A DNA stretch of 64,000 nt, from contig JAJEAV010000033.1 in the NCBI GenBank assembly GCA_022822625.1, positions 3,500 to 67,499 on the forward strand, written 5' to 3'. Below the pieces are notes generated by a model. It was not told the DNA's origin and ran no database searches. It worked only from the letters and a program-made list of their open reading frames with translations. Each line of letters opens with the position of its first letter. The first letter of the stretch is position 1. Position numbers and translations under genes: made by a program. Shown here one piece after another: positions 1 through 64,000 of the stretch. The DNA is from Gammaproteobacteria bacterium. GTDB taxonomy: Bacteria; Pseudomonadota; Gammaproteobacteria; Arenicellales; Poriferihabitantaceae.

Positions 1-903
1 GTGCACGATAATCCCGTTGCTACGCTGGATCAGCAAGTACTTGGCCTTGCATCTCAAACCCTATGCAAGATCGGCTTGCTCCATGGAGACCTTGACGCAT
101 CAGGCGGGCGCTATGCGCCCGTCAAGACGGATGAGCTGCGTTCCAGCGGTTTTGATGCCTGGCTTCTGGGGCATATTCACAAGCCATCCCTGCCACAAAA
201 TTCTGGCAAACCGGCCAGAAACGCTATCGGATACCTAGGATCCCTGGTCGGTCTTGATCCGACAGAAACCGGCCCCCATGGACCGTGGATTCTGAAAATG
301 TCTACAACCGGCATAGATGAAATCAGACAGATTCCGAATGCACCTCTTCGCTGGGAACAGATGAACATCCCGACGGATCAGGCAGACAATACTGAAGAAC
401 TTTCTGACTTGCTGCTCGAACATGCAGTTCAAGCCGTACAAAAAATCAAGGATGATGGGTCCGCACCCCGTGTGTTGGGTATACGTGCAACACTCACAGG
501 CCGTTGTAGCTGTCACAAGGAAGTTCAAGCATGGATCGATAAGCGTGAATTTGAAAAAATACAGCGAATGGTTGGGAGCACATGGATTTTCTACAATAAG
601 GTGGTCAATTTGTCGGACCCGCAGATTGATATAGAAGACATTGCTTCGGGCGATGACCCGGCCGCTTTACTGGCTCAACGGGTTCTTGCCCTGGAAAGTA
701 ACCAGCCCGAAGCAAAAGATCTCATCGAACAGGCACGTATTCAATTGGAAGGAACAGCGAAAGAGAGTTGCTGGTTACCCGTTGACGATCATCGAAATGC
801 CCTTGATGTTCTATCAGATGAATACCTGAGGAATTTACTCATTCGTTCTGGCAGAAACGCCCTCCACAATATGCTGGGGCAGGTGCCGGGAACAGATACA
901 TGA
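1..903 (+). CDS. Metallophosphoesterase, SbcD/Mre11-like nuclease subunit (5'-truncated by the window edge)
   Basis: The frame is open from base 1. It carries a calcineurin-type 'LLGHIHKP' motif. Its stop TGA (901-903) overlaps the ATG (900-902) of the downstream SbcC/YhaN-like ATPase, the classical nuclease+ATPase pairing. Confidence 0.6.
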   Translation: MHDNPVATLDQQVLGLASQTLCKIGLLHGDLDASGGRYAPVKTDELRSSGFDAWLLGHIHKPSLPQNSGKPARNAIGYLGSLVGLDPTETGPHGPWILKMSTTGIDEIRQIPNAPLRWEQMNIPTDQADNTEELSDLLLEHAVQAVQKIKDDGSAPRVLGIRATLTGRCSCHKEVQAWIDKREFEKIQRMVGSTWIFYNKVVNLSDPQIDIEDIASGDDPAALLAQRVLALESNQPEAKDLIEQARIQLEGTAKESCWLPVDDHRNALDVLSDEYLRNLLIRSGRNALHNMLGQVPGTDT

Positions 904-3900
904 TTCTAAAGCGACTGATTGTCAATCGGCTGCCTGGAATCGATTCACCTTTTCAGGTTGAATTCAAGCGGTCTGGGTTTCACATCATTCACGGCCCAAA
1001 TGGGGTGGGAAAGTCCAGCATCTGCAAGGCAATCGAACAATTGTATTGGAGTGACCCAAAAACCAGTATACCGATATCAGTAACTGGGCAATTTGAAATT
1101 GACGGGGTGCTCTGGTCAATTGAACGAGACGGCAAAAACCTCAATTGGTCCCGAGTTGATGGACGGGAATCGAACCATCCTGAATTACCGCCAGCCCATC
1201 AAGCCAAGTGTTTCTTTCTTCAGTTACGGGACTTGATTGATCCGTCACGAGACAGCCTGTCCGATATCGCAACACAGATAAACAGACAAATGGCCGGAGG
1301 CTTCGACCTTGATGCAGTCATTGAATCATTCCCTGAACTGACCAGACATCGAACAAGAAAACTTGGCACTGCCTTTTCCAATGCCAACCTCGACATGGAA
1401 AAAAAACAGGGGGAGCAGTCCAACCTCCAGTCCCGAGAAAGCCTTCTGGAAAAACTTGAAACAGATCTGGTATCAGCCAGGGAACGAGCCAATCAGAAAG
1501 CGAGCATAGACCGGGCATTGGGGTTGCTAGAGAAACGCAAAGAACTTAGTGAGCTACGCGATAAATTCGACAGACTGCCATCCGCAATCGGCAAATTACG
1601 TGGGGATGAGATTGAGAGACTGAATAAGCATGAAGAAAAACTGCAGAATTATTCTGAAGACATCAAGCGGCTTAATCTGGAGATTTCAAAAGCCCGAGAT
1701 GACCAGCAAGACTCCCGGTTATCTGAACCGTTGGATTCGGAGAGCCTCACTGCCCAAAAATCCCGGGCCGACAATTTAAAAGAACTGGAAAAATCCCTAG
1801 ACACCATCAATAGCGATATTGCCGACCAAACAGGTCAACTCGCAAAAGCTATGGAGGCAATCGGCGGTACCGTCAATTCAGATCGCCAGTACAAACTCAA
1901 GGAGCATGCAGGACTGTATGAATTCCTGGGACGATGTATCAGTAATCATAATCAGGAAGAAATTATTACGGAAAGAATAAAGCTTCTTGAACAGAATACG
2001 GTGAAGCCTGTAACAGAATCGAATTCCGATCAGCAAGACAGGGCAATTTCTGCCCTTCAAATGTGGCTCAGAGCATCAGGGTTCCAGGATCCACCTTCTA
2101 TGACAACCAATCTCAAGTGGTGGGTATCAGGCGGGATTGTTTTGGGGTTGCTAGGGGGAATTCTGACTTATGCTGTATCTTCAGCGTTTCTTTTTCTAGT
2201 GGGTGCCGGGTTGGGTCTTCTGATTCCTGTCCTATTCGTGCTTCAACCTACCATCAGTTCTCCGACTACTTACGAATCTCGAGCAGAGGCGGTGGCAATC
2301 TATCGATTAACCGAGCGGGCTGAACCTGATCAATGGGATGTGCCATCTGTTAAAACCTTGCTGGCACAGTTCGAAAACGAAAAATCCACATTATCCGCTA
2401 AGCAGCAGATTGCACAGATACAGCAGTCTGAACTTGAACAACTGAAACTTGGATTGGGAACAATTCAAGCCAAGCAGGAAGCTCTCGAACTTGAACGGCA
2501 GGCACTTGCTGAAGAACTCGACCTTCAGCATATACCGGATATGGAACTTGTCGACTATGCCCGATCTCTTGATCATGTTCGTGAGGTACAAATTGTTCTT
2601 GCTGGACTTCAGGAAAAATATCTTGAATCGCAAGACAATCACTCCCGGAAACTTGAGCAATTGACAGACTATATCACCCAGCATGGAGGTAATGAACCTC
2701 ATGATGCATCTCAGGCAAAAGCAATAATCGATTCGCTGAACGATCGTAGCAATCGCCTGATACAAGCCCGGTCTGAGGAAAATTCGGCTTTACGGCAAAT
2801 CGAAAGAATCAACTCCGAGAAAGAACAGGCCGAACAGGACATTCGAGATATCTTTGAACGCTTGTCGCTTGATCATGGAGATAAGCCGAAACTGAAGGAA
2901 ATGCTGGGTCAACGGGAGACGTATACCGGGTTACATGATGAAATCTCGAGACTCGAAAGTCAGATTGAACTGGTTGTACAGGAACTAGAGTCTGCAAATG
3001 AATCAGAACTGGAAGACTTGTCTGCCGAAAGGCTGGAACAATTCAAGAATAAGGCTGAACAAGCCAAACGGGAAGTTGAAGGTATCTCAGGGGAAATCAG
3101 GGAAATTCAGACTCTTACCGATCAGGCCAAACAGGGAAATTCAATGCAGGATCTGATCGAAAAGCGGGAAAATGCCAGAAGTGATTTACAGGACGGTCTT
3201 GAAACTCAATTGCAGTCACATGCCGTGAAATTTCTGATTGGTCAAGTGAAGGATCAGTATGAACAAAAACGCATACCTCGTGTGTTTGAGCGGGCAAAAT
3301 CTCATTTTGCCCGCTTTACCCGCAACTCTTATGAACTACAGCTTAGTCGCCATGACGGCAAACCGGCCTTGCAAGCAATGGAATTGTACACTGGCAAGGC
3401 GCGTGAACTTGATCACCTGTCAGATGGAACTCGGATCCAGTTGCTGATTGCCGCCCGCATCGCATTTGCCGAAGAGATTGAAGGAGGTCTGACATTACCG
3501 TTCTTTCTTGATGAAGCACTGGATCAAAGCGACCCGCAACGTTTTGAAGCCATCGTAAGTTGCCTGGGACAGATCTCGGCTGATCAAAACAGGCAAATTG
3601 TGTATCTTACGAGCGACCCGGTTGATCAGATTCGAATTGAAAATGCCCTGAAGCCTACAGACTGCAAGATTGCTTCTGCCATTGACCTGGGAGCAATTCG
3701 AAAAATGTCGGCTAGCGTAGATGACATTACCAAACTCGAAATCAATCCGGAAACAGACATTCCGGTACCATCCGGACTATCATACTCGCAATATTCCATC
3801 AATCTGGATGTGCCTGAATTGATACCGACTCGAGGATGGCATAGTCAGTCGATTAGCTATGTCTTGCCCGAGGACAGCGAACTGTTACACAGGTTCTACA

Positions 3901-4409
3901 AGAACGGCATTCAATCCGCCGGGCAATGGAACACTGTTGCAGGACAGCCACTCGCTGATAAATTATGCAATGGAATCATCGCCCCGGAAGAGGTGGGAAA
4001 TCGAATCGAATTACTCAAGGTATTCTGCGAGCTGTGGTCATTAGGTCGAGGCCACCCTGTATATCGACATGATCTGGAGAACAGTGATGCAATAAGCGAT
4101 CGATATATTCAGGGTATTTCGGATGTTTCCAGGGAAATCAAGGGGAATGCCTCAAGGCTAGTCGAAATATTGCGGGAAAGAAGCGATGAGAGAACCAGCG
4201 GCTTTCGTGTAAGCCAAATCGATAAACTTGAACAGTATTTCCTGAACAATGGTCACATTGAAGATCGTGCAGTGCTGGATGAAGATGAACTGTTACTCAG
4301 GATACGTACAACTCCGGTAGCAAACAATCTTTCGGAAGATACAAGTCTACAGCTGATTCGTAAATGGCAGATTCTGGCAGACAGATTTTCCGGTTCACAA
4401 TCCGTTTAA
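900..4409 (+). CDS. SbcC/Rad50-like AAA ATPase of the YhaN type (1169 aa) with coiled-coil arms, a central membrane hairpin and a C-terminal extension
   Basis: Walker A 'GPNGVGKSS' lies near the N-terminus, followed by long E/K/L/Q-rich coiled-coil stretches. A hydrophobic segment 'KWWVSGGIVLGLLGGILTYAVSSAFLFLVGAGLGLLIPVLFVLQP' spans nt ~2115-2249. The signature/Walker B 'LSDGTRIQLL...FFLDEALDQSD' is at nt ~3418-3530. About 250 aa follow the ATPase C-lobe with no motif I recognise. Confidence 0.75.
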   Translation: MILKRLIVNRLPGIDSPFQVEFKRSGFHIIHGPNGVGKSSICKAIEQLYWSDPKTSIPISVTGQFEIDGVLWSIERDGKNLNWSRVDGRESNHPELPPAHQAKCFFLQLRDLIDPSRDSLSDIATQINRQMAGGFDLDAVIESFPELTRHRTRKLGTAFSNANLDMEKKQGEQSNLQSRESLLEKLETDLVSARERANQKASIDRALGLLEKRKELSELRDKFDRLPSAIGKLRGDEIERLNKHEEKLQNYSEDIKRLNLEISKARDDQQDSRLSEPLDSESLTAQKSRADNLKELEKSLDTINSDIADQTGQLAKAMEAIGGTVNSDRQYKLKEHAGLYEFLGRCISNHNQEEIITERIKLLEQNTVKPVTESNSDQQDRAISALQMWLRASGFQDPPSMTTNLKWWVSGGIVLGLLGGILTYAVSSAFLFLVGAGLGLLIPVLFVLQPTISSPTTYESRAEAVAIYRLTERAEPDQWDVPSVKTLLAQFENEKSTLSAKQQIAQIQQSELEQLKLGLGTIQAKQEALELERQALAEELDLQHIPDMELVDYARSLDHVREVQIVLAGLQEKYLESQDNHSRKLEQLTDYITQHGGNEPHDASQAKAIIDSLNDRSNRLIQARSEENSALRQIERINSEKEQAEQDIRDIFERLSLDHGDKPKLKEMLGQRETYTGLHDEISRLESQIELVVQELESANESELEDLSAERLEQFKNKAEQAKREVEGISGEIREIQTLTDQAKQGNSMQDLIEKRENARSDLQDGLETQLQSHAVKFLIGQVKDQYEQKRIPRVFERAKSHFARFTRNSYELQLSRHDGKPALQAMELYTGKARELDHLSDGTRIQLLIAARIAFAEEIEGGLTLPFFLDEALDQSDPQRFEAIVSCLGQISADQNRQIVYLTSDPVDQIRIENALKPTDCKIASAIDLGAIRKMSASVDDITKLEINPETDIPVPSGLSYSQYSINLDVPELIPTRGWHSQSISYVLPEDSELLHRFYKNGIQSAGQWNTVAGQPLADKLCNGIIAPEEVGNRIELLKVFCELWSLGRGHPVYRHDLENSDAISDRYIQGISDVSREIKGNASRLVEILRERSDERTSGFRVSQIDKLEQYFLNNGHIEDRAVLDEDELLLRIRTTPVANNLSEDTSLQLIRKWQILADRFSGSQSV

Positions 4410-5053
4410 GAGATGTTCTTCTCGAATTCAGAAATCTGCCTCAAGTTTCCTCCCTGCCAAAGATAAAACATGACCAGAGGTTCATCACAAGTTTCAAAAG
4501 AGTGAGGAACTGAACAAGGGACAAAAACAATCTCTCCTGATTTTCTGAATGACCTTGGCTGACCGCGCCCAACCTGAAATCTGGCAGACCCATGGAGTAT
4601 CCAGTAAATCTCCTCTGCATCATGCCAATGCAGGGGATATTCCACATTTGGCCCCCAAACCCCTACTCCACTTCGCAGTTGATCACTGATGAAGGGCCCT
4701 CGTTGTCCGGTGATTTCAGAAAAGGCATACCCGGCCAAAAGTGCATCTCCTACTACACGGTCTGCCTTGCTATAGGTCTGCTCCCAGAATAATGATTCAC
4801 GATATGTGATGAATTGAGACAAGAGCTTTCCCGAGAACGTCCAGATATCCGGTTCGATCTCACTGATCAATCCGGTAACCGGCAACACCCTGGACCCAAC
4901 ATCACACCAGCGTTTCTGAATACCTCTGAAACCATCTTCAAATTTTCGGACATGCGAATTTTCACTTTCGGTAACCATCCGTTTCATTGTCGAGAGAATT
5001 TCAGAATGTATCGACCGAGTTCCAGACACTCCGGCAGCTTCTTCAATCGCCAT
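4406..5053 (-). CDS. Cupin-domain protein with a DMSP-lyase-type (DddL/DddK-like) metal motif
   Basis: 'YPLHWHDAEEIYWILHG' matches the HxHxxxExY cupin motif 1 used by cupin DMSP lyases. 'VFVPCSVPHSF' supplies the second-motif His. The 215 aa length fits, and the gene lies directly downstream of the M24 gene on the same strand. Confidence 0.5.
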   Translation of the reverse strand: MAIEEAAGVSGTRSIHSEILSTMKRMVTESENSHVRKFEDGFRGIQKRWCDVGSRVLPVTGLISEIEPDIWTFSGKLLSQFITYRESLFWEQTYSKADRVVGDALLAGYAFSEITGQRGPFISDQLRSGVGVWGPNVEYPLHWHDAEEIYWILHGSARFQVGRGQPRSFRKSGEIVFVPCSVPHSFETCDEPLVMFYLWQGGNLRQISEFEKNIS

Positions 5054-5071
5054 GGACCTGTCGGGTTTAAT

Positions 5072-6223
5072 TCAAATCACTATCATATCGGTAGAATACC
5101 GACTCAACCTCTCAATTCCACCATCAGTGACCCGCACTGTCTGGCCAAGAGTCATTGAATTGCCTGACTGACTATTCATCAGGATGATGTGCACAAAAAA
5201 CACGTTATTGGCTTGCATGACATAGGAGTTGTCAGCATAGAACATCGGATAGTCCATCCAGATCGGACTGAACATGGCCCCAAGGCTATATCCACATGCA
5301 TTCATTCTATGTTCCCTATAGCCATGTTCATCCAGAACCCTTGCATGCTCTGCAAATACCGTACCCATCGTTTCGCCCGGACGAATTGAGTCCAGACATG
5401 CCTCCATTGCTTCAGAGCAGGCCATATGCATGTGTTTGTGCTCTTCAGACACATCGCCAATCAGGAATGTTTGCATGAGGCATGCATGGTAGCGTCGATA
5501 CGCTCCCGCATACTCAAGGGTCAGTTGATCCCTCTGGTCCAGCGTTCTTCGACCTGAAAAATATCGGCATAACAGACCACCTGCGCCGGAACCAATAATG
5601 AATTCATTTCCGGGATAATCTCCGCCTCCACGAAATACGGAAGATTGCATCGCAGCGAGAATATCTCCTTCAAAGACCCCAGGGCCGGTCGTCTCGATAG
5701 CCGCTGTCATGGCATCATCAGCAAGTTCTGCGGCCCGCTTCACGAAAACAATTTCTGAATCGCTCTTGACCGCACGAATCGCTCCAACCAGGGATGATGC
5801 ATCCCTGAGTTCACAGAATCCATGTAATGCCTGTTCCAGACCCTTGCCATGTGCCGCAGACAGCCCATATGCGTTGTATTCACATCCCAGTGTTTTCCCG
5901 GAAATCCCATAGTCGGATAATGCATTTTGCAAATCCATGTATGGATCAGCATATTCTCCATCCATCCAAACCCGGATATCCTGAATATCCGAAGTATGTT
6001 GGGCTTGACGGAGATCCGGGGCACGGGTCAGAAGAAAGTATCGGCCATCAACTCCTAGATATAAACATTGGAAAAAGCAGAACCCAAAAGTGTCGTAGCC
6101 GGTTAGATAGTACATGCTCTCTTGCTTGAAAATGAGCAGTCCATCCAGTCCCTGATTCGTAAGTTCTGCAATAACCCTGGTTCTACGCCGAATTAATTCG
6201 GATGTTTCAAAATGTAATGACAT
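5072..6223 (-). CDS. M24-family (creatinase/prolidase-fold) hydrolase
   Basis: The 383 aa protein has a Creatinase_N-like N-terminus ('LDGLLIFKQESMYYLTGYDT') and a pita-bread C-terminal domain ending 'VRVTDGGIERLS'. Canonical Asp/Asp/His/Glu/Glu ligands are not obvious by eye (see findings). Confidence 0.7.
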   Translation of the reverse strand: MSLHFETSELIRRRTRVIAELTNQGLDGLLIFKQESMYYLTGYDTFGFCFFQCLYLGVDGRYFLLTRAPDLRQAQHTSDIQDIRVWMDGEYADPYMDLQNALSDYGISGKTLGCEYNAYGLSAAHGKGLEQALHGFCELRDASSLVGAIRAVKSDSEIVFVKRAAELADDAMTAAIETTGPGVFEGDILAAMQSSVFRGGGDYPGNEFIIGSGAGGLLCRYFSGRRTLDQRDQLTLEYAGAYRRYHACLMQTFLIGDVSEEHKHMHMACSEAMEACLDSIRPGETMGTVFAEHARVLDEHGYREHRMNACGYSLGAMFSPIWMDYPMFYADNSYVMQANNVFFVHIILMNSQSGNSMTLGQTVRVTDGGIERLSRYSTDMIVI

Positions 6224-6364
6224 AATTGGTATTCCTGTTCAAGATTATTGAGTTTCATGTAATATGGAAATTGAATCATGCGGTGCCTAAAGACGATGCA
6301 GCGGTGCTGATTGCTGTATAACTGCTTCCGGACATGAGTGTCAGAAAATAGAAGAAAACAGCAC

Positions 6365-6901
6365 TTAAGAATAGAGATGTCGAAGTCGCTGTTCATCTCG
6401 AACCAGCTCCGCGCACTCATGCCAGTATTTGATATTCCAAGATTTCTCTGCTTTCCCGGAAGTGCTTGGAAGAACGAAAACTATCGACTCGACAAGCGTT
6501 TCCGTCTCACACGCCTTGCCATAGTCTATCTGGTTTCTACCAAGTGCTACTTGCGCTGCCTTTTTGCTATTGAAAGCGATTATGCGGGGATTGTAAGTAT
6601 TCATCTTCTCCCAAAATTCCGCTGCATTGAAATCACTTTGATCAAGCTTGGCATCTACCCCACTGACGTGCTTGGCGAGATCAGTTAGTCCGATCCCGAA
6701 ATCAGTCAAATCCGCGAACTCTGATGGAGCAATCTGCCTAGGAGTCAGTCCGGTTTTATAGAGGGTACGCCAGAATTTGTTTCCTGGACCTGCGTAGTAG
6801 GTTTTTGTGGATGCCGATTTCGGTCCGGCCGCCGTCCCACAAATTACCAAATCCAGCCCCGGTCGCAACAAATCAGGAAGCTTATGCATACCAATCCTCA
6901 C
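6365..6901 (-). CDS. Uracil-DNA glycosylase superfamily protein, MUG/TDG-like
   Basis: 'PGLDLVICGTAAGPKSA...YYAGPGNKFWRTLYKTGLTP' parallels E. coli Mug 'PGLRVVFCGINPGLSSA...FAHPANRFWKVIYQAGFT'. 'VFVLPSTSG' parallels 'WVLPNPSG'. Length is 178 aa. Confidence 0.6.
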   Translation of the reverse strand: MRIGMHKLPDLLRPGLDLVICGTAAGPKSASTKTYYAGPGNKFWRTLYKTGLTPRQIAPSEFADLTDFGIGLTDLAKHVSGVDAKLDQSDFNAAEFWEKMNTYNPRIIAFNSKKAAQVALGRNQIDYGKACETETLVESIVFVLPSTSGKAEKSWNIKYWHECAELVRDEQRLRHLYS

Positions 6902-7093
6902 AATTTATAATCAGAACAAGGCGGATCAATATATTGTTCCTTTTATAGGTCAATTTAGCCGACAGGAAATTATAAGACCAAATCAGATTGTCTGTTGATA
7001 TTGATTTGAATTGCGACTGTCGGATTATGATTCCGATAATTTTCTATTCAAGTATAATTTCACAACCCCCCTAATTCCTGATTCTTATCCCTC

Positions 7094-8398
7094 ATGCCAC
7101 GGCCAATCCGAACACGATTCGACACCCTCTCCCTGCATGCCGGTCAGCGGCCTGACCCTGTTCATGGTGCACGGGCAGTTCCTATCTATCAAACCACAAG
7201 TTACGTATTCAGAGACAGCGATCACGCAGCATCACTGTTCAACATGGAAAGGCCCGGACATGCCTACTCTCGTCTTTCCAACCCGACAACAGCCGTACTC
7301 GAAGAACGAATTGCAGCACTTGAAGATGGAATTGGAGGCATTGCAACTTCAAGCGGTCAGGCAGCGCTCCACCTTGCAATTGCCACCATCATGGGATCCG
7401 GCTCACACATTGTCTCTTCAAGCGCCATCTACGGTGGGTCCCATAATCTATTCGAATATACCCTGCCCCGATTCGGTATTGAAACGACCTTCGTCTCGCC
7501 ACGTGACATAGACGGCATTCGCCAGGCTATCCGCCCGAATACCCGGCTGATCTTTGGTGAAACCATCGGCAACCCCGGTAATGACATCATGAACATTCCG
7601 GTTATTGCTGAAATTGCCCATGAGCACAAAATCCCCCTAATGATCGACTCGACATTTACCACTCCATACCTGATGAAGCCCTTTGAGCATGGGGCGAATC
7701 TGATCATGCATTCGGCCACCAAATTCCTATGTGGACATGGCACGGTCATTGGCGGCGTTCTGGTTGATCATGGCCGTTTTGACTGGGAGACAAGCGGTAA
7801 ATTTGAAACACTTTCAGAACCTTACTCTGGATTTCACGAAATGACTTTTGATGAAGAAATGAGTCAGGGGGGATTTCTGCTAAGGGCTCGTCGCGAGGGG
7901 ATGCGGGACTTTGGAGCATGCATGGCTCCAACCGTGGCTTTCTATATCCTGCAGGGCATTGAGACTCTCTCGCTCAGAATGCAGCGGCATATCGAAAACG
8001 CTCGAAAAATTGTCGAATTCCTGCAGTCATCGGATCAAGTTGAAGAAGTCAGTTATCCCGAACTGCCTGAACACCCAGACTATGAGTTGGCAAAGACTCT
8101 GCTTCCGCGTGGGGCAGGATCCATCTTCAGCTTCTCATTAAAGGGGGGGCGCAAGGCCGGACAGGCATTTACCGAAGGACTCGAGGTTTTTTCGCATTTG
8201 GCGAATGTTGGAGATGCAAAGTCCCTGATCATTCATCCGGCCAGTACGACTCACCACCGCATGAGCAAGGAAGATCTGGAAAAATCTGGAATTACCGAGG
8301 GTACTATTCGATTGTCGGTCGGACTTGAAGATATTGACGACCTGACTGAAGATCTGTCAAAAGGTTTGCATCTCGCAAAAAAAGTTGCCAGAAAATAG
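7094..8398 (+). CDS. metY: O-acetylhomoserine sulfhydrylase (aminocarboxypropyltransferase)
   Basis: 'FDTLSLHAGQ...AVPIYQTTSYVF' N-terminus, PLP-lysine context 'HSATKFLCGHG', and 'SLIIHPASTTH'. Length is 434 aa. Confidence 0.85.
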   Translation: MPRPIRTRFDTLSLHAGQRPDPVHGARAVPIYQTTSYVFRDSDHAASLFNMERPGHAYSRLSNPTTAVLEERIAALEDGIGGIATSSGQAALHLAIATIMGSGSHIVSSSAIYGGSHNLFEYTLPRFGIETTFVSPRDIDGIRQAIRPNTRLIFGETIGNPGNDIMNIPVIAEIAHEHKIPLMIDSTFTTPYLMKPFEHGANLIMHSATKFLCGHGTVIGGVLVDHGRFDWETSGKFETLSEPYSGFHEMTFDEEMSQGGFLLRARREGMRDFGACMAPTVAFYILQGIETLSLRMQRHIENARKIVEFLQSSDQVEEVSYPELPEHPDYELAKTLLPRGAGSIFSFSLKGGRKAGQAFTEGLEVFSHLANVGDAKSLIIHPASTTHHRMSKEDLEKSGITEGTIRLSVGLEDIDDLTEDLSKGLHLAKKVARK

Positions 8399-8412
8399 AC
8401 GATATTGAACAC

Positions 8413-9210
8413 ATGTATATCTCTCTGAACGATACACGATACTACGCTTATACCGGTACTCATAAATTCAATCCCATTCTGGAAACCGTTGTATTCGTAC
8501 ATGGTGCCTCCATGGATCATTCTGTCTGGTCCCATCAAAGCCGATATTTTGCCTATCACGGGTACAATGTATTGGCGGTGGATCTTCCGGGGCACAAGCT
8601 CAGCCAGGGCGATCTTCTATCCAGTATCGAAGACATGGCAAGGTGGCTTGTCAACATTTTGGGCAGTGCCGACTGTCGGTCAATCCATCTAGTTGGCCAC
8701 AGCATGGGAGCACTGATGGTGCTTGAGGCAGCATCACAACTTGATTCCGAGGCACATAACCTCAAATCACTCTCCCTGGTCGGATTTTGCTATCCAATGC
8801 AGGTTGCTCCGGCACTCATGAATGCAGCCAGGGAAAATCCAAGCAAGGCATACTCCATGATGACGCAGTGGAGTCATGCGTCAAGAACGGGAGGTGAGCC
8901 TGTGCCGGGGTTCTGGTCTGCGGGCATGCAAATGAGCATGATGGAAAATAACGATAAGGATGCCATCTACTGCAATTTGCAGGCGTGCAATAATTATACG
9001 GGCGGCGAACAGGCCTTCGGACGGGTACAGTGCCCTATTCTGTTCGTCAGCGGAAAACTCGACAAGATGGCACCTGCAAAACTAGCCGTACAGGAGGCGA
9101 AAAAAAACAAGAACGCGAAAATCGAACTCATCGATGGATGTGGACACAATCTCATGTTCGAATCACCCGACGGCGTCCTTGATAGCCTGAATAGATTTAT
9201 TCGTCGCTAG
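8413..9210 (+). CDS. Alpha/beta-fold hydrolase
   Basis: 'VVFVHGASMDHSVW' (HG oxyanion region), nucleophile elbow 'GHSMGA', and C-terminal 'GCGHNLMFESP' His motif. Confidence 0.7.
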   Translation: MYISLNDTRYYAYTGTHKFNPILETVVFVHGASMDHSVWSHQSRYFAYHGYNVLAVDLPGHKLSQGDLLSSIEDMARWLVNILGSADCRSIHLVGHSMGALMVLEAASQLDSEAHNLKSLSLVGFCYPMQVAPALMNAARENPSKAYSMMTQWSHASRTGGEPVPGFWSAGMQMSMMENNDKDAIYCNLQACNNYTGGEQAFGRVQCPILFVSGKLDKMAPAKLAVQEAKKNKNAKIELIDGCGHNLMFESPDGVLDSLNRFIRR

Positions 9211-9268
9211 ACACGCACCCATATCACCCTCTTCACTATAAACTTCTTTCTCGAAAGATTCATGGCTT

Positions 9269-10585
9269 ATGGACAACATTGAACAAATTATATTCCCCAA
9301 GTGGACCATCCCCATCAATGCTGCGAACTCAATTCATGAGGACTATGGTATAGCCATTGATGCTGGACGTATTGTTTCCGTAGCCAGCAAGTCAGAATTG
9401 AAAGCCCGATATCTGTCCGATAACGTTGTTGAACTAAACGAACATGCCGTTATTCCAGGACTGGTCAATGCACATACGCATGCCCCCATGACCCTTTTTC
9501 GAGGCCTGGCCGATGACTTGCCCATGCAAGTGTGGCTAAATGAGCATATTTGGCCGGCTGAAGCCAAATGGGTTGATCGAGAATTCGTCAGGGCTGGAAC
9601 AAACTTGGCATGTGCAGAAATGATTCGGGGCGGCACAACCTGCTTCAATGACATGTATTTCTTCCCGGATATAGTGGCAGAGCAATCCGAAGCCTGCGGA
9701 ATCAGGGCCTGCATCGGCATGATCGTGATCGAATTTCCGACTGTCTGGGCAAAAAATCCTGATGAATACATTCAAAAGGGCCTTGATCTTCGATCTTCAC
9801 TCGAAAAATCGTCCCTCATTACCACCTGCTTTTCTCCTCACGCCCCCTATACAGTATCGGATAGTACACTCACACAAATCGCCGAACTATCGTCTGAGCT
9901 CGACTGTCGGGTTCATATCCACGTGCATGAAACCGCTGAAGAGGTGGAACGAGCGGTCTGCGAGACCGGGTTTCGCCCACTCGAACGTTTACATCGCCTG
10001 GGACTGGTCAATCAACGCTTGATAGCCGTACACATGACCCAACTGAAAATGGATGAGATTCAAGGTCTGGCCGAGCACAGGGTTCACGTTGTCCACTGTC
10101 CCGAATCGAATCTTAAACTGTCTTCCGGGAGTTGTCCCTCCGGGGAGTTGGTTAACCATGGAATCAATCTTGCTCTCGGTACCGACGGCGCTTCCAGTAA
10201 CAATGACCTGGATATGCTGGGAGAAATGCGCACGGCTTCCCTGTTTGCAAAAATAGTCAGCAAGTCTGCCAAATCCCTGGATGCCTATACTACGCTTCGC
10301 ATTGCAACCCTGAATGGTGCAAAAGCCCTGAATCTTGACGATGAAATCGGTTCCATAGAAGTTGGCAAATCAGCAGATCTAGTAGCACTTGATCTGTCGC
10401 ACCCCGCAACTCAACCCTGCTATAACCCGGTTAGCCAAATCGTATACAGTGCATCCCGGGATCAGGTTACTGATGTATGGATAGCCGGCAAACGGTTGCT
10501 GCATGAAGGGAATCTCACTACCATTGATGGCCAACAGTCCATGGCTGTCGCCCGGGAATGGCGCGACAAAATCTTCCTGTCATGA
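9269..10585 (+). CDS. mtaD: TRZ/ATZ-family amidohydrolase, 5-methylthioadenosine/S-adenosylhomocysteine deaminase-like
   Basis: 'VNAHTHAPMT' HxH motif, 'HIHVHETAEE', and 'GTDGASSNNDLD'. The mtaD-ubiG-gph order is conserved, and the stop overlaps the ubiG ATG (ATGA at 10582-10585). Confidence 0.7.
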   Translation: MDNIEQIIFPKWTIPINAANSIHEDYGIAIDAGRIVSVASKSELKARYLSDNVVELNEHAVIPGLVNAHTHAPMTLFRGLADDLPMQVWLNEHIWPAEAKWVDREFVRAGTNLACAEMIRGGTTCFNDMYFFPDIVAEQSEACGIRACIGMIVIEFPTVWAKNPDEYIQKGLDLRSSLEKSSLITTCFSPHAPYTVSDSTLTQIAELSSELDCRVHIHVHETAEEVERAVCETGFRPLERLHRLGLVNQRLIAVHMTQLKMDEIQGLAEHRVHVVHCPESNLKLSSGSCPSGELVNHGINLALGTDGASSNNDLDMLGEMRTASLFAKIVSKSAKSLDAYTTLRIATLNGAKALNLDDEIGSIEVGKSADLVALDLSHPATQPCYNPVSQIVYSASRDQVTDVWIAGKRLLHEGNLTTIDGQQSMAVAREWRDKIFLS

Positions 10586-11322
10586 CCAGGAATCCAGATC
10601 AGGGTGACCACATTGATGATAATGTGGACAGTAGCGAACGCGCAAAGTTCGAGGTATCCATGGATCAATGGTGGGACCTCAAGGGTGATTTCGGAGCACT
10701 GCACCGCATTAATCCATTACGACTGGAATTTATTGATGAACGCACACCTCTATCCGGCAAGAAGATCTGTGATGTCGGTTGTGGGGGCGGTATCCTGAGC
10801 GAAGGCATGGCTAATCTGGGTGCCAGGGTTACCGGTATCGATGTCTCGGATGAAATCCTTGATGTTGCAAGAACACATGCCCGGCAACACAATGTCAAAA
10901 TCGATTATCAATGCATAGCCGCCAACGAACTTGCCGAAGCTACTCGAGCACAGTGGGATATTGTCACCTGTCTGGAGGCGCTTGAACACGTTCCGGACCC
11001 ATGTAGTCTGGTAGAAAGCTGTGCAAAACTGGTCAGGCCGGGAGGCTCCGTTTACTTTTCGACAATTAACCGGAATCTCAAATCCTTTGCCCAGGCTATT
11101 GTTGGAGCCGAATATGCTCTCGGCTTGTTGCCGAAAGGCACTCACGACTACAGCAAATTCATACGTCCTTATGAACTTCTAAAGTGGTGTGAAAAATTTA
11201 ACATTCATCTTGTTGAAATAAAGGGAATATCCTATAACCCTGTTCTGGATCAATATTCTCTTGTGAGGTCTGTGGAGGTAAATTACATAACCCACGCCAT
11301 TCTTTCAGAACCTGATTCATGA
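10582..11322 (+). CDS. ubiG: Bifunctional 3-demethylubiquinone/2-polyprenyl-6-hydroxyphenol O-methyltransferase
   Basis: 'WWDLKGDFGALHRINPLRLEFI' and SAM motif 'ICDVGCGGGILSE'. I chose the ATG at 10582 (ATGA overlap with mtaD) rather than the longest-ORF start at 10558. Confidence 0.85.
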   Translation: MTRNPDQGDHIDDNVDSSERAKFEVSMDQWWDLKGDFGALHRINPLRLEFIDERTPLSGKKICDVGCGGGILSEGMANLGARVTGIDVSDEILDVARTHARQHNVKIDYQCIAANELAEATRAQWDIVTCLEALEHVPDPCSLVESCAKLVRPGGSVYFSTINRNLKSFAQAIVGAEYALGLLPKGTHDYSKFIRPYELLKWCEKFNIHLVEIKGISYNPVLDQYSLVRSVEVNYITHAILSEPDS

Positions 11323-11999
11323 AGCTCCGACTACCGACTCCAATTCAGACCGTATTGTTCGATCTTGATGGCACTCTGGTTGACTCACACGGCGACCTTT
11401 GCAATGCCCTGAACCGGCTCGAGGAAGAATGCGGCAACGACCCTACCCCTCATGACGTGCTACGCCCCCATGTCTCGCAAGGAGCAATGAAAATGATCTG
11501 CGTTGCGCTTGACCTCGAATTCAACAAGGAAAATCCCCGGCTACAGTCTCTCTGGAAACAAATGCTTCGTTTCTACAAGGAAGATATTTCCTCGCTATCA
11601 ATGCTCTTTGACGGAATGCCCAAGGTTCTTGACTACTTGCGATCCAATGCGATTGGATGGGGAATTGTAACGAACAAGCCAGAGAACCTATCACGTCAAC
11701 TTCTCACCGCCCTTGACGTGACTCCCCCGAAAGGATGCATTGTAGGTGGAGATACACTGCCAACCAGGAAGCCGGACCCAGATCCTTTGCTTCATGCCTG
11801 CCAGCTACTTGGCGCCGATCCGAAAAAAACGATATATGTCGGGGATGATCCACGAGATGTCAGCGCAGGAAAAAGGGCGGGTATGGCAACGGTCGCAGCC
11901 AGATATGGATATTATATGCCTGATAATCCTCCGGAACTTTGGGGCGCAGATTGCATTATCGACAATCCGGTCGAACTGATGGATATCTTGTCCGATTAA
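11319..11999 (+). CDS. gph: HAD-family phosphoglycolate phosphatase
   Basis: HAD motif I 'LFDLDGTLVDS' and motif IV 'YVGDDPRDVSAGKRAG'. There is an ATGA overlap with ubiG. Confidence 0.75.
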   Translation: MKLRLPTPIQTVLFDLDGTLVDSHGDLCNALNRLEEECGNDPTPHDVLRPHVSQGAMKMICVALDLEFNKENPRLQSLWKQMLRFYKEDISSLSMLFDGMPKVLDYLRSNAIGWGIVTNKPENLSRQLLTALDVTPPKGCIVGGDTLPTRKPDPDPLLHACQLLGADPKKTIYVGDDPRDVSAGKRAGMATVAARYGYYMPDNPPELWGADCIIDNPVELMDILSD

Positions 12000-12006
12000 A
12001 GGTTTG

Positions 12007-12882
12007 ATGAAAGTTCTGGATAACCCTCAAACTGCCCAGCAAGCATGTCAGTCATGGCGCAGGGACGGTTTGCGCATTGGCTTTGTAGCAACTATGGGAG
12101 CTCTTCATGACGGACACTTGTCCCTGCTTAAACGAGCGATTGCCGAAAACAACCGAACCTGTGCCAGTATTTTCGTCAATCCACTACAGTTTGATGACCC
12201 TGAAGACCTGAACACCTACCCGGTCAATATGGAAGAAGATCTGGAAATACTCAAACAACATGGATGCGATATGGCATTTTCAGGAACTATGGAGACCTTC
12301 TTTCCCGAAGTAGGCAATCCGGCCATGATCAGGCGAATTGACCCGGGGCCCTATGCATCCAGTCTGGAAGGCACTTATCGCCCGGGTTTTTTTGATGGCG
12401 TTGCAACAATCGTTGATCGTCTGTTTCGAACTGTTGGTAATTGCAGGGCATATTTTGGAGAGAAGGATTTCCAGCAAACCCTGGTAGTCAAGCACTTGTC
12501 AAACCAATTGAAGGGTGCGGGAATTGACATTGAGATTGTTGTATGTCCTACTGTTCGCAGCAAAACCGGCCTTGCGCTGTCCTCTCGTAATCAACAGCTA
12601 GGGGTTGTCGACATTGATATTGCAAGCAGGATTTATCAGGCATTGAATCGAACACAACTTGCCTGGCGATCTTCGGTTCGCGATCGAGCCACGCTTACCC
12701 GGATTCTGAACACGGCACTTGAGCATCCGCTAATCAGTATCGACTATGCTGAAATACGCAATCCTGATGATTGGAATTCAACAGAGAAAGAGATGGATTC
12801 TGCCACTGCACTTGTAGCAGCCCGTATTGGCGATGTACGTCTTATTGACAATCTGCGTCTGGATCAGCCTGATGAATCCTGA
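12007..12882 (+). CDS. panC: Pantoate--beta-alanine ligase
   Basis: 'GFVATMGALHDGHLSLLKRA' (HIGH-type motif) and 'YFGEKDFQQ'. I prefer the ATG at 12007 over the TTG at 12004. Confidence 0.9.
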   Translation: MKVLDNPQTAQQACQSWRRDGLRIGFVATMGALHDGHLSLLKRAIAENNRTCASIFVNPLQFDDPEDLNTYPVNMEEDLEILKQHGCDMAFSGTMETFFPEVGNPAMIRRIDPGPYASSLEGTYRPGFFDGVATIVDRLFRTVGNCRAYFGEKDFQQTLVVKHLSNQLKGAGIDIEIVVCPTVRSKTGLALSSRNQQLGVVDIDIASRIYQALNRTQLAWRSSVRDRATLTRILNTALEHPLISIDYAEIRNPDDWNSTEKEMDSATALVAARIGDVRLIDNLRLDQPDES

Positions 12883-12934
12883 ATCATCCGGCTAATCAGG
12901 CAATCATTACTCATCTTTAAACGGAGCAGGACAT

Positions 12935-13639
12935 ATGAATCATTCAAACGGCAAGAAAGCGATCGTACTCGGTGGCAGTTCCGGTATTGGGCTGGAAACC
13001 TCCCGATTATTGGCAAAACGTGGAGTCGAGGTTGTTGTGGGTAGCCGGCGCGGCGTGCTTGATGAGCAAATACCGGGAGTTCAAGCTGAGAGTGTTGATG
13101 TGCTCGACAGGGAAACCCTGCAGAATTTTTTTGAGCATCATGGGAAAATCGATTATCTAGTCAATTCTGCTACAGGTGGCAAACGGGCAGTTGGTCCTTT
13201 CCTGGAGATGGACATCGAAGGGTTTCGGGCATCTTTTGACAAATTATGGGGATATACGAACTCGATTCATCTCGGTGCCAGGCATGTGAAACCAAACGGT
13301 GCAATTGTTTTGGTCAGTGGATATCCGGCCAGACGCTTCAAGCCAGGATATATTGCGATCTCAACAGTCGGCAATGCTGTTGAAGGATTTATTCGCGGCA
13401 TGGCGCATGAGTTGAAGCCGATACGAATCAATGCAGTTGCACCGGGATTGATCGACACTCCCATGTTTTCACAGGAAGGAACTGACCGGGAGGTTTTTCT
13501 GTCCGAGTCCACCAAAAGCCACTTGATTCCCCGAGCCGGCAAACCCGAAGAAGTGGCCAAAGCCATCCTGTTCGCGCTGGAAAACGACTTTGTGACAGGT
13601 ACCACCATTGATGTTGATGGAGGCGCATTAATCCACTGA
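12935..13639 (+). CDS. SDR-family oxidoreductase
   Basis: Rossmann motif 'VLGGSSGIGLE', 'INAVAPGLIDTPM', and 234 aa length. Confidence 0.8.
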   Translation: MNHSNGKKAIVLGGSSGIGLETSRLLAKRGVEVVVGSRRGVLDEQIPGVQAESVDVLDRETLQNFFEHHGKIDYLVNSATGGKRAVGPFLEMDIEGFRASFDKLWGYTNSIHLGARHVKPNGAIVLVSGYPARRFKPGYIAISTVGNAVEGFIRGMAHELKPIRINAVAPGLIDTPMFSQEGTDREVFLSESTKSHLIPRAGKPEEVAKAILFALENDFVTGTTIDVDGGALIH

Positions 13640-13660
13640 TCAATGTCATGCATCATTACA

Positions 13661-14851
13661 TCACGGGTCTTTCCTTTGCCTTACTGACCGGCCCAGTTGA
13701 ATCACATCGCGACCAAAGCGATTTCGAATTTCATCGGTCAAGGAATCAACGGAACGGGACGGATTGGCACTCTTGTTGTCTTGTTGCAGATGGTCAAAAA
13801 TTGAAGTCTGCTGATCCGGGTCCGAAACGAATCCGGAAACTTCAACACCGATCAGCCTGATTTTGAACGATTGCCCCCGCAACTCTTCCGCAATCAGGGA
13901 TCGGACAATTTTCCAGAATGTTTGGGTAAGATTGCTGGGACCTTCTAGGGTTTGTGAGCGGCTGATCGTATGGAAATCTTCAAAACGGATTTTGACCTTG
14001 ATCACTCGGCCTTCCAGGTCCGCTTTTCGAAGCCGATAGCACACGCTTTCGGTCAGGTATATTGCTGTTGATTCAATTGCGCTGTAGTCACTGACATTTT
14101 GAGCAAAGGTTGTTTCCTGGGAAATTGATTTTACCTCGCTGTCTGGAGTTACTTTTCGATCATCGATTCCACAAGCAAGATTATGGATTTTCGTGCTGTT
14201 TTGACCCAACAGGTTTCTGACAACTCCTGAGTCGGCGAGCCTTAATTCCTTGACGGTACGAATGCCGGAAGACTTGAATCTTGCACTGCCAACCTTGCCA
14301 ATCCCCCAGAGTCGATCTACAGGCAGCGGATCCAGAAAGTCCTGAACCTGATCCTTCATGACCACGGTAAAGCCATCGGGTTTCCCTTGGTCACTTGCCA
14401 GCTTGGCAAGAAACTTGTTTGGAGCGATACCGACAGATGCAATCAATTCGAGTTCATTTGCTATGTCGCTTTTGATTTTTTCCCCAATCCTGATTGAATC
14501 ACCGTAGAGTTTTTCACTGCCGCTACAGTCCAGGAATGCCTCGTCAAGAGACAATGGTTCAATTATCGGTGTATAACGCCAGAATATATCGGCAATCTGT
14601 TGGGAAACTTCCCGATACAGTCTATGTCTTGGATGAACGATCAGCAAGTCAGGACATTTCCGAACAGCCAGGGCCGAAGGCATGGCACTGTGTATTCCAA
14701 ACTGTCTGGCTGGATAGTTGGCGGCGGAGACCACCCCTCTTTTATCTGGATGCCCTCCCACAATCAACGGCTTGCCCCGGATTTCGGGATTTTCCCGTTC
14801 TTCGACCGAGGCATAAAATGCATCCATATCGACATGTATGATCATGACCAA
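13661..14851 (-). CDS. dinB: DNA polymerase IV (Y-family)
   Basis: 'IIHVDMDAFYASVEERENPEIRGKPLIVGG', 'SLDEAFLD', and 'IAPNKFLAKLAS'. Confidence 0.9.
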   Translation of the reverse strand: MVMIIHVDMDAFYASVEERENPEIRGKPLIVGGHPDKRGVVSAANYPARQFGIHSAMPSALAVRKCPDLLIVHPRHRLYREVSQQIADIFWRYTPIIEPLSLDEAFLDCSGSEKLYGDSIRIGEKIKSDIANELELIASVGIAPNKFLAKLASDQGKPDGFTVVMKDQVQDFLDPLPVDRLWGIGKVGSARFKSSGIRTVKELRLADSGVVRNLLGQNSTKIHNLACGIDDRKVTPDSEVKSISQETTFAQNVSDYSAIESTAIYLTESVCYRLRKADLEGRVIKVKIRFEDFHTISRSQTLEGPSNLTQTFWKIVRSLIAEELRGQSFKIRLIGVEVSGFVSDPDQQTSIFDHLQQDNKSANPSRSVDSLTDEIRNRFGRDVIQLGRSVRQRKDP

Positions 14852-14961
14852 TCCAAGGCAATAAGCACTTTTACCGATAATGCAATATTCTGACTGAATT
14901 CTTCATAAAATCCAGACTCCTTTTTATTTATTTTTTACTAACAAGTGGTGGAGGAATAGGC

Positions 14962-15440
14962 ATGATATTGCCTCATCAGGTTAGTGTTCAATTCCTAGTC
15001 AAGCATACCGCATACGAACCGGATGGAATTTCACGATTCGAGTTCCTAATCGATAAATGGAATGCAAACAAGTATGTGAATTTCCTTGCGTGTTATCAGG
15101 TCAAGTATGAAAGGACTGCACGGAAGCTGATAGGGGATCGTGAGGAGCTGATGAACTTCTTCGACTTTCTGGCCAAGCAATGAAAGAGCATCCATACTAC
15201 CAGCCCGATTGAATCAACCTTTGCCACGATCTGCCACGAATCCGGCTGAGCAAGGGTTGCCTGAGCCACAGCATCATGCTTTCCATGATGTTCAGTCAGC
15301 CACGATGGCGAAGATTACGGGGTACCACAGGCTTGCCCAGGCATCCGGGGAGTGAAATTCAAGGACGGAATCGAGATACAATCCGACAGCAAAACGGTAG
15401 CCGCTTGATGAACCTCATCCCCATGCACTACTTTTCGCCA
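14962..15440 (+). mobile_element. IS256/Mutator-family transposase relic (C-terminal third only, frameshifted) with the adjacent element end
   Basis: '...REELMNFFDFLAKQ*' continues after the stop in other frames as 'KSIHTTSPIESTFATICHE', 'KGCLSHSIMLSMMF' and 'GVKFKDGIEIQSDSKTVAA*'. These parallel the IS256-family C-terminus (FYDFP.EHW..IRTTNPIES.F..VR...KG...GVKFxDGI). At least two frameshifts or stops are present. Confidence 0.7.
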
Positions 15441-15623
15441 TAGCTCATGCGTTCTCCGGCACTTCCATTTTCTCATATAATCCCTTGAACATGCTGGCCT
15501 TGATCCGGCACATGACAACCCTTATCAGGAGGTTGAAGATAGAAAGCGATGGTCATTCATTCGTTTCTGAAAACCAATATCTTCAAAGAAATCACCAAGG
15601 GTCAGGAAGTATAAGTCTGGGGG

Positions 15624-16445
15624 TTGACTGTACACTCCGTTTATTTCATTACCATACATAGATTAGTAAATCACTGCCATCGCCTCAACCGCTTTATTCT
15701 CTCATACTGCTATATCGACACAGCGAAACCAGATCTCCATACGAACAGCCAGTTGAATACTGAAACAAAAGACATCCCATCCGTTGACACACACGCGAAT
15801 CAGGCACTTCTGTCAGTTGAAAGCCTGACCTGTGTGCGCTCCGATATTCCATTGTTTTCGAACCTGTCCTTTTCGCTTGGCAAAAGCCAAAGTCTGAGAA
15901 TTCTGGGGCCCAATGGTTCAGGGAAAACCACCTTGATTCGCACCATGGCAGGTATTCATAAACCTGCCATGGGACAAGTTCACTGGAATATCGGCCAGCA
16001 AGGCAGCAGAGGGTTTGCCAGCAAGCCAAAAATTGCCTATATAGGCCATACAACGGGTATTCGCGGTGAATTGACCGCTATCGAGAACCTAGAGTTCCAT
16101 GCACGCATCAATGGTAACTTATCCGGCATATCTCCTACTGAATGTCTAGAAAAGATGAACGTGGCACATTGCTCGAAACTCCCCTGTATCCGTCTCTCAG
16201 CCGGACAGAGACAGCGAGTCGCACTTTCCAGACTCTCTCTCAATCAATATGACTTGTGGCTGCTCGATGAACCGGCTACATCGCTCGACGACCAGGGCAT
16301 CGACCTCCTGCTTGACCTTGCCGGACACCACCTGAATGCGGGAGGCATAATCATCTATTGCTCTCACCAGTCAATTCATTACGGGTTGAAACACGATAGG
16401 GAAATTGACCTCCGAAATTTCAAGGAGCAGCCCCCTCAATGTTGA
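15624..16445 (+). CDS. ccmA: Heme exporter ATP-binding protein CcmA (start uncertain; the longest ORF is probably too long at the 5' end)
   Basis: Walker A 'GPNGSGKTT', signature 'LSAGQRQRVAL', Walker B 'LWLLDEP'. The homologous region begins near 'LLSVESLTCVR' (~nt 15807), where I see no canonical ATG. Confidence 0.8.
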   Translation: MTVHSVYFITIHRLVNHCHRLNRFILSYCYIDTAKPDLHTNSQLNTETKDIPSVDTHANQALLSVESLTCVRSDIPLFSNLSFSLGKSQSLRILGPNGSGKTTLIRTMAGIHKPAMGQVHWNIGQQGSRGFASKPKIAYIGHTTGIRGELTAIENLEFHARINGNLSGISPTECLEKMNVAHCSKLPCIRLSAGQRQRVALSRLSLNQYDLWLLDEPATSLDDQGIDLLLDLAGHHLNAGGIIIYCSHQSIHYGLKHDREIDLRNFKEQPPQC

Positions 16446-17098
16446 TCGCAATCATCAAGCGAGACCTCAGGTGTGTCTCACACGATCTCTCCGGCACGAT
16501 TCAACCCATTGGATTCTTTCTCATAATCACATCACTGTTCCCGCTTGCGGTCACCCCAGACCCGGAATCCCTGCAAGACATTGCCCCAGGAATTATCTGG
16601 ATTTCGGCACTCCTGGCTACCTTGCTTGCCCTTGACACCCTGTTCAAGGAAGACTTTATTGATGGGACTATGGATCAGATGTTTATCGCTGCCAGTTCAC
16701 TGTATGTCATTGCCCTTGCACGCATAATCTCGCATTGGCTATTCTCTGGATTGCCACTTATCGTAATGAGCCTTGTTATCGCCATGATGCTGCATATTCC
16801 GGCACATGCAATTGATGCCCTGATTGTGAGTCTTTTATTGGGTACGCCAACCCTGAGTATGGTCGGTTCAATAGGTGCCGCACTTACCGTAGGACTTCGC
16901 TACAGCGGTGTGCTGCTGACCCTGATTACTCTTCCCCTTTATATCCCGATACTGATTTTTGGAGCCAGTTGCATCAGTGCTGATCTGGTCGGCCTTCCAT
17001 GGACAGGACAGGCCTATCTCATGGGGGCCATGCTGGTGCTCAGCATAACCCTGGCACCCTTCGCAACAGCGGCAGCTCTTCGAGTCAACATGAGTTGA
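16439..17098 (+). CDS. ccmB: Heme exporter membrane protein CcmB
   Basis: A 219 aa polytopic membrane protein that overlaps the ccmA stop and sits at the expected position in the ccm operon. Confidence 0.85.
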   Translation: MLIAIIKRDLRCVSHDLSGTIQPIGFFLIITSLFPLAVTPDPESLQDIAPGIIWISALLATLLALDTLFKEDFIDGTMDQMFIAASSLYVIALARIISHWLFSGLPLIVMSLVIAMMLHIPAHAIDALIVSLLLGTPTLSMVGSIGAALTVGLRYSGVLLTLITLPLYIPILIFGASCISADLVGLPWTGQAYLMGAMLVLSITLAPFATAAALRVNMS

Positions 17099-17150
17099 CC
17101 GAACCCAAATCGGATAAAATCAGATATTGGGTAGCGAATTCTGACCAAGC

Positions 17151-17945
17151 ATGACCTCACACTATACTGGATCGAAGAATCATACACCGACACCAGGACA
17201 GACCCGTAGCTTCCGGATCTGGTTTCATCGTTTTGGTTCTTCGTCCTATTTCTACCATATGGCTTCCCGCTGGGGACCGCGTGCAGGATGGTTGGCGCTC
17301 ATTTTGATGGTGACAGGCGTCTACATGGGGCTCTTTGTCGCTCCGCCTGATTATCAGATGGGGGACAGTTATCGCATTATCTTCATTCATGTACCCTCTG
17401 CCTGGATGTCGCTCTCAGTCTATGTACTGATGGCTGTTTCGTCCGCTATCGGGCTAATCTGGAAGATGAAGGTGTCATTTTGCGTATCGCGAGCATGCGC
17501 TCCAATCGGTGCCGCCTTTACATTTTGTGCCTTGGTAACCGGTTCATTATGGGGCAAGCCGACCTGGGGCACTTACTGGATCTGGGATGCCCGATTAACC
17601 TCTGAGCTGGTACTGTTGTTTTTGTATGTGGGCTACATGGCTCTGGACAAGGCAATACCGGATCGAAATACTGCTTCACGGGCAACCGCTGTTCTTGCCC
17701 TTGTCGGATTGGTAAACATCCCCATAATTCATTATTCAGTTGAATGGTGGAATACCCTGCATCAAGGATCAACCGTGTTTCGAATGGACGGTCCAAGTAT
17801 TGATGCGCGAATGCTGGTGCCGCTACTGATTACCACAGTTGCCATGAATCTGTATTTTGTATCAGTCTTGTTTAATCGGGTTCGATGTGAATTGCTGGAC
17901 CTGGAACGAAGAACCCAATGGGTCAGGAAAATCGTTAATGGCTGA
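17151..17945 (+). CDS. ccmC: Heme exporter/heme lyase subunit CcmC
   Basis: 'PPDYQMGDSYRIIFIHVPSAW' and tryptophan-rich heme-handling motif 'WGKPTWGTYWIWDARLTSE'. Confidence 0.9.
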   Translation: MTSHYTGSKNHTPTPGQTRSFRIWFHRFGSSSYFYHMASRWGPRAGWLALILMVTGVYMGLFVAPPDYQMGDSYRIIFIHVPSAWMSLSVYVLMAVSSAIGLIWKMKVSFCVSRACAPIGAAFTFCALVTGSLWGKPTWGTYWIWDARLTSELVLLFLYVGYMALDKAIPDRNTASRATAVLALVGLVNIPIIHYSVEWWNTLHQGSTVFRMDGPSIDARMLVPLLITTVAMNLYFVSVLFNRVRCELLDLERRTQWVRKIVNG

Positions 17946-18093
17946 ACTCCTGGACATGGGTGGCCATGGTTTCTATATCTGGACCAGTTATGCAGTGGTG
18001 TTTGCAGTGCTGGCATATGGTTTTGCAGCCCCTGTACGCCGCCACAGGCAACTTGTCGATGAAATAGCAGAACATCAGAAATCGGCCAGGTAA
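17938..18093 (+). CDS. ccmD: Heme exporter protein CcmD
   Basis: A small single-TM protein, 'MAELLDMGGHGFYIWTSYAVVFAVLAYGF...'. The ATG at 17938 overlaps the ccmC stop (17943-17945). Confidence 0.8.
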   Translation: MAELLDMGGHGFYIWTSYAVVFAVLAYGFAAPVRRHRQLVDEIAEHQKSAR

Positions 18094-18129
18094 CCCGATC
18101 ACTACATAGACACCAGATCGTTCCAGATT

Positions 18130-18579
18130 ATGCAGGCACAACGAAAAACAAGGCTGTTGATCGTCGCCATGATATTGGCCGGGGTTTCGATATCTGCAGT
18201 ACTGGCGCTACTCTCACTCAACGAAAACATCAATTTGTTCTATAGTCCGAGTCAGGTACATGCTGGGGAAGTGCCAGCCGATGCAACCATTCGAATCGGA
18301 GGAATGGTTGTCAAGGGATCAGTAAATCGAAATCCGGATAATCTAGAGGTGAGCTTTGATCTTACCGATACTGCTAAAGTTGTTACTGTCGTCTATAACG
18401 GTATACTGCCTGACTTGTTCCGGGAGGGTCAGGGCATAGTAGCAAGCGGTACAATGCAGAATAGCCGGTTTGTCGCCGATCAGGTTCTAGCCAAGCATGA
18501 CGAAACCTATATGGCACCTGAAATCAGTGAATCGATAAAAGCGGCTCATGACCGACAACCGGAAGAGTCGGATTACTGA
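18130..18579 (+). CDS. ccmE: Cytochrome c maturation heme chaperone CcmE
   Basis: N-terminal membrane anchor, OB-fold region, and 'LAKHDETYMAPE' (HxxxY heme-attachment motif). Confidence 0.9.
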   Translation: MQAQRKTRLLIVAMILAGVSISAVLALLSLNENINLFYSPSQVHAGEVPADATIRIGGMVVKGSVNRNPDNLEVSFDLTDTAKVVTVVYNGILPDLFREGQGIVASGTMQNSRFVADQVLAKHDETYMAPEISESIKAAHDRQPEESDY

Positions 18580-18581
18580 CA

Positions 18582-20546
18582 ATGATTCCCGAACTCGGTC
18601 ATTTCTCACTGATTCTGGCTCTGGCTCTAGGCCTTCTCATGGCGACCCTGCCCTTGCTCGGCGCCTATCGGGGAGTCACGACCTGGATCGCCTTCGCCCA
18701 ACCCGCTGCACTGGCCCAGTTTATACTGATTTTATTTTCGTATTTCTGCCTAACCTGGGCCTTTCTCAACAATGACTTCTCTGTCGCATACACTGCAAAC
18801 CACTCCAACACCGAGCTTCCACTGATTTACAGGATTTCTGGGGTATGGGGCGGGCATGAGGGGTCCTTACTGCTCTGGATCCTTATCCTCTCAGGCTGGA
18901 CTACGGCGGTAGCCTTGTTTTCAAAATCCCTGCCCTCGTCGCTGTCAAGCCGGGTGATTGCCGTCATGGGCCTGATAAGTGTAGGCTTTCTGTTATTCAC
19001 CCTTCTCACCTCCAATCCATTTACCCGCTTATTTCCGGCACCACTGGAAGGACGCGATCTAAACCCCCTGCTTCAGGATTTTGGGCTTGCCATACACCCA
19101 CCCATGCTCTATTTGGGTTATGTGGGCTTCTCGGTACCGTTTGCATTTTCAATTGCAGCACTTCTAGGTGGTCGCTTTGATTCCGCATGGGTACGCTGGA
19201 CTCGCCCATGGGCGAACATGGCATGGGTATTTCTGACCATTGGAATTGCTTTGGGATCCTGGTGGGCCTACTACGAGCTCGGGTGGGGCGGCTGGTGGTT
19301 CTGGGATCCCGTGGAAAATGCCTCCTTCATGCCCTGGCTGGTTGGGACCGCTCTCATTCACTCCCTTGCCGCAACCGAAAAACGCGGGGTGTTCAAGGCC
19401 TGGTCTGTCCTGCTGGCAGTTCTCGCCTTTTCTCTTTCTCTGCTGGGTACATTCCTGGTCAGATCCGGCGTATTAATTTCCGTGCATGCGTTCGCAACTG
19501 ATCCAACAAGAGGTCTCTTCATTCTGATTTTTCTTGGCGTTGTCACTGGCAGTTCCCTACTGCTCTACGCCTACAGAACTTCGACCATAACAAGTCGAGT
19601 TCGATTTCATCCTGTTTCAAGGGAGATGATGATTCTCGTCAATAACGTCCTATTCGGGATCTTGTGTTTTTCGGTTCTGCTTGGAACGCTGTATCCACTG
19701 ATCTTTGATGCCCTCAACCTTGGCAAGATTTCCGTTGGGCCGCCCTATTTCGACTTCATCTTCACCTGGTTAGGTTTTCCGCTTCTTGTCGCAGTGGGTA
19801 CCGGTGCCTTGCTCAGGTGGAAAAAGGATGATTTCTCGCGAATGCAGAATCGAGTCCTGCTGGCGGTCACTGTATCCGCGCTTGTCGGTATTCTTACCCC
19901 CCTGGCCATGCCGTTTTACTCGTTCGGAGTTGTAGCCGGTATTACCGGAGGCACTCTGGTTATCCTGCTCAGTCTTTCGGTGGCTGGAGACAGAATGGGC
20001 CGGAATAACCGCTTGCACAACCTGCGAACAACACCACGGGCAATCTATGGAATGATCATCGCCCACATGGGGCTCGGAGTATTCATCATGGGTGTCGTCA
20101 TGACTACCGTCTACAGCATCGAAAAGGATGTTCGCATGCAGACCGGAGATCGGTATGAAATCGAGGACTATACTTTCGTATTTGAAGATGTGGTCAATCG
20201 TGAAGGTCCCAACTACAGTTCTGTGACCGGAATTTTCAATGTCTACAAATCCGGCCATCACGTTGCCTTGCTTGAACCGGAAAAGCGGGTTTATCGTATT
20301 CAGAAAAATCCGATGACTGAAGCAGCCATTGACCCGGGCTTTACCCGTGACCTGTATGTTGCGTTGGGTGAGCCGCTGGAGAATTCGCAAATATGGGCAG
20401 TCAGAATTTACTGGAAACCCTTTGTTCGCTGGATCTGGCTGGGTGCCATATTCATGGCTATCGGCGGACTTATGGGTGCAACCGATAAACGCTACCGCAA
20501 TCGTGTCAGAACCAGGGATCTTAAACCGGTTCATACTCCAGCATGA
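18582..20546 (+). CDS. ccmF: Cytochrome c heme lyase subunit CcmF
   Basis: A 654 aa polytopic protein with the WWD motif 'WGGWWFWDPVENASFMPW'. Confidence 0.9.
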   Translation: MIPELGHFSLILALALGLLMATLPLLGAYRGVTTWIAFAQPAALAQFILILFSYFCLTWAFLNNDFSVAYTANHSNTELPLIYRISGVWGGHEGSLLLWILILSGWTTAVALFSKSLPSSLSSRVIAVMGLISVGFLLFTLLTSNPFTRLFPAPLEGRDLNPLLQDFGLAIHPPMLYLGYVGFSVPFAFSIAALLGGRFDSAWVRWTRPWANMAWVFLTIGIALGSWWAYYELGWGGWWFWDPVENASFMPWLVGTALIHSLAATEKRGVFKAWSVLLAVLAFSLSLLGTFLVRSGVLISVHAFATDPTRGLFILIFLGVVTGSSLLLYAYRTSTITSRVRFHPVSREMMILVNNVLFGILCFSVLLGTLYPLIFDALNLGKISVGPPYFDFIFTWLGFPLLVAVGTGALLRWKKDDFSRMQNRVLLAVTVSALVGILTPLAMPFYSFGVVAGITGGTLVILLSLSVAGDRMGRNNRLHNLRTTPRAIYGMIIAHMGLGVFIMGVVMTTVYSIEKDVRMQTGDRYEIEDYTFVFEDVVNREGPNYSSVTGIFNVYKSGHHVALLEPEKRVYRIQKNPMTEAAIDPGFTRDLYVALGEPLENSQIWAVRIYWKPFVRWIWLGAIFMAIGGLMGATDKRYRNRVRTRDLKPVHTPA

Positions 20547-21094
20547 ACCGGTCACACAAGCGATACAAGGGAATATGGCCGTTCGTTGTTTTCTGCGGAT
20601 TGGCTGTTCTTCTCTACATTTCCCTGGGAAAAAACCCGGAACACATCCCCTCTCCCCTAATCGGAAAACCCGCACCGGAATTCACATTACCAGATTTGCA
20701 GAACCGGCATCTACTCTCCAGAGAGGACATGGAAGGCAGCGTCTGGCTTCTCAATGTCTGGGCATCGTGGTGTGTAGCCTGTGTTCAGGAGCATCCGCTT
20801 CTGAATGACCTGTCGAACAATGGTGTTGTACAAATCGTGGGATTGAATTACAAGGATATACGGGGCGATGCCATGGAGTGGCTGGAAAGGCATGGCAACC
20901 CCTATAGCTTTATTGCCGTGGACGCCACCGGTGATGTAGGGATAGATTATGGAGTGTATGGGGTTCCCGAAACCTTCTTGATTGACAGGAATGGGCATAT
21001 TCAATACAAGCACGTAGGTCCGTTGACTCCGGAAGTTATCAGTCAGCAGATTCTTCCACGGGTCAACCTCTTGCGAAAGCAGGGGTCATCATGA
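20543..21094 (+). CDS. ccmG: Thiol:disulfide interchange protein CcmG/DsbE
   Basis: N-terminal anchor and thioredoxin motif 'WASWCVACVQEHP'. There is an ATGA overlap with ccmF. Confidence 0.9.
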   Translation: MNRSHKRYKGIWPFVVFCGLAVLLYISLGKNPEHIPSPLIGKPAPEFTLPDLQNRHLLSREDMEGSVWLLNVWASWCVACVQEHPLLNDLSNNGVVQIVGLNYKDIRGDAMEWLERHGNPYSFIAVDATGDVGIDYGVYGVPETFLIDRNGHIQYKHVGPLTPEVISQQILPRVNLLRKQGSS

Positions 21095-21594
21095 TTCGGG
21101 CAATTCCGATCAGTAAATTGTCCAGGATTCTGCTTGTCTCGATACTGTTTGCACCAACCCTGTCCTTTGTCGGGTTTGCGGCTGAGCCACTGCCCGAACT
21201 GCCGACCAGTGAACAACAAAGGACCTATGATCGGTTAATCCGAGAGCTGCGCTGTCTGGTATGCAAGAACCAGAACTTGCTAGACTCGAATGCCGAGCTG
21301 GCTGCGGACCTGAGAAAAAAGACCCACGAACTGGTCATTGAAGGCAAGGACTATCAGGAAGTCGTAGAGTACATGACCGATCGATTTGGACCATTCGTAA
21401 TGTATCGCCCTCCTCTCAAGATCTCGACATACGCCCTCTGGGGGCTACCCTTTCTCGGGTTTGTGCTGGTTCTGACCCTGACTATTTACCGCATCCGCAA
21501 GCGCTTGCAAATTCAATTGCCGGAACTCGGTGACAATGAACGACATGCCGCAGACGATTTACTGGAAAAACGTAAAAGAGATTCCCGTTCGTGA
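21091..21594 (+). CDS. ccmH: Cytochrome c-type biogenesis protein CcmH
   Basis: 'LRCLVCKNQNLLDSNA' CxxC motif and a C-terminal TM segment. Confidence 0.85.
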   Translation: MIRAIPISKLSRILLVSILFAPTLSFVGFAAEPLPELPTSEQQRTYDRLIRELRCLVCKNQNLLDSNAELAADLRKKTHELVIEGKDYQEVVEYMTDRFGPFVMYRPPLKISTYALWGLPFLGFVLVLTLTIYRIRKRLQIQLPELGDNERHAADDLLEKRKRDSRS

Positions 21595-22778
21595 TTCCGA
21601 CCCTGATCATTCTGCTGCTGTTTGCGGTCGCCATTGTTGCGGTTTTGCCCGCATTACTGAATCGCTCCCGTATTACACAGGATGAACGAGAACAATCCAA
21701 TGCGGATATTGCTCTTGATCGAATATGGGAAATCAGGGACATGGCCAATGAGGACCGCATCGAGGCAGAAAATGAAATCAGGGACAACCTGCTGGAAGAT
21801 ACAAGAACCACGGAAACTGCAGCCTGTAAAACTATTCCGTTTCGGCATTCGCTCTGGATTCCGGTTTTCCTGATCGGAATCTCGACAGGCCTGTATTTTC
21901 AGATTGGCAATCCCGGTTTGATGTTTGATGCTTCGCTAGCCCAGCATGCGGAAGCCGTTCATACTCCGGAAAACATCGAGACGATGATTCGCCAACTCGA
22001 AGAGAAGATTGAAGAAGACCCCGATAACATCGAGGCCCTGCAGATTGCCGGGCAAGTATATTCAGCCAGAGGTAATTCCATCAAGGCAGAGGCGGTATAT
22101 CGCAGGCTGAATGACCTGTCGCCAGGCAATCCTGACTATCTCGCGGGTCTTGCGAATGCAGTCATCCTGAATAACAACGACACCTATACCCCGGAAGCCG
22201 AATCATTCGTCAGACAGGCCCTGACGATTGACCCGCAACATCAGAATGCATTGTGGATATCAGCCCTGGGAGCAAGTAGCCGAGGTGAAATGGAAGACTC
22301 TATCCGACAACTGGAAATCCTGCTGACAATGGTCCAGAACGAGGAAGAAGTGCGTCAGTCGCTATTGGCGATGATTGCACAACAGCGGGCAATGTTAAAC
22401 AGCGAATCTGAAACCGATCAGGCTGGTGCAGGTAAAACCCTGACCGTTGAAGTCGTACTGGATGAACATCTGTCCGGGATGATCTCATCAACCGATACTG
22501 TTTTTGTAATCGCCAGAGCTGCCAACGGGCCTCCGGCACCGCTTGCTGTCCGTAAACTGGTTGTTGAGGACTTGCCGATAACCGTGAGCCTTTCAAGTGC
22601 CCATTCCATGATTGAAACCATGACGGTGGATGACTTTGAAGATATCATTATTCAGGCACGGATTTCGAAAAGCGGAACGGCCCGCTCAGGTCCGGGTGAT
22701 ATCGTGAGCAAACCAGTCCTGATCTCAGGCAAACCCGAAAATACTCTATCTTTGACTATCAACGATATCCTTGAATAG
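21591..22778 (+). CDS. ccmI: Cytochrome c-type biogenesis protein CcmI (TPR-containing)
   Basis: The GTG start overlaps the ccmH stop. It has an N-terminal TM segment and a TPR-like central region, and occupies the last position of the ccm cluster. Confidence 0.7.
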   Translation: MIPTLIILLLFAVAIVAVLPALLNRSRITQDEREQSNADIALDRIWEIRDMANEDRIEAENEIRDNLLEDTRTTETAACKTIPFRHSLWIPVFLIGISTGLYFQIGNPGLMFDASLAQHAEAVHTPENIETMIRQLEEKIEEDPDNIEALQIAGQVYSARGNSIKAEAVYRRLNDLSPGNPDYLAGLANAVILNNNDTYTPEAESFVRQALTIDPQHQNALWISALGASSRGEMEDSIRQLEILLTMVQNEEEVRQSLLAMIAQQRAMLNSESETDQAGAGKTLTVEVVLDEHLSGMISSTDTVFVIARAANGPPAPLAVRKLVVEDLPITVSLSSAHSMIETMTVDDFEDIIIQARISKSGTARSGPGDIVSKPVLISGKPENTLSLTINDILE

Positions 22779-22856
22779 TCGATTCAGCATTGAATGATGA
22801 CTGACGGATAACAACCGTTAGAGCGGAATCCCATCTAATTCAGGCAGGGCGCAGTA

Positions 22857-23501
22857 TTACTTTGGCTTTTCGGAAACAAGCGGCGGCGGAGACTGCCCTG
22901 GGCTAGTGAGTTTTGCACCACTAACATCATTTTTTTCACTTTGGAGGCTTTGTTGAGATGGCTTCTGGGTCGTATTCAACTTGATGGGATCAATAGGCCT
23001 TGCCTTCGGTATTTCTGCAGGCGGTTTTTGAGGTTGACGAACTTTTCCAGCATTTTCACCAACCCTTTTCTTGGCAATGCTCTGTCCGTGGAAGGAACTG
23101 ACTGCATCAATGGTCAATTGATCCGCAGACAGGGTGCCTTCGACATTACCACCAGCGATCAGCTCAATTCTGTCGAAGTCGGCATTTCCAACGAAGCGAC
23201 CGGAAATAACCAGCCTGACCCCAAAAATATCCCCCTCAACATAACCGGTCTGACCGATGATTACAGTGGAATTGGAATGAATCTCACCCTTGAAGTTACC
23301 GTCAATATGCAGGTCATGCTTATCATTTCTGACTTCAAGTCTACCAGTCAACTCAATTCCATGACCAATTGACGTAAGTCCATCCGAAGAGTCTCCTGCC
23401 AGTTTACGAACCGGATTCGCCTTGGGTTTTTCTATCATGTCCAATGGCCCCATAATAGGAGTGCCACTGTTATCGTCTGCAGTTTTCTTGAATAACGACA
23501 T
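22857..23501 (-). CDS. Bactofilin-family cytoskeletal protein
   Basis: Beta-helical repeats 'GRLEVRNDKHDLHIDGNFKGEIHSNSTVIIGQTGYVEGDIFGVRLVISGRFVGNADFDRIELIAGGNVEGTL' with a P/Q/K-rich C-terminal tail. Confidence 0.8.
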   Translation of the reverse strand: MSLFKKTADDNSGTPIMGPLDMIEKPKANPVRKLAGDSSDGLTSIGHGIELTGRLEVRNDKHDLHIDGNFKGEIHSNSTVIIGQTGYVEGDIFGVRLVISGRFVGNADFDRIELIAGGNVEGTLSADQLTIDAVSSFHGQSIAKKRVGENAGKVRQPQKPPAEIPKARPIDPIKLNTTQKPSQQSLQSEKNDVSGAKLTSPGQSPPPLVSEKPK

Positions 23502-23519
23502 TGGATATTTTCTCTTTTG

Positions 23520-23876
23520 TTATTGAGGTCTATGCTGAACAGTCCGCCTCAGGTCGTTCAACTCCTGAATTGTATCATCAGATTCATATGGAATCTTACA
23601 GAGGTTGGGGGGGTTCCTTGAGATCAACATGTAATTCGCGATCAAGACCGGATGCCCCCAATAACCTATCCGGGTAATAATCATATACGAAACAATGCGC
23701 TTATTCCGGAAGGATTGTGCCGTTACCATGAGTCTGCGTAGAAAAAACAGCTCTCCCCTGATGCAGGCTAGACAACCTTTTCCACATGTGCACCCGGAAT
23801 TTTCGGGGTTGAGCGGATATGAAAGGTCAGGTGCCGATTGTCGTATAATCGGAGTCTCCCAGGGCCTATACTGCAT
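23520..23876 (-). CDS. Hypothetical protein (doubtful ORF upstream of bactofilin)
   Basis: This is only an open frame of 118 aa. I recognise no motif and the composition is odd (Cys/Arg/Pro-rich N-terminus). It is listed because it is the only long ORF in a 425-nt gap. Confidence 0.2.
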   Translation of the reverse strand: MQYRPWETPIIRQSAPDLSYPLNPENSGCTCGKGCLACIRGELFFLRRLMVTAQSFRNKRIVSYMIITRIGYWGHPVLIANYMLISRNPPNLCKIPYESDDTIQELNDLRRTVQHRPQ

Positions 23877-23927
23877 ATTGCATTTGCGCCCCGGAAATCC
23901 AACCTCTTTCCAAACTCGTAATTCATC

Positions 23928-24761
23928 ATGAACATATCCAATCTGGAAAATACCATCACTGAAGCATGGCAGGAGCGCGAGAATATCGCTCCGAACACTG
24001 TTTCATCCGACATTGAAAATGCCGTACGTACAAGCATTGATCTTCTTGATACCGGTCAGTTGCGCGTCGCTGAACCCAGTGCACAGGGATGGAGAGTAAA
24101 TGAGTGGTTGAAAATGGCCGTACTGCTCTCCTTTCGTATTGATGAGAACAGGGTCATGGGATCTAGCCCAACCCGGTACTATGACAAGGTTGAAACCAAG
24201 TTCAATGACTACGATGAGAGTGCCTTTGCCAGTAGCAGATTCCGGGTAGTACCGCCTGCAGTCGTCAGGAAAGGCGCCTATATTGCCAACGATGTCATAT
24301 TGATGCCGAGTTATGTAAACATCGGAGCTTATGTGGGCGAGAAAACCATGGTCGATACCTGGGCGACCGTTGGCAGTTGTGCCCAGATTGGCGCAAATGT
24401 CCACCTTTCGGGAGGTGTCGGTATCGGTGGAGTACTGGAACCCTTGCAGGCATCTCCGACCATCATTGAAGACGATTGCTTTATCGGGGCTCGAAGTGAA
24501 GTCGTTGAGGGGGTAGTCGTGGGCAAGGGGTCGGTTATATCAATGGGAGTCTATCTGGGTCAGAGTACTCGCATATATGATCGTGAAAGTGGAAAAACAA
24601 CTTATGGATATATACCTCCTGGATCGGTTGTCGTGTCTGGTTCACTACCCGCTAAAGATGGAAGTCACAGCCTGTATTGTGCAGTCATTGTCAAAAGGGT
24701 CGATGAAAAAACCCGGAAGAAAGTCGGCATCAATGACCTGATTCGAAACATCCAGCCCTGA
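23928..24761 (+). CDS. dapD: 2,3,4,5-tetrahydropyridine-2,6-dicarboxylate N-succinyltransferase
   Basis: Hexapeptide-repeat region '[39 protein letters not shown]', 277 aa length, and a typical N-terminal helical domain. Confidence 0.9.
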
Positions 24762-24774
24762 TTTTGCGGCTGGT

Positions 24775-26130
24775 CTACTGGACCGGAAACTCGATTTTCA
24801 GCAAGGTGCCGCCCAACGGGCTCGAAGCGATATTCAGAATCCCGGAGTAGCGTTCCACGATATCATTGACCAGGGACAAACCAATTCCCTGTCCGGATGC
24901 ACGTTCATCCAGTCTGACGCCTCTCTTTAGAATATTCTCACGATTTTCCGGGTTGATGCCCGGACCATCATCATGGATTTCAATTACCAGCCCGTCATGC
25001 ACGGCATTCGATTTCCGGATCGATGATGTTCGACACACAATCTCCTGATTTGCCCACTTGAAGGCATTTTCCAGAACATTGCCCAACAGTTCAAACAAGT
25101 CTCCTTCATCACCAAAAAAATTAACCCCGGATTCAAGTTCCCACTTGACGTTCAACCCTCTGTCTGCATGGATTTTCCGGAGCGACTCATGTAGCCGGAG
25201 CAGGACTTTTTCAACCTCTACTGCCTTGTGGATGAGCGAGAATTCGGAAGAAGATGCGCGCTTCAACTGATATTCAACAATGCTGTTCATGTCTCCGGCC
25301 AGTTCTTCCAGCCGTTTACGGTCTGGAGAATCCCTTCCTCCGATCATGATGGTAATTTCTGCGAGAGGAGTTTTCAGGCTGTGCGCAAGATCTGCCAGTG
25401 CATTGCGGTAACGAGTCAGGTTCTTTCGCTCATTTTCGATAAACAGATTGATTCGCGTGCTCAACTGGGCAATCTCCTCCGGATATTGCCCCATGATCTT
25501 CTCCTGATGCTTGTGTTCAATATGATCGAGTTCGCGAATGACTTGGCGCAATGGACTCAGTCCCCAAAACAGGCTGACCATCTGGACAAGCAGCAACACC
25601 AGGCCTGTTAGTCCCAGAGTCTTGAACAGCGTCCAGCGAAAATCATGAATTCGCTCAACATGTACGCTCGCATCATCCACCAGTACCAAAGTGATATCCC
25701 GACTAATGCCGAAGCGGATCCAGCCAACCGTCAGGCTGGCAATAAATGGGCTGTCAAGATGATTTCCAGAGCGAAACACGTCCACTTCCATTCCCAGATT
25801 TCTGGGAAGATAATCTGCAAGGTTAATCTTGGCCGCAGACATGGAACGCCATAGTTCGCGGTTCCGTCCATCCAGGATAAATGCGAACAGCCCGGAATCT
25901 TCACGAAACAGGCGCGGCTCTGCAAATCGACTGATATACATGGCGTGTTCTCTTGGGTTTTCCAATGCAAACATCAGAGCATGAAGGTTGGCCTGCATTT
26001 CTCCCGCTACGGAATTGGAGGAACTTGAAATAAAATTTCGATCAAGCACCCAGGTCGTAACCCCCAGAATCAGGAGCAGAATCAGCACAAAAGCGCACAG
26101 TAGCCTGACTCTGAGGGAAGTCTGTTTCAA
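24775..26130 (-). CDS. Two-component sensor histidine kinase (PhoQ-like topology)
   Basis: Two TM segments flank a periplasmic domain. H-box 'LADLAHSLKTPLA', N-box 'LLGNVLENAFKW', and G-boxes 'DDGPGI...GQGIGLSLV' are present. Confidence 0.85.
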   Translation of the reverse strand: MKQTSLRVRLLCAFVLILLLILGVTTWVLDRNFISSSSNSVAGEMQANLHALMFALENPREHAMYISRFAEPRLFREDSGLFAFILDGRNRELWRSMSAAKINLADYLPRNLGMEVDVFRSGNHLDSPFIASLTVGWIRFGISRDITLVLVDDASVHVERIHDFRWTLFKTLGLTGLVLLLVQMVSLFWGLSPLRQVIRELDHIEHKHQEKIMGQYPEEIAQLSTRINLFIENERKNLTRYRNALADLAHSLKTPLAEITIMIGGRDSPDRKRLEELAGDMNSIVEYQLKRASSSEFSLIHKAVEVEKVLLRLHESLRKIHADRGLNVKWELESGVNFFGDEGDLFELLGNVLENAFKWANQEIVCRTSSIRKSNAVHDGLVIEIHDDGPGINPENRENILKRGVRLDERASGQGIGLSLVNDIVERYSGILNIASSPLGGTLLKIEFPVQ

Positions 26131-26170
26131 GTCAGAAAAGGCAGAACCAGCCCTTGTTGGCTGTTTTCAT

Positions 26171-26848
26171 TCAGCCCGGATTCTGAATGAACTGGTAGCC
26201 GCGACCGCGCAAGGTTCTGATAAACCGTTCACGGTTTTCGGGGTCAAGCTTTGATCGAAGACGGCCTACCAATACTTCGATAACGTTGCTGTCCGGATCT
26301 TCATCGTCGCGATAGAGCTGATCGGCGAATTCCATTTTGGTCATGACCTTGCCGATGTTCAGCATCATGTGGCGCAAAAGAATAAATTCATACGCAGTCA
26401 AATCCATTTTCTCGCCTTCAACGAATACATCCTGGGTAATGGTATTCAGCGTAATCGCGCCATTGGCAAGGGTAGAACTGCTATGCCCGGAAGCGCGTCG
26501 TATATGAGCATCAATGCGGGCCTTGAGTTCCTCGAAATAAAATGGCTTGGTCAGATAATCATCGGCCCCCGACTCGAGACCCTCGACCTTTTGTCTCCAG
26601 TGTGTCCGTCCGGTAAGAATAAGAATGGGATAGGTCTTGTCGCTGGCACGCAATTTCCTGATTAATTCGATACCGGTCAATTTGGGGAGTCCAATGTCAA
26701 TAATTGCAAAATCAACCGGATACTCAAGCCCAAGAAAAAGGCCTTCTTCCCCATCAGTGGCAGCATCGACCATATATCCGCTTTCCTTCAGTTTTGCAGT
26801 CAACTGCAAACCAAGGTCCTTTTCATCTTCGACGAGCAGTATTCTCAT
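26171..26848 (-). CDS. OmpR/PhoB-family response regulator
   Basis: 'MRILLVEDEKDL', receiver Asp context 'FAIIDIGLPKLTG', and winged-helix 'IRTLRGRGYQF'. Confidence 0.9.
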   Translation of the reverse strand: MRILLVEDEKDLGLQLTAKLKESGYMVDAATDGEEGLFLGLEYPVDFAIIDIGLPKLTGIELIRKLRASDKTYPILILTGRTHWRQKVEGLESGADDYLTKPFYFEELKARIDAHIRRASGHSSSTLANGAITLNTITQDVFVEGEKMDLTAYEFILLRHMMLNIGKVMTKMEFADQLYRDDEDPDSNVIEVLVGRLRSKLDPENRERFIRTLRGRGYQFIQNPG

Positions 26849-27144
26849 TGAGTCAATACTCCCAGGTCAGGTTCCATTGGGTCAACATCAATGATGACCA
26901 GTTTTCCATCATATCTTTGCAGTTTGAATCGGTAATATCGAATCCCGGTATTATCCTCCTTGTCGAAATACTGGAGTATTGTCCATGCCTTGTATTGCTG
27001 GATATCACGCACTATGTCATGGATACTGGCATGAGTAATGACTTGATGTTGGGTACTGGACTGGGGTTGTTGGGCATTGACATCGAAAGCAGCTCCAGAC
27101 AACAGGGCTATGACACCAGGCAGAATGAGCGGCTTTTTGAACAT
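26845..27144 (-). CDS. PepSY-like small periplasmic protein
   Basis: The internal ATG at 27144 gives signal peptide 'MFKKPLILPGVIALLSGAAFDVNA'. The C-terminus 'YRFKLQRYDGKLVIIDVDP' is PepSY-like. The stop overlaps the response-regulator ATG. Confidence 0.55.
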   Translation of the reverse strand: MFKKPLILPGVIALLSGAAFDVNAQQPQSSTQHQVITHASIHDIVRDIQQYKAWTILQYFDKEDNTGIRYYRFKLQRYDGKLVIIDVDPMEPDLGVLTQ

Positions 27145-27193
27145 CGGTCGAGACCAGAATATCAATAGGCAGAATTTTATCGATCGGACAGGC

Positions 27194-27760
27194 TTATTCC
27201 ACCGGCAGTACGCTGACTCGTACCCTGATGGACTGACCGGGATGATTCCTGGTTCGCGCCTTGAACAACTGACCATCATACTCGTAGGTCACATCATAAC
27301 CCTGAAAACTTCGTTCGGTCGAGATATTGCTGACGGTTCGACAGCGTTGTTCATAAACGGTCCTTCCATCGCTGGCTCTCTGGTTCTTCTTTTCGATATC
27401 ATGACCGATGGAACCACCAAGTACTGCACCAGCGAGAGTTGCGACGTCCCTGCCCTTCCCGGAACCGAATTCATTGCCAACACTGCCCCCGATAATCGCC
27501 CCGAGGATGGCCGGGGTAGTTGAATAATCATCGGATTCGACCCGAACCGGCTCCTGCCAGCACTCCTGTGTAGGAGTATTGACCTGAACGGTCTGATAGA
27601 CAGGTTCGGATCCAGTCACACGTGCTTCAGTGATCATTGATGAAGATTGCGCCATGACACCTACAGACCAGCATGTCGACACGACTGACGCAAGGACCAC
27701 ATGCACGATTTGCCGGAGATTGGGTTGAATGAACGTCATGATGAAAGTACTAATACGCAA
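27194..27760 (-). CDS. Glycine-zipper 2TM / 17-kDa-antigen-like outer-membrane protein
   Basis: 'AILGAIIGGSVGNEFGSGKGRDVATLAGAVLGGSIGHDI'. The N-terminus is signal-like. The start may be the ATG at 27739 rather than the TTG at 27760. Confidence 0.65.
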   Translation of the reverse strand: MRISTFIMTFIQPNLRQIVHVVLASVVSTCWSVGVMAQSSSMITEARVTGSEPVYQTVQVNTPTQECWQEPVRVESDDYSTTPAILGAIIGGSVGNEFGSGKGRDVATLAGAVLGGSIGHDIEKKNQRASDGRTVYEQRCRTVSNISTERSFQGYDVTYEYDGQLFKARTRNHPGQSIRVRVSVLPVE

Positions 27761-27807
27761 TTTTCTTATTCTCCATCATAATAGGCAAGCATGAACATTG
27801 GCTGAAT

Positions 27808-27830
27808 AAAAAAAGTTCCGGCACAGGAAC
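27808..27830 (-). terminator. Candidate Rho-independent terminator downstream of fkpA
   Basis: The minus strand reads GTTCC-TGTGCC-GGAAC followed by TTTTTTT, beginning 11 nt after the fkpA stop. The stem is short (5 bp). Confidence 0.4.
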
Positions 27831-27840
27831 CGGGAACGGT

Positions 27841-28563
27841 TTACGAGTTTGATGATTTCATCACCTCGATCAATTCAATTTCGAATACGAGTGCCTGATT
27901 GGGACCAATCACGTTTTCGACACCCGTTTCTCCGTATGCCATCTCGGGAGGCAGTACAACTTGCCAGATATCTCCAGGGCGCATTAACTGCAGAACTTCG
28001 CTCCATCCAGGGACAATTCCGGTTAGGGAAAAGCGCGCCGGAGTGTCCCGGGTACGACTACTGTCAAATACGGTTCCATCGATCAATTTTCCTTCATAGT
28101 GAACTATTACCGTATCCTGAAGGCTCGGTGAGTGCCCTGATGGGTCACCTGACTCAATGATCAGATACTGAACGCCGGATTCTGTAACAGCAACCCCTTC
28201 CCTTGCCTTGTTTCCCTCAAGAAATGCGAGGCTCTTTTCGGCATTATCCTGTGCCTGTCGTGCCATTTCCTGCTGCATTCGCTGTTGCCTTGCAACAATT
28301 ATTTCGGCCATTTCCTGTTCAGTCATATCGGGTTCGGCATTCATCAATGACGCCGTGACCGCATCGGAAAAAACAGCCATGTCAAGATCCGGAATTGCCT
28401 GAATCTGAGCCATGATACTCTGTCCGATCTGATAGCCGATGGCATAGCTAAATTTCCCGTTTTCATTATCCAGACTAGATTGATCCTGAGATTGCGCAAT
28501 GGAACTGGCCAGGACCGATGTAAAAAATACGGTGATTATCGTTAATGTTTTCCTGAATTGCAT
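27841..28563 (-). CDS. fkpA: FKBP-type peptidyl-prolyl cis-trans isomerase (FkpA/Mip-like, secreted)
   Basis: Signal peptide 'MQFRKTLTIITVFFTSVLASSIA', an FKBP_N-like helical region, 'VIVHYEGKLIDGTVFDSS', and 'GWSEVLQLMRPGDIWQVVLPPEMAYG'. Confidence 0.85.
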   Translation of the reverse strand: MQFRKTLTIITVFFTSVLASSIAQSQDQSSLDNENGKFSYAIGYQIGQSIMAQIQAIPDLDMAVFSDAVTASLMNAEPDMTEQEMAEIIVARQQRMQQEMARQAQDNAEKSLAFLEGNKAREGVAVTESGVQYLIIESGDPSGHSPSLQDTVIVHYEGKLIDGTVFDSSRTRDTPARFSLTGIVPGWSEVLQLMRPGDIWQVVLPPEMAYGETGVENVIGPNQALVFEIELIEVMKSSNS

Positions 28564-28726
28564 GTGCGTTGAACCTCAGAACGAAAGCTTGAATAAAAAA
28601 AGCAAGTATAACTGAAATGATTGTGAGGGGACTTCTCGGTCACAGCCGATCACATGAATGGATAATGCACATACTGCTGTGCAATTATCTGCCTGGCCTG
28701 CTACCCAAATATCGGTGGAGAAGTTG

Positions 28727-29815
28727 TCATGAATCCATGATTTCCCGGGGTACCCGGGCGCTCAGCTTGCACAGGACTTCATAGGCATTTGTGCCAGCCC
28801 AGCCTGCAACCTGAGCGACCGAGGGTGACTCTCCCCATAAAACCGCCGAATCTCCTATTCCGGCCTGTTTGATATTGCTGACATCCACGGTCATTGAGTC
28901 CATGGATATCCTTCCCACAATGGGAGCTTTCCGGTTGTGGATTATCACGTATGCCGAGTCTGGAACAGTCCGGAAATAGCCATCGCCATAACCAATCCCG
29001 AGGTTTGCAATTCTCATTGGCCGGGCTGTGACATATGTCCTCCCATACCCGATGGTATCACCCTGTTTCAGGTTCTGAAGTGAAATAATTTTTGCCTGGA
29101 GTTCCATAACGGGTCTTAGTCCGTAATTTGCAGTCTCGCCTTCCAGAGGGGATATCCCATACAACATCAAGCCCGGCCGGACCCATTCGAGGTGTGAATC
29201 CGGCCAACACATGATTCCAGCGGAGTTGGCGATACTTCTTTTCCCCCCAAGACCCGCCGCAACCTGATTAAACTCGCTGATCTGCCTCCTTGTGAAATCG
29301 TCCTTCAAGTCCTCGGCAATTGCAAAGTGGGACATCATTCCAATACTGGCAGTGCATGGGCTCGCTTCAAGTACCCGATAAGCATGGATAAAGTCGTCAT
29401 GGTTCATTCCCAGTCGATTCATTCCGCTATTGAACTTCAGCCACACATCAAGCGGCCTACCGGCATGACATTTTATCCAGTCCACCTGATGGAGTGAGTG
29501 AATAACCGGGTCCAGTTGACCATCAGCACATGAAACGAGTTGCGAAGGATCACACAAGCCAGACAGGATGATCACCGGCAACTCATTGTCAACCTTTCGT
29601 AGCGAAAGTCCTTCTTCAATACTGGCAACTGCAAACCCATCCACCCGGCAACTCAACTCCCTAGCCACGATTTGCATGTCGTGTCCGTATGCATTAGCCT
29701 TGATCACGGCCATAACCCCGGACTTGGGTGCCAACCTGCGGATGGTCCTTATGTTGTCTCTGAGTGCAGATAGATTAATCAGAGCACGGTTTTTCCAGCC
29801 AATATCCATGTCCAT
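28727..29815 (-). CDS. alr: Alanine racemase
   Basis: PLP-lysine motif 'VIKANAYGHD' and 362 aa length. It lies immediately downstream of dnaB, as in E. coli. Confidence 0.9.
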   Translation of the reverse strand: MDMDIGWKNRALINLSALRDNIRTIRRLAPKSGVMAVIKANAYGHDMQIVARELSCRVDGFAVASIEEGLSLRKVDNELPVIILSGLCDPSQLVSCADGQLDPVIHSLHQVDWIKCHAGRPLDVWLKFNSGMNRLGMNHDDFIHAYRVLEASPCTASIGMMSHFAIAEDLKDDFTRRQISEFNQVAAGLGGKRSIANSAGIMCWPDSHLEWVRPGLMLYGISPLEGETANYGLRPVMELQAKIISLQNLKQGDTIGYGRTYVTARPMRIANLGIGYGDGYFRTVPDSAYVIIHNRKAPIVGRISMDSMTVDVSNIKQAGIGDSAVLWGESPSVAQVAGWAGTNAYEVLCKLSARVPREIMDS

Positions 29816-29849
29816 AAAACATGCAGTGACTGATTCGGTCTAGGGTCAG

Positions 29850-31241
29850 TCAAAATGAGTCAAAGGCATTGTCCGGAACATGGTCCCGGAAGCGGGTGAG
29901 ATTCGATTGATAGGTGAGCTTAACCGAATCAATGGGACCATTTCTCTGCTTGCCGATGATGATTTCAGCCGTGCCTTTCTCTTCTGAACCTGGGTCGCTT
30001 ACCTCGTCCCTGTGGATGAACAGGATGACATCGGCATCCTGTTCAATCGCTCCCGACTCTCGCAGGTCAGAGAGCTTGGGCCGCTTCTCGGTCCTGGTTT
30101 CGATAGATCTGTTGAGCTGCGACAAAACCATGATTGGAACATCAAGTTCCTGAGCCAGTATCTTCATGTTTCGGGTGATGCCAGAGATTTCGGTGGCCCG
30201 GTTATCCACATTTTCTACGCCATGCATGAGTTGCAGATAGTCCACCACAATCATCCCCATCTTGCCATACATTGACTGCATCTTGCGACTTCTTGATCGT
30301 AACTCGTTGACGTTGAGACCGCTTGACTCGTCCACTACTATCGGTACGTTTTCAAGTGTCTCGACTGCCCCGTTGATGCGTGGCCAGTCCGAATCTTTCA
30401 ACCTTCCGGTTCGAATCCGGTTTGAGTCAACACTGCTTACCGAAGACAGCAGCCGCATTGTTAATTGCTGGCCTGACATCTCGAGACTGAATATCCCGAC
30501 GGGCTGTTTTTCATTGACCCCTACATATTCGGCGATATTCAGGGCCAGTGATGTCTTGCCCATTGATGGACGACCAGCGACAACGATCAAGTCCCCCCTT
30601 TGCAAGCCACTGGTTAGTCTGTCAATTTCCTTAAACCCGGTGGGTACTCCGGTAATACCGCTAGAGGACTCTTGCAGTTCATTGATCCGGTCCATGACGT
30701 CCGGCAGCATATTCTCAATGGTTGTGAATTCCTTTCGGCGACTATCATGGCCTTCCGAAATTTCCAGAATCAGTTTTTCCGCTTCATTCAGCACTTCCTC
30801 TGTAGACAGACCACCGGGATGATACGCAGATTCCAATATATGGTTTGAACCATTGATAAGGGAACGCAGGACTGAGTTATCCCGAACGATTCTGGCGTAT
30901 GTAAGTAGATTCGCGACTCCCGGAGTATTCTCGACCAGTCTGGAGAGGTAGGCGATGCCAATATCTTTCGGGAAATTTTCCTCATCAGAGAGTTTTTCCG
31001 AGACAGTTACAACATCCAGTGGATTGCTGGCATTCATCAGTTCGGTCATCGCCTTGAAAATGACCTGATGGTTCTTGTGGTAAAAGTCTTCAGCCTTGAC
31101 CACAGTATTGACATCATCCCATTTCTCATTGTCCAGCATTAGACTGCCCAGCAATGACTCCTCCGCCTCAAGGGAATTCGGAGGAACTTTTGCAGATCGC
31201 TGTAATGCAGACTGGGGGACGAGATGAACCTTTTCGTTCAC
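29850..31241 (-). CDS. dnaB: Replicative DNA helicase
   Basis: 'PPNSLEAEESLLGSLMLDNE', Walker A 'GRPSMGKTSLALNIA', 'IVVDYLQLM', and 'LSQLNRSIE'. Confidence 0.95.
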   Translation of the reverse strand: MNEKVHLVPQSALQRSAKVPPNSLEAEESLLGSLMLDNEKWDDVNTVVKAEDFYHKNHQVIFKAMTELMNASNPLDVVTVSEKLSDEENFPKDIGIAYLSRLVENTPGVANLLTYARIVRDNSVLRSLINGSNHILESAYHPGGLSTEEVLNEAEKLILEISEGHDSRRKEFTTIENMLPDVMDRINELQESSSGITGVPTGFKEIDRLTSGLQRGDLIVVAGRPSMGKTSLALNIAEYVGVNEKQPVGIFSLEMSGQQLTMRLLSSVSSVDSNRIRTGRLKDSDWPRINGAVETLENVPIVVDESSGLNVNELRSRSRKMQSMYGKMGMIVVDYLQLMHGVENVDNRATEISGITRNMKILAQELDVPIMVLSQLNRSIETRTEKRPKLSDLRESGAIEQDADVILFIHRDEVSDPGSEEKGTAEIIIGKQRNGPIDSVKLTYQSNLTRFRDHVPDNAFDSF

Positions 31242-31702
31242 GACTTGATTCGCAATTTTGATATAGGCAAAGCATACCGAAATCTGTTCGACCTGTCATC
31301 TCCCTGAAGATTTTTTTGCTCGGGAAATTGCAAGAAATTTTGGAGCTTCGCCAAAATCAGGGAGATATCAGGGTCTGTTTTCCTTGACCGGCAGGAAGGG
31401 CAAATCGCGATTTTGGATTATGGGCGGTACAAGTGAAGAGAGGTACAAATGATTTCGGCAATACCGATGTGCAGAGGTGTGGGTAAGTAGATGCAGAAAA
31501 CCCCATGGCTCAAGCCTCTTGATTCAAATTGAGTGACTTCATCACTGAACCACGATATCAAAAAACAGCCAAACATTGCAGCCTGGCATCGAATCGTCAA
31601 TTTTCCGATTCCGAAACCGATATTTTCATTTCTGGTCAAGCTGAATTGAATGCCAGCCCCGCCGTATGAGTGTCCAGCAGTTCAAGTTCGGCCAGATGGA
31701 AA

Positions 31703-32278
31703 CTAGCTCGCAGAATCTTCCTCTTTCGATTTTTCTGCTTCAGACACTTCCGTTTCGGCTTCTTGGGCCACCTCCCCTTGCGTATCAGAATCTTCTTCCC
31801 GGCCTTCAACCCGTGCCTGACCAGAATCTTCTCCGACCTCTTCCTCAACAACCACCTTCACTGAAAATACAACCTCCGGATGAAAACTGACTTCAACGTC
31901 ATATTCACCAACTTCCTTGATATGGCCCATGGATTTCTGAATTTCAGATTTATCGACAGCAGCACCTAAAGCAGACAAGCCTTCAGCGATATCGGCTGGA
32001 GTAACAGACCCGTACAAATGACCACTCTCGGTACATAGGCGCTTTATGGTGATTTCCCTTGCAACCTTTTCGGATCGGGCCTTGCAGTCTTCGATAATCT
32101 GGGTTCGCTGCCTGGCATATTCCATACGTAGCTCTTCAGCCTTCTTCAGGGCTTCTTCACTTGCACGTATGGCTTTTTGCCGAGGAATCAGGAAATTTCT
32201 GGCATAGCCGTTCCTGACTTCGACCACATCCCCGACTTCACCGAGTTTCTGGACAGTTTCTAGCAGTACAAGTTTCAT
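31703..32278 (-). CDS. rplI: 50S ribosomal protein L9 with a ~40-aa acidic C-terminal extension
   Basis: 'MKLVLLETVQKLGEVGDVVEVRNGYARNFLIPRQKA'. Total length is 191 aa, against ~149 aa for typical L9. Confidence 0.9.
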   Translation of the reverse strand: MKLVLLETVQKLGEVGDVVEVRNGYARNFLIPRQKAIRASEEALKKAEELRMEYARQRTQIIEDCKARSEKVAREITIKRLCTESGHLYGSVTPADIAEGLSALGAAVDKSEIQKSMGHIKEVGEYDVEVSFHPEVVFSVKVVVEEEVGEDSGQARVEGREEDSDTQGEVAQEAETEVSEAEKSKEEDSAS

Positions 32279-32287
32279 GAGAAAGTC

Positions 32288-32518
32288 CTAGCCTCTGTGC
32301 TGATCAGTGTAAGGCAGCAAAGCGAGATATCGGGATCTCTTTATGGCCGTGGTCAGCTGTCGTTGAAACCGTGTTTTGGTGCCAGTGCTGCGACGCGGCA
32401 GGATTTTCCCGGTTTCGCTGATGTTCTGATTAAGAATATCGAGATCCTTGTAGTCAATCGACTCAACGCCTGCCGCGGTAAAACGACAGAATTTTGGACG
32501 TTTGTAATGTCTGTTCAT
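32288..32518 (-). CDS. rpsR: 30S ribosomal protein S18
   Basis: '[39 protein letters not shown]...[19 protein letters not shown]'. Confidence 0.95.
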
Positions 32519-33171
32519 TTTGTCTCCTCTTCTTCGCTCTGCTCCTGCGCTTCAGTTTCATCAGATTCGGATGCTAGTTCTTCTTCTACCTGTTCTTCCG
32601 TTATGGGTTCGTTTTGACCGTTCCTGACTTCATTTTCTTCTACTGATGGCTTTGCGATATCTACAGCAGCACTTTCATCTGCAACTGGTTCTTCGGCTTC
32701 AACATCTATACTTTCATCAGCGGAAACTTCTTCAGCTGGCGGAGTACCCGCCTCTGTATCAGTAGCCCCTTCGGATTCTTGATCATTCCGACTCTCCTGG
32801 TCTTCCCGCATTTTCCTCTCTCGAGCCAGTTTTTCGGCCTCGTCTTCCTTGATCTTGGCCTTGAGTATCGGTGACTGCTCGATAATTGCTTCCTTTCGTC
32901 GAATGACCAGATGCCGCAAGATGGAATCATTGAATCGGAAATGGCCCTCAATCTCCTTGAGGGTTGATGAATCACATTCGATGTTTAATAATACATAATG
33001 CGCCTTGTGCAGGTCATTGATCATGTAGGCCAAAATCCTTCGACCCCAGTCTTCTTCACGATGCACCTGGCCACCATTGGATGTAACCATATTCCGGTAT
33101 CTTTCAATCATTCCAGATACCTGTTCGCTCTGGTCCGGATGAACCAGAAACACTATTTCATAATGTCTCAT
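32515..33171 (-). CDS. rpsF: 30S ribosomal protein S6 with a ~85-90-aa acidic C-terminal extension
   Basis: The start is taken at '[18 protein letters not shown]' (ATG 33171). '[11 protein letters not shown]' and '[12 protein letters not shown]' follow. The stop overlaps the rpsR ATG, and there is no priB between them. Confidence 0.9.
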
Positions 33172-33399
33172 TGATGTCTCCTCTCGGTTGTTATTCTCCT
33201 GCAATTTGCAAGTCGAGCAAGGCAGTGAGAAAAGGAGTATTACTTTGAAGGCCTAGATTATACGGGCAGTAATGATTTGATTCAATCGTTTCGTGCATAA
33301 ATGTGAAGAGCAAATAAACTGCCGGTTTGGCAGCAAATAGATTGTCCACTATCGACCATCGCTCCCCTCGAGGGGAGTAGCTATACACGGTAGCATGTG

Positions 33400-34320
33400 C
33401 ATGCTTTACCATCGGTTGTCCCTGGATGTCATGGCATGCCAGTTCCCATGGCCCGTGATGTAGGCCGACAGGCCCCGTCCGGATATTTCAGTACCCAGAC
33501 CCTGGTTCTGACGCGGCGGTCGGCAGGCAGGATCTGTGGAATCATGTCACCACGCTACCGAAGGTCGGGTCCCGAATGGTCAATATTCGGGCCTGCGGGG
33601 GATGGCGGAGACGGTCTAGGTGCAAGGCAACGATCGAGGTTTTGGCCATCACCGCAACCGAAAGGATCCCGTCCCGGGGTAGCGAGCCCTGACTGGGTGC
33701 TGCTGAGCACCGAGGGCGCCATGGATGCCGGGATTGCCCGGACCGTGGTCGGCTGGTACGAGCGCCGGTGGACCATCGAGGAATACTGCCGGGCACTGAA
33801 ATCTGGCGCCCGTGTCGAAGACCGCCGGTTCGACGCGCTGGCACCTCAAGAAATACCTCGCCTTCGATGCCTCCGCATGCTGGTTCCCGACATCGCTAGG
33901 CTCGCCAGATTCCATCCGCGCAACAGCAACCACTGCGAGCATCACCATGGTCTGGAAGGGGCATGCCCTGCTCGGTCAGGCACTTCAACATACCGGACTG
34001 AAAACAATGAGTATGATCAAAACCGACCGAGTTAACCATGGGGCGTTGTGGGGTCCGAGAGGTGTGGCCCAGAACCTTCTCCCTGAAGTCAACTACCAGT
34101 CCCATTTCCGCCTTCTCCGACTTCTTCTGGCCCATTTTCCGGCATTCGGACGCGGCTTCGGCGAGGCCCCATCCACCTCCATGCCCCCCAACCGCGATTC
34201 TCGGGTGGACTCCTCGCACAGGATCCCCAATAGCCTCGTCTCCATCCGGAGGACTCGCCGGGTCAGTTCACGCTTTCGAACGGAAGCGTGCCCAGTATTT
34301 CGCGGCAATCCCCGCTAAAT
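33400..34320 (+). mobile_element. Degenerate GC-rich IS4-family (Tn5/IS50-like) transposase relic
   Basis: 'VVGWYERRWTIEEYCRALKSGARVEDRRFD' (nt ~33751-33830) fits the IS4 Y-(2)-R-(3)-E-(6)-K region. The reading frame then breaks repeatedly. GC is much higher than in the flanks: a hand-counted 60-nt line at 33661 is ~70% GC. Confidence 0.6.
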
Positions 34321-34434
34321 ACCGAGTCTGTCTTCTACAGGAAACAACAAGGTGTCGATGGAATTTTCGGTTGTGGAACCGATCAGGGGTGATGGACATT
34401 CAATCTCGACTGAAACCATCTTGGTCCAGTACCT

Positions 34435-35799
34435 TCATTGAACTTGTGACCATTTATCCGAGTAATTTTTTTGGGAGACCAGCCATCCCATGGTGGCATC
34501 ACTCATCTTCAAGTCAAGCACCATACTGCCATCACCCAGATAGGTTTCTTTAAGGACTTCGCATTTTTGAAAGAGTCTTGAGCGAAGTTCGCCGGCATCA
34601 GGTCTTAGTTCAATTCGATACTGGTTATATTCCTTGCTCATCAGCGTAGCGAGCGCATCAATCAGCATATCTAGCCCTTCTCCAGTCTCCGCAGACAACA
34701 TCACCGATTCGGGGATTCCGTTTCTATTGAAAATCACTTTCGGAACCTGACTGATCTTGTCTATTTTGTTAAGAACATTGACCACGGGGATGTTTTCAGC
34801 ACCAATTTCTTCTAGCACGTCGCGAACATGTAACCGTGTTTCCTGACTGTCGGATGCTGATATATCGCTAACAAGCAATAGAAATGTCGAGTTCAGCACT
34901 TCCTCTAGCGTAGATTTGAATGATGCAATCAAGCTATGCGGTAAATCCCTGACAAACCCTACGGTATCCGAAAGCACCACAGTACCGGCTTTCGGCAAAT
35001 CCAGTCGACGCATCGTTGGATCAAGCGTAGCAAACAAGCGATTGTCGCTAAGCGTATCAGCACCCGTGAGCGCATTAAACAAGGTAGACTTGCCCGCATT
35101 GGTATATCCAACCAGTGAAATGGTCGCAACCGGGGCTCGCTGCCTCGACCTTCTTCTCAAATTCCTTTGTGACTCGACCCTCTCAAGTCGCGATGCCAGA
35201 GTTCGAATGCGTTGCCCAATCAATCGACGGTCCGTCTCTAGTTGTGACTCACCCGGCCCCCGCAAGCCAATACCCCCTTTCTGACGCTCCAGATGTGACC
35301 ATCCCCTAACCAGTCGGGTTGAGAGATGCCTCAATTGAGCAAGTTCAACCTGGAGCTTACCCTCCATTGATGTCGCGCGTTGTGCGAAGATTGAAAGGAT
35401 TAATCCTGATCGATCGAGAACCCGACACTTGACTAGCCTTTCGACGTTGCGTTCCTGTACCGGGCTAATGGGATGATCGAAAATTACTACCGACACAGAA
35501 TGGCATGCAACCATTCCCGCCAGTTCCTCAACCTTGCCCTTTCCTATAAAAGTTGCTGCAACAGGGCGTGAGCGGACCGAAACCATACGGGCACAGACCT
35601 CGGCACCTGCTGAAACTGCCAATTCGTTCAACTCACCAAGAACATGGTCACCCGCAAGTGCGGAATTGGCAACCTGACAGACAATAATGGCTCTTTCCCG
35701 GCCATCGCAGGATGTAACCTCCCCCGAAGAAACACCAAGCTTGATGGGGTTCCCAATCCTGTATTTGTCTGGATAGTCAGGGTGCTGGCTACCCATCAA
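34435..35799 (-). CDS. hflX: GTPase HflX
   Basis: G1 'GYTNAGKSTLFNALT', G3 'DTVGF', G4 'NKID', and an HflX N-terminal domain 'FIGKGKVEEL'. It lies downstream of hfq. Confidence 0.9.
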   Translation of the reverse strand: MMGSQHPDYPDKYRIGNPIKLGVSSGEVTSCDGRERAIIVCQVANSALAGDHVLGELNELAVSAGAEVCARMVSVRSRPVAATFIGKGKVEELAGMVACHSVSVVIFDHPISPVQERNVERLVKCRVLDRSGLILSIFAQRATSMEGKLQVELAQLRHLSTRLVRGWSHLERQKGGIGLRGPGESQLETDRRLIGQRIRTLASRLERVESQRNLRRRSRQRAPVATISLVGYTNAGKSTLFNALTGADTLSDNRLFATLDPTMRRLDLPKAGTVVLSDTVGFVRDLPHSLIASFKSTLEEVLNSTFLLLVSDISASDSQETRLHVRDVLEEIGAENIPVVNVLNKIDKISQVPKVIFNRNGIPESVMLSAETGEGLDMLIDALATLMSKEYNQYRIELRPDAGELRSRLFQKCEVLKETYLGDGSMVLDLKMSDATMGWLVSQKNYSDKWSQVQ

Positions 35800-35856
35800 T
35801 CTTCAACATCGAACAAAGAATGGTGCCGGCTCAAGGTCAATTCATTACAGCAGACT

Positions 35857-36099
35857 TCATTTGGAGTCTTCTTCAACAGGTATTAGCTTGACGGGTCGAG
35901 TCGGGACTATGGTTGAAATGGCGTGTTTATAGATAATCTGGTTAACCGAGTTCTTCAAGAGAATGACATACTGGTCATAGGAATCGATTTGGCCCTGTAA
36001 CTTGATGCCGTTAATCAGGAATATCGAAACCGGTATGCGTTCTTTTCTTAACGTGTTTAAAAATGGGTCCTGCAGGGCCGTCCCACTATATTTTTGCAT
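35857..36099 (-). CDS. hfq: RNA chaperone Hfq
   Basis: '[42 protein letters not shown]...[11 protein letters not shown]' (Sm1/Sm2 motifs). Confidence 0.95.
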
Positions 36100-36154
36100 T
36101 ACTTATTACTCTTGATTTTATGATTTTGGATTCAAGGAAGACTTGAAATATCCG

Positions 36155-36183
36155 CTTATAAGTTAGTCCGATAAATATTTGAA
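36155..36183 (-). promoter_or_regulatory. Candidate sigma70 promoter for hfq (TTCAAA-17-TATAAG)
   Basis: The minus strand reads TTCAAA (36183-36178), a 17-nt spacer, then TATAAG (36160-36155), about 55 nt upstream of the hfq ATG. This is a pattern match only, in AT-rich DNA. Confidence 0.25.
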
Positions 36184-36223
36184 AAGATGTAAATTAAATT
36201 TCTTTTTTTGTTGACAATACAAT

Positions 36224-36243
36224 AATAATTTGGGAATTATATC
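36224..36243. repeat. Right boundary of the tnpB unit: 8-bp direct repeat AATAATTT (36224-36231) plus 12-bp terminal inverted repeat GGGAATTATATC (36232-36243)
   Basis: Hand-verified against the sequence. The reverse complement GATATAATTCCC occurs at 37469-37480 and is followed by AATAATTT at 37481-37488. Confidence 0.8.
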
Positions 36244-36244
36244 T

Positions 36245-37432
36245 TTAAGTAACATACTGTTCTGCGTCCTGCCCGGTTTTCCCGGAATTGCCTCCGGCAT
36301 TGACCATGACATCTTTTCTGACATTCTCGGGCGCACCGGGAAGAGCAGATTCCTGCCCCATTTCCCACCCGGCAAGCAGGTAACCCTGCTTGAGAATGTT
36401 CCGGGATGCATTCACATCCCTGTCCAGTGATACACCGCAACCACCGCAATCAAACCGCCTCTTGTGCAGAGGCATCTTCTGACGATGGCCACAGACCGAG
36501 CAATCGGTACTGGTGTTATGCGGGGCAACCCGTACTACTTCCCCACCGGCACTTTCAGCCTTGTAGGCAAGCATGTCTACGAATTTGCCCCATTGCTGCT
36601 CCATGATGGCCCTTGCAAGATTGTGGTTCTTGACCATGTTATCAATCTGCAAGTTCTCTACCGCAATGCAGTTATGGCTCTTCATGATTTCGCTGGTGGC
36701 CCTGTGGAGTTCATCGTGTTCTATGATTCGCACTCTTTCCCACTCCCTCCGCAGGGCCATGACTTTCTTCCTTCGGCTATTGCTACCCTTTTCAGCTCTT
36801 GACAACTTCCGTTGCAGTCGCTTGAGCGTCCTGCGGTCAATGCGCCCGGCATCCAGCGTCATGCCACTGGACAGGATAGCCCTGTCCTTCAGTCCCAGGT
36901 CAACCCCGATGGGCTCATGGGGCTTTCTGGTGCAGGTGTTCTCCTTCTTCACTACGAACTGTATCGAAACCCGGAGGGCAGACTTTATGATCCTAACCAT
37001 CGTTGTCTTCCCTTCCGGCAGTTCCTTGAACCGGATAGTGCCGATACCCTTTATCCTGATGCTGTTACCATTGAACCTGGGATCAGGAACATCGAAGGAA
37101 TGAACGCCCCTGTGCCTGCTCTTTAACCTTGGATAGCCCGGCTTCTCGCCCGCTTTTACCCGCCTGAAAAACGCCTGGAACGCCTCATCAATTCGCCTCA
37201 ATGCGCTACGCTGGGTCTGTGCGTGATACTGCGAAAACTCCGGATCCTTGCGGATTTTGGTAAGGGACTTCTGCTGTTCGTAATAGGATATTGACCGCCC
37301 TGTCTTCTTGTAGCAGTCTTGCCTTTCTTGCAATGCTACATTCCACAATTCAGTCTGTTGACGTAGAAATGCATCAAGCCTGATATGAACAGGTTTGCCA
37401 ACTTTTGCTGTCTGTGTGATGGTGCGAATCAT
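36245..37432 (-). CDS. tnpB: IS200/IS605-type accessory protein TnpB (RNA-guided RuvC-like endonuclease family)
   Basis: RuvC motifs are 'IGVDLGLKD' (D), 'CIAVENLQI' (E) and 'SLDRDVNASRNI' (D). The zinc finger is 'CSVCGHRQ...FDCGGCG', and the N-terminus 'SYYEQQKSLTKIRKD...YHAQTQRSALRRIDEAFQAFFRR' is typical. I prefer the ATG at 37432 over the TTG at 37450. Confidence 0.85.
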   Translation of the reverse strand: MIRTITQTAKVGKPVHIRLDAFLRQQTELWNVALQERQDCYKKTGRSISYYEQQKSLTKIRKDPEFSQYHAQTQRSALRRIDEAFQAFFRRVKAGEKPGYPRLKSRHRGVHSFDVPDPRFNGNSIRIKGIGTIRFKELPEGKTTMVRIIKSALRVSIQFVVKKENTCTRKPHEPIGVDLGLKDRAILSSGMTLDAGRIDRRTLKRLQRKLSRAEKGSNSRRKKVMALRREWERVRIIEHDELHRATSEIMKSHNCIAVENLQIDNMVKNHNLARAIMEQQWGKFVDMLAYKAESAGGEVVRVAPHNTSTDCSVCGHRQKMPLHKRRFDCGGCGVSLDRDVNASRNILKQGYLLAGWEMGQESALPGAPENVRKDVMVNAGGNSGKTGQDAEQYVT

Positions 37433-37441
37433 GACCTGATT

Positions 37442-37463
37442 GTAACACAATCTAAAGTGTTAC
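37442..37463. repeat. Perfect 7-bp stem / 8-nt loop hairpin (GTAACAC-AATCTAAA-GTGTTAC) between the left TIR and the tnpB start
   Basis: Read directly from the sequence. It lies 10 nt upstream of the tnpB ATG and 6 nt inside the TIR. Confidence 0.6.
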
Positions 37464-37468
37464 CTTTC

Positions 37469-37488
37469 GATATAATTCCCAATAATTT
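37469..37488. repeat. Left boundary of the tnpB unit: TIR GATATAATTCCC (37469-37480) plus direct repeat AATAATTT (37481-37488)
   Basis: This is the partner of 36224-36243 and was hand-verified. Confidence 0.8.
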
Positions 37489-37604
37489 CATACGAATTGA
37501 AATGTGGCTAAAGGAAACGACCTTCAAATGGATTGTAAACCGAAAAACCCCCCTTGCCGAAAATAATTGAATCAACCCGGGCGGGAAATCCAAATGGAAC
37601 TGGA

Positions 37605-38753
37605 TTAGCAATCGCTCCGCTTATGCCACTCGACAAGATTATTTTCTTCGGTGCGAAGTGGGGCAGGATGATCCGGTTTCTCATCGACCCCGTCTACCCA
37701 AAATGGTGAACGTACAGACCTAAGCCGTCCTTCCGTCGGGTGGTCCACTTCGCCGAAAAAATCAACATCGTTCAGGTGTCCATCTTCAAACAAATCTACC
37801 AGAGACTGCACGGCAGAACAGGGAATATCAAGATCGCGCAATAGTTTCAACCAATCTGAATTTGATCGTTCCGACATTGCCTGGGACAGGACTTCATAAA
37901 GATCGGCAATGTGGTCACTGCGCTGTGCGGGGTCCCGCACCCAATCCGCTTCTGCCAGATCGGCACGCCCAATAGCCGTAAAAAACTCTACCCAGTTCCT
38001 GGTACTATACGGCAACACTGCCAAATACCCATCCTTGGTCGCATAAGGTTTGCGATAGGGTGACACGATACGTTCATAACCTGTTGTTCCGATTGCTGGT
38101 ACAAAAGTCTCGCCATCAAGATGCTCGGATAGCAAAAACGATGCAATGCCTTCATACATTGGAACTTCAATACAGCATCCCTGTCCGGTATTTGCATGAT
38201 GTATGAGTCCTGATAGAACTGCCAGGGCCAGATGAAGCCCTCCTACCTTGTCGCAAATGATCGTGGGCAGGAATCGGGGTTCATCCTTGTCGTTGCGGTT
38301 GAGGTCGGCAACTCCACATGCTGCCTGAATGATGTCGTCATAGGCAGGTAGTTCGGCATTTCGCCCGCCACTGGCATAGCCCGCCGCACAGCAATAAACG
38401 ATTTGAGGAAATGCGCTACGTATGCCTTCAGGATCAACACCCAACTGCTTGGCAGTCACCGGCCGCATGTTATGAACCAGTACATCGGCCCCATCCAGCA
38501 AAGACAGCAAATGATTTTTTCCTTCGGGTGATTTCAAGTCCAGTGTAATCGATCGCTTGTTGCGATTATTGTTGAGATACCCCGCTCCCATGCCTTCTGA
38601 ACGAGCAGGACGGACATAACGGAAAAGATCACCCGAGGGTGATTCGACCTTGATGACGTCTGCCCCGAAATCACCGAGATAGCGGGTAGCAAGCGGACCA
38701 AGTACAATCGTTGTCAAATCCAGAACTCTTGCGCCCTTCAGCAAGTCATACAT
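37605..38753 (-). CDS. Family III (CaiB/BaiF) CoA-transferase
   Basis: 'LKGARVLDLTTIVLGPLATRYLGDFGADVIKVESPSGD' and 382 aa length. Confidence 0.85.
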   Translation of the reverse strand: MYDLLKGARVLDLTTIVLGPLATRYLGDFGADVIKVESPSGDLFRYVRPARSEGMGAGYLNNNRNKRSITLDLKSPEGKNHLLSLLDGADVLVHNMRPVTAKQLGVDPEGIRSAFPQIVYCCAAGYASGGRNAELPAYDDIIQAACGVADLNRNDKDEPRFLPTIICDKVGGLHLALAVLSGLIHHANTGQGCCIEVPMYEGIASFLLSEHLDGETFVPAIGTTGYERIVSPYRKPYATKDGYLAVLPYSTRNWVEFFTAIGRADLAEADWVRDPAQRSDHIADLYEVLSQAMSERSNSDWLKLLRDLDIPCSAVQSLVDLFEDGHLNDVDFFGEVDHPTEGRLRSVRSPFWVDGVDEKPDHPAPLRTEENNLVEWHKRSDC

Positions 38754-38939
38754 CTGTAATCTCTATTCGTGTGCCCGCGCAGTAAGGATGTCCGCAACCC
38801 ATCAAGACGTGAGCATGTTCATTCCCAGTTGCAACTTGTCTGCAGCCGGAGCATGTTCTGAACTTCTACCAAAAAGTCAAGTGGGTGTAGCGACCCCCTC
38901 CCGATCGCAATCATAGTAGTTTAACGAATCACCCATGTA

Positions 38940-40877
38940 TTACGAATTTGATTTTTGAAAATGAGGTGAAGGATATGTATTCACTGGGGCAAACGAAGTA
39001 TCGTATTGTGGGTAATTCTCTTTGGGATCAAATCCATTATTGAAAGTACCCTTGGAGTTCTTCAGTATGTTGATGGTGGCATCAAGTGCCATTCGCAAGG
39101 CTGGTTCGGTCCAGCCCCCCTCAACACTGTAGTTTTCTCCTGCGAAATAGATTTTTGAATTGCTACTATGTTCCTGATTATATGCCAATAATGCGTAATT
39201 CAAGGCCCAGTTTCTTTGGCGATACAGTTTAGCACAGCCGTGAAAATATGTCTGCTGTGACCAATGTATTACAATTGGGCCACTGTCTATATCAACATAC
39301 TGAATAATCGACTCGTTGAGTGTTGATTGACATATTTCCTCAAGCTTGTCTAGCAGAAACTGTCCGATATAAGAATTGTCGAAAGGCAAAAGTTTAGTAG
39401 CATCATCTTCCCAGGTATAACTCGCCAACAAGACACCTTGTTCTCCACTTTTGTCTGACCATTTCACACCATAGGCATCTTGCACATATTCATCAGTCAC
39501 AATAACTTGAGGGATTTTAGACACGCCATTTTCCCAATATGTCTCTTTCAGTTTATAAAACACTTTGCAACTGGTGATATTATGCTGAGAGTTCCGTGCT
39601 GACAAGACCAATGGGGGCATTTCTGATTGATCAAACCCCGTTAGTTTGATATTTAACTCCGAAGCCCACAAGGTTGGCGTAACAACCACATGATCAACTT
39701 CATAGGTTTCTTTGGTTGAATCTTCACATACGATGTTTATCTTGCCAGTTGATGGATCTTTCTGCAATTCTTGAACCGGAGAATTAGTCAGAATTCGTAC
39801 ATAAGGATTGGATTTTTTCGATGCCTCATATAGTGACGAGTCACTTCCGGGCGGAGGAGCGTAAAACAACCATTCGTCAAGAGCTTGAATGCCTTTGTAA
39901 AGCGGTGGTTCAAGCTTGTTTCCCTTGCTATCTGTAACATCCGAGTTGTAATGCGGCAAGTTGGATTTATCGGTGATACCAACCACAGTTTGCAAGTTTG
40001 AGTTAAACCCGAACATTACGCATCTGATAAACCACATTGAGCTCACTTCATAGAAAGCTCCCCAGCTTCCATCCCCGGACCCAATGAGCGCAAATATTTG
40101 TGCCTGATCATCATCCATGCCAAAACCTCCAAACCAACCATCATTTTGATATTTGGTAATTGCAGGTGTATATACCAGGTCATTTACATTCATCTGTTCA
40201 TAGTTATTTGAAACATTTTTCCAAAATTTACCCCATTCGGCCCCGCTATATAACTTGCCTGCCTCCTGTGTAAACAAGGATACAAAGGCAGAAACCTTCT
40301 GATAAACCTCTTTCAACTTATCGTTGTCCGGAGGAGAAGGATTTGACGGAGTATACGGCCAATCAATTAATGTCGGTTTCGAGTATTCGTTATCAGGTCC
40401 ATAGCCTTTGTTGATATAAATCCCAGTGTTGCCCGGTGCGGCGCCAGGATTGGGGAAATCCTGTAAAGTACAGTTGCCTTCATCCAAAATATAGTACTCA
40501 GATACAGAGTTTTTACTGTCGGGTTTCGAAAAAAATGGGAACCGCATGGCCCCCATTTCCATGTCAGTAACTCCATCTGTATGAGTTGTATAGTGCCTGC
40601 CACAAATTCTACTTGTCGCTTCAATAAGAATGATTTTGTAGCCGCAACGATACAGTTCCCTAGCTGCTGTAATCCCTGCAATACCGCCACCGACTATGCC
40701 GATAGTTGGCGGATTATCAGCATTGGGCGCGTTACCGATTGAATTCTTGTTGTTTTTTGCGAGTGTAAGCAAGTGATAATAATTGAATCGGAAATCAGGA
40801 GGGCTGGGATATGCAGGAAGCCATTCATCAGCAGTGTTAACAACTTGTTGAAGGGGGACATTAAATAGTGTCTTCAT
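38940..40877 (-). CDS. FAD-dependent amine oxidase / amino-acid 2-monooxygenase-like flavoprotein (IaaM / L-amino-acid oxidase family)
   Basis: Dinucleotide fold 'IGIVGGGIAGITAARELYRCGYKIILIEATSRICGR', 'EMGAMRFP' as in tryptophan 2-monooxygenase-type enzymes, and C-terminal 'IYFAGENYSVEGGWTEPALRMAL'. I prefer the ATG at 40877 (MKTLF) over the TTG at 40883. The gene is visibly AT-rich. Confidence 0.7.
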   Translation of the reverse strand: MKTLFNVPLQQVVNTADEWLPAYPSPPDFRFNYYHLLTLAKNNKNSIGNAPNADNPPTIGIVGGGIAGITAARELYRCGYKIILIEATSRICGRHYTTHTDGVTDMEMGAMRFPFFSKPDSKNSVSEYYILDEGNCTLQDFPNPGAAPGNTGIYINKGYGPDNEYSKPTLIDWPYTPSNPSPPDNDKLKEVYQKVSAFVSLFTQEAGKLYSGAEWGKFWKNVSNNYEQMNVNDLVYTPAITKYQNDGWFGGFGMDDDQAQIFALIGSGDGSWGAFYEVSSMWFIRCVMFGFNSNLQTVVGITDKSNLPHYNSDVTDSKGNKLEPPLYKGIQALDEWLFYAPPPGSDSSLYEASKKSNPYVRILTNSPVQELQKDPSTGKINIVCEDSTKETYEVDHVVVTPTLWASELNIKLTGFDQSEMPPLVLSARNSQHNITSCKVFYKLKETYWENGVSKIPQVIVTDEYVQDAYGVKWSDKSGEQGVLLASYTWEDDATKLLPFDNSYIGQFLLDKLEEICQSTLNESIIQYVDIDSGPIVIHWSQQTYFHGCAKLYRQRNWALNYALLAYNQEHSSNSKIYFAGENYSVEGGWTEPALRMALDATINILKNSKGTFNNGFDPKENYPQYDTSFAPVNTYPSPHFQKSNS

Positions 40878-40900
40878 GGTCAAATAAGTATGAGTTATGG

Positions 40901-41020
40901 ATAAAAGGTAGTGCGTGGAGGATGAGATTCATCAAGTGGCTATCGTTGTGCTATCGGATTATACTTTGATTCCGTCCTTGAATTCCACTTCCAGTGTTGT
41001 CCAACAGCAATTACTAATTA
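40901..41020 (-). mobile_element. Second IS256-family tail fragment (last ~20 codons plus the element end)
   Basis: The reverse complement reads '...EVEFKDGIKV*' followed by 'cttgatgaatctcatcctccacgcactac'. By eye it is ~85% identical to 15350-15437 ('GVKFKDGIEI...cttgatgaacctcatccccatgcactac'). Confidence 0.65.
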
Positions 41021-41111
41021 TGAGGATTTTAATTTTACATTGGGTGGTATTCCGGGTTTTAAAAAACGGGTGTTGTGGGGCTGCTCCGTGCCGGAGTAGC
41101 AGTTGGGGAGG

Positions 41112-41264
41112 TCAGGGTCCCTGTGCATTTCGCAGGTGCGGGGAAACGATCTGCGTGAGCAGGGAATGCCGCCTCTTCCGGGTCAGACGCCTGTCCGTCC
41201 AGTCTTCATGGGCCTCTTCAAATCTCATCAGTCTGGTCTCCTCTAGCCATTTTGCCCGCTTCAT
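41112..41264 (-). pseudogene. Short N-terminal fragment of an HTH-type transposase/integrase (decayed)
   Basis: The minus strand encodes 'MKRAKWLEETRLMRFEEAHEDWTDRRLT...', which resembles the N-termini of some integrase-type IS transposases ('...RLMRFEE.Y..W...RLTQEEAA.LLG'). It stops after 50 codons. Confidence 0.3.
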
Positions 41265-41403
41265 GATCTCTCCAAAAAGCGGACAGTTTATGTGCTCGCA
41301 ACATTAACAAAGTTTTTAATTGCAATAGGAAATCGAAATATACATAATATACAATACATCCTTGATAATCCATGTTCGCAAAACAAAAATATCGAAAGCC
41401 ACT

Positions 41404-42963
41404 ATGTCCTGGTTAGCTGTTTTCTTCATCACAATCATTCTCCTTGTAGTGGTTATTGCCGTGTTCAATCGTTTTTACCACAAGGGTTCGCGCGAGAAAG
41501 CCTTGATCAGGACAGGTGCTGGCGGACAAAAAATCGTCATGGATGGGGGCTGTCTCGTGTTGCCCTTCCTGCATCAAGTCGAATTGGTTGACATGAGAAC
41601 AGCATACATGGAAGTTGTGCTGGAAAAAAACAATTCCATACTCACGGAAGACCGGATGCGTGTCGATCTTGGTGTTGCGTTTCATGTCCGAGTCATTCCC
41701 ACCGCTGAAGGTATCGCTACTGCTGCTCAGACGGTCGGAGTCAGGTCCCTCAACCCTGAAAGACTAATTGAATTTCTGAAAGGCAGATTCATAGACGCAC
41801 TGCAAAGCGTTATCGCTACGCATACCATGGACAATTTGCATGAAAATCGATCGCAATTCGTAGCAAGAACAACTGAGTTATTAAGGCCAAGCCTCGAAGA
41901 AAGCGGGCTAAAACTTGAATCTGTGTCTTTGGTGAGACTGGATCAAACAGAGTTTTCTGCACTGAATGAAAACAATGCATTCAATGCTGTCGGGATGAGG
42001 AAGCTGGCAGAAATCGTTACCGCAAACCGCCGAAAACGCAAGGAAGTCGAATCAAGTGCGGATTTGGCGATCCGTCGAACAGAACTGGAAAACATCAAAA
42101 GCCGAATACTCATCGATCTGGAAAAGGAGAAAGCGGAATCTGAAAAAACTATCGAAACGGAACAACTCAAGGCGGAAATGACCCGCCGTTCATCCCATGA
42201 ACGCGAGCAGGCAGAAATTGCATCAGGCCAGGCCAAACTGAATCGAGAACTCGAGATCAAGCGCTCTGAAATTGAACGCGATCAGCAAGTTCGAACAGCC
42301 GAAGTTAACGCATTAAAAGCTGTCGAAGATGCCCGGATTCAAAGTCAAATCGAACTGTCTGAACGCAGGATACAGGAGTCTCAGGCAATGGCAGATGCCG
42401 AATCAAGCCGCAAGGCAATCATTGAAGCGGAAGAAGACGTAAGCCTGGTTCAAGACCGACTGACCGCACAAAGGGCAGGCGAAATAGCCAGAATAAATGC
42501 AGAGCTGGAATCGACAACCGCCATCTACAAGGCCGAAAAAGCAGCGCAAATTGCACAAATTGAATCCGAAAGCGAAAAAGCTTCCTCAGACCTTGTCCAG
42601 GAACAGCTGAAAAATGAAATGTCGGTGAAAGCCCAGGGAGCACTCGAAATGATCAATGCTGAAAATGCCATGGATTCAGAGCTGATTGCAATGAAGCTCG
42701 AAGAGAGGAGATTAAACGTTCTTCCGGACATGGCAGACAAAATGTCACGCCCCCTGGAAAAAATCGGCAAGATTCACATCAATCATGTGGCCGGACTTGG
42801 TTCTGCCCCCAAGGGCGAAAAACAATCCTCTGGTTCGATTGTTGATGAAGTCCTTGATCTTGCCTTTCGGATGCCAGCCGTTAAAAAACTCGGCGAGGCT
42901 GTCGGTGCGGAAATCATCACCCCTGAAAATAAAAACGATACAATCAAGAACAAGAAGAAATGA
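41404..42963 (+). CDS. Flotillin/YqiK-like SPFH-domain membrane protein
   Basis: N-terminal TM 'MSWLAVFFITIILLVVVIAVF', an SPFH core ('ALIRTGAGGQKIVMDGGCLVLPFLHQVELVDMR'), then ~250 aa of E/A/K/Q-rich coiled coil. The ATG is at 41404. Confidence 0.75.
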   Translation: MSWLAVFFITIILLVVVIAVFNRFYHKGSREKALIRTGAGGQKIVMDGGCLVLPFLHQVELVDMRTAYMEVVLEKNNSILTEDRMRVDLGVAFHVRVIPTAEGIATAAQTVGVRSLNPERLIEFLKGRFIDALQSVIATHTMDNLHENRSQFVARTTELLRPSLEESGLKLESVSLVRLDQTEFSALNENNAFNAVGMRKLAEIVTANRRKRKEVESSADLAIRRTELENIKSRILIDLEKEKAESEKTIETEQLKAEMTRRSSHEREQAEIASGQAKLNRELEIKRSEIERDQQVRTAEVNALKAVEDARIQSQIELSERRIQESQAMADAESSRKAIIEAEEDVSLVQDRLTAQRAGEIARINAELESTTAIYKAEKAAQIAQIESESEKASSDLVQEQLKNEMSVKAQGALEMINAENAMDSELIAMKLEERRLNVLPDMADKMSRPLEKIGKIHINHVAGLGSAPKGEKQSSGSIVDEVLDLAFRMPAVKKLGEAVGAEIITPENKNDTIKNKKK

Positions 42964-43047
42964 AACACGGAACCGTATTCAGATGCCAATTCCATGGACA
43001 TTTGTCTACGCTATCCTTACATACACATTAGAGAGGAGTTATCCAAT

Positions 43048-44283
43048 ATGAACATAAAACGACGTCAATTCATCAAGGGTGCCGGGGCAGCCAGCGCCTC
43101 GCTATTTGTACCTCAACTTGCATTTTCCGCTTCTGGACCAGTCAAAATGGGAGTGTTGCTTGACACCTCAGGCCCGTTCAGCGCTTATGGAACACCAATG
43201 GAAATGGCGACTCGCCTTGCTGTAAAGCAAATCAATGACGGCGGGGGATTGCAAGGAAGGGAAGTCGAAATCGTGTTTCGAGACACTCAATCAGACATGA
43301 ATAATTACTCGACTTTTGCAAATCAGTTGGTACGTGAGGGGCTGGACGTATTCCACGGAGGCATTCTCTCTGCATCCAGAGAGGCAATCCGGCAAATATT
43401 GCGCCAAAGGGGAGTACCCTACTTTTACAACGTATTGTATGAAGGGGGCGTATGTGATCGAAACACTTTTGCCACAGGAACGACACCCGCACAACAGGTA
43501 GATGCGTTAATTCCATATGCAATAAATAAATTTGGCGCAAGGAAACTATACGTTCTGGCAGCAAACTACAACTACGGACAGATTACCTCCGCATGGGTCA
43601 ATGAGTATGCAAAAGCAAATGGCGCTACCGATGTTGAAGTCGAATTTTTTGACCTGTCGGATGGCGAATTCGGACCTGCTGTAATCGCAAAAATCCAAGA
43701 AGCTGACAGTGACTTGGTTGTATCCGTTCTTGTTGGTGCCGCCCATCTGAGTTTCTACGGACATTGGGCGGAAACCGGCATGAATCAGAATCCCGATGTC
43801 CACTTGGTTTCAACAACATTTGGAGTGGGTAATGAACACAAAGTATTGCCGGCCAACCAGAGTGACGGCATGCTGATCGCAAACAACTGGGCTCCCGATA
43901 ACCCTTCTGTTCCAGAGAACAAGAAGTTTCTGGATAGTTGGATTGCGGAGTATGGCGATACTGAAGCCATCCACGAGATTGCGGTTTCACAATATCATGG
44001 TATCTTGCTTTGGGCTGAAGCTGCTCGACAGGCTGGTGGGGTAGACAAGGAGTCCATTACCAAGGCACTTGAAAGCGGCATCTCAATTATCGGGCCTGCA
44101 GGTATGGTGAAAATGGACCCACTTACTCACCATTGCAGTCTCGACATTAATATTATGGAGTTAAGTGGTCAGAAGCTGAATGTAGTTCAGAAACTCGAGC
44201 AACGTGAACCACTGGATACTCGACGCTTCTGCAACTTGTCTGAAAACCCTGATTCCAACGTACAGTATGAAATAACCCTGTAG
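43048..44283 (+). CDS. ABC transporter substrate-binding protein, type I PBP (AmiC/FmdD/urea-amide/branched-chain family) with a Tat-type signal
   Basis: RBS GAGAGGAG lies at 43031-43038. The signal is 'MNIKRRQFIKGAGAASASLFVPQLAFS'. 'VKMGVLLDTSGPFSAYG' and 'KLYVLAANYNYGQ' are typical of the Leu/Ile/Val/amide-binding fold. Confidence 0.8.
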   Translation: MNIKRRQFIKGAGAASASLFVPQLAFSASGPVKMGVLLDTSGPFSAYGTPMEMATRLAVKQINDGGGLQGREVEIVFRDTQSDMNNYSTFANQLVREGLDVFHGGILSASREAIRQILRQRGVPYFYNVLYEGGVCDRNTFATGTTPAQQVDALIPYAINKFGARKLYVLAANYNYGQITSAWVNEYAKANGATDVEVEFFDLSDGEFGPAVIAKIQEADSDLVVSVLVGAAHLSFYGHWAETGMNQNPDVHLVSTTFGVGNEHKVLPANQSDGMLIANNWAPDNPSVPENKKFLDSWIAEYGDTEAIHEIAVSQYHGILLWAEAARQAGGVDKESITKALESGISIIGPAGMVKMDPLTHHCSLDINIMELSGQKLNVVQKLEQREPLDTRRFCNLSENPDSNVQYEITL

Positions 44284-44344
44284 AGAAAATCACTTTCAAG
44301 TTAATTCTCTGGTTGGAATTACTGTTTCCCTTCTTCGTAGCAAT

Positions 44345-44382
44345 GAGATTGCGCTTCAAATTTGCAGATGGAGCGCAATCTC
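44345..44382 (+). promoter_or_regulatory. Intercistronic stem-loop (11-bp perfect stem, 16-nt loop) between the binding-protein and permease genes
   Basis: GAGATTGCGCT (44345-44355) pairs with AGCGCAATCTC (44372-44382). No clean U-tract follows. ABC operons often carry such mRNA-stabilising or attenuating hairpins after the SBP gene. Confidence 0.45.
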
Positions 44383-44448
44383 GGAATTTTCCTGATTTGC
44401 GCCCGTTCTCAAACAGCAGGGCTGGTGCATTCCCGTTTTTTTGGTGAA

Positions 44449-45315
44449 ATGGACATCACAGCCATATTCATCCTGCAGATTTTCTATGCCATAGCCTTAC
44501 TGGCACTGATTTCTTTCGGGCTCGCGCTGATATTCGGAATGATGCGCGTCATCAATCTGGCCCATGGAGAATTCCTGACCCTCGGAGCCTATGCAACAAT
44601 TCTTTCTGCCAAAATGGGTGTTAATCTATGGATATCCATGCTTGTCATTTCTCCGCTGGTGGTCGGCCTGTGGAGCTTGATCGTTGAACGCCTTCTGATC
44701 AGATTCCTGTATGGTCGACTCGTGTACACGATGCTGGCCACATGGGGACTGAGTCTCGCCATGGCTGGCGCAATGACCATGATTTTCGGAACCACAACCG
44801 AAGGCGTGTCAGCACAGGCTGGTTCTTTCTCGGTCGGAACCTATCAGGCAAGCCTGTACAGCATTTATGTGATTGTGATAACGATTATCGTGGCGATGGT
44901 GATTGCCTTTGTTCTATTTGGCTCAAACTATGGTCGAGTCGCCCGTGCCGCGATGGAAAATCGAGAAATGGTAGAAGCATTCGGGTACCCGATCAACAAG
45001 GTTTACATGTGGACATTCGTAGCAGGCGGCATGCTATCTGGTTTAGCCGGAGGCATATTGGCGCCAACTACGGGAATTTCACCCTATAGCGGAAGTGCCT
45101 GGATAGCAGATGCCTTCATCACGGTCATTTCGGGCGGAACGGGTTCGGTGATGGGCACACTGGTGAGTGCTGGCATTTTGGGGTCCGTATCTTCGATCAC
45201 CTCCTTCATCTTCAGTTCTGCGTCCGGCGGGGTCGCTCTGCTTATAGCTGCCCTTGTACTGTTGCGCATTCTTCCTACCGGCATATCCAGCCTGTGGCAA
45301 CAGCGTAACCGATGA
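44449..45315 (+). CDS. Branched-chain/amide-type ABC transporter permease (LivH-like)
   Basis: 'MDITAIFILQIFYAIALLALISFGLALIFGMMRVINLAHGEF'. The protein is polytopic and the ATG is at 44449. Confidence 0.85.
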   Translation: MDITAIFILQIFYAIALLALISFGLALIFGMMRVINLAHGEFLTLGAYATILSAKMGVNLWISMLVISPLVVGLWSLIVERLLIRFLYGRLVYTMLATWGLSLAMAGAMTMIFGTTTEGVSAQAGSFSVGTYQASLYSIYVIVITIIVAMVIAFVLFGSNYGRVARAAMENREMVEAFGYPINKVYMWTFVAGGMLSGLAGGILAPTTGISPYSGSAWIADAFITVISGGTGSVMGTLVSAGILGSVSSITSFIFSSASGGVALLIAALVLLRILPTGISSLWQQRNR

Positions 45316-46349
45316 GTCTTGGTCAAAACAATTTCACAAAGAGCATGGTTGCTCCATTGCTCTTGTCAATACCGGTGATTGTTATCGCACCGTCAGTGAT
45401 GCAGCCCTATGCACTGGCGCAACTGTCCATCTTTGCCCTTTTGGCTTTAAGCCTTGGCTTGATATGGGGGTACGGGGGTATTCTGTGCTTTGGACAAGGT
45501 GCTTTTTTTGGTATTGGGGCCTATTCATACGTGATTTTGGTTACGAATCTATCGCTCCCCTGGACGTCCCTGATTTTGGCAGTTTTCTGCACAATGCTTG
45601 TCGCCGGATGCCTGGGACTGGTAATGTTTTATGGAAGGCTGGGGGATGTTTATCTCGCTGTTGTTACCCTGGTCTTTACCCTGATCCTGAATCGATTCAT
45701 GAACGCAACCGCCGGACCCGAGTACCACATCGGATCAGCCAGACTCGGAGGGTTTAACGGCATTCCTGGCTTTGACATGCTGAAACTGCCATGGAGTGAC
45801 TCGATGTTCATCCCGGATATTCTGTTCTTTTACATTTGCTTTGGATTTCTCATCATCTCCTGGATATTTTGTCGCTGGTTATTGAAAACTCATTTTGGCC
45901 GGGTGATGATTGCCATTCGCGAAAACGAGAGGAAGGTCGAATTTGCAGGCTATGACACACGATTGCACAAAACAATGACGTTTGCGATTGGAGGCGGTTT
46001 GGCTGGCATAGCGGGCGTTTTATATGCAAACTGGGCCGGAATCGTCACCCCGAGCCTGTTCAGCCTAACCCAGTCTGCGGAGATTATCATATGGACAATT
46101 GTTGGCGGACTTGGCACGTTGATCGGGCCAATCGTTGGCGCCGTCCTGCTGATGCTGCTGAAGCTGTTGCTCGGATACCAGACAGTTGTCGATAACTATT
46201 TTTTGCTGGGAGTTCTGCTAATCCTTGTTGTACTGTGGTTTCCCAATGGAATTGCAGGAGCTACAATGCAGTCGAGATTCCTTCAAAAAAATACGGCGAC
46301 GAAAAAATGGCGAACACATTCAAACCGTACAATGAATGTCAAACGATGA
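45312..46349 (+). CDS. Branched-chain/amide-type ABC transporter permease (LivM-like)
   Basis: There is an ATGA overlap with the upstream permease. 'LIWGYGGILCFGQGAFFGIGAY' and 'AIRENERKVEFAGYD' are typical LivM motifs. Confidence 0.85.
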   Translation: MSLGQNNFTKSMVAPLLLSIPVIVIAPSVMQPYALAQLSIFALLALSLGLIWGYGGILCFGQGAFFGIGAYSYVILVTNLSLPWTSLILAVFCTMLVAGCLGLVMFYGRLGDVYLAVVTLVFTLILNRFMNATAGPEYHIGSARLGGFNGIPGFDMLKLPWSDSMFIPDILFFYICFGFLIISWIFCRWLLKTHFGRVMIAIRENERKVEFAGYDTRLHKTMTFAIGGGLAGIAGVLYANWAGIVTPSLFSLTQSAEIIIWTIVGGLGTLIGPIVGAVLLMLLKLLLGYQTVVDNYFLLGVLLILVVLWFPNGIAGATMQSRFLQKNTATKKWRTHSNRTMNVKR

Positions 46350-47091
46350 TTCAGGATTAGTTTCTGTGTCCAATCTTGCTGTACTTCAAATTGAGGATTT
46401 GGTCGTCAGATTTGGCGGTGTAGCTGCCGTTGACGGTATCAACCTTACCCTCAATAGAAACGAATTGCGCTGTTTAATTGGTCCAAATGGAGCAGGGAAA
46501 AGTACGCTGTTCAAGGCGATTGCCGGTTTGGTACAACCATTATCTGGCAGAATTTGGGTCAAGAGCGAAGAAACAACGCACTTACCCCCTCATCTGGTAG
46601 CCCGCAGAGGAATCAGTGTAAAAACTCAGGTTCCCAGTTTACTGGAAGGACTGACAGTCTATGAAAACCTCTGGATTGTTGCTCGACGGAAATATCGCCG
46701 GCAAAGCTGCAAAAAAATGATTGAGCCCGTTATGGAAAGTGTTGGAATCTCGAATGATTCAACCACAATCGTAAACACCATGGCTCATGGAAGACGTCAA
46801 TTGGTTGAGTTTGCAACAGCCCTGATCGCCAAACCTTCCATTATGCTACTGGATGAGCCGGCAGCCGGGCTGTCCGATAAAGAAGTTGCAGATTTTGCCA
46901 AATTGCTGCACACCCTGCCCTCCCAGATGTCATTACTTGTTGTTGAACACAACATGAAATTTGTGCAAATGATTGCTCAACAAGTCAGCGTTCTTCATAA
47001 AGGCAGACTTCTCATTTCAGGCGAACCGGATCTTGTTTTCAACGATACAAGAGTTCAGGAAGTCTATCTGGGCAAGGAGGCCACTGCATGA
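46336..47091 (+). CDS. ABC transporter ATP-binding protein (LivG-like)
   Basis: Walker A 'GPNGAGKST', Walker B 'IMLLDEPAAGLS', and H-loop 'VVEHNM'. Confidence 0.9.
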   Translation: MSNDDSGLVSVSNLAVLQIEDLVVRFGGVAAVDGINLTLNRNELRCLIGPNGAGKSTLFKAIAGLVQPLSGRIWVKSEETTHLPPHLVARRGISVKTQVPSLLEGLTVYENLWIVARRKYRRQSCKKMIEPVMESVGISNDSTTIVNTMAHGRRQLVEFATALIAKPSIMLLDEPAAGLSDKEVADFAKLLHTLPSQMSLLVVEHNMKFVQMIAQQVSVLHKGRLLISGEPDLVFNDTRVQEVYLGKEATA

Positions 47092-49415
47092 ACGGTAACT
47101 CATCCTTCAATTTGCTGACAGTCAAGAATCTGAGCGCGGGTTACTCGGGAATTTCCGTGCTTAGAGATGTCAACCTGCATGTCAGTGAAGGAGAGTGCGT
47201 TGGCCTTTTCGGTCATAATGGCATGGGAAAGTCAACACTGCTTCGAACCTTGATTGGCTTGATTCGACCCCTGTCAGGGTCCATCGAGTTTGACGGTCAG
47301 GATATTACCCATCTTCCCACATGGAAAAGAGCCAGACTGGGTATGGGGTACCTACCTCAGGGGCGCGGTATTTTCCCCAGCCTTTCTGTTTCAGACAATG
47401 TCAGCATTGCATACAATCCGGACACTCGAGACAAGGATGAGCTGTCTGCCCTGGAAAGTGCAATCGCACGCTTTCCAATACTGGAACCTCTGCTCAAGCA
47501 GTCCGGCGGCACTCTAAGCGGTGGCGAACAGCAGATACTTGCACTAGCAAGGGCACTTACCGCCGATCCGGTCATGCTGCTTCTGGACGAACCAACAGAA
47601 GGAATTCAACCTTCCATCGTGATGGAAATTGCGAATGAACTGGCTACGATCGCAAAAAATACCGGACTAACCATATTGATGGTTGAGCAAAACATAGATT
47701 TCCTGAACGTCCTGGCGGATCGAGTCCTGCATATTGAAAACGGTAGAATTACTGAGCAGGGGAATCGATCTTCAAGTAGCATAGCACAGCCAAAACCGCA
47801 ACCATCCATTCCTCGAACTGAAACTGCAGTATCTACGACAGATTCTGGTCAGGAAGAATCTTTCGAGATCACTAGTGAACCAATTTTGGAGAAACAAATG
47901 CCAGTATCAAGACCGACAATTGATCAAATGCAAAAGATTTCGTCGGACCTTTATTTTCATATCGACAAAACTACCCTGACTGAATACCTGGACTTGGCTC
48001 AGTCCACCATTGATGCTTATGACGTTGTCGATGCAATGCCTGATGAATTGCCGGAGGTGAAATACCCCAGAACCGGCGGTCATATACCCGCAGAATCAGA
48101 AAACCCATTGAACGCCTGGTATGTGAAATGCGATATTCCAGGATCCCCGGACGGCCCGCTTAACGGCAAGGAAGTGGTACTAAAAGATACCATTTCCCTG
48201 TCTGGCATCAGAATGATGAATGGTGCGTCAATTATGGATGGATACGTGCCGGATATTGACGCATCGATTGTTACCCGAATTCTGGATTCCGGCGGAAAAA
48301 TTGTTGGAAAGGCGCGATGTGAATATCTCTGCCTGTCAGGCGGGAGCCATACCAGTACCGGCGGGCCGGTCAAGAACCCTTGGCGAACTACTCATTCATC
48401 AGGGGGGTCTTCATCAGGTTGCGGTGCCCTGATTGGTGCAGGAGAAGTGCCCATGGCAATTGGAGGAGATCAGGGAGGATCAGTCAGGATACCTTCTTCA
48501 TGGTCAGGTTGTTATGGCATGAAACCGACCCATGGGCTAGTGCCCTACACAGGCGTTATGGGGATTGAGCGCACTATTGATAATGTCGGGCCAATGACCA
48601 GAACCGTGCATGACAATGCATTGCTGCTTGAATCCATTGCCGGTTTTGATGATGGTTTGGACCCCCGTCAATACAGCATCAAAACCAATGCGTATGCGAC
48701 AGACATGCTTCAGGGAATTGCCGGGTTGCGGATCGGGGTCGTCAATGAAGGATTCGGATGGCCAAACAGTGAGTCGGATGTAGACGAATGCGTGCACTCG
48801 GCAATTGATTTGTTGCGTACTTTGGGAGCAAGGGTTGAAGAGTTGTCAATCCCCCTGCATCGGCAGGGCTCTGCCATATGGACACCCATTGCTCTTGAGG
48901 GGTTAACCGATTTCATGATGCATGGCAATACCTTTGGGACCAACTATCGCGGCTTGTACATGACCAGCATGATTGATCATTATGCCAATTGGCGAAACCG
49001 TGCTGATGAACTGTCTCCCAGTCTAAAAATCTGCATGATGATCGGGGAATACTTCATAAAGCATCATCGAGGGCGATATTATGGGAAGTCCCAGAATCTG
49101 TCGCGGCGACTACGCCGTGCCTATGACAATGCTTTTCAGCAATTCGATCTTTTGGTCATGCCAACGATTCAGATGAAGGCAACACCCCTGCCACCTCCCG
49201 ATGCACCGCTATCACTGTATATTCAACGAGCATTTGAAATGATTGTGAATACTGCACCGTTCAATTGTACAGGCCATCCCGCCATGAGCATACCATGCGG
49301 ACTAAGAGATGGACTACCGGTCGGAATGATGCTGATTGGAAAGTACCTGGATGAGTCAACAATCTACCGGGCCGCATACGAATTCGAACAATCATCCAAC
49401 TGGCAGGGGCTTTGA
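47088..49415 (+). CDS. Fusion protein: LivF-like ABC ATP-binding domain (aa ~1-225), low-complexity linker, then an amidase-signature (AS) family amidase (aa ~271-775)
   Basis: The N-terminal part has Walker A 'GHNGMGKST', signature 'LSGGEQQ', Walker B '[10 protein letters not shown]' and 'VEQN'. The linker is '[45 protein letters not shown]' (nt ~47760-47897). The C-terminal part has '[17 protein letters not shown]' and the AS core '[47 protein letters not shown]'. There is no stop codon between the two parts, and an in-frame ATG sits at 47898. Confidence 0.8.
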
Positions 49416-49422
49416 CTACACA

Positions 49423-51219
49423 ATGAGCAAGCTCGGCAAACCAATTACTGATCTTTCCAATCCCCTGATTGATTATTCGATCATTCCTGCCTGTTCATCT
49501 TCTTCATCGGGGAGTCATGGCCAGAAGTCAACTCGAAAATTCGTACGGCCGGGCATGTCCCATGTCAAGGGAGATACAACGACTCCCTTGCTCGAATTAT
49601 CCATCCCGGAGTTGGTCAATAAAACTGTTCGCAACCATCCCCAACGAACAGCTGTGGTGTTTTGCGATCAAGACATCCGGAAAACCTGGCAGGAGTTTGC
49701 GGCAGACATTGATCGGCTTGCCGCAGGATTTCTGGCTCTGGGGTTGAAAAAAGGCGATCGTTTGGGCATCTGGTCACCGAATTGTTATGAGTGGTTGCTA
49801 ACTCAGTTTGCCACCGCTAGAACGGGAGTGATTCTGGTCACCATCAACCCCGCCTACAAAATATCTGAACTAGGACATGTACTGGAAACGTCGGGATGCA
49901 AGGCCATTATCATGGCTCAGCAATTCAAGTCCAGTAACTATGTTGAAATGTTTCTGCAGCTCAAGGTGGATACATCCACATCCGAATTTCCTGATTATGG
50001 TTTGCCGAAACTGAAACACGCAATCGTTATCCACAATCAAGGTCAGAATGATACGCCAGCTGGGATGCATGCATTTTCCGAAATCATGAGCTTGCCCGGC
50101 CCCGCACATATTTTGCGTCTCGACGAAATCAGTGCCGACCTGCATCCAGATGATGCAATCAATATCCAGTTTACCAGTGGCACAACCGGCTTGCCAAAGG
50201 GTGCCACCCTTTCCCATCGAAATATCCTCAACAACGGGAAGTTTGTCACGGATGCCCAGGGATTTACGGAAAATGACAAGTTATGCATACCTGTTCCCCT
50301 GTATCACTGTTTTGGAATGGTTATGGGGGCCTTGGGCTGTGCGACCAAAGGTGCGACCATGGTGTTTCCTTCAGAGGGTTTCGAAGCAGCGGGTACTGCC
50401 CGTGCGATAGCCAAGGAAAGGTGTACAGCATTGTATGGCGTACCCACCATGTTTAATGCAATCCTGACTCTCGAAGACTTTGATTCGTATGACCTGACCT
50501 CTCTGAGAACCGGGGTCATGGCTGGTGCACCCTGCCCAATCGAAATCATGAAACGAGTTGTCGATGACATGCACATGACAGAAGTAACAATTGCTTACGG
50601 CATGACTGAAACAAGCCCGGTTTCCTTTCAAAGCAACCTGGATGACCCGATTGAAATGCGGGTATCAAAAGTCGGTCGGGTCCATCCGCATGTGGAATGT
50701 CGTGTTATTGATGACGAAGGCAATACAGTGCCAGTTGGACAACAGGGTGAATTATGCACTCGCGGCTATTCGGTCATGAAGGGATACTGGAACGACTCCG
50801 CACAAACCAGGGAGTCCATCGACACTGATGGTTGGATGCATTCGGGTGACCTGGCCATTATTGATAATATGGGATATTGCAACATTGTTGGTCGCGTCAA
50901 GGATATGATCATTCGTGGCGGAGAAAATATCTACCCAAAGGAAATCGAGGAATACCTTCACCAACATCCGGGAATTCAGGATGTTCAGGTGTTCGGTGTC
51001 CCAGATCACCATCTGGGTGAAGAAGTATGTGCGTGGGTAGTTCCGGTAGGTTCTCAAGGATTAAACGAACAAGACGTCATTGATTTCTGCAAAGGGCAAA
51101 TTGCCCATTACAAGGTGCCCCGTCATGTGCGAATTCGCGATGATTTGCCAATGACGGTTACTGGAAAAGCGCAAAAGTACAAAATGCGAGAAGCCATGAT
51201 TACGGAATTGGAACTATAA
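49423..51219 (+). CDS. AMP-binding acyl-CoA synthetase (ACSF2/medium-chain-like); start uncertain (49423 or 49555)
   Basis: '[16 protein letters not shown]', 'YGMTETSP', 'GWMHSGDLA', '[22 protein letters not shown]', and '[11 protein letters not shown]'. Confidence 0.85.
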
Positions 51220-51497
51220 GGCCCGATTGGCAATCACTGACAACAAAACAAGCCCCTCTAATCTTCATGTCTTGTCTTTGGAACTGCAGATTCATTGATC
51301 CAAAAAAGATCAGGAGCATTGCGTTGGAGGCTTCAATCAAGCCACGGGATTCCAGTTTGTCTGAGCCTCATCAATCCGGACATTAACTATCTGCTGTTTC
51401 ACTTCCTGCCGAATGGTTGTCAGATACCACAAGCAATTACACCAACACAAGACTTTATCAGCCAGACACATCGCATCGGAACTGAAACGAGGATTGC

Positions 51498-52475
51498 CTA
51501 TTGCTGACTCGGCAACGGATTGCCGGCATCAGCCTTGACGTTCAACGACTGCAGATATTCGAAAATCATCCTCTCGGGGTTCCGATCCTCGGCATTTACC
51601 CACACTACGCTGGATTGATTACGCAACCATGTCAGTTGTCGCTTTGCCAGTTGCCGAGTCGCCGCTATGCCCTTTTCGATCATTTCGTCCTCGCTTGACT
51701 TGCCATGCAGATAATCGATTACCTGACGGTATCCAACGCTACGCATGGAAGACAGGGTTTCAGGTCTCTTGAGTTTTCCGATCAACATTTCAACTTCACG
51801 GACCAATCCTTTTTCAATCATGTCCAAAAATCGCACCTTGATCCGCTCATGCAAAATTGGCCGAGGACGAAACAACGCGATTTTTCGATACTGGATTTTC
51901 ATGCTTTGAGGACGTGATTCTGCCATCACCGACGAAGGAGGCTGGCCGGTAATTCTGAATATCTCCAAGGCTCTCTTGATTCGTTGTGCATCCTGGGCCC
52001 TGATTTTTCCTGCGCTCGCCGGATCAATCTCTGCAAGCTGTCGATGCAGATATTCCAGGCCCTTTTTCTTGCCTATCCGCTCAATTTCAGACCGCGCCTC
52101 CGAATCTGCTCCAGGCAGTTTTGATATTCCGTTTTCCAGTACCGAAAAGTAGAACATGGTGCCACCCACCAGAAGCGGTGTCTTGCCTTTGGCGAGAATC
52201 GACTCAATGAGAGACAGAGCATCATTTCTGAATTCTGCGGCCGAATAGCTCTCGGTGATACCACGAATATCGATCAAGTGATGGGGAACGCGTTGTAAAA
52301 ACTCCTGATCCGGCTTTGCCGTACCGATATTCATGCCGCGATAGACCTGACCGGAATCCACGCTAATCAATTCTGCATCCAGAAGCCCGAAGAGATGTTC
52401 TGCAACCGATGACTTGCCGACTGCAGTAGGGCCCATCAGAAAAACAGCAATGGGAACAGAGGGTTTATCTGCCAC
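51498..52475 (-). CDS. miaA: tRNA dimethylallyltransferase
   Basis: P-loop 'LMGPTAVGKSS', 'ELISVDSGQVYRGMNIGTAKP', and 'PHHLIDI'. The start overlaps the end of mutL. Confidence 0.9.
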   Translation of the reverse strand: MADKPSVPIAVFLMGPTAVGKSSVAEHLFGLLDAELISVDSGQVYRGMNIGTAKPDQEFLQRVPHHLIDIRGITESYSAAEFRNDALSLIESILAKGKTPLLVGGTMFYFSVLENGISKLPGADSEARSEIERIGKKKGLEYLHRQLAEIDPASAGKIRAQDAQRIKRALEIFRITGQPPSSVMAESRPQSMKIQYRKIALFRPRPILHERIKVRFLDMIEKGLVREVEMLIGKLKRPETLSSMRSVGYRQVIDYLHGKSSEDEMIEKGIAATRQLAKRQLTWLRNQSSVVWVNAEDRNPERMIFEYLQSLNVKADAGNPLPSQQ

Positions 52476-54282
52476 GCATAAACCATTTGTCTAGTTCGAC
52501 CATTGTAAGACTCATCCAGGTTGGACGACCATGGTTGCACTGTCCTGAACGTTCAACAGATTCAATCTGTCGCAATAACGCATTCATTTCGAGAATTTCC
52601 AGCTTTCTGTTTGCCCGAACTGCTCCATGACAGGCAATGGAAGAAAGAACCTCATTAATCGCATTTCGTGGGCGATCGCTACTTCCATGTTCCAGAAGAT
52701 CCGAGGCAGTATCCCGAATCATGGTTTCAATGTCGTTGTTCTTGAGCAGTTCCGGAACCGTCCGAATGACTACTTGATCTTCCGCAAACACTTCTATCTC
52801 GAACCCGAGCCTGCCCAACTCGTCTTTATGGGATTCCAGACAGCGAACCTCGGAAAATGACATGGCGATTCTGATCGGCACCAGCAGGGGTTGAGTCCGT
52901 ATCGAGTCCTGAGAATCCAGTTGCTGCTTTAGTGATTCATACGTGATTCGCTCATGTGCGGCATGCATGTCCACCAAAATCATTCCATCCTTGTTCTCTG
53001 CAAGAATATAGACTCCCTTGATTTGAGCAACTGCATGTCCGAGAGGTGGCAAATCTTCATCTTCTTCCTTTTCGGTCGTTGACCCGGATGGGTTCAGACC
53101 CATATCCCATATATTGGCGGTCAAACTACCTGAAGCCTGATCCGAAGCCGGCATCCTGATACGTTGCTGGGAACCACTGGCAGCGCCTGACCAACGACCC
53201 TGCACTCTACCGGCATCCGGCAAGGGCAGTGCAACTTCGCCTTCTTCCGGCGAAATCCCTGCCACGGCCCGATTCAGGGTTCGAAAAAGAAAATCGTAAA
53301 CCATGCGACTTTCCCGGAACCTGACTTCATTCTTGGCGGGGTGCACATTCACATCGACAAGCCTTGAATCGAGTTTCAGAAACAGCACAAATGCGGGGTG
53401 TCGTCCGTGGTAAAGCACATCGCTGTATGCCCGTTTGACTGCATGCGAGGCCAGGTGGTCAGTGACCGATCGCCCATTGACAAAGAAATACTGCAAGTCA
53501 CGCTGACTCCTCGAGAATGTCGGTAGACCAATCCAGCCTTCAAGTGCATAGCCATCGACTGCATAATCGATATACATGGACTGATTGGTAAACGGCTGAC
53601 CACATACTTTGATCATGCGTTCGGACATGGTTGCAACATCCGTAGCCCGGTAGGTCTGGAATACCGTCTTCCCATCACGCATGAAATCAATAGCCACAGA
53701 TGGATTGCCCAGAGCAATTTTTCGGACAACCGCATCACAATGATTAAACTCGGTCGACTCGGTGCGCAGGAACTTTCGCCGTGCAGGAGTATTGACGAAC
53801 AAGTCCTCAATCTCGACAGTCGTGCCGACTGGATGGGCTATAGGCCTGATCTCGCTAACTGGCGTGCCACCATGTGCGCGATATTCATATCCCGAATCTT
53901 CATCTGCGACGCGGGTTTTCAGAGTGAGTCTCGATACGGCTGCAATACTCGGCAATGCCTCGCCCCTGAAGCCCATCGTAGCCAGATTGAACAGATCATC
54001 TGCGGAACTGAGCTTGCTGGTCGCATGCCGGGAAACAGCCAGGGGAATCTGATCATGAGGTATGCCGGATCCGTTATCATTCACCGAAACACGCTTTATG
54101 CCGCCACGATCAATGTGAATACGGATTTCTGTAGCACCGGCATCCAGACTGTTTTCAAGTAGCTCCTTGAGTAGCGATGCGGGTCGTTCAACCACTTCCC
54201 CAGCCGCGATCTGGTTGACCAGATTGTCATCCAGAAGTCGAATTTCGGCAGGAAGTTTCTTTTGCATCCGACTCAGAGTCAA
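52465..54282 (-). CDS. mutL: DNA mismatch repair endonuclease MutL
   Basis: 'LVNQIAAGEVVERPASLLKELLENSLDAGATEI', 'GFRGEALPSI', and C-terminal 'QCNHGRPTW'. Confidence 0.9.
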   Translation of the reverse strand: MTLSRMQKKLPAEIRLLDDNLVNQIAAGEVVERPASLLKELLENSLDAGATEIRIHIDRGGIKRVSVNDNGSGIPHDQIPLAVSRHATSKLSSADDLFNLATMGFRGEALPSIAAVSRLTLKTRVADEDSGYEYRAHGGTPVSEIRPIAHPVGTTVEIEDLFVNTPARRKFLRTESTEFNHCDAVVRKIALGNPSVAIDFMRDGKTVFQTYRATDVATMSERMIKVCGQPFTNQSMYIDYAVDGYALEGWIGLPTFSRSQRDLQYFFVNGRSVTDHLASHAVKRAYSDVLYHGRHPAFVLFLKLDSRLVDVNVHPAKNEVRFRESRMVYDFLFRTLNRAVAGISPEEGEVALPLPDAGRVQGRWSGAASGSQQRIRMPASDQASGSLTANIWDMGLNPSGSTTEKEEDEDLPPLGHAVAQIKGVYILAENKDGMILVDMHAAHERITYESLKQQLDSQDSIRTQPLLVPIRIAMSFSEVRCLESHKDELGRLGFEIEVFAEDQVVIRTVPELLKNNDIETMIRDTASDLLEHGSSDRPRNAINEVLSSIACHGAVRANRKLEILEMNALLRQIESVERSGQCNHGRPTWMSLTMVELDKWFMRGR

Positions 54283-54316
54283 TAATTACCGATTGGGTCG
54301 GCAAACCCGCCAATCA

Positions 54317-55480
54317 TTACTGGTAGGCGTATATGCCATGATTTTTGCGCAGATATCGCTTGATGCCATTGGTAATTGCAGTAGCCAGTTTGGTCTGGTG
54401 TGAGTGGGTTCCCAGCAGTTTCTCTTCAGCCGGGTTTGTAATATAGGCCGTTTCGACAAGAATTGAAGGAATATCCGGTGACTTCAGAACCGCAAAACCT
54501 GCCTGTTCCACCCGTTTGCTATGTATCTTGCCGATTTTCATTAGCTCGTCAAGTACCTCCCGACCAAAACTGATGCTTTCACTAACGGTTTTGGTCATGG
54601 ACAAGTCAAGCAGGACTTCAGCCAGCAGGTCATCCTTGTCTGATATGCTGACCCCCCCAGCAAGGTCTGCCGAATTTTCCTTGTCTGCCAGCCATCTTGC
54701 CGTTTCGCTTGTCGCACCTCTTCGGGACAAGGCATACACCGAAGCGCCCTGAGCCCTGGTATTATGATGACCATCCGCATGCACGGATACAAACAAGTCG
54801 GCATTCATGTTACGGGCCATGATGATCCGGCGCCTTAAACTGATGTAGTAATCGCCAGTTCGTGTCAGTTCAGCCCGTAATCCCGACTCCTGATCAAGCA
54901 TTTTCTTCAGTTTTTTCGCGACCGACAGAACAATTGTTTTCTCATATGAACGTTTGCCAACAGCACCGGGATCTTCACCGCCATGACCGGCATCGATGAC
55001 AACCAGAATATCACCCATGCGTTTTCTCTGTTGTCCTGGAACCGCTATGTCTGCTGACACCGATGCTTGTTCCTGGACATGATTTTCATCATAGAAATCA
55101 ATCACCAGACGATACTGATATCTGTCAAAGGGCTTTAACAGCTGCAGTTCATAGCGAATCGGCTTTGCAATTTCAAATACCACACGCAAGGTATTGGGTT
55201 TGGGATTGCCCGATCGCATTTTCCCGACATATGGACCGAGTTTGTCGGGTGGAGGCATGGGCCTGCCAAGTACAGAGCGTTCCAGATCAACAACCAGGCG
55301 ATCCGGGGATTTCAGTGTATAGACCTGGTAGTCGGGTTTTGCATCAATATCAAAGACAAAACGTGAACGTTCTGGCGCATGCCACATGCGTATGTCCTCA
55401 ACAGTCGAGGACTTGGCACTGACCGAGAAACCAAGCAGGATCAGAAGCAAGGCCAGCTTGATTATGGACAATGGCTTCAT
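54317..55480 (-). CDS. amiB: N-acetylmuramoyl-L-alanine amidase (AmiB/AmiC-type, AMIN domain + Amidase_3)
   Basis: A signal peptide, AMIN-like 'VEDIRMWHAPERSRFVFDI...DRLVVDL', 'VVIDAGHGGEDPGAVG', and 'SVHADG'. Confidence 0.85.
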   Translation of the reverse strand: MKPLSIIKLALLLILLGFSVSAKSSTVEDIRMWHAPERSRFVFDIDAKPDYQVYTLKSPDRLVVDLERSVLGRPMPPPDKLGPYVGKMRSGNPKPNTLRVVFEIAKPIRYELQLLKPFDRYQYRLVIDFYDENHVQEQASVSADIAVPGQQRKRMGDILVVIDAGHGGEDPGAVGKRSYEKTIVLSVAKKLKKMLDQESGLRAELTRTGDYYISLRRRIIMARNMNADLFVSVHADGHHNTRAQGASVYALSRRGATSETARWLADKENSADLAGGVSISDKDDLLAEVLLDLSMTKTVSESISFGREVLDELMKIGKIHSKRVEQAGFAVLKSPDIPSILVETAYITNPAEEKLLGTHSHQTKLATAITNGIKRYLRKNHGIYAYQ

Positions 55481-55914
55481 TGGACAGATACCGGGTCTGG
55501 ATCAAGCGAAATTGCTCTACCCCGACCAAGAACCCTAACGCGAATCGTCAGGGATGGGGGAGGCAAATGCACAGTAAACTTGTCAGGCCATTCAATGAAA
55601 CAAATGGCATGTCCGTCAAGCAAATCTCTCAATCCCAAATTCTCAATCTCACTTTCTGAATTTAACCTATACAGATCAAGATGATAAATGTTATAGTTAG
55701 AAACTGTATAAGGTTCAATCAGGGTGTAGGTTGGGCTAACCACATTTTTTTGATAACCCAGACCCGACAAAATACCTCTGACAAGAGTGGTTTTTCCGGT
55801 ACCTAACTCACCAATCAGGTAAATCACCTCTCCGGGTTCAATTTTATCGGATAGTGCTTCACCGAATTCAAGCATTGATGATTCACCATCAATTCGATGG
55901 GATAGTGCACGCAT
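55477..55914 (-). CDS. tsaE: tRNA t6A37 biosynthesis ATPase TsaE
   Basis: 'IGELGTGKTTLVRGIL', 'SPTYTLIEPY', and 'YHLDLYRL'. Confidence 0.9.
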   Translation of the reverse strand: MRALSHRIDGESSMLEFGEALSDKIEPGEVIYLIGELGTGKTTLVRGILSGLGYQKNVVSPTYTLIEPYTVSNYNIYHLDLYRLNSESEIENLGLRDLLDGHAICFIEWPDKFTVHLPPPSLTIRVRVLGRGRAISLDPDPVSVQ

Positions 55915-56014
55915 TGTTTCGTCAGATTTGAGTAGCAGTTCCGATAATCGTGTCCCGGCATTGATTATACCCGTTCATCATGTCTCGAATGGCTAACTTT
56001 TTGCCACTACCCAT

Positions 56015-57529
56015 TTATTGAGTCATCGTTCCATCATTCTCCTTTTCGACAGGGGCGTCAAGCGCTCGGTATACAGCTGGCAACGAATCAATCACATCGG
56101 AAGCCATGAGCGAGTGTTCCGATGATTGTGATGCGGCATAATCCGCAGCAATGGAATGAACCCAGACTGCGAACTCGGCACAGTCATGGATCGGCCACCC
56201 GGCTGATACATATGCACCGAGTATGCCGCTTAACACATCCCCCATACCGGCCGTCGCCATACCAGGGTTCCCTTTATCGCAAATTCCTGGAGTCAAATTT
56301 CCTGAACCTGCTATGACTGTTCCAGAGCCTTTTAACACACAAACACCACCATAAATTGCGACAATCTCCCTAGCAGCTTCAATACGATCATGCTGGATAT
56401 CCAGAGGGGAACACCCAAGCAATGCTGCTGCCTCACCCGCATGTGGCGTCAAAATCCAGTTGTCCCGACTATGACGATACCGGGGCGTGGACAGTAATCG
56501 AAGGCCGCCCGCATCGATAACCATAGGGCCTTCATAATCATCAATTACAGAGAATACCTGATGCGCCCAGTTTCCGTCATCCAGTCCCGGACCGATAACC
56601 AGGCTATCAGCCTTCATTAATAATCGGTTAACCCCTTCTTCTTCCGAGAAGTCCAGACTCATTAGTTCTGGGCAATGAATTGCCAATAGGTCGGCATGCT
56701 TTCGTTCACTTACGACAGTGGTCAAACCACATCCTGATCTCATTGCTGCACGACCGGCAAGTAGAACCGCACCAAACATGCCCGTTGAGCCACCAAAAAC
56801 GGCTAGATTGCCATACCATCCCTTGTGGGAATTATGAATGCGCGGGTCCAGCACATATGGTTCAACCAGTGTCGCAAAGGGATTCACTCCGGTTTCTTCC
56901 AGTGCCACGTCAAGTGATTCATATATCATGGTGCCGCATTGATCGCGTCCATCAGCAGTATAGCAACCTGCCTTTCGTCCAATGAAAGTCACAGTCATTA
57001 TCGCTTTAATACATGGGTCAAAAGCCACTCCAGTATTACATTCCAGACCAGATGGAACATCCAGTGCCACAATGGAACGCCAGTCCTCATTGGCAATGTC
57101 AATCAGTTTTGCAGCAGCTCCTCCGGGAGATTCCTTAATCCCGGTTCCCAGGATTGCATCGACGATCAAATCTCCAACAGGCGGTAATTCTCCAGCTCCT
57201 GGGTCGTACTTCCTGGCAATCCCACCTGCTCTGAGATACTGTTGGCACATCAACTTTGCATCACTGGGTTTCGGTTTTTCCGTGAAGATTACCTGAACAT
57301 CCATACCCGCCTGCAATGCACACAGCGCCACAACATAGCCATCCCCTCCATTGTTTCCCGACCCGCATAGCACCAGAATGCCTGGAAGATTCTCACGAAG
57401 GCCACAAATGGCACGAAATGCCCGCTTGCCTGCTCTCTCCATTAACCTGCTTCCCGGTATACCCATTTCCTCTATTGCAATCCGGTCAATTTCGCGAACC
57501 TGTGCCACATTAAAAATATAATTATTCAT
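56015..57529 (-). CDS. nnr: Bifunctional NAD(P)H-hydrate repair enzyme (epimerase/ADP-dependent dehydratase)
   Basis: 'LCGSGNNGGDGYV' in the YjeF_N domain and C-terminal carbohydrate-kinase motifs 'LTPHAGEAA' and 'GNPGMATAGMGDVLSG'. Confidence 0.9.
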   Translation of the reverse strand: MNNYIFNVAQVREIDRIAIEEMGIPGSRLMERAGKRAFRAICGLRENLPGILVLCGSGNNGGDGYVVALCALQAGMDVQVIFTEKPKPSDAKLMCQQYLRAGGIARKYDPGAGELPPVGDLIVDAILGTGIKESPGGAAAKLIDIANEDWRSIVALDVPSGLECNTGVAFDPCIKAIMTVTFIGRKAGCYTADGRDQCGTMIYESLDVALEETGVNPFATLVEPYVLDPRIHNSHKGWYGNLAVFGGSTGMFGAVLLAGRAAMRSGCGLTTVVSERKHADLLAIHCPELMSLDFSEEEGVNRLLMKADSLVIGPGLDDGNWAHQVFSVIDDYEGPMVIDAGGLRLLSTPRYRHSRDNWILTPHAGEAAALLGCSPLDIQHDRIEAAREIVAIYGGVCVLKGSGTVIAGSGNLTPGICDKGNPGMATAGMGDVLSGILGAYVSAGWPIHDCAEFAVWVHSIAADYAASQSSEHSLMASDVIDSLPAVYRALDAPVEKENDGTMTQ

Positions 57530-57609
57530 ATTATCAATATCTTTATGTGATTATTAAATGTTACATATAAATGAAATTCCTGTGTGCACTGGTTCTGGAA
57601 ACCTGTTCA

Positions 57610-59355
57610 TTACTCTCCCTCATGCTCTTCACTTCGAGCGTCTTTAAGAGAATTGATATAAGCAGTAATCAGGGATGATTCATAAATCACGCCAATCAGC
57701 CTGTTGCCAACCCTGTCATCTACCACCGGCAGGCTTTCTCCGGTAAAATCCTGGATTCTCTCCATGGCCTCCCATATCGAAATATCCGAAGTAAATACTA
57801 TCTCTCCGGTGCAGTAATCCTTGCATGACAGTCTGGTCATGTCCAGTCCCTCGCTCTCTTTTCGATCAATCTCATTCAGTGTTATAGACCCTATATATCT
57901 CTGTTTCGCATCCACAATATAGAGAGCAACCTTCCCGGAATCCAGGAGAACCCGTTTGGCCCTGGCGAGACTGGCTTCACCGGAAAGTATTGAAAAGTCA
58001 TCTGAAATACAGGCACTGATTTTCCGACCACACAAAATTACCTTTTCACGACCCATGCTTAGGTCAAGGCCTTGCCTGGCAAGCTGCACATCGAACATGG
58101 AGCGGCCAATCAGGCGATATCCGATCAGATTGGCAAAGACAGTACTGACCATGGCTGCGACCGCCAGGTCATAGTTTCGCGTTAACTCAAACACTATCAG
58201 TATCGCTGTTAGAGGCGCCCCCATGACGGGACCGACCAGCGCCACCATGCCACAAACCATATAAGGAGTTGCTGATGAATAATGCGTACCCATTACTGAA
58301 GCACTGATGATTGAGACCAGGGCCCCGAAAACAATCCCACACAGTAATGATGGACTGAAGACGCTACCGGCCATGCCAAATCCGAAACATACAGCGGTCA
58401 TGACCAGCTTCATGATCAAAATAATGAGCAGTTCGCCGCCGGGATATCCTGATCCGACCAGGACTTTCTGCATGACTGGTTCACCAACGCCAAGAATTTC
58501 CGGTAACCACAGGCCAGTCAATCCGATGCCGGCCCCTGCGATGGACGGTTTCAGCCAGAATGGCAGGTTCAGGCACCTTGATACATCCGTGAAATAAAAC
58601 ATCATGCGTACGAATACCGCTGCAACCAGGGCACCTGCCAAGCCGATCAGGGCGAAAACCAGAAACTCTTCCGGATTAATGCCCCCCACTTCTGCAACAT
58701 GAAAAACATGATTTCGATCGAAAACATGGTTGGTGACTAAATATCCAACCACTGATGCAACTGCGATAGATGCAAATAATTTCAGAGAGAAATGCCGAAT
58801 AATGACCTCATGTGCAAAAACCAGCCCTGCAATAGGGGCATTGAAGACGGTAGATATTGCTGCGGCAACACCACATCCAATACCCATATTTGCAGTGAAT
58901 CCAAGTTTTCCCCCTGTTCGTTCTGCAACCAGCCCTAGGGTTGCTCCGATGTGGGAGACCGGTCCATACTGACCCATGGATGCCCCACTTCCCAGTGTCA
59001 CTACCGCAGCAATTGCCGTTCTGAAAGCATTTCTGTACGAGGGCTTAAAGACCATGGATTGTGACATTCTGATGGTCTGTGCAAGACTTTCGGGGCGTCC
59101 TTCCGGCAAATCCTTTAATATCAATCCGACTACCAGTCCACCAATGACAGGAACCAGGATGAAAATACCAATATCCAGAATTGACTGAGCACCCTCTTCC
59201 CTTGTTTCGAGGGACACCAGGAGAAATTCATTGAGCCACTCGACTACCAAGACAAATGCAATGGATGCTACCGATGCCAACGCGCCAACGATCAACGCGA
59301 GCAACATGATTGCAATCGTATTGCAAACCAGACGATTTTTGCTCATGGTTTCCAT
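57610..59355 (-). CDS. ClC-family chloride channel/transporter homologue with a C-terminal CBS pair; selectivity and gating motifs are non-canonical
   Basis: 'FNAPIAGLVFAHEV', 'GSVFSPSL' (GxFxP), 'GAPLTAILIVFELTRNY', and a C-terminal ~140 aa CBS-like region. 'GQYGP' replaces 'GREGP/GKEGP' at nt 58960-58974. Confidence 0.8.
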   Translation of the reverse strand: METMSKNRLVCNTIAIMLLALIVGALASVASIAFVLVVEWLNEFLLVSLETREEGAQSILDIGIFILVPVIGGLVVGLILKDLPEGRPESLAQTIRMSQSMVFKPSYRNAFRTAIAAVVTLGSGASMGQYGPVSHIGATLGLVAERTGGKLGFTANMGIGCGVAAAISTVFNAPIAGLVFAHEVIIRHFSLKLFASIAVASVVGYLVTNHVFDRNHVFHVAEVGGINPEEFLVFALIGLAGALVAAVFVRMMFYFTDVSRCLNLPFWLKPSIAGAGIGLTGLWLPEILGVGEPVMQKVLVGSGYPGGELLIILIMKLVMTAVCFGFGMAGSVFSPSLLCGIVFGALVSIISASVMGTHYSSATPYMVCGMVALVGPVMGAPLTAILIVFELTRNYDLAVAAMVSTVFANLIGYRLIGRSMFDVQLARQGLDLSMGREKVILCGRKISACISDDFSILSGEASLARAKRVLLDSGKVALYIVDAKQRYIGSITLNEIDRKESEGLDMTRLSCKDYCTGEIVFTSDISIWEAMERIQDFTGESLPVVDDRVGNRLIGVIYESSLITAYINSLKDARSEEHEGE

Positions 59356-59481
59356 CCTTCCATGTTGCCGTTTACTGATGCAGTTTACAGGTTAGATTCT
59401 CAATGATGTAAAATAAGCGGACAAGTAGTCCCAAGCGTTGAAAACCTCGCCTGTCTGCAAAGTGACTTCAATATACCCCCA

Positions 59482-60639
59482 ATGTCTCATGAAAGAAAGA
59501 CGGCACTGAATTTCGGACATTCATTTTATCTCTCCATGAATCAAGCCAAGGCCAGGCAGCTTGCCCGTTCCATTCGCCACTGGGGTACCGAACTGGGTTT
59601 TGACCAGATTGGTGTATCCGACATTGATCTCAATCAGGCCGAGAGCAACCTGGCAAAGTGGCTTAGAAATCAATACCATGGGAAGATGGATTATATGTAC
59701 CGGCATGGTACAAAACGCACCAGGCCGAACAGGCTCATTGATGGAACAATTCGGGTTGTTTCAACGAGAATGAATTATATGCCCGAACCGATGTCAGCGA
59801 GTGGGTCGGTGCTTGAAAATCCCCATATTGGCTATGTTTCCCGCTATGCGTTGGGCAGGGACTATCACAAGGTCATGCGCTCCAGATTGAACAAACTTGC
59901 CAAACGTATCGAACAGGAAATCGGGCCGTTCGGGTACCGGGTCTTTTGTGACAGTGCTCCGGTCATGGAAAAGCCTCTGGCAGAAAAAGCCGGTCTCGGC
60001 TGGATTGGCAAGCATACAAATCTTCTGAACAGACATGAGGGGTCATGGTTCTTCATCGGTGAGATTTATACAGACGTGCCCCTCCCGGTCGATACACCAA
60101 CTAGTTCACATTGTGGCAGTTGTCGTGCCTGTATTGACGTTTGTCCCACTCAGGCTATCGTGGCCCCATATGTTCTTGATGCCCGGCGCTGTATTTCCTA
60201 TCTCACTATCGAGCTACATGGACCCATACCTGTCGAGTTCAGAAAATCGATCGGCAATCGAATTTACGGGTGTGATGACTGTCAGCTTGTCTGTCCATGG
60301 AATCGATATGCAAAAATCACTCAGGAGCCTGATTTCGCTTCCCGGCACTCCCTCAATAGCTCTCGTCTGATCGATCTATTCAGTTGGAGCGAACAGGATT
60401 TCCTGACCAAGACAGAAGGATCGGCAATTCGCCGGACTGGGTTCCAGAGATGGCTACGCAATATTGCAGTAGCCCTTGGCAATGCCCCTACTTCACGAAC
60501 GATTGTGAAAATCCTGAACGAGCGTCAAGGCCAAGCTTCAGAACTGGTTGACGAGCATATTGACTGGGCATTACAGCAACACTCCCAAGTCTCAAAACGT
60601 CAGCAAGCATCAACCCGCGAGCATGAGCAATCATTCTGA
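59482..60639 (+). CDS. queG: tRNA epoxyqueuosine(34) reductase
   Basis: Two 4Fe-4S motifs, 'CGSCRACIDVCPTQAI' and 'CDDCQLVCPWN', plus 'GLGWIGKHTNLL' and HEAT-like C-terminal 'RNIAVALGN'. Confidence 0.9.
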   Translation: MSHERKTALNFGHSFYLSMNQAKARQLARSIRHWGTELGFDQIGVSDIDLNQAESNLAKWLRNQYHGKMDYMYRHGTKRTRPNRLIDGTIRVVSTRMNYMPEPMSASGSVLENPHIGYVSRYALGRDYHKVMRSRLNKLAKRIEQEIGPFGYRVFCDSAPVMEKPLAEKAGLGWIGKHTNLLNRHEGSWFFIGEIYTDVPLPVDTPTSSHCGSCRACIDVCPTQAIVAPYVLDARRCISYLTIELHGPIPVEFRKSIGNRIYGCDDCQLVCPWNRYAKITQEPDFASRHSLNSSRLIDLFSWSEQDFLTKTEGSAIRRTGFQRWLRNIAVALGNAPTSRTIVKILNERQGQASELVDEHIDWALQQHSQVSKRQQASTREHEQSF

Positions 60640-60663
60640 ATTTGATTCTTCAGGCAGTGCCGG

Positions 60664-61218
60664 TTAGTTGGGAGTGAGGACGTTGATAAACACCTCTCGA
60701 TAGTATTTGAGTTCCTCAATCGACTCGATGATGTCATCAAGTGCCCGATGTGCATTGCGTTTCCTGAACCCATTGACCAGGTCCGGTCTCCAGCGCTGAA
60801 CCAATTCATTAATGGAACTGACATCGAGATTGCGGTAGTGCAGATACTTCTCCAATGTCGGCATTAACCGGTGCATGAACCGTCGGTCCTGACAAATCGA
60901 ATTGCCGCACAGAGGTGATTCATTGGCTGGCACGTATCGCTTGATGAATTTCAGGGTCTCGGCTTCGGCCTGCTGTTCATCCATTTTGGATTCGCGCACT
61001 CTCTGAATCAAACCGCTTTTGGTATGGGTACGGGTATTCCATTCATCCATTGCGACCAAACGCTCCAATGACTGATTGATTGCAAGCACTGGGCCTTGCT
61101 CAAGGATATTTAAGTTGGCGTCGGTAACAACGCTTGCAATTTCGATAATTCGATCATTGTCTGGAGATAGACCGGTCATTTCCATGTCTATCCAAACCAG
61201 ATTTTTAGGATGCTGCAT
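60664..61218 (-). CDS. orn: Oligoribonuclease
   Basis: '[22 protein letters not shown]' (DEDD ExoI), '[11 protein letters not shown]', and '[18 protein letters not shown]'. Confidence 0.9.
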
Positions 61219-61233
61219 ATTGTTTCTGTCCTT

Positions 61234-61989
61234 TCAGCGTCTGGAGGTAATTTGTTGGTGAATTGCTGCACAAATTGCAATGGCCGCAGTCTCAATTCGC
61301 AGAATATGATCTGATAGACGCAATTTTAATGTCTTTTGGTCGTCCAGAAGCTGTTTTTCCGACCTGCTGAATCCGCCTTCGGGTCCAATCATGAGAATAA
61401 TTTCTTCTAAACCGAGTGGTTCCAAGAGATTCATTGAATCCAGCGATTCCCCATCAGGATCACCGACAATCATTAGAGAGGAGCCATTTGATACTGATTC
61501 CCTGCTTGATTCGCATAACCTTTCCAGCATCATGGGGTGACTGACCGTCGGGATATATGGCTGCCGACATTGCTTGCACGATTGAAGAATTATTTTGTCC
61601 CAGCGTTTTTTCATGTTTGAAGTATGGTTAACCACGCCATGTTCACACTTCAGGGGGATATAGTGATTCATGCCCATCTGTACAGCCATACCGAGCAGAA
61701 CAGACTGACGATCCCCTTTGGCAATAGCACTGGCGAGAGTCAGTCTTGGCACGGGTTCCGTATAGCTTTCTGTTTCTTCGACCTGAATCCTGAGTACATC
61801 GCTTCGAGGTGATTGGTCAAGAATTCTGGCTAGTGCCATCGTCCCCCTTCCATCCATCAGGTACAAATGATCGCCAGCCAGCAAGCGTTTCGACTTGCCG
61901 GCATGGAGTGCTTCGGGGCCGGTAATTTCCCCATAGCAACCTGGATCAGGAACTGGATTTAGATAAAACGGGGTGGAATCAATTCTCAA
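61234..61989 (-). CDS. rsmE: 16S rRNA (uracil1498-N3)-methyltransferase
   Basis: 'LMIGPEGGFSRSEKQLL' and 'RILRIETAAI'. I prefer the TTG at 61989 ('MRIDSTPFYL', the usual RsmE N-terminus) over the longest ORF start at 62046, which would overlap rsmJ by 68 nt. Confidence 0.75.
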   Translation of the reverse strand: MRIDSTPFYLNPVPDPGCYGEITGPEALHAGKSKRLLAGDHLYLMDGRGTMALARILDQSPRSDVLRIQVEETESYTEPVPRLTLASAIAKGDRQSVLLGMAVQMGMNHYIPLKCEHGVVNHTSNMKKRWDKIILQSCKQCRQPYIPTVSHPMMLERLCESSRESVSNGSSLMIVGDPDGESLDSMNLLEPLGLEEIILMIGPEGGFSRSEKQLLDDQKTLKLRLSDHILRIETAAIAICAAIHQQITSRR

Positions 61990-62746
61990 TGTTCGATCCT
62001 GGATAGTAAATGTCGTACCGAATCTGCTTGCTCTTGATTTCACCAACCTTCCCCTTCTGTATTGCAGGCTGGTGATGAGGCCTCTTTATAACGACACGTC
62101 GGGCGCTTGATCTCATGGCCACATCAAACATTCGGTCAAGGGATTGCATATGCCGGGAGTGATTGACCAATTCCCTTAACAAGGTAATCGGTTTGGGTGA
62201 TGCCGCATCACGCTTGTGTATGGGAAACATCGGGTCCATGTAAATCACATCCGCGTCCATGGTTTCTGATTGCAATGTCTGGATACTGTCTGCGTGTCTC
62301 AGATCCAGGTAGTGCCTGATGATGGAATGCTGGCAATGATCAATCGCATTTTGAGTCAGGACATAAACCAGAGGATTATTTTCGAAGGCGATGGTGCTAC
62401 AACCCGAGGAAGCAATTCTGGAAGCATCTACACACCAACCAGCCGTCATATCAATCACTATACCCTGTCTGATTCCAATTGCCCTTAACAGAGGATCTAC
62501 GCCTTTTGCCGGAAAGCCTGGGGCAATCATCGGTATATAAGGTTTGCGTTTGTCTCTCGCAAATTCAAGCTGAACCCTGTTTCCAGACACACGAAGAAAA
62601 AAGGGGGTATTGTTCACTGGCCGGTCTTCTAATGATTCCGAATATATCCTGACTCCCAGAATCTCGGCTATCCATTCAGTGTACTTGATATCGGACTGGT
62701 CGGATACCAAGGTGACGAGATCCGAATTCATGCTTGTTGCAAACAA
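61979..62746 (-). CDS. rsmJ: 16S rRNA (guanine1516-N2)-methyltransferase
   Basis: 'VIDMTAGWCVDASRIASSGCSTIAFENNPLV' and 'VIYMDPMFP', which match the RsmJ/YhiQ pattern (DATAG...ERNP...YLDPMFP). Confidence 0.75.
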   Translation of the reverse strand: MFATSMNSDLVTLVSDQSDIKYTEWIAEILGVRIYSESLEDRPVNNTPFFLRVSGNRVQLEFARDKRKPYIPMIAPGFPAKGVDPLLRAIGIRQGIVIDMTAGWCVDASRIASSGCSTIAFENNPLVYVLTQNAIDHCQHSIIRHYLDLRHADSIQTLQSETMDADVIYMDPMFPIHKRDAASPKPITLLRELVNHSRHMQSLDRMFDVAMRSSARRVVIKRPHHQPAIQKGKVGEIKSKQIRYDIYYPGSNIEN

Positions 62747-63322
62747 TAAAAGGAATCCGACTTTAATTTGTACAACTGTTTCAATTCATGGTTTTCCCAA
62801 ACCGATACAGCACTCATGAAAAAGGTCGTCTCATGGAATTATGTTTGAAGATAGTGTGTAGAGGAGATGGGGTTGAAAAAACGGCGTAGCCGGATTAACC
62901 ATGAGATGCACTAACTCCCATAATGATACCATTATTGAATTTTTGGAATCAGGGAACTTGAAGACTCGTTGACCGGAATCCTCTGCGACAGATCCCCCTA
63001 CTGTTTCGCACGACGGTGGAGACAGGGCTGTAGCAGGTCCAGGACGAAGCGAATCAGGTTTTTGGACATTTCCTTGCGTTCCATCAGTCTATGTAAAAAA
63101 ATCCGTAAGGAGGTTGGTCGAGAACCAGGGAACCTCGTGAATTTTCTTGATTTCCCTAGTATTCCAACCCGATCGATTCAACTTTTGCCATGACCCACCA
63201 CAGGACCCAGCCTGATGACGTACCCCTGATCCATAAAGAGGGCTTTGCATTCGCAATCCTTGAGGCTGATGTAGAATACCCGTTGTCATTTTTACTAACC
63301 AATTTATCCATCGAATATCAAT

Positions 63323-64000
63323 ATGGGATTTCTTAGCGGGAAAAAAGTACTGATCTGCGGGATCGCAAATAATCGGTCCATCGCATGGGGCATTGCACAA
63401 GCCATGCATCGACAAGGCGCTGAACTTGCCTTCTCCTACCCCAACGACAAACTCAAATCCAGGGTTGTTGATCTAGGCGGGCAGTTAGGATCAGACATAA
63501 TCCTGCCCTGCGATGTCACAAGCGACGATGACATAAACAATTTATTTCTCGAGATTGGAAAGCACTGGGACGGCCTGGATGCACTTGTCCACTGCATTGC
63601 ATTTGCCAATCGAGAGGAACTTGATGGCACCTATCTCGATTCGGTCACCCGAGAAGGGTTTGCATTGGCCCATGATATCAGTTCGTATAGTTTCTCTGCC
63701 ATGGGCAAGGCAGCATTACCACTTATGCAAGGACGAGCTACCAGTATGCTGACCTTGAGTTACCTTGGCGCTGTCCGTTCCATGCCAAACTACAATGTTA
63801 TGGGACTGGCCAAAGCAAGCCTCGAAGCAAATGTCCGTTACATGGCTCAATCCGTTGGCAGTCAAAATATCCGGGTAAATGCCATATCAGCAGGCCCAAT
63901 ACGAACACTGGCAGCCTCCGGCATCAAGAATTTCAGGTCAATGCTTGGACATTTCGAAAAAGTAGCACCGCTAGGTCGGGCAGTCACCATTGATGAAGTT
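63323..64000 (+). CDS. fabI: Enoyl-[acyl-carrier-protein] reductase (NADH) FabI, 3'-truncated by the window edge
   Basis: This frame is not in the ORF track because it runs off the end of the window. From the ATG at 63323 it translates as '[39 protein letters not shown]...' with '[28 protein letters not shown]' (Y-x6-K) and '[18 protein letters not shown]'. Confidence 0.9.

Follow-up and report, generated by a model that had tools for sequence, protein, structure and literature searches.

A gene block between miaA and hfq is probably an old, lineage-specific insertion in a clade of uncultured Gammaproteobacteria

The miaA-hfq gap

In a window of 64,000 nucleotides from an uncultured marine gammaproteobacterium, the genes miaA and hfq are separated by 15,398 bp (36100-51497) that hold transport and catabolic genes. 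The question raised by this locus is whether the intervening block is a recently acquired genomic island or an older feature of the lineage. In a reference sample of 80 loci, 48 from other Gammaproteobacteria hold both genes, at a median distance of 211 bp and never more than 1434 bp apart; the separation of about 15.4 kb remarked upon in the first-pass annotation is therefore confirmed and lies far outside the norm. The annotation had also called an insertion at hfq unusual, but a break between miaA and hfq is not unique. In the 80-locus sample hfq-hflX occurs without an upstream miaA in Legionella, in beta- and alphaproteobacterial loci and in one Ca. Azotimanducaceae locus (L084), and a Ca. 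Poriferihabitaceae genome (L010) carries doeB between the two genes.

The flanking genes are all encoded on the minus strand. From 57529 down to 51498 these are nnr (56015-57529) and tsaE (55477-55914), recognised by the NCBIfam Nnr and TsaE models, an AmiC/AmiB-type amidase gene (54317-55480, family model), mutL (52465-54282; NF000949, 785 bits) and miaA (51498-52475; TIGR00174, 303 bits). Beyond the gap follow hfq (35857-36099; NF001602, 128 bits) and hflX (34435-35799; NF008280, 473 bits), from 36099 down to 34435. The nnr-to-miaA order is repeated in the relatives' loci L001, L004 and L006-L008. In the window hflX is followed by rpsF, as also in L006, L104 and L106, the relatives' loci that extend past hflX, and hflK and hflC are absent after hflX in all four.

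Family-model searches support ten genes within the gap rather than the eleven first counted, as an ATPase and an amidase are one fusion protein of 775 aa. Nor are the genes unrelated, as had been stated: seven make up a single cassette, which is found as a whole in another organism (L108), at a locus other than this one. Three mobile-element remnants had been reported, whereas the block contains a single mobile element, an intact TnpB element. An IS4 fragment (about 33685-33837) is situated beyond its limits. On the miaA side, the miaA and acyl-CoA ligase genes converge on a spacer (51220-51497) in which no promoter-like or terminator-like site was found and which varies in length among relatives (72 bp in L007, about 300 bp in L001 and 1.4 kb in L003). 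No repeat of at least 11 nt is common to the miaA-side and hfq-side junctions, and a tRNA gene, an integrase and a flanking direct repeat were looked for at the block and not found.

Genes within the block

Module A is a plus-strand cassette comprising a flotillin, a urea/amide-type ABC transporter with an ATPase-amidase fusion, and an acyl-CoA ligase. Its first gene (41362-42963) encodes a flotillin/SPFH (Band 7) protein that matches Pfam Band_7 and Flot, and its position is matched in L003, L007 and L108. The transporter genes that follow encode a binding protein with a Tat signal (42994-44283; Pfam Peripla_BP_5/6), two permeases (44362-45315 and 45312-46349) and an ATPase (46336-47091), all of which (42994-47091) match Urt-type models best, with every score under the equivalog cut-off. 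The next gene (47088-49415) encodes the UrtE/LivF-type ATPase-amidase fusion, in which an ABC ATPase occupies approximately residues 1-230 and an amidase-signature amidase approximately residues 271-773; it scores 754 bits against the amidase model NF005565, over the cut-off, and 247 bits against the UrtE model TIGR03410. Fusions of this kind, of 755-845 aa, are widespread. The last gene (49336-51219) encodes an AMP-binding acyl-CoA ligase (NF009233, 807 bits; Pfam AMP-binding and AMP-binding_C) that likely starts at the ATG at 49423, judging from the L003 orthologue. At its unrelated locus, L108 has all seven genes in identical order, with a fusion protein that is 74% identical, and no oxidase gene is called beside the cassette there. 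The L108 cassette adjoins a transposase fragment.

In the window the cassette is adjoined by a minus-strand gene (38940-40883) for a 647 aa FAD-dependent L-amino-acid oxidase/2-monooxygenase-like protein (Pfam Amino_oxidase). Among solved structures it is closest to tryptophan 2-monooxygenase (4IV9, E 5e-26) and then to L-amino-acid oxidases, and orthologues are found in L107 (87%) and L104 (83%). The divergent spacer between the oxidase and flotillin genes (40884-41361) measures 478 bp, compared with 108 bp in L107, and includes an unclassified 73-nt repeat (40920-40992) with an inverted copy at 15348-15420; ORFs in the spacer have no protein family match. The cargo may serve the uptake of an amide or urea-like compound and its hydrolysis, after which the acid would be activated as a CoA ester. 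An amide-making oxidase beside an amidase would form a pathway, and this putative pairing is put forward as a lead, not a finding.

Module B, as it occurs in relatives, consists of a LysR gene, an acyl-CoA dehydrogenase, a TRAP transporter, a cupin and a family III CoA-transferase. In the window only the CoA-transferase (37605-38753, minus strand; Pfam CoA_transf_3, 322 bits) and about 70 nt of cupin sequence are present. The CoA-transferase is 382 aa long in the window, L004, L104, L105 and L107, is the immediate upstream neighbour of hfq in all block-carrying relatives whose hfq side was recovered, and has a dN/dS of 0.08. The cupin sequence (38762-38833, minus strand) is a degenerate remnant of the 3' end of the gene and aligns colinearly with roughly the last 75 nt of the cupin genes of L105 and L104, which precede the CoA-transferase there. 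The alignment scores 18, against 9.5 (sd 1.4, max 15) in 300 shuffles (z 6.3). The remnant places module B in the past of the window's lineage, from which it was then deleted.

Distribution and age of the block

Six independent assemblies of relatives carry the same cargo with the same junctions, at core protein identities of 76-84%. The junction of miaA with the ligase, ATPase-amidase and ABC genes is also seen in L001, L002, L003, L007 and L109, with the flotillin wherever the contig extends to it (L001, L003 and L007). The junction of the CoA-transferase with hfq recurs in L004/L005, L104, L105 and L107, and L107 reproduces the order flotillin, oxidase, CoA-transferase and hfq exactly as in the window. 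The possibility that a metagenomic contig falsely joins miaA and hfq through unrelated DNA arises from the metagenome-type assembly, its source contig of 72.5 kb, and the repeats and insertion-sequence fragments in the window. However, all internal junctions except those of the TnpB element recur in independent assemblies from other samples, one of which includes a multi-megabase contig, and such an artefact is barely credible.

The carriers form a single clade with 97.5% bootstrap support, composed of uncultured Gammaproteobacteria distantly related to Arenicellales. The tree of six concatenated core proteins (2470 columns) has the topology ((window,L001)100,(L007,L004)98.5)97.5, and trees of hfq+hflX and of the CoA-transferase agree with it. 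L006 and L008 fall outside, with 71% support for the node that places them relative to each other, and keep miaA and hfq contiguous. Together with the 48 reference loci they support the block being an insertion relative to an ancestral contiguous miaA-hfq.

This absence from L006, L008 and all 48 outgroup loci speaks for the island proposed in the first-pass annotation, recently acquired and specific to the window genome or species, as do the low-GC oxidase gene, the TnpB element and repeat within the block, and the occurrence of module A elsewhere in L108, beside a transposase fragment. Divergence contradicts that reading. Between the window and L107, dS is 0.59 for the CoA-transferase and 0.74 for the oxidase, compared with 0.57 for hflX and 0.42 for hfq in the flanks, and between the window and L001 it is 0.35-0.54 for the cargo and 0.35-0.66 for the flanks. 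The comparison with L007 speaks against such a match, with the cargo (0.72-0.98) about 30% under the flanks (1.02-1.37) and the ligase an exception at 2.07. The overall range of 0.4-1.3 excludes that the relatives' contigs are the window organism itself. Cargo dN/dS is 0.05-0.14 between the window and L107, L105, L001 and L007, and the cargo is under purifying selection.

The block had also been described as compositionally mosaic, which holds for the oxidase gene alone, at 42.0% GC (background ORFs 49.1%, sd 1.4) and with a tetranucleotide z near 5. The rest of the block is backbone-like (z -0.1 to 2.5), and the oxidase gene is low in GC in L107 and L104 too. Because the junctions are shared down to 76% core identity, composition is backbone-like, dS matches the flanks and a tRNA gene, integrase and direct repeats are missing, the arrangement is old and lineage-typical. 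The TnpB element is a separate, later event. A recent island is thus most improbable, and the block behaves as an old fixed insertion, not an active island.

The content of the block differs among relatives. The L007/L104 genome has modules A and B over about 20 kb, an arrangement reconstructed by combining two assemblies with identical MiaA and HflX proteins rather than read off a single contig; L004 has module B only, and the window and L107 have module A plus the CoA-transferase. L003 is discordant, as its cargo groups with L007 (92% identity) and its mutL/miaA with the window (84%), so that vertical descent alone does not suffice and recombination or replacement must have taken place within the clade. 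The junction might thus be an insertion hot spot that modules A and B or their variants entered repeatedly, or at which they were exchanged between lineages, which would account for the L003 conflict, for the different contents of the sister lineages L004 and L007, for the independent doeB in L010 and for the portability of module A in L108. Against this, the hfq-side junction, with the CoA-transferase and a conserved leader of about 130 bp, is homologous across all variants, the CoA-transferase tree is congruent with that of hflX, the cupin remnant reveals the former module B in the window's lineage, and one gain with three losses suffices for every arrangement seen. A hot spot is therefore unlikely, if less so than an island or an artefact.

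It is considered probable that the block is an old, lineage-specific insertion between miaA and hfq that was inherited vertically and remodelled by deletion, within-clade recombination and one recent insertion-sequence hit. Under this proposal the ancestor would have had adjacent miaA and hfq, as in most Gammaproteobacteria, and modules A and B would have become established between miaA and the hfq leader before the members of one genus-level clade diverged. Different parts would then have been lost, with A and B retained in L007/L104, only B in L004, and A plus the CoA-transferase in the window and L107, before an intact ISDra2-like TnpB element presumably entered the CoA-transferase-hfq spacer of the window genome alone.

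The TnpB element and the DNA upstream of hfq

The TnpB-only element is of the IS200/IS605 type, about 1.26 kb long (36232-37489, minus strand; NF040570, 236 bits), and contains an ORF (36245-37450) that likely starts at the ATG at 37432 and a left-end hairpin, GTAACAC...GTGTTAC (approximately 37445-37463). The protein aligns with the ISDra2 TnpB structure 8BF8 (E 6e-36) across the D/E/D and zinc-finger residues and has intact catalytic residues. RNA spanning the 3' end of the ORF has a folding z of -3.3. No Rfam family was matched. The element lacks a TnpA transposase gene, and no second copy was found in the window or in the compared loci of relatives; a single copy does not suffice to fix its target-adjacent motif (TAM) or to place its ends more closely than to within some 15 nt (left) and 5 nt (right). 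Its GC3 of 0.614 exceeds the background (0.497, sd 0.038). It is missing from the CoA-transferase-hfq spacer of L107 (hfq+hflX protein identity to the window 92%) and of L105 (90%). The insertion is recent and is the only recent event in the block.

About 130 bp separate the element from the hfq start codon downstream of it, and the two have the same orientation. It sits between hfq and a promoter-like site, TCGGCA-17-TACAAT (37532-37560, minus strand), conserved as TCGGCA-17/18-TATAAT in L107 and L105. The hfq leader itself (36100-36231) is common to L107, L105 and L004 and contains a -35-like TTGTAT (36217-36222) and a -10-like TTTAAT (36193-36198), read by eye from the alignment; all of these promoter assignments are consensus matches. 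Promoter-like sites in the conserved spacer that was inherited along with the block would drive hfq, possibly together with read-through from tnpB in the window genome, as no terminator is predicted between the two genes. The earlier reading is upheld in that the DNA immediately upstream of hfq is now derived from the block and not from miaA.

Comparison with known systems

The first-pass annotation equated the locus exactly with the E. coli-type superoperon. The order and orientation from nnr to miaA and the adjacency of hfq and hflX match it, but miaA and hfq are 15.4 kb apart, and rpsF instead of hflK-hflC follows hflX. In E. coli the promoters of hfq are found a short way upstream of the gene, towards miaA (PMC12249760), whereas here that position is taken by the CoA-transferase spacer and the TnpB element.

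The block resembles flexible gene regions (islets or plasticity zones) in its fixed position between two core genes, its variable content, the gain and loss of modules and the presence of an insertion sequence. It differs from them in having no integrase, tRNA target or direct repeats, and in composition and synonymous divergence that are indistinguishable from the backbone.

Like the urea (UrtABCDE) and short-chain-amide (Fmd-type) systems, module A has five transporter components in the usual order. Unlike them, its second ATPase is fused to an amidase-signature enzyme, its scores stay below equivalog cut-offs, and its operon lies between a flotillin gene and an acyl-CoA ligase gene. The oxidase is reminiscent of tryptophan 2-monooxygenase/indoleacetamide hydrolase pairs, as its nearest solved structure is the monooxygenase and the amidase gives a sub-threshold match to the hydrolase. 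The similarity is remote, however, extending over part of the oxidase, and the flotillin and transporter genes intervene between the oxidase and amidase genes, which are encoded on opposite strands.

The TnpB element shares with ISDra2-type IS200/IS605 elements (PDB 8BF8, 8EXA, 8H1J) the aligned RuvC Asp/Glu/Asp and zinc finger, a left-end hairpin, a structured 3'-end region where the guide RNA scaffold would lie and an insertion site that is empty in relatives. It differs from these elements in that it has no TnpA gene and is present as one copy with approximate ends.

Gene order at the miaA–hfq junction

The genes on either side of the block lie on the minus strand and were assigned from the ORF listing together with family models. 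A clcB-like gene (57610–59355) is followed by nnr (56015–57529), tsaE (55477–55914), an amidase gene of the AmiC/AmiB type (54317–55480), mutL (52465–54282) and miaA (51498–52475), while hfq (35857–36099) and hflX (34435–35799) lie on the far side of the block. The order nnr-tsaE-amidase-mutL-miaA on one strand is that of the superoperon, as the first-pass annotation had proposed, and its second observation, that miaA and hfq are parted, is borne out by the 15,398 bp between them (36100–51497), which break the contiguity of the E. coli-type superoperon. The resemblance to that superoperon, which is taken here as described in PMC12249760, had been called exact; it extends as far as hflX but not beyond, as hflK and hflC are missing after hflX. 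In the window hflX is followed by an IS4 fragment and then by rpsF, and the series rpsF-rpsR-rplI-dnaB-alr follows hflX without hflK/hflC in the window and in L006, L104 and L106, the three relatives' loci that extend beyond hflX. The IS4-family transposase fragment comprises about 50 residues within 33397–34035 (match at about 33685–33837) and sits in a stretch of 55% GC between hflX and rpsF, where the spacer measures 1230 bp in the window versus 211–835 bp in the relatives.

The linkage of miaA and hfq is textbook knowledge. A scan of reference genomes with HflX, limited to one genome per species, returned 80 loci in which miaA and hfq were located; it contained no close relative (best identity at most 62%) and is usable as an outgroup census only. 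The linkage holds in most gammaproteobacterial loci of this sample, hfq adjoining miaA in 48 of the 80 with a median gap of 211 bp and a maximum of 1434 bp. A further 13 carry hfq-hflX without an upstream miaA (Legionella, betaproteobacteria, alphaproteobacteria and one Ca. Azotimanducaceae). The widest gap belongs to L010, a locus of Ca. Poriferihabitaceae, and holds doeB (8219–9229, 496 bits), which encodes the N-acetyl-diaminobutyrate deacetylase of ectoine degradation and is an independent small insertion at the miaA–hfq junction. Near the lineage of the window adjacency is thus the rule, with exceptions.

Contents of the block

Ten family-supported genes are counted in the block, against the eleven first claimed. 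Three are encoded on the minus strand: tnpB (36245–37450) and a family III CoA-transferase gene (37605–38753), both assigned by family models and Pfam, and a gene for a FAD-dependent protein resembling amino-acid oxidases and 2-monooxygenases (38940–40883), whose best solved relative is tryptophan 2-monooxygenase. The plus strand carries genes for a flotillin/SPFH protein (41362–42963; Pfam), a urea/amide-type ABC binding protein (42994–44283; family models and Pfam), two ABC permeases (44362–45315 and 45312–46349) and an ABC ATPase (46336–47091), the last three by family models, followed by an ATPase fused to an amidase-signature amidase (47088–49415) and an acyl-CoA ligase (about 49423–51219), both by family models and Pfam. 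The fusion joins a UrtE/LivF-type ABC ATPase and an amidase-signature enzyme in a single protein of 775 aa. A frameshift artefact was considered for this ORF and ruled out, as hundreds of proteins of 755–845 aa share the architecture. Such fusions are common in marine Alphaproteobacteria and in metagenomes, and the source annotation reads merely "amidase".

The ABC transporter of the block belongs to a family related to Urt. The substrate taken up by the Tat-exported binding protein and the Urt-like transporter would be a urea-like or amide compound, which the fused amidase could hydrolyse at the membrane, and the acyl-CoA ligase would then convert the resulting acid to its CoA ester. Amides could also come from amino acids if the oxidase works as a 2-monooxygenase. 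The presence of a 2-monooxygenase-like oxidase and an amidase in one block recalls, by analogy, amide-forming oxidase/amidase pathways.

The block also contains one arm (40920–40992) of a 73-nt inverted repeat that is 85% complementary to 15348–15420, both copies being intergenic; the spacer that holds the former is about 370 bp longer than in the related locus L107. This repeat may be a miniature mobile element. The 40920–40992 copy and the ORFs at about 15.0–15.5 kb were also considered as transposase remnants and gave no protein family match, nor did the repeat match an RNA family. The stretch 14962–15183 may resemble an IS256-type fragment.

Two modules in related loci

Relatives were collected via homologues of MiaA, HflX and the ATPase-amidase fusion protein, and their contigs were then compared with the window. 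L001 and L002 (MiaA 81% identical to that of the window) and L003 (80–81%) share the arrangement miaA, ligase, ATPase-amidase, which in L001 extends across the ABC genes as far as flotillin. The same arrangement as in L001 and L003 is found in L007, a multi-megabase contig (MiaA 70–71%), and in L109 (fusion protein 83%) miaA, ligase, ATPase-amidase and ABC genes are present up to the contig end inside the binding-protein gene. On the hfq side, L107 (HflX 90%) carries flotillin, oxidase, CoA-transferase, hfq and hflX in the order of the window without TnpB, and L105 (HflX 89%) has the TRAP transporter genes DctPQM, a cupin gene, CoA-transferase and hfq. L104, whose HflX and MiaA proteins are the same as in the L007 genome, shows oxidase, a small ORF, LysR, acyl-CoA dehydrogenase, DctPQM, cupin, CoA-transferase and hfq. 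In L004 and L005 (MiaA 76%) miaA is followed by LysR, acyl-CoA dehydrogenase, DctPQM, cupin, CoA-transferase and hfq. Finally, miaA and hfq are contiguous in L006 (MiaA 73%), where hflX-rpsF-rpsR-rplI-dnaB follow, and in L008 (MiaA 64%).

From these arrangements two modules can be recognised. Module A begins with flotillin, ends with the acyl-CoA ligase, spans seven genes and has the oxidase gene as its neighbour; module B is bounded by LysR and the CoA-transferase. In a further locus, L108, the same seven genes occur in the same order, with a fusion protein 74% identical to that of the window, between a transposase fragment and the genes for ADP-ribosylglycohydrolase, hda, purM and purN, and neither miaA nor hfq is found near the cassette. 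The flotillin/ABC/amidase/CoA-ligase cassette is a coherent, portable unit under purifying selection, and recognising it as such is of value for annotation. The fragment adjoining the L108 cassette (3110–3922) is of the DDE transposase type and fits past mobility of the cassette.

L003 has an additional 1.4 kb between miaA and the ligase gene (2070–3473), in which two ORFs, of 145 and 206 aa, lack a precomputed Pfam match; a P-loop-like GAPGAGKT motif is seen by eye in the 206-aa ORF. The nearest named taxa are Arenicellales including Ca. Poriferihabitaceae, at only about 52% core identity and 60–65% over hfq and hflX. A metagenome scan with the flotillin protein returned distant homologues only (at most 42% identity), except for one fragment of 188 residues at 57%. 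The samples of the relatives are presumably sponge-associated, as study labels pointing to sponge metagenomes suggest.

Age and history of the block

The first-pass annotation had read the block as a compositionally mosaic island. It is not confined to one genome, as a recently acquired island would be, but present in L001, L003, L007/L104, L107 and L109 and partly in L004 and L105. The tRNA scan returned no tRNA gene in the window, the family matches of the block and flanking ORFs scanned include no integrase, and the two block junctions share no direct or inverted repeat of at least 11 nt. Nor does composition single out the block as a whole: when tetranucleotide profiles of 3-kb windows were set against the rest of the window, a z of about 5 was reached only across 38–42 kb, spanning the oxidase gene, and the other parts of the block gave z of −0.1 to 2.5. 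The oxidase gene has a GC of 0.420 and a GC3 of 0.406, against 0.491 (sd 0.014) and 0.497 (sd 0.038) in background ORFs, and it stands out for its low GC in L107 and L104 as well; the deviation is therefore a long-standing property of this gene.

If the cargo were younger than its flanks, it should show lower synonymous divergence (dS), yet dS is about equal in two comparisons and about 30% lower in the third. Between the window and L107 it is 0.59 for the CoA-transferase and 0.74 for the oxidase versus 0.57 for hflX and 0.42 for hfq, and between the window and L001 it is 0.35–0.54 for cargo versus 0.35–0.66 for flanks. The comparison with L007 gives 0.72–0.98 for cargo (ligase 2.07) versus 1.02–1.37 for flanks. 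For the nearer pairs dS is unsaturated. The age of the cargo is close to that of the splits separating these lineages, and its dN/dS of 0.05–0.14 implies that it is functional.

In a neighbour-joining tree built from six core proteins in concatenation (2470 columns, 200 bootstraps), the window groups with L001 (100) and L007 with L004 (98.5), the two pairs being joined at 97.5 with L006, L008 and three outgroups outside. These groups reappear in the tree of hfq and hflX, with which the CoA-transferase tree agrees; together the trees show that the carriers of the block are monophyletic and that the contiguous relatives lie outside the clade. The history that explains this most economically is a single gain, with different parts lost later in different lineages. 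Loss has left a direct trace in the cupin remnant of about 70 nt before the CoA-transferase start (about 38762–38833), which aligns colinearly with the cupin gene 3′ ends in L105 and L104 at a score of 18, above all 300 shuffles (mean 9.5, sd 1.4). L003 presents a conflict in that its cargo is nearest L007 (92%) and its mutL and miaA are nearest the window (84%), which indicates recombination within the clade. Overall, the split is genuine and, judged against the ancestral state, the block is inserted DNA; the arrangement is old, clade-wide, backbone-like and since trimmed.

The TnpB element

The only recent event in the block is the TnpB insertion beside hfq. L107 matches the window at 37591–38754 and 34409–36230, on either side of a spacer that contains a further 50-nt match to 37522–37570; the DNA that the window has in addition amounts to 1.26 kb (about 36232–37489). 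The protein is close to ISDra2 TnpB (8BF8, E 6e-36) and scores 236 bits against NF040570; its GVDLG, AVENL, DRDVNA and CxxC...CxxC motifs align with the RuvC Asp-Glu-Asp residues and the zinc finger of the top PDB match, an ISDra2-like designed nuclease of 408 aa. A search for a Y1 transposase (TnpA) found no second ORF in 36232–37489, and the element is TnpB-only. The GC3 of tnpB is 0.614, about 3 sd over background.

The left end of the element carries a hairpin (GTAACAC...GTGTTAC). Across the tnpB 3′ end, 200 nt of the single copy have a better fold than any of 200 shuffles (z −3.3), which is consistent with a guide RNA scaffold; an Rfam scan of the whole window gave no match. Comparison with the empty sites of L107 and L105 places the element ends only to within about 15 nt, and they could not be refined further because DNA and protein searches found no second copy in the window or any fetched locus.

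Possible consequences for hfq

The 131 bp from the right end of the element to the hfq start codon are common to L107, L105 and L004, and only the last 75 nt or so resemble the miaA–hfq spacer of the contiguous L006. By eye, a −35-like TTGTAT (36217–36222) and a −10-like TTTAAT (36193–36198) are kept in form in the four split genomes. A stronger promoter-like site, TCGGCA-17/18-TATAAT, lies about 230 nt 5′ of hfq in L107 and L105, and its counterpart in the window (TCGGCA-17-TACAAT, 37560–37532) is found beyond the TnpB element from hfq. These motifs suggest that hfq has putative promoters of its own within DNA passed down together with the block, and that the TnpB element has probably parted the distal one from hfq.

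A simple scan for intrinsic terminators gave no prediction in the tnpB–hfq interval, downstream of the CoA-transferase gene of L107 and L105, or in the spacer separating miaA from the ligase gene. Every block-bearing relative with the hfq side recovered keeps the CoA-transferase gene directly upstream of hfq and co-oriented with it, regardless of other losses, and the interval between the two genes holds no predicted terminator in the window, L107 or L105. An arrangement in which hfq would be the terminal gene of the module B transcription unit (TRAP/CoA-transferase), coupling its dosage to a LysR-controlled catabolic operon, is nevertheless considered improbable. Under such an arrangement hfq might now rely in part on transcription running in from tnpB and its guide RNA, as the TnpB element of the window has come to lie between the conserved promoter-like site and hfq; the flank that would template the putative guide shares sequence with the −35-like hexamer of hfq. 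Putative promoters proper to hfq are the preferred reading.

One clade has long tolerated 8–20 kb of metabolic cargo between miaA and hfq, and therefore co-transcription of hfq with miaA is not essential. Lying 130 bp upstream of hfq, the TnpB insertion is a potential natural experiment on the effect of an insertion sequence on a global regulator. The results leave the current understanding of Hfq and of genomic islands unchanged.

Comparison with known systems

The window shares the order from nnr to miaA with the E. coli-type superoperon and differs from it in the 15,398-bp gap and in having rpsF instead of hflK/hflC. Compared with the UrtA–E urea ABC transporter, all five components of the window score under the equivalog cut-offs, the binding protein for example reaching 297 bits against 495. 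TnpB shares the RuvC residues and the zinc finger of ISDra2-like IS200/IS605 elements, whereas the element of the window is without TnpA.

Follow-up and report, generated by a model that had tools for sequence, protein, structure and literature searches.

What moves a tnpB gene that lies alone between inverted repeats and a target-site duplication, and what might its nuclease be doing there? Cas12 descends from TnpB, a nuclease which has itself been put to use as a compact genome editor. What TnpB does in nature is so far understood just for IS605 and IS607 elements, the transposases of which excise scarlessly beside a fixed motif. The locus considered here is a 1,249-bp unit, neighboured by hfq and a CoA-transferase gene, within a 64 kb stretch of gammaproteobacterial DNA. 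That stretch, over its whole length, is what is meant below by the ‘window’.

A tnpB gene between inverted repeats

The unit ends in a perfect 12-bp terminal inverted repeat (TIR), with GGGAATTATATC occupying 36232-36243 and the reverse complement of this 12-mer occupying 37469-37480. These ends are abutted by two copies of the 8-mer AATAATTT, as read on the plus strand, which constitute the target-site duplication (36224..36231 beside the right end and 37481..37488 beside the left). Both 12-bp ends and both 8-mers, as described in the original prediction, are exact at these coordinates in the window sequence, and the pattern is repeated family-wide, 8-bp duplications included. The right end, on the 3' side of tnpB (36232..36254), joins the 12-bp tip to an inner block, AAGTAACA; these ends recur elsewhere on either side of IS1595 transposase genes. 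The left end, on the 5' side of tnpB (37458..37480), was read from the sequence along with a repeat search. Extended, the inverted repeat measures 25 nt, its two arms (36230-36254 and 37458-37482) being 84% complementary, and it takes in the inner TGTTAC/GTAACA block, that is, the inward TGTTAC matches which had been remarked upon on both sides. A subterminal hairpin, GTAACAC-N8-GTGTTAC, can be read at the left end on the minus strand (37442..37463), with one of its arms being the inner inverted repeat.

Without mismatches, the 12-mer GGGAATTATATC is found in the 64 kb window at just these two sites. The 8-mer alone is found there in 6 copies vs. 3.1 expected, and chance is excluded for it by position, flush with both arms, rather than by rarity. 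The distance from the CoA-transferase stop to the hfq start before insertion, earlier given as ~260 bp, should be corrected to about 250 bp.

The tnpB gene itself (36245..37432, minus strand; 395 aa including the stop) is the sole long open reading frame (ORF) making sense in the unit, an earlier statement which the ORF scan bears out. Its ATG is 48 nt from the left tip and its stop codon 13 bp from the right tip. The protein matches the Pfam families OrfB_IS605 (PF01385) and Cas12f1-like TNB (PF07282), and its best NCBIfam model is guided_TnpB, at 236.6 bits, followed by IS200_TnpB at 219 bits, which is under the latter's cut-off of 425. That TnpB looks catalytically intact, as first supposed, holds up upon alignment: the RuvC D-E-D residues D178 (GVDLG), E259 (AVENL) and D337/D339 (DRDVNA), along with C311/C314/C329/C332 of the CxxC...CxxC zinc finger, are invariant among 29 relatives and align to the ISDra2 TnpB structures 8bf8/8exa/8h1j (E = 5.5e-36). 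An exact look-up of the protein sequence returned no record, and a single-protein search of species-representative genomes gave a best match of 36%, with no close relative; the close relatives discussed below came instead from an alignment-based search. In viral contigs, TnpB relatives were found only at up to 38% identity. Public annotation labels TnpB relatives as IS200/IS605 accessory proteins.

A family of cassettes on IS1595-type ends

The window unit belongs to a large, little-noticed clade in marine (sponge-type) symbionts. A search for other copies of end-bounded units, as had been proposed, matched the ends pattern GGGAATTATATCNNNRRGTAACA in >119 stretches, from genomes of many phyla. 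Paired ends enclose tnpB alone (1.16-1.73 kb) or instead an IS1595 transposase plus methylase/nuclease cargo (1.4-5.4 kb). In many metagenome-assembled genomes (MAGs), the transposase-carrying elements measure 2.6-5.4 kb, and their cargo is restriction-modification-like. Ends of the type GGGAATTATAT(C/A), as are found in the window unit, bracket IS1595-family transposase genes (Pfam DDE_Tnp_IS1595, 1.5e-39; NCBIfam transpos_IS1595, 186.9 bits), this being one of the 8-bp-duplicating families that had been listed. Window-type ends are identical over at least 12 bp to those of transposase-carrying elements, sometimes within one genome, and the MAG with the 66% TnpB relative also has a partner IS1595 element with matching ends (L037). 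The resident DDE transposase with matching TIRs that was originally sought is, in other genomes, of the IS1595 family; a tblastn search of the full 64 kb window turned up no transposase of this kind. An IS4-type transposase fragment suspected at 33.4-34.0 kb was dropped for want of Pfam support.

Duplications point the same way for both classes of element. Those tnpB-only units with a 7/8 or 8/8 duplication match number 33, 29 of them exact, and these delimited cassettes represent 32 independent insertions plus one more, L382. The corresponding transposase-carrying units number 43, with nearly all of their duplications exact. Length (8 bp) and preference for AT are the same in cassettes and autonomous elements, and the published IS1595-family member ISApl4 makes AT-rich 8-bp repeats as well (PMC12561309). 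Shared IS1595 ends together with these duplications support the suggestion, made from the window alone, of a tnpB/omega-RNA cassette riding as a passenger of a DDE transposase acting in trans.

More than 50 TnpB relatives, at 39-66% identity, each lie alone between ends of the same type, as do two further TnpB lineages at ~26% identity. In nearly all relatives of at least 39% identity, a GTATATAATTCCC-type tip directly follows a conserved RNA region. Among the delimited cassettes, none combines tnpB with an IS1595 transposase between the same two ends, and the two genes are adjacent only in L023, a cassette nested inside a transposase gene. No Y1 TnpA ORF is present in the 1,249-bp unit, nor in or beside any cassette examined (the 33 delimited ones). 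Short derivatives with the same ends exist too, e.g., a 193-bp unit with an 8-bp duplication (L021). Canonical Firmicutes relatives (35-40% identity) end instead in ...GGGGAGTGGTCAC, asymmetrically, without inverted repeats or duplication.

Two outcomes had been put forward as speaking against a transposed unit. One was that close relatives would carry IS605-style ends, and this was not seen, the ends of relatives being inverted repeats plus duplications. The other was that neither further copies nor an empty site exist, of which the first half is contradicted by the copies described here; as to the second half, an empty site was not found. Searching by way of the hfq and CoA-transferase genes in other samples yielded only the same filled site, at 99.7-100% identity, i.e., other samples of the same organism share the insertion, with their contigs breaking inside the element. 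A 24-nt junction pattern had 0 matches in the metagenome collection, and the window's own left end likewise had 0 there.

A predicted RNA that ends at the repeat tip

An omega-RNA-like scaffold can be placed at 36232..36374 on the minus strand, where the covariance model R1 scores 65.1 bits (E = 3.7e-13). It shares sequence with the final ~45 codons of tnpB and is made up of a stem A, a long-range stem B, a conserved motif, AGAACAGTAT, and a hairpin using the inner repeat. R1 matches 52/52 clade loci, always with its end at the tip, vs. 0 canonical relatives. As MAFFT alone shifted stem B by one column in some rows, it is the covariance model which was used. Within stems A and B as fitted by that model, stem B is 96.5% paired, with changes on both sides seen in 6/6 of its pairs. 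Additionally, a pseudoknot is probable between UUCCC at the tip and GGGAA in a loop that lies upstream. This pairing, which is moderately supported, lies outside of the model and is 85.9% paired, with 17 double-change cells vs. 6.4 +/- 2.1 upon shuffling, a count uncorrected for phylogeny; in one subclade the pairing extends over GGG(A):(U)CCC only. Covariation is present in stem A, stem B and the pseudoknot. Comparison across the clade shows a conserved, covarying RNA structure which starts in the 3' part of tnpB and extends as far as the final base of the repeat. No omega-RNA family of Rfam was matched, its sole match being a chance snoRNA, and a single-sequence fold (z = -1.25) is unlike the comparative model.

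In known TnpB systems the guide comes after the scaffold. Since the conserved RNA structure stops precisely where the repeat does, the guide would start in the flank, at the duplication; that is, it would be transcribed from the flank and begin with the duplication. The predicted guide template (36212..36231, minus strand) consists of the 20 nt of flank adjoining the element on its 3' side, AAATTATTATTGTATTGTCA, and opens with the 8 nt of the duplication copy. The predicted guide can be written as AAAUUAUUAUUGUAUU and the predicted matching target as AAATTATTATTGTATT.

A motif beside the duplication

Directly 5' of the left duplication copy, as read on the tnpB strand, is TATG (37489..37492, minus strand). 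Over 32 independent cassettes, the same four positions give T (15/32), R (24/32), T (20/32) and G (30/32), i.e., a family consensus of T-R-T-G, followed by one base and then by an AT-rich stretch. The G, at position -9, is found in 30/32 cassettes (p = 1.3e-17) vs. 18/43 autonomous elements (Fisher p = 2e-6), and for TG the counts are 18/32 vs. 3/43 (Fisher p = 3e-6). At the mirror position, on the other side, there is no such bias, with C in just 9/32 cassettes. The phase of the motif is rigid as well, with the G never at the first base of the duplication and rarely one base further out.

Two explanations rooted in the transposase can be set aside. A symmetric target preference is rejected by the mirror C, which is found in only 9/32 cassettes, and by the controls, which differ. 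A 9-bp duplication as source of the flanking G is rejected by the base before the right-hand copy, which is the C of the repeat. The motif looks like a TAM. T-R-T-G is common to TnpB lineages that are merely ~26% identical, and sharing of a TAM across so large a divergence would be a little surprising. A TAM for the canonical Firmicutes relatives was not definable from pairwise boundaries, their left ends being too imprecise. It may be noted too that DDE insertions, which are expected to be TAM-blind, sit at G-flanked sites in 94% of cases, for which selection following insertion is assumed.

How the cassette may work, and what else it could be

With no transposase in the unit or in the window, the unit can only be a non-autonomous derivative. 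The reading that probably applies is that of a non-autonomous IS1595-group cassette in which tnpB and an omega RNA stand in place of a transposase, with the flank motif being the TAM. An IS1595-type transposase, supplied in trans, would have inserted the unit, the ends and the duplication being what can be observed of this, and a staggered cut made by that transposase in an AT-rich target would have given rise to the 8-bp duplication. The omega-RNA scaffold would end at the last base of the right repeat, with the tip's UUCCC joining the GGGAA loop, and the guide would come from the flank, duplication first. In the uninserted allele, the guide-matching sequence would be preceded by the left flank, ending in G (TATG in the window), as the TAM. 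TnpB may then cut uninserted alleles, with the cassette copied or retained through homologous repair. Homing or retention by cutting plus homologous repair has been shown for IS605-type TnpB. A broader claim is that a bacterial TnpB clade has moved from a HUH/serine-recombinase to an IS1595 chassis, with the repeat tip being the 3' strand of the pseudoknot, with guides that begin with the duplication, and with cassettes that persist, or are placed, almost only at a TAM. This broader claim is offered tentatively, its chances being put at slightly under even.

The flank motif can also be viewed, from a different perspective, as transcriptional. The unit would still be an IS1595-type passenger, but T-R-T-G would, together with the AT-rich duplication, make up an extended -10 promoter at the junction, of which it would form the upstream half. 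That promoter would read into the short left end, such that only those insertions which gain it, and so express tnpB, persist. The extended -10 promoter motif is ‘TRTGn’, and T-R-T-G plus one base plus an AT-rich stretch does fit that motif; its presence among ~26%-identical TnpB lineages and the short left end of the window unit, 48 nt from tip to ATG, are consistent with such a promoter too. The difficulty is that duplications which lack either the A at position 2 of the hexamer or the T at its position 6, and which therefore are considered unable to supply a -10 hexamer, carry the G at -9 just as often (18/19) as do those which are able (12/13). The G is found, too, in 16/16 elements of at least 1,340 bp, some of them with left ends of 160-466 nt, i.e., with room for a promoter of their own. 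The rigid phase of the G also counts against the idea, and a simple sigma-70 scan, which requires a -35 box, found no promoter at the junction on the tnpB strand. A promoter reading of the motif is disfavoured, and this alternative as a whole is considered unlikely.

Two other possibilities concern the unit rather than the motif. That it is an ordinary solo tnpB of the IS200/IS605 group (IS1341-type), with 12 + 8 bp matches that are coincidental in AT-rich DNA, might be argued from its second-best NCBIfam model, from the hairpins close to both ends and from the public annotation of its relatives, but is exceedingly improbable given ends and 8-bp duplications which recur in dozens of independent insertions as well as around IS1595 transposases, canonical relatives that have different, asymmetric ends and no match to the RNA model, and the lack of Y1 TnpA in or beside any examined cassette. 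Coincidence of the two matches within an IS605-type element is contradicted by the family survey. Very improbable as well is a self-contained tnpB element of undescribed kind, moved by TnpB or by some other enzyme, and resembling IS1595 through shared ancestry or convergence. With such an element one would expect tnpB and an IS1595 transposase never to share one pair of ends, as indeed is seen (L023 being nested only), and an orientation-specific flank motif would imply that something TnpB-related shapes cassette sites; yet the cassette ends are those of transposase-carrying elements over at least 12 bp, even within single genomes at times, duplication length and AT preference do not differ between the two classes, and TnpB is a RuvC nuclease that is not known to carry out strand transfer.

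Significance

According to a 2026 review (PMC13565253), TnpB should be of little benefit to DDE transposons, and pairings of the two are rare in prokaryotes. The clade of the IS1595-type cassette bears on this view, as its members are numerous, recently mobile, present in many phyla and carried on IS1595 ends, and as their insertion sites possess a strong motif, specific to one orientation, for which the transposase by itself does not account. If the broader claim of a change of chassis is true, then RNA-guided homing or retention would serve bacterial cut-and-paste-type transposons too, as a prokaryotic counterpart of Fanzor. Alternatively, TnpB may bias the insertion sites of a DDE transposase. 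Should the motif be a TAM, then the clade would allow tests of guide acquisition in a DDE setting, of whether homing selects among otherwise random insertions, and of how the same bases can serve both in a transposase-binding end and in a guide-RNA scaffold. For editing work, the clade is a source of numerous natural TnpB/scaffold pairs, the putative TAM of which is short and ends in G.

Comparison with known systems

Siguier, Gagnevin and Chandler, in 2009, are said to have described the IS1595 family, the ISNwi1 subgroup of which reportedly has ends of ggnnatTAT, 8-bp repeats and passenger genes. The window unit may be a candidate for this subgroup. Like members of the IS1595 family, it has terminal repeats, starting GGGAATTAT, and an AT-rich 8-bp duplication, and same-ended elements encode a DDE_Tnp_IS1595 / Zn_ribbon_IS1595 transposase, often with passenger genes. 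Unlike an IS1595 insertion sequence, the unit lacks the transposase, its cargo being tnpB plus a putative guide-RNA scaffold fused to the right repeat.

With the IS1341 group of IS200/IS605 elements and with ISDra2, the unit shares a protein family with its active site intact, the closest natural structure being ISDra2 TnpB. As with the ISDra2 TnpB-omega RNA, a structured RNA is predicted to overlap the 3' end of the gene and to stop at the element boundary, and a short motif is found 5' of the site which the predicted guide would match. Unlike IS200/IS605 elements, the unit has inverted repeats and a duplication but no Y1 TnpA partner, the 8-bp duplication lies between the motif and the left end, and the last part of the predicted RNA is built of a DDE transposon end rather than of a TnpA-bound hairpin plus cleavage site.

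A solo tnpB on such ends is not, as the original prediction had allowed, an undescribed type of element, as both DDE-associated and solo TnpBs were reported in the main text of Altae-Tran et al. 2023 in PNAS (PMC10691335). That main text presents DDE-associated TnpB branches, DDE-1 to DDE-6, employs as criterion inverted TIRs with the 3' end of tnpB within ~250 bp of the transposon end, and reads solo tnpB genes between ends near-identical to those of transposase-bearing elements as cases of trans mobilisation. The window unit, like the DDE-associated TnpBs as described there, has symmetrical inverted repeats and a tnpB 3' end 13 bp from the tip; unlike them, it has no transposase beside tnpB within one element. 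That main text names IS630, while the 2026 review lists ISL2, IS630 and IS1031 (PMC13565253). IS1595 is unnamed in the main texts of both, and no report was found which names IS1595 for a DDE-associated TnpB. Neither the flank motif by the duplication nor the putative RNA pairing of the repeat tip is described in the main text of PMC10691335.

Fanzor proteins, the eukaryotic homologues of TnpB, are likewise carried by transposons of the cut-and-paste type that have inverted repeats and make duplications, with a terminal repeat predicted to lie in the guide-RNA scaffold and the RNA running past the transposon end (Yoon et al. 2023; PMC10711439). Like those elements, the window unit is non-autonomous, has inverted repeats and has a nuclease as its sole gene. 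Unlike them, it is bacterial, its protein is a typical compact TnpB, and its duplication, being variable in sequence across cassettes, cannot belong to the scaffold as a constant element and would instead supply the initial 8 nt of the guide. In possessing inverted repeats and a duplication while being without a transposase, and therefore dependent on one acting in trans, the unit resembles MITEs and mobile insertion cassettes. At 1,249 bp and encoding a 395-aa protein it is unlike a MITE, so ‘mobile insertion cassette’ is the term which fits better. Unlike an arbitrary passenger, its cargo appears to be functionally welded to the right end of the transposon that carries it.

The element and its locus

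The 1,249-bp unit (36232-37480; 36224-37488 with its duplications) is bounded by a 12-bp terminal inverted repeat, that is, GGGAATTATATC (36232-36243) on one side and its reverse complement (37469-37480) on the other, with the 8-bp sequence AATAATTT abutting both repeat tips (36224-36231 and 37481-37488). Re-reading of these positions thus bears out the original prediction, as does the inward continuation of the inverted repeat, which extends over 25 nt at 84%. The 12-mer has no further exact copy (0 mismatches) in the window beyond the two tips. The 8-mer as such is not rare, with 6 copies in the window versus 3.1 expected.

The only sensible gene of the unit, also as had been claimed, is tnpB (36245-37432, minus strand, 395 aa). 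Oriented by this gene, the left end is at 37480 and the right end, i.e., the side on which an omega RNA is expected, is at 36232, with the tnpB stop codon 13 bp from the right tip. The protein displays OrfB_IS605 and Cas12f1-like TNB domains (Pfam) and matches guided_TnpB (NCBIfam, 236.6 bits), with ISDra2 TnpB its closest natural solved structure (E = 5.5e-36). Its active site is indeed intact: across 29 relatives, there is no variation in RuvC residues D178, E259, and D337/D339 or in the four cysteines of the zinc finger.

Neighboring the element are a CoA-transferase gene (37605-38753, minus) and, on its other side, hfq (35857-36099, minus) and then hflX. Removal of the element plus one duplication copy leaves about 250 bp between the first two of these genes, rather than the ~260 bp originally calculated. 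As both the tips and the duplication are perfect and the ORF is intact, these features point to a recent insertion. The same insertion is present in contigs of two other data sets from the same organism (99.7-100% identical), with these contigs breaking inside of the element, as is compatible with either several copies or strain variation. The proposed search for an empty allele yielded none, i.e., neither in those contigs nor in a junction-pattern scan of a metagenome collection.

A sigma-70-like match spans the right junction (36211-36240, plus strand; TTGACA, 18 nt, AATTAT; 10/12, a consensus match only), and points inward, on the strand opposite to tnpB and the RNA. Elsewhere in the window, at 38940-41000, a flavin amine oxidase gene (647 aa; Pfam Amino_oxidase, 6.5e-28) lies within a stretch of lower G+C (0.415-0.427 versus about 0.48 elsewhere in the window), and the highest-G+C kilobase (0.555) holds an ORF (33397-34035, plus) containing a YERRWTIEEY...K stretch. 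The IS4-type transposase which that stretch suggested is not supported by Pfam, there being no match at E <= 0.001.

IS1595-type ends

Scanning contigs of one genome per species for the end pattern GGGAATTATATCNNNRRGTAACA returned at least 119 stretches, those listed coming from MAGs of Rhodothermales, Paracoccaceae, Thioclava, Arenicellales, Poriferihabitaceae, unclassified Gammaproteobacteria, and others, with many of the genome names pointing to sponge microbiomes as source. Among these listed matches, paired ends bracket two kinds of unit: tnpB alone (1.2-1.4 kb) or instead a transposase with cargo (2.6-4.4 kb). In the latter, the first protein, of 313-342 aa, starts approximately 80 nt inward of one end and matches DDE_Tnp_IS1595 (1.5e-39) and Zn_ribbon_IS1595 (Pfam) as well as transpos_IS1595 (NCBIfam, 186.9 bits). 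Beyond it lie a methyltransferase gene (EcoRI-like or D12), a GmrSD_N/HNH protein, and others. A second search, seeded with eight IS1595 transposases, supplied 80 more loci, with ends and duplication readable in 33. These have GGGAATTATATAC-type ends, are 1.4-5.4 kb in length, and in 30 instances possess an exact, AT-rich 8-bp duplication. AT-rich 8-bp direct repeats are also made by a published IS1595-family member (PMC12561309).

Given these shared ends and published repeats, the window unit is, as judged from its sequence, an element with IS1595-family ends and that family's insertion signature but with no transposase, and thus a non-autonomous IS1595 derivative. The original interpretation, of a passenger of a DDE transposase acting in trans, is thereby supported. 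A transposase element with matching ends (GAGAATTATATCGGAAAGTAGCA ... TGTTACTTTCCGATATAATTCCC) is carried by Gammaproteobacteria MAG SB0678_bin_7, the genome that also holds the closest relative of the window TnpB (66% identity, identical 12-bp tips); within the window's 64 kb, tblastn finds no IS1595 transposase. The subgroup involved may be ISNwi1-like (ends 'ggnnatTAT' and passenger genes in ISfinder tables).

Short derivatives with the same ends but no ORF exist as well: a 193-bp unit whose 8-bp duplication is exact (L021:1156-1348), another of 846 bp whose duplication matches at 7/8 (L046:745-1590), and a 38-bp remnant consisting of two repeats back to back (L041:3434-3471).

A clade of tnpB cassettes

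The 66% relative also is present as a 1,242-bp contig, i.e., the element alone, as is typical of a repeat. Alignment-based searching provided 80 TnpB loci with identities of 35-66%, among which an automatic end search, requiring an inverted repeat (10/14 or better) and a direct repeat on its outer sides (7/8 or better), gave single solutions in 22. Twenty of these have GGGRMTTATAT-type ends, and the other two (L174 and L218) were regarded as unrelated and left out. Almost every relative of at least 39% identity possesses a GTATATAATTCCC-type right tip, even given decay of the left end or duplication, and the IS605-style ends which the original prediction had allowed for in close relatives were not seen. 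Several genomes are multi-copy, with copies at different sites and each with its own duplication, e.g., a Hyphomonadaceae chromosome with at least 10 copies of 1,728 bp and an Arenicellales chromosome with four. Two more TnpB lineages (L082/L075 and L097 types) are found between the same 12-bp tips, at ~26% identity to the window TnpB and 33-35% to each other.

Among the elements examined, tnpB and transposase never occur within one element. The sole adjacency (L023:1760-3916) is a second-lineage tnpB cassette found inside of an IS1595 transposase gene, which it splits at about residue 262. A 63%-identical cassette (L382:1397-2738) adjoins genes for an EcoRV-type endonuclease and a D12 methyltransferase, a type of cargo seen as well in transposase-carrying IS1595 elements. 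Two copies, L017:3001-4187 (62% identity) and L383:1501-2740 (58%), are located in arrays of phage-like genes (capsid, adaptor; small ORFs in runs), packed tightly among co-directional genes. These have kept the RNA region and right-end tip, have no recognizable left repeat or duplication, and may be immobilized copies that are retained by phages.

The putative RNA scaffold

Over the last ~140 nt of these elements, nucleotide conservation is far above that expected from protein identity. A covariance model of two stems, built from 22 element tails, gives a match in the window at 36232-36374 (minus strand; 65.1 bits, E = 3.7e-13) and matches of 38-95 bits in 52/52 clade loci, with every match ending on the repeat's last base; it matches none of the canonical, IS605-type relatives. 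As fitted by the model, stem A is 96% paired and stem B 96.5%, the latter with both-side changes in 6/6 pairs, at least eight complementary versions (e.g., GCGTCC/GGACGC, GCGCAG/CTGCGC, ATGCGGC/GCCGCAT), and closing just before an invariant AGAACAGTAT.

A third interaction, absent from the model, is pairing of the stem A loop, GGGAAU, with the repeat tip, AUUCCC (85.9% paired, dropping to 50-71% with the partner slid). Double changes are seen at two positions (AU 35 versus GC 8; AU 29 versus UG 6, GU 4, and CG 3), as in GGGACU:AGUCCC (L214) and GGGGUU:AGCCCC (L188 and L001), and double-change cells number 17 versus 6.4 +/- 2.1 in shuffles (0/500), though these shuffles ignore phylogeny. Support for this pseudoknot is moderate. 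In known TnpB RNAs, an upstream loop can form a pseudoknot with the bases directly before the guide (PMC10711439). From that precedent, the loop-tip pairing, and the ending of model matches at the tip, the scaffold would seem to include the whole of the transposase-binding repeat, up to the very last base. The guide would then begin with the first flanking base, i.e., the first base of the duplication, and in the window would read AAAUUAUUAUUGUAUU...

Second strong model matches on the opposite strand, ~1.7 kb upstream of the main copy, are seen at L152:818-927(-) and L154:827-935(-) (80 and 67 bits), suggesting an adjacent inverted copy or fragment. In a Bryobacterales relative, the left end read backwards is a weak match (L001:2789-2893(-), 23 bits; GGGGUU loop and GAGCCCC tip), and the inverted repeat there thus may reach well into the RNA region.

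A motif beside the duplication

Among 32 independent, delimited cassettes, oriented by tnpB, G is found directly 5' of the left duplication copy in 30 (binomial p 1.3e-17; G background 0.226). Further 5' are T (20/32), a purine (24/32), and T (15/32), for a consensus of T-R-T-G, which in the window is TATG. TG adjoins the duplication in 18/32 (background 0.063). The mirror position, 3' of the right copy, is C in just 9/32, and the signal thus is asymmetric and follows tnpB. For transposase-carrying insertions (n=43, oriented by transposase gene), the counts are 18 for G and 3 for TG (Fisher p 2e-6 and 3e-6, respectively). Beyond the 32, the L382 cassette has GGTG directly before its duplication, ATTCGATT.

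The reading we favor is that T-R-T-G is a predicted TAM, the short motif required 5' of a TnpB target, as it is positioned exactly where a TAM is required if the guide starts at the duplication. The uninserted allele would read TATG, then AAATTATT, then ATTGTATT... Since the left junction of the filled site matches the guide over only 8 nt and the right junction is preceded by ...TTCCC rather than by the motif, self-cleavage would be avoided, as in IS605 elements. T-R-T-G is, however, also the extended -10 promoter motif, and together with an AT-rich duplication could supply a junction promoter for tnpB. That is the less favored reading, as G is equally common with duplications unfit as a -10 hexamer (18/19) and with those that are fit (12/13), is present in 16/16 elements of at least 1,340 bp, including those with long left ends, and as the motif's phase is invariant. 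TAM and junction promoter nevertheless could both be true at once.

That insertions of a DDE element adjoin the motif 94% of the time is assumed to reflect survival of those which TnpB, through cleavage of empty alleles, would be able to defend or to copy; a more exotic alternative is that TnpB would directly influence the target choice of the DDE transposase.

Comparison with known systems

Solo tnpB between DDE-type ends is, as a general arrangement, already known. Six branches of DDE-associated TnpBs, in which the terminal repeats are inverted and the 3' end of tnpB is at most 250 bp from the element end, have been described (Altae-Tran et al. 2023, PMC10691335), as have solo TnpBs whose flanking ends nearly match those of elements bearing a transposase; the present clade may already be included, unnamed, within one such branch. 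A 2026 review (PMC13565253), which makes the case that such pairings are rare, lists ISL2, IS630, and IS1031 as DDE partners of TnpB. Titles and abstracts of literature naming both IS1595 and TnpB describe no arrangement like that of the window unit. What appear to be new, and directly testable, are the IS1595 partnership along with the clade's size and phylogenetic spread, a repeat tip common to transposase site and RNA structure, and the orientation-specific T-R-T-G beside the duplication.

In eukaryotic Fanzors, the predicted scaffold includes both the repeat and the fixed duplication, with the RNA extending beyond both (PMC10711439), whereas in the window's clade the duplication varies and would belong to the guide rather than to the scaffold. 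Unlike IS200/IS605 elements, the window unit is without TnpA and possesses both inverted repeats and a duplication; canonical relatives (35-40% identity; Firmicutes and others) are without such ends, their right ends instead being ...GAGAAGCCCC-hairpin-GGGGAGTGGTCAC, as in IS605-type elements. In its movement, to go by its ends and duplication, the window unit behaves like an IS1595-family element, and in its use of a guide, by analogy, probably like an IS605-type TnpB-omega system.

Follow-up and report, generated by a model that had tools for sequence, protein, structure and literature searches.

In Pseudomonas savastanoi and Agrobacterium, the gene for the flavin 2-monooxygenase IaaM adjoins that for the amidase-signature hydrolase IaaH. 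Lysine 2-monooxygenase and its neighbour 5-aminovaleramidase (DavB/DavA), and likewise the L-amino-acid oxidase/monooxygenase of Pseudomonas sp. AIU 813, follow a logic that leads from amino acid to amide to acid. The AmiC/FmdD aliphatic amidase/formamidase systems link an amidase to small-amide uptake or sensing, and their binding proteins and transporters belong to one family with the Urt importers. Amidases of the Rhodococcus sp. N-771 and Sulfolobus type take short aliphatic and aromatic primary amides; they are stand-alone enzymes linked to nitrile hydratase genes. A 'second group' of IaaM-like homologues with non-auxin roles has already been set apart (PMC5766252).

Here we analyse a locus within a 64,000-nucleotide stretch of DNA, referred to as the window. 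The bacterium that hosts the island is a sponge symbiont. The module encoded there follows the IaaM/IaaH and DavB/DavA logic in altered form. An earlier note on this DNA had named five functions: an IaaM-like flavoprotein, an amide importer, an amidase, an acyl-CoA synthetase and a family III CoA-transferase. All five are indeed present, but the layout was wrong in places, as the amidase is fused to another protein, a flotillin absent from the note's gene list was missed, and some coordinates and the synthetase start had to be revised (Table 1).

Table 1. Features of the locus, numbered by position in the window.
Feature	Position	Strand	Matches and content
Insertion with TnpB, bordering the island on the hfq side, outside the module	36230-37590	-	TnpB NF040570, 236 bits
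Family III CoA-transferase	37605-38753	-	CoA_transf_3 (PF02515) 8e-96, 322 bits, residues 5-367
FAD-dependent protein of the L-amino-acid oxidase / 2-monooxygenase family, 645 aa	38940-40877	-	Pfam Amino_oxidase 6.5e-28
Divergent oxidase-flotillin spacer, 478 bp	40884-41361		~370 bp of multi-copy IS/repeat fragments
Proposed amide operon	41404-51219	+	Flotillin, binding protein, two permeases, ATPase, ATPase::amidase, acyl-CoA synthetase
Flotillin (SPFH and Flot C-terminal domain), N-terminal membrane anchor, first operon gene	41404-42963	+	Band_7 1.3e-14, Flot 3.6e-16
Periplasmic substrate-binding protein, urea/amide branch of the Liv-type family	42994-44283	+	Peripla_BP_6 3e-73, Peripla_BP_5/6
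UrtB-like permease	44362-45315	+	BPD_transp_2; HAAT-type
UrtC-like permease	45312-46349	+	BPD_transp_2; HAAT-type
UrtD/LivG-like ABC ATPase	46336-47091	+	ABC_tran 1.2e-30; UrtD 221 bits, below the 304 cut-off
UrtE/LivF-like ABC ATPase (residues 1-230), Ser/Pro/Thr-rich linker and amidase-signature enzyme (271-775)	47088-49415	+	Single open frame
AMP-forming acyl-CoA synthetase, 598 aa	49423-51219	+	AMP-binding 2.5e-98 and AMP-binding_C

The operon and its fused amidase

The operon genes are tightly packed, with overlaps at 45312/45315, 46336/46349 and 47088/47091; the synthetase start, most likely ATG 49423 rather than TTG 49336, follows the amidase stop after 8 nt. The amidase-signature enzyme previously listed as a separate gene is present but has no gene of its own. 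It makes up the C-terminal 506 residues of a 775-codon frame whose N-terminus is a second, UrtE-like ABC ATPase, fused to it in frame. The fused protein scores 247 bits on UrtE over residues 10-230 and 754 bits on the amidase model PRK07235 over residues 271-773 (cut-off 545). Its amidase domain aligns at ~50% over the full length with the Rhodococcus amidase 3a1k (1.4e-137), and K366, S441 and S465 match K96, S171 and S195 of that enzyme, an identical Lys-cisSer-Ser triad accompanied by the motif GGSS[GS]G. The ATPase-amidase fusion recurs in all of the best 120 of 7690 significant matches, several of which come from ocean surveys.

In contrast to the stand-alone Rhodococcus and Sulfolobus enzymes, this amidase is thus the C-terminal part of an ABC ATPase fusion. 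As an ATPase-fused Ser-cisSer-Lys amidase it is neither an AmiE nor a FmdA, and its amidase signature distinguishes it from the nitrilase-superfamily hydrolase of the DavB/DavA pair. Its 754-bit match places it in the PRK07235/Rhodococcus N-771 group, whereas the IaaH (indoleacetamide hydrolase) model gives 203 bits against a cut-off of 532. The fusion with a transporter ATPase, together with the attached importer and CoA ligase, suggests a module for catabolism rather than for auxin production.

The importer's binding protein had been assigned to the amide/urea type, and its closest solved relatives bear this out, including urea-binding proteins (E 1e-28 to 1e-37), AmiC (7e-19) and PDB 8tg1 (2.9e-37). 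Its Tat-like signal is weak (TAT_signal 21 bits, under Pfam's 22.7 cut-off). We rejected the Urt urea ABC transporter proper as a candidate, as every NCBIfam UrtA-E equivalog score falls under its cut-off: UrtA 184-297 against ~493, UrtB 179-210 against 250-374, UrtC 187-239 against 296-576, UrtD 221 against 304 and UrtE 247 against 286. On the urea_ABC_arch model, the binding protein reaches 297 bits, under the 495 cut-off. Judged by these scores, the importer is related to the Urt urea system, not orthologous to it. The flotillin and the CoA ligase are further additions relative to the AmiC/FmdD and Urt systems.

The flotillin is of the bacterial FloT/YqiK type, with Band_7 (55 bits) and Flot (60 bits) both over their cut-offs and a hydrophobic N-terminus. 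Its ORF spans 41362-42963, the hydrophobic stretch WLAVFFITIILLVVVIAVF coming after Met15 of the ORF; no NfeD partner gene accompanies the operon flotillin. At the other end of the operon, both Pfam domains of the AMP-forming acyl-CoA synthetase are strongly matched, in agreement with its earlier assignment. The enzyme reaches 806.6 bits on PRK12583 against a cut-off of 832 (819 for its orthologue in locus L024), and its best solved relatives are the fatty-acyl/feruloyl-CoA synthetases 8weu/8wev (2e-76). The identities of the operon genes fit the proposed sequence of amide import, hydrolysis and CoA activation.

The gene order of the core operon is unchanged across 38 alpha-, beta- and gammaproteobacterial loci, and flotillin lies directly upstream of the binding-protein gene in 38 of 38 flotillin-type loci. 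Among fused-amidase operons with complete flanks, 20 have both flotillin and synthetase, 11 have neither and 2 have one only; this co-occurrence provides a genetically defined client system, a rarity for bacterial flotillins. The core module is common in marine Alpha- and Gammaproteobacteria, and our literature search found no study of the fused-amidase operon. It is a widespread module of familiar chemistry, apparently unstudied in the literature searched. Marine and host-associated proteobacteria carry the operon in large numbers, and knowledge of its substrate would add a further route by which dissolved organic nitrogen and carbon are used in seawater and within sponge holobionts.

The oxidase and its genomic partners

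As the earlier note had recognized, the flavoprotein belongs to the flavin amine-oxidase family and carries the GAMRFP motif (EMGAMRFP, residues 109-116). Pfam matches NAD_binding_8 alongside Amino_oxidase, and the 645-residue protein is without a signal peptide. A dinucleotide fold (GxGxxG ... E) and a C-terminal FAD motif are present, G65/G67/G70, E88 and G582/E583 being kept in 84-85 of 85 relatives. The top solved sequence relative is tryptophan 2-monooxygenase (TMO) 4iv9 (4.6e-26). K440 and Y489, which were not among our search patterns, align with K365 and Y413 of TMO and are invariant in the 85 rows. R114, the carboxylate-binding Arg of GAMR, is likewise invariant in the 85 relatives, partly by construction because GAMR is one of the two search patterns.

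The AlphaFold model of the oxidase (pLDDT 88, pTM 0.92) is predicted to adopt the three-domain fold of the L-amino-acid oxidase/2-monooxygenase superfamily. Foldseek placed it with 5yb7, 5yb6, 4iv9 and 3we0 (TM 0.76-0.80, E 1e-31 to 1e-28), and these four nearest solved folds represent the two known decarboxylating monooxygenase types. By the model, the lysine-type oxidase/monooxygenase 5yb7/5yb6 and 4iv9 come nearest (TM 0.77-0.80); the AIU 813-type 5yb7/5yb6 is the best structural match at TM 0.77-0.79 and ~20% identity. IaaM proper, the tryptophan-specific enzyme, was considered and rejected: despite the shared fold and the K365 and Y413 counterparts, identity to 4iv9 is ~22%, the window oxidase exceeds it in length by ~90 residues and has an N-terminal extension that is conserved, and the amidase score on the IaaH model likewise falls short. 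By its sequence, the oxidase is distantly related to the 2-monooxygenases of tryptophan and lysine, whose Arg/Lys/Tyr residues it keeps. We infer an amide product for this enzyme, one of a family in which sequence cannot separate oxidase from decarboxylating monooxygenase.

The link between oxidase and operon, until now an inference from one genome, gains comparative support. The oxidase adjoins the same operon in ~12 of 80 species-level loci, in at least three oxidase clades, and in further metagenome contigs. These clades are well separated, and on the tree the linkage must have changed at least 4-5 times. Operon-adjacent oxidases are 81, 79, 72, 60, 58, 48 and 46% identical to that of the window. 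Three gene orders occur, namely divergent, upstream-tandem and downstream-tandem. Because the oxidase adjoins the operon in several clades and gene orders, the possibility that the two halves are never co-localised in other genomes does not hold. In L054, from the same order as the window organism, the operon proteins are 63-77% identical to those of the window, and a 41% identical oxidase from the far side of the tree lies upstream on the same strand, which looks like replacement by a paralogue.

The oxidase is recurrently adjoined by amide hydrolases from two superfamilies, which is indirect evidence for its amide product. In L024, where the flotillin, ABC permease and ATPase genes are missing, a TonB-dependent receptor precedes the synthetase, the oxidase and an amidase that stands alone, and in L073 the oxidase is accompanied by an amidase-signature enzyme and by another kind of amide-type ABC system. 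In 24 Pseudomonas relatives the oxidase lies beside a nitrilase-superfamily hydrolase (a nitrilase-type amidase), just as DavB adjoins DavA. Within the window's genus, whose neighbouring genomes are non-independent observations, oxidase and fused amidase were both found in G000, G002 and G003 and neither in G001 and G004-G006; in G007 (75% complete) we found the oxidase only, on a short contig.

A scan centred on the operon found the oxidase within 10 kb of 1 of ~21 complete flotillin-type operons, and a whole-genome search with the oxidase profile (E <= 1e-20) gave no match in 3 of 5 genomes with such an operon. Because most flotillin-type operons lack it, the oxidase appears to be an optional feeder that the operon does not need. 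Judging from gene neighbourhoods, it is a recurring partner of the operon in unrelated bacteria, and this pairing suggests a testable function for 'group II' IaaM-like oxidases, which are routinely mis-annotated as tryptophan 2-monooxygenase.

Possible mechanisms and the island setting

On balance we think it probable that the operon is a self-contained route for an external primary amide, with the oxidase as an optional second entrance. The urea/amide-type binding protein and the ABC importer would take up the amide, and the amidase, joined as it is to an ATPase subunit of this same transporter, would convert it to carboxylic acid and ammonia at the point of entry. The acyl-CoA synthetase would then trap the acid as a CoA thioester for further breakdown, with flotillin probably holding the machinery together in the membrane. 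The divergently encoded, cytoplasmic flavoprotein of 2-monooxygenase type would convert an amino acid by oxidative decarboxylation into the imported amide or one like it, and this product, too, would be processed by amidase and synthetase. Short or branched aliphatic amides, or arylacetamides, are candidate substrates.

A bolder version of this route, which strikes us as unlikely, is that flotillin, the importer with its ATPase-tethered amidase and the synthetase form a membrane assembly coupling uptake, hydrolysis and CoA trapping. This would be a vectorial, group-translocation-like amide uptake, undescribed so far, into which amide-making lineages plug a dedicated 2-monooxygenase; in the sponge symbiont, the substrate might be host- or community-derived.

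The oxidase might instead be a plain L-amino-acid oxidase, true members of which have the same Arg/Lys/Tyr residues; the fold match to snake-venom and fungal oxidases is strong as well (TM 0.68-0.77). Its 2-oxo acid would be decarboxylated, by the enzyme's own H2O2 or by another enzyme, to an acid one carbon shorter that would meet the amidase product at the synthetase, and the synthetase does travel with the oxidase in flotillin-type loci and in L024. We regard such parallel feeding as unlikely. The conserved partner in Pseudomonas is a hydrolase without a synthetase, and L073 has its amidase without one; therefore, the recurring partner of the oxidase is an amide hydrolase. Moreover, an H2O2-releasing oxidase would be costly in the cytoplasm, and the nearest folds are of the decarboxylating type.

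Two GT4 glycosyltransferases are conserved downstream partners of the oxidase in 15 of the 80 loci, from Acidobacteriota, Gemmatimonadota and Alphaproteobacteria, joined by GDP-mannose genes in L026; the acidobacterial and Gemmatimonadota loci of this kind have no amidase within 10 kb. Thus, the oxidase family has a context that the amide model does not explain. Were the oxidase tied to these GT4s in an unrelated role, such as making or modifying a glycosylated compound, its place beside the operon would stem from common islands or common regulation rather than from a common pathway. On the tree, the GT-linked clade and the window's oxidase clade are sisters, both contexts occur together in Salinarimonas, Aquibium and L026, and the island of the window lies between miaA and hfq with mobile elements on its flanks. 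We nevertheless doubt this strongly: the window clade, L045/L054, L061, L024 and all Pseudomonas loci have an amide hydrolase but no GT4 genes, and hitch-hiking poorly explains three gene orders and a paralogue replacement.

The CoA-transferase was correctly placed in family III, but it lies outside the range from 38940 onwards in which the module had been drawn, and it reaches no equivalog cut-off among the formyl-CoA, mesaconate, glutarate and carnitine models. It follows the oxidase after 186 bp on the same strand, with no terminator-like site between them, and this adjacency is confined to the window's own genus (the window, L008 and L010). In L001 and L009, its 81% identical orthologue is the last gene of a LysR/acyl-CoA dehydrogenase/TRAP/cupin/transferase operon 6 kb from the oxidase, and it overlaps the cupin gene stop. 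The oxidases of L002-L007 and of the other operon-linked clades have no CoA-transferase beside them; across all other lineages, the sole exception is a 28% identical family III gene that follows an oxidase relative in L058. Its membership of the module is thus not conserved, and the transferase is probably a neighbour from a different, partly deleted operon. Least probable of all, with the operon having a CoA-activating enzyme of its own, is one pathway in which the transferase would move CoA onto the amidase-released acid or recycle it.

The IS debris reported between the oxidase half and the operon half of the module is real but amounts to only ~370 bp and has no counterpart in the nearest relative L008, where the homologous spacer measures ~108 bp. 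The window's spacer is a patchwork of repeats, and blastn places pieces of it on more than 20 of this genome's contigs; a promoter-like site in it at 41320-41348 (+) is no better than chance. The TnpB insertion stretch is missing in L008, which is otherwise collinear. The oxidase and the CoA-transferase are, as described before, on the strand opposite the ABC and amidase genes, and their difference in composition is confirmed for the oxidase (GC 0.42 against 0.46-0.51 in its neighbours), which shows the same offset in the orthologous loci L001, L002, L004 and L005.

Layout of the island and its gene products

Gene order was taken from an ORF listing and from Pfam and NCBIfam scans of the window. 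The island, about 15 kb long, lies between hfq and miaA and thus splits the usual miaA-hfq neighbourhood. Promoter and terminator predictions were no more numerous than expected from shuffled sequence, and no transcript boundaries were drawn from them.

Genes and spacer of the island and its flanks (window positions)
Feature	Position	Strand	Remark
hflX	34435-35799	-	
putative hfq	35857-36099	-	80-codon ORF; assigned from its place and from homology with the hfq-hflX region in L001/L008
TnpB	36245-37450	-	
Family III CoA-transferase	37605-38753	-	
Flavin amine-oxidase-family protein (oxidase)	38940-40877	-	
Spacer	40884-41361		478 bp
SPFH/flotillin protein	41362/41404-42963	+	
Peripla_BP_5/6 binding protein	42994-44283	+	Tat-like signal
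Two permeases	44362-45315 and 45312-46349	+	
UrtD-like ATPase	46336-47091	+	
UrtE-like ATPase fused to amidase	47088-49415	+	
AMP-forming acyl-CoA synthetase	49423-51219	+	
miaA	51498-52475	-	
mutL	52465-54282	-	

In the genome, a 2.56-Mb assembly that is 94% complete, oxidase and fused amidase are each single-copy. Among named genomes, the nearest are assemblies of sponge-associated Arenicellales and of 'Candidatus Poriferihabitans'. The only sequencing runs in which the window was found come from sponge metagenomics: three DNA runs from a single study, and none of RNA. In L002 the module sits past purA, and the row mutL-miaA-hfq-hflX-hflKC-hisZ-purA is unbroken; the module has thus moved within the lineage.

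The earlier note had read this region as a possible amide-centred catabolic module of five functions: an amide-forming flavoenzyme, an amide importer, an amidase, an acyl-CoA synthetase and a CoA-transferase. All five are present and the gene list was right in substance, but it needs amending in four respects. The amidase has no gene of its own and is fused in one frame to the second ATPase; the flotillin gene had been overlooked; the CoA-transferase gene lies to the left of 38940, where the module had been said to begin; and the synthetase most likely starts at the ATG at 49423, 8 nt past the amidase stop, rather than at an upstream TTG.

The fusion comprises 775 codons, with the ATPase at residues 10-230 followed by a Ser/Pro/Thr-rich linker and, at residues 271-773, a full-length amidase-signature enzyme (PRK07235, 754 bits against a cut-off of 545). 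This domain aligns over its full length with the amidase 3a1k of Rhodococcus sp. N-771 (about 50%, E 1.4e-137), and its K366, S441 and S465 fall on the catalytic K96, S171 and S195. The binding protein and membrane components are closest to urea and amide systems; since every Urt equivalog model scored below its cut-off, the transporter is a relative of urea importers and not an orthologue. A binding protein of the urea/amide type and an amidase of the Rhodococcus type point to small aliphatic or aromatic primary amides as candidate substrates. The synthetase scored 807 bits with PRK12583 ('fatty acid CoA ligase family'), just below the cut-off of 832, and its closest solved relatives are fatty-acyl and feruloyl-CoA synthetases, a family membership that gives only a weak hint of the substrate.

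A scan centred on the fused amidase, counted only from operons with complete flanks, revealed two forms of the operon, with flotillin and synthetase or with neither: both genes accompanied the ATPase::amidase in 20 cases, neither in 11, and one only in 2 (loci L088-L140). A flotillin dedicated to a single ABC importer is unusual. Upstream of flotillin, alphaproteobacterial operons of this type often have a second, shorter binding protein of the urea/amide type together with a divergent HpaR-like MarR regulator (L007:8076-9760 and 15 further loci); the window lacks both. HpaR is the best likeness of that regulator (67 bits, cut-off 121), which in these other carriers hints weakly at arylacetates.

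Association of the oxidase with the amide operon

The pairing of oxidase and operon envisaged in the earlier note recurs in other genomes. An oxidase profile scan, restricted to one genome per species, yielded 80 loci onto which the window proteins were mapped. The flotillin-type operon, or at least its amidase and synthetase, adjoined the oxidase in about 12 of the 80, and a more distant amide-type ABC system with an amidase did so in one (L073). Two GT4 glycosyltransferases directly downstream of the oxidase were found in 15 loci, and a nitrilase-superfamily hydrolase with a 403-aa unknown protein and usually an asparaginase in 24 (24 of the 25 Pseudomonas loci); about 33 showed none of these contexts. 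The operon and GT4 contexts overlap in four of the 80 loci, those of Aquibium and three Salinarimonas. The operon stands beside oxidase homologues of 81, 72, 60, 58 and 48% identity; a homologue of 52% has no operon beside it and is followed by two glycosyltransferases.

On a tree of 85 oxidases, the operon-linked members occupy at least three separate, well-supported places, and the label requires a minimum of 4-5 changes. These places are the window's own clade, of sponge-type Gammaproteobacteria and two metagenome contigs; an alpha/beta-proteobacterial clade with Salinarimonas, Aquibium, a Rhodospirillaceae assembly and Variovorax, in which L024 is the first branch; and a remote pair, L045 from 'Candidatus Spongiihabitans' and L054 from an Arenicellales genome. 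Gene order varies as well: Salinarimonas and the window's clade have oxidase and operon in divergent orientation, and on a shared strand the oxidase comes first in L005, L045 and L054 and last in L026 and L061. Most informative is L054 (L054:10025-21890), where the operon proteins are 63-77% identical to those of the window and the oxidase, 41% identical, belongs to the other half of the tree and lies upstream on the same strand, a position unlike that in the window. It looks as if one member of the oxidase family had been replaced by another. L024 has retained the oxidase, the synthetase and an amidase that stands alone, all behind a TonB-dependent receptor.

Within the window's genus, three genomes (G000, G002 and G003) carry both oxidase and fused amidase, 8.5 kb apart in G002, and neither was found in four genomes that are 90-94% complete. 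The remaining genome, G007, is 75% complete and yielded the oxidase alone; the 6-kb contig carrying it breaks off within the flotillin gene. Taken together, the tree places, the gene orders, L054, L024 and the co-occurrence within the genus amount to good comparative evidence for oxidase and operon working together in genomes that have both.

The operon mostly occurs without the oxidase. Among flotillin-type operons from the amidase-centred scan, only that of Salinarimonas has the oxidase within 10 kb. Whole-genome searches with the oxidase profile gave no match at E <= 1e-20 in three of five genomes with such operons; the other two carry only remoter homologues, at other genomic sites. Because the oxidase is rare beside the operon, the operon is predicted to be the working unit for an external substrate, with the oxidase as an add-on.

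The oxidase and the proposed route

The oxidase has no signal peptide, and its best solved relative by sequence is tryptophan 2-monooxygenase (4.6e-26). Its AlphaFold model is confident (pLDDT 88), and two enzymes resemble it most in structure (TM 0.77-0.80): tryptophan 2-monooxygenase and, from Pseudomonas sp. AIU 813, the lysine-type L-amino-acid oxidase/monooxygenase. L-amino-acid oxidases proper rank next. Residues K440 and Y489, counterparts of K365 (the flavin-N5 Lys) and Y413 of tryptophan 2-monooxygenase, are invariant in 85 relatives, as is R114, the carboxylate-binding Arg of the GAMR motif; since GAMR was one search pattern, only the conservation of K440 and Y489 is independent. With about 20-22% identity to any characterised enzyme, the family is, judged by sequence, a separate, uncharacterised clade. 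This agrees with a published statement (PMC5766252) that many proteins annotated as 'IaaM' fall into a second group whose roles lie outside auxin synthesis.

In the route that we propose, a primary amide would be bound in the periplasm and then imported, as the transporter family suggests. The amidase held on the transporter's ATPase, where fusion and an intact triad are seen, would hydrolyse the amide, and the acid would be trapped as acyl-CoA by the synthetase, which is adjacent and strictly co-occurring. The flotillin may be a membrane organiser, a role suggested only by the conserved place of its gene at the head of the operon and by its joint presence with the synthetase. The cytoplasmic oxidase would convert an amino acid to the amide one carbon shorter, feeding the same enzymes; family, fold, residues and recurring hydrolase partners point to this role. 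In the chief alternative, the oxidase would produce the 2-oxo acid, from which the acid would arise and enter the route at the synthetase step.

In a third and less probable reading, prompted by the glycosyltransferase context in other phyla, the oxidase would have another primary role. In many phyla an oxidase homologue has directly 3' of it a pair of GT4 glycosyltransferases, one of about 565-630 aa and one of 345-370 aa (L006, L007, L012, L013, L015-L022, L026, L031, L041 and L055), followed in L026 by ManC and ManB. This context does not fit the amide model. In a conserved Pseudomonas cluster (L062-L087; for example L086:9923-15243), an oxidase homologue 36-38% identical is accompanied by the nitrilase-superfamily hydrolase, the 403-aa protein, which has no family match, and usually the asparaginase; this looks like a second DavB/DavA-style pair.

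The proposed amide-forming route shares its logic, amino acid to amide to acid, with IaaM/IaaH and DavB/DavA. It differs from those systems in being joined to an AmiC/Urt-type importer, in having its hydrolase fused to the transporter and a flotillin and a CoA ligase besides, and in enzymes that are distant from characterised ones. The full-text literature searched, which leaves many journals outside its coverage, contained nothing on this operon or on 'Poriferihabitans' and no paper linking a flotillin to an ABC importer or an amidase; PMC8656257 deals with unrelated SPFH proteins of Agrobacterium.

The CoA-transferase, mobile DNA and base composition

The CoA-transferase, by contrast with the earlier proposal, probably does not belong to the module. 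It directly follows the oxidase in the window, in L008 (the nearest relative's locus) and in L010, and none was found beside the oxidase in L002-L007 and the other operon-linked clades. In L001 and L009 its orthologue, 81% identical, overlaps the gene before it and closes an operon of LysR, acyl-CoA dehydrogenase, TRAP transporter, cupin and transferase; this operon is 6 kb away from the oxidase, and next to it come hfq-hflX, as in the window. In 'Candidatus Poriferihabitans' the operon lies between oxidase and hfq (L001:12457-19402), and the window retains the transferase alone. The simplest reading is a remnant or member of the neighbouring operon, and a part in the amide route is improbable. 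A gcdH/gcoT-like glutarate branch of lysine breakdown, formed by the transferase and the L001 dehydrogenase, was dropped, as neither protein exceeded any specific-model cut-off.

The earlier note had cautioned that the two halves lie on opposite strands, are separated by IS debris and differ in composition, and rightly so: the oxidase is on the minus and the operon on the plus strand, and the spacer between oxidase and flotillin is pieced together from repeat fragments, copies of which occur on more than 20 contigs of this genome. L008 (84-89% DNA identity) has the same divergent layout with a spacer of only about 108 bp, and, being otherwise collinear, misses the TnpB unit (window 36230-37590; L008:4066-4342), whose insertion is therefore recent. 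The mobile DNA is thus a recent addition to an older arrangement. No remnant of the DDE transposase that separates oxidase and flotillin in L001 was detected in the window.

As for composition, the difference holds for the oxidase, with a GC of 0.42 against 0.46-0.51 for its neighbours. Very recent separate acquisition is rejected as its cause, because the orthologues of four related loci, at 58-81% protein identity, share the offset; the lower GC is thus a long-standing property of the gene. A 103-bp inverted repeat, 83% identical between window positions 40890-40992 and 15348-15448, has further copies on contigs C80, C90 and C14 of the same genome and probably represents either the end of an IS or a miniature element.
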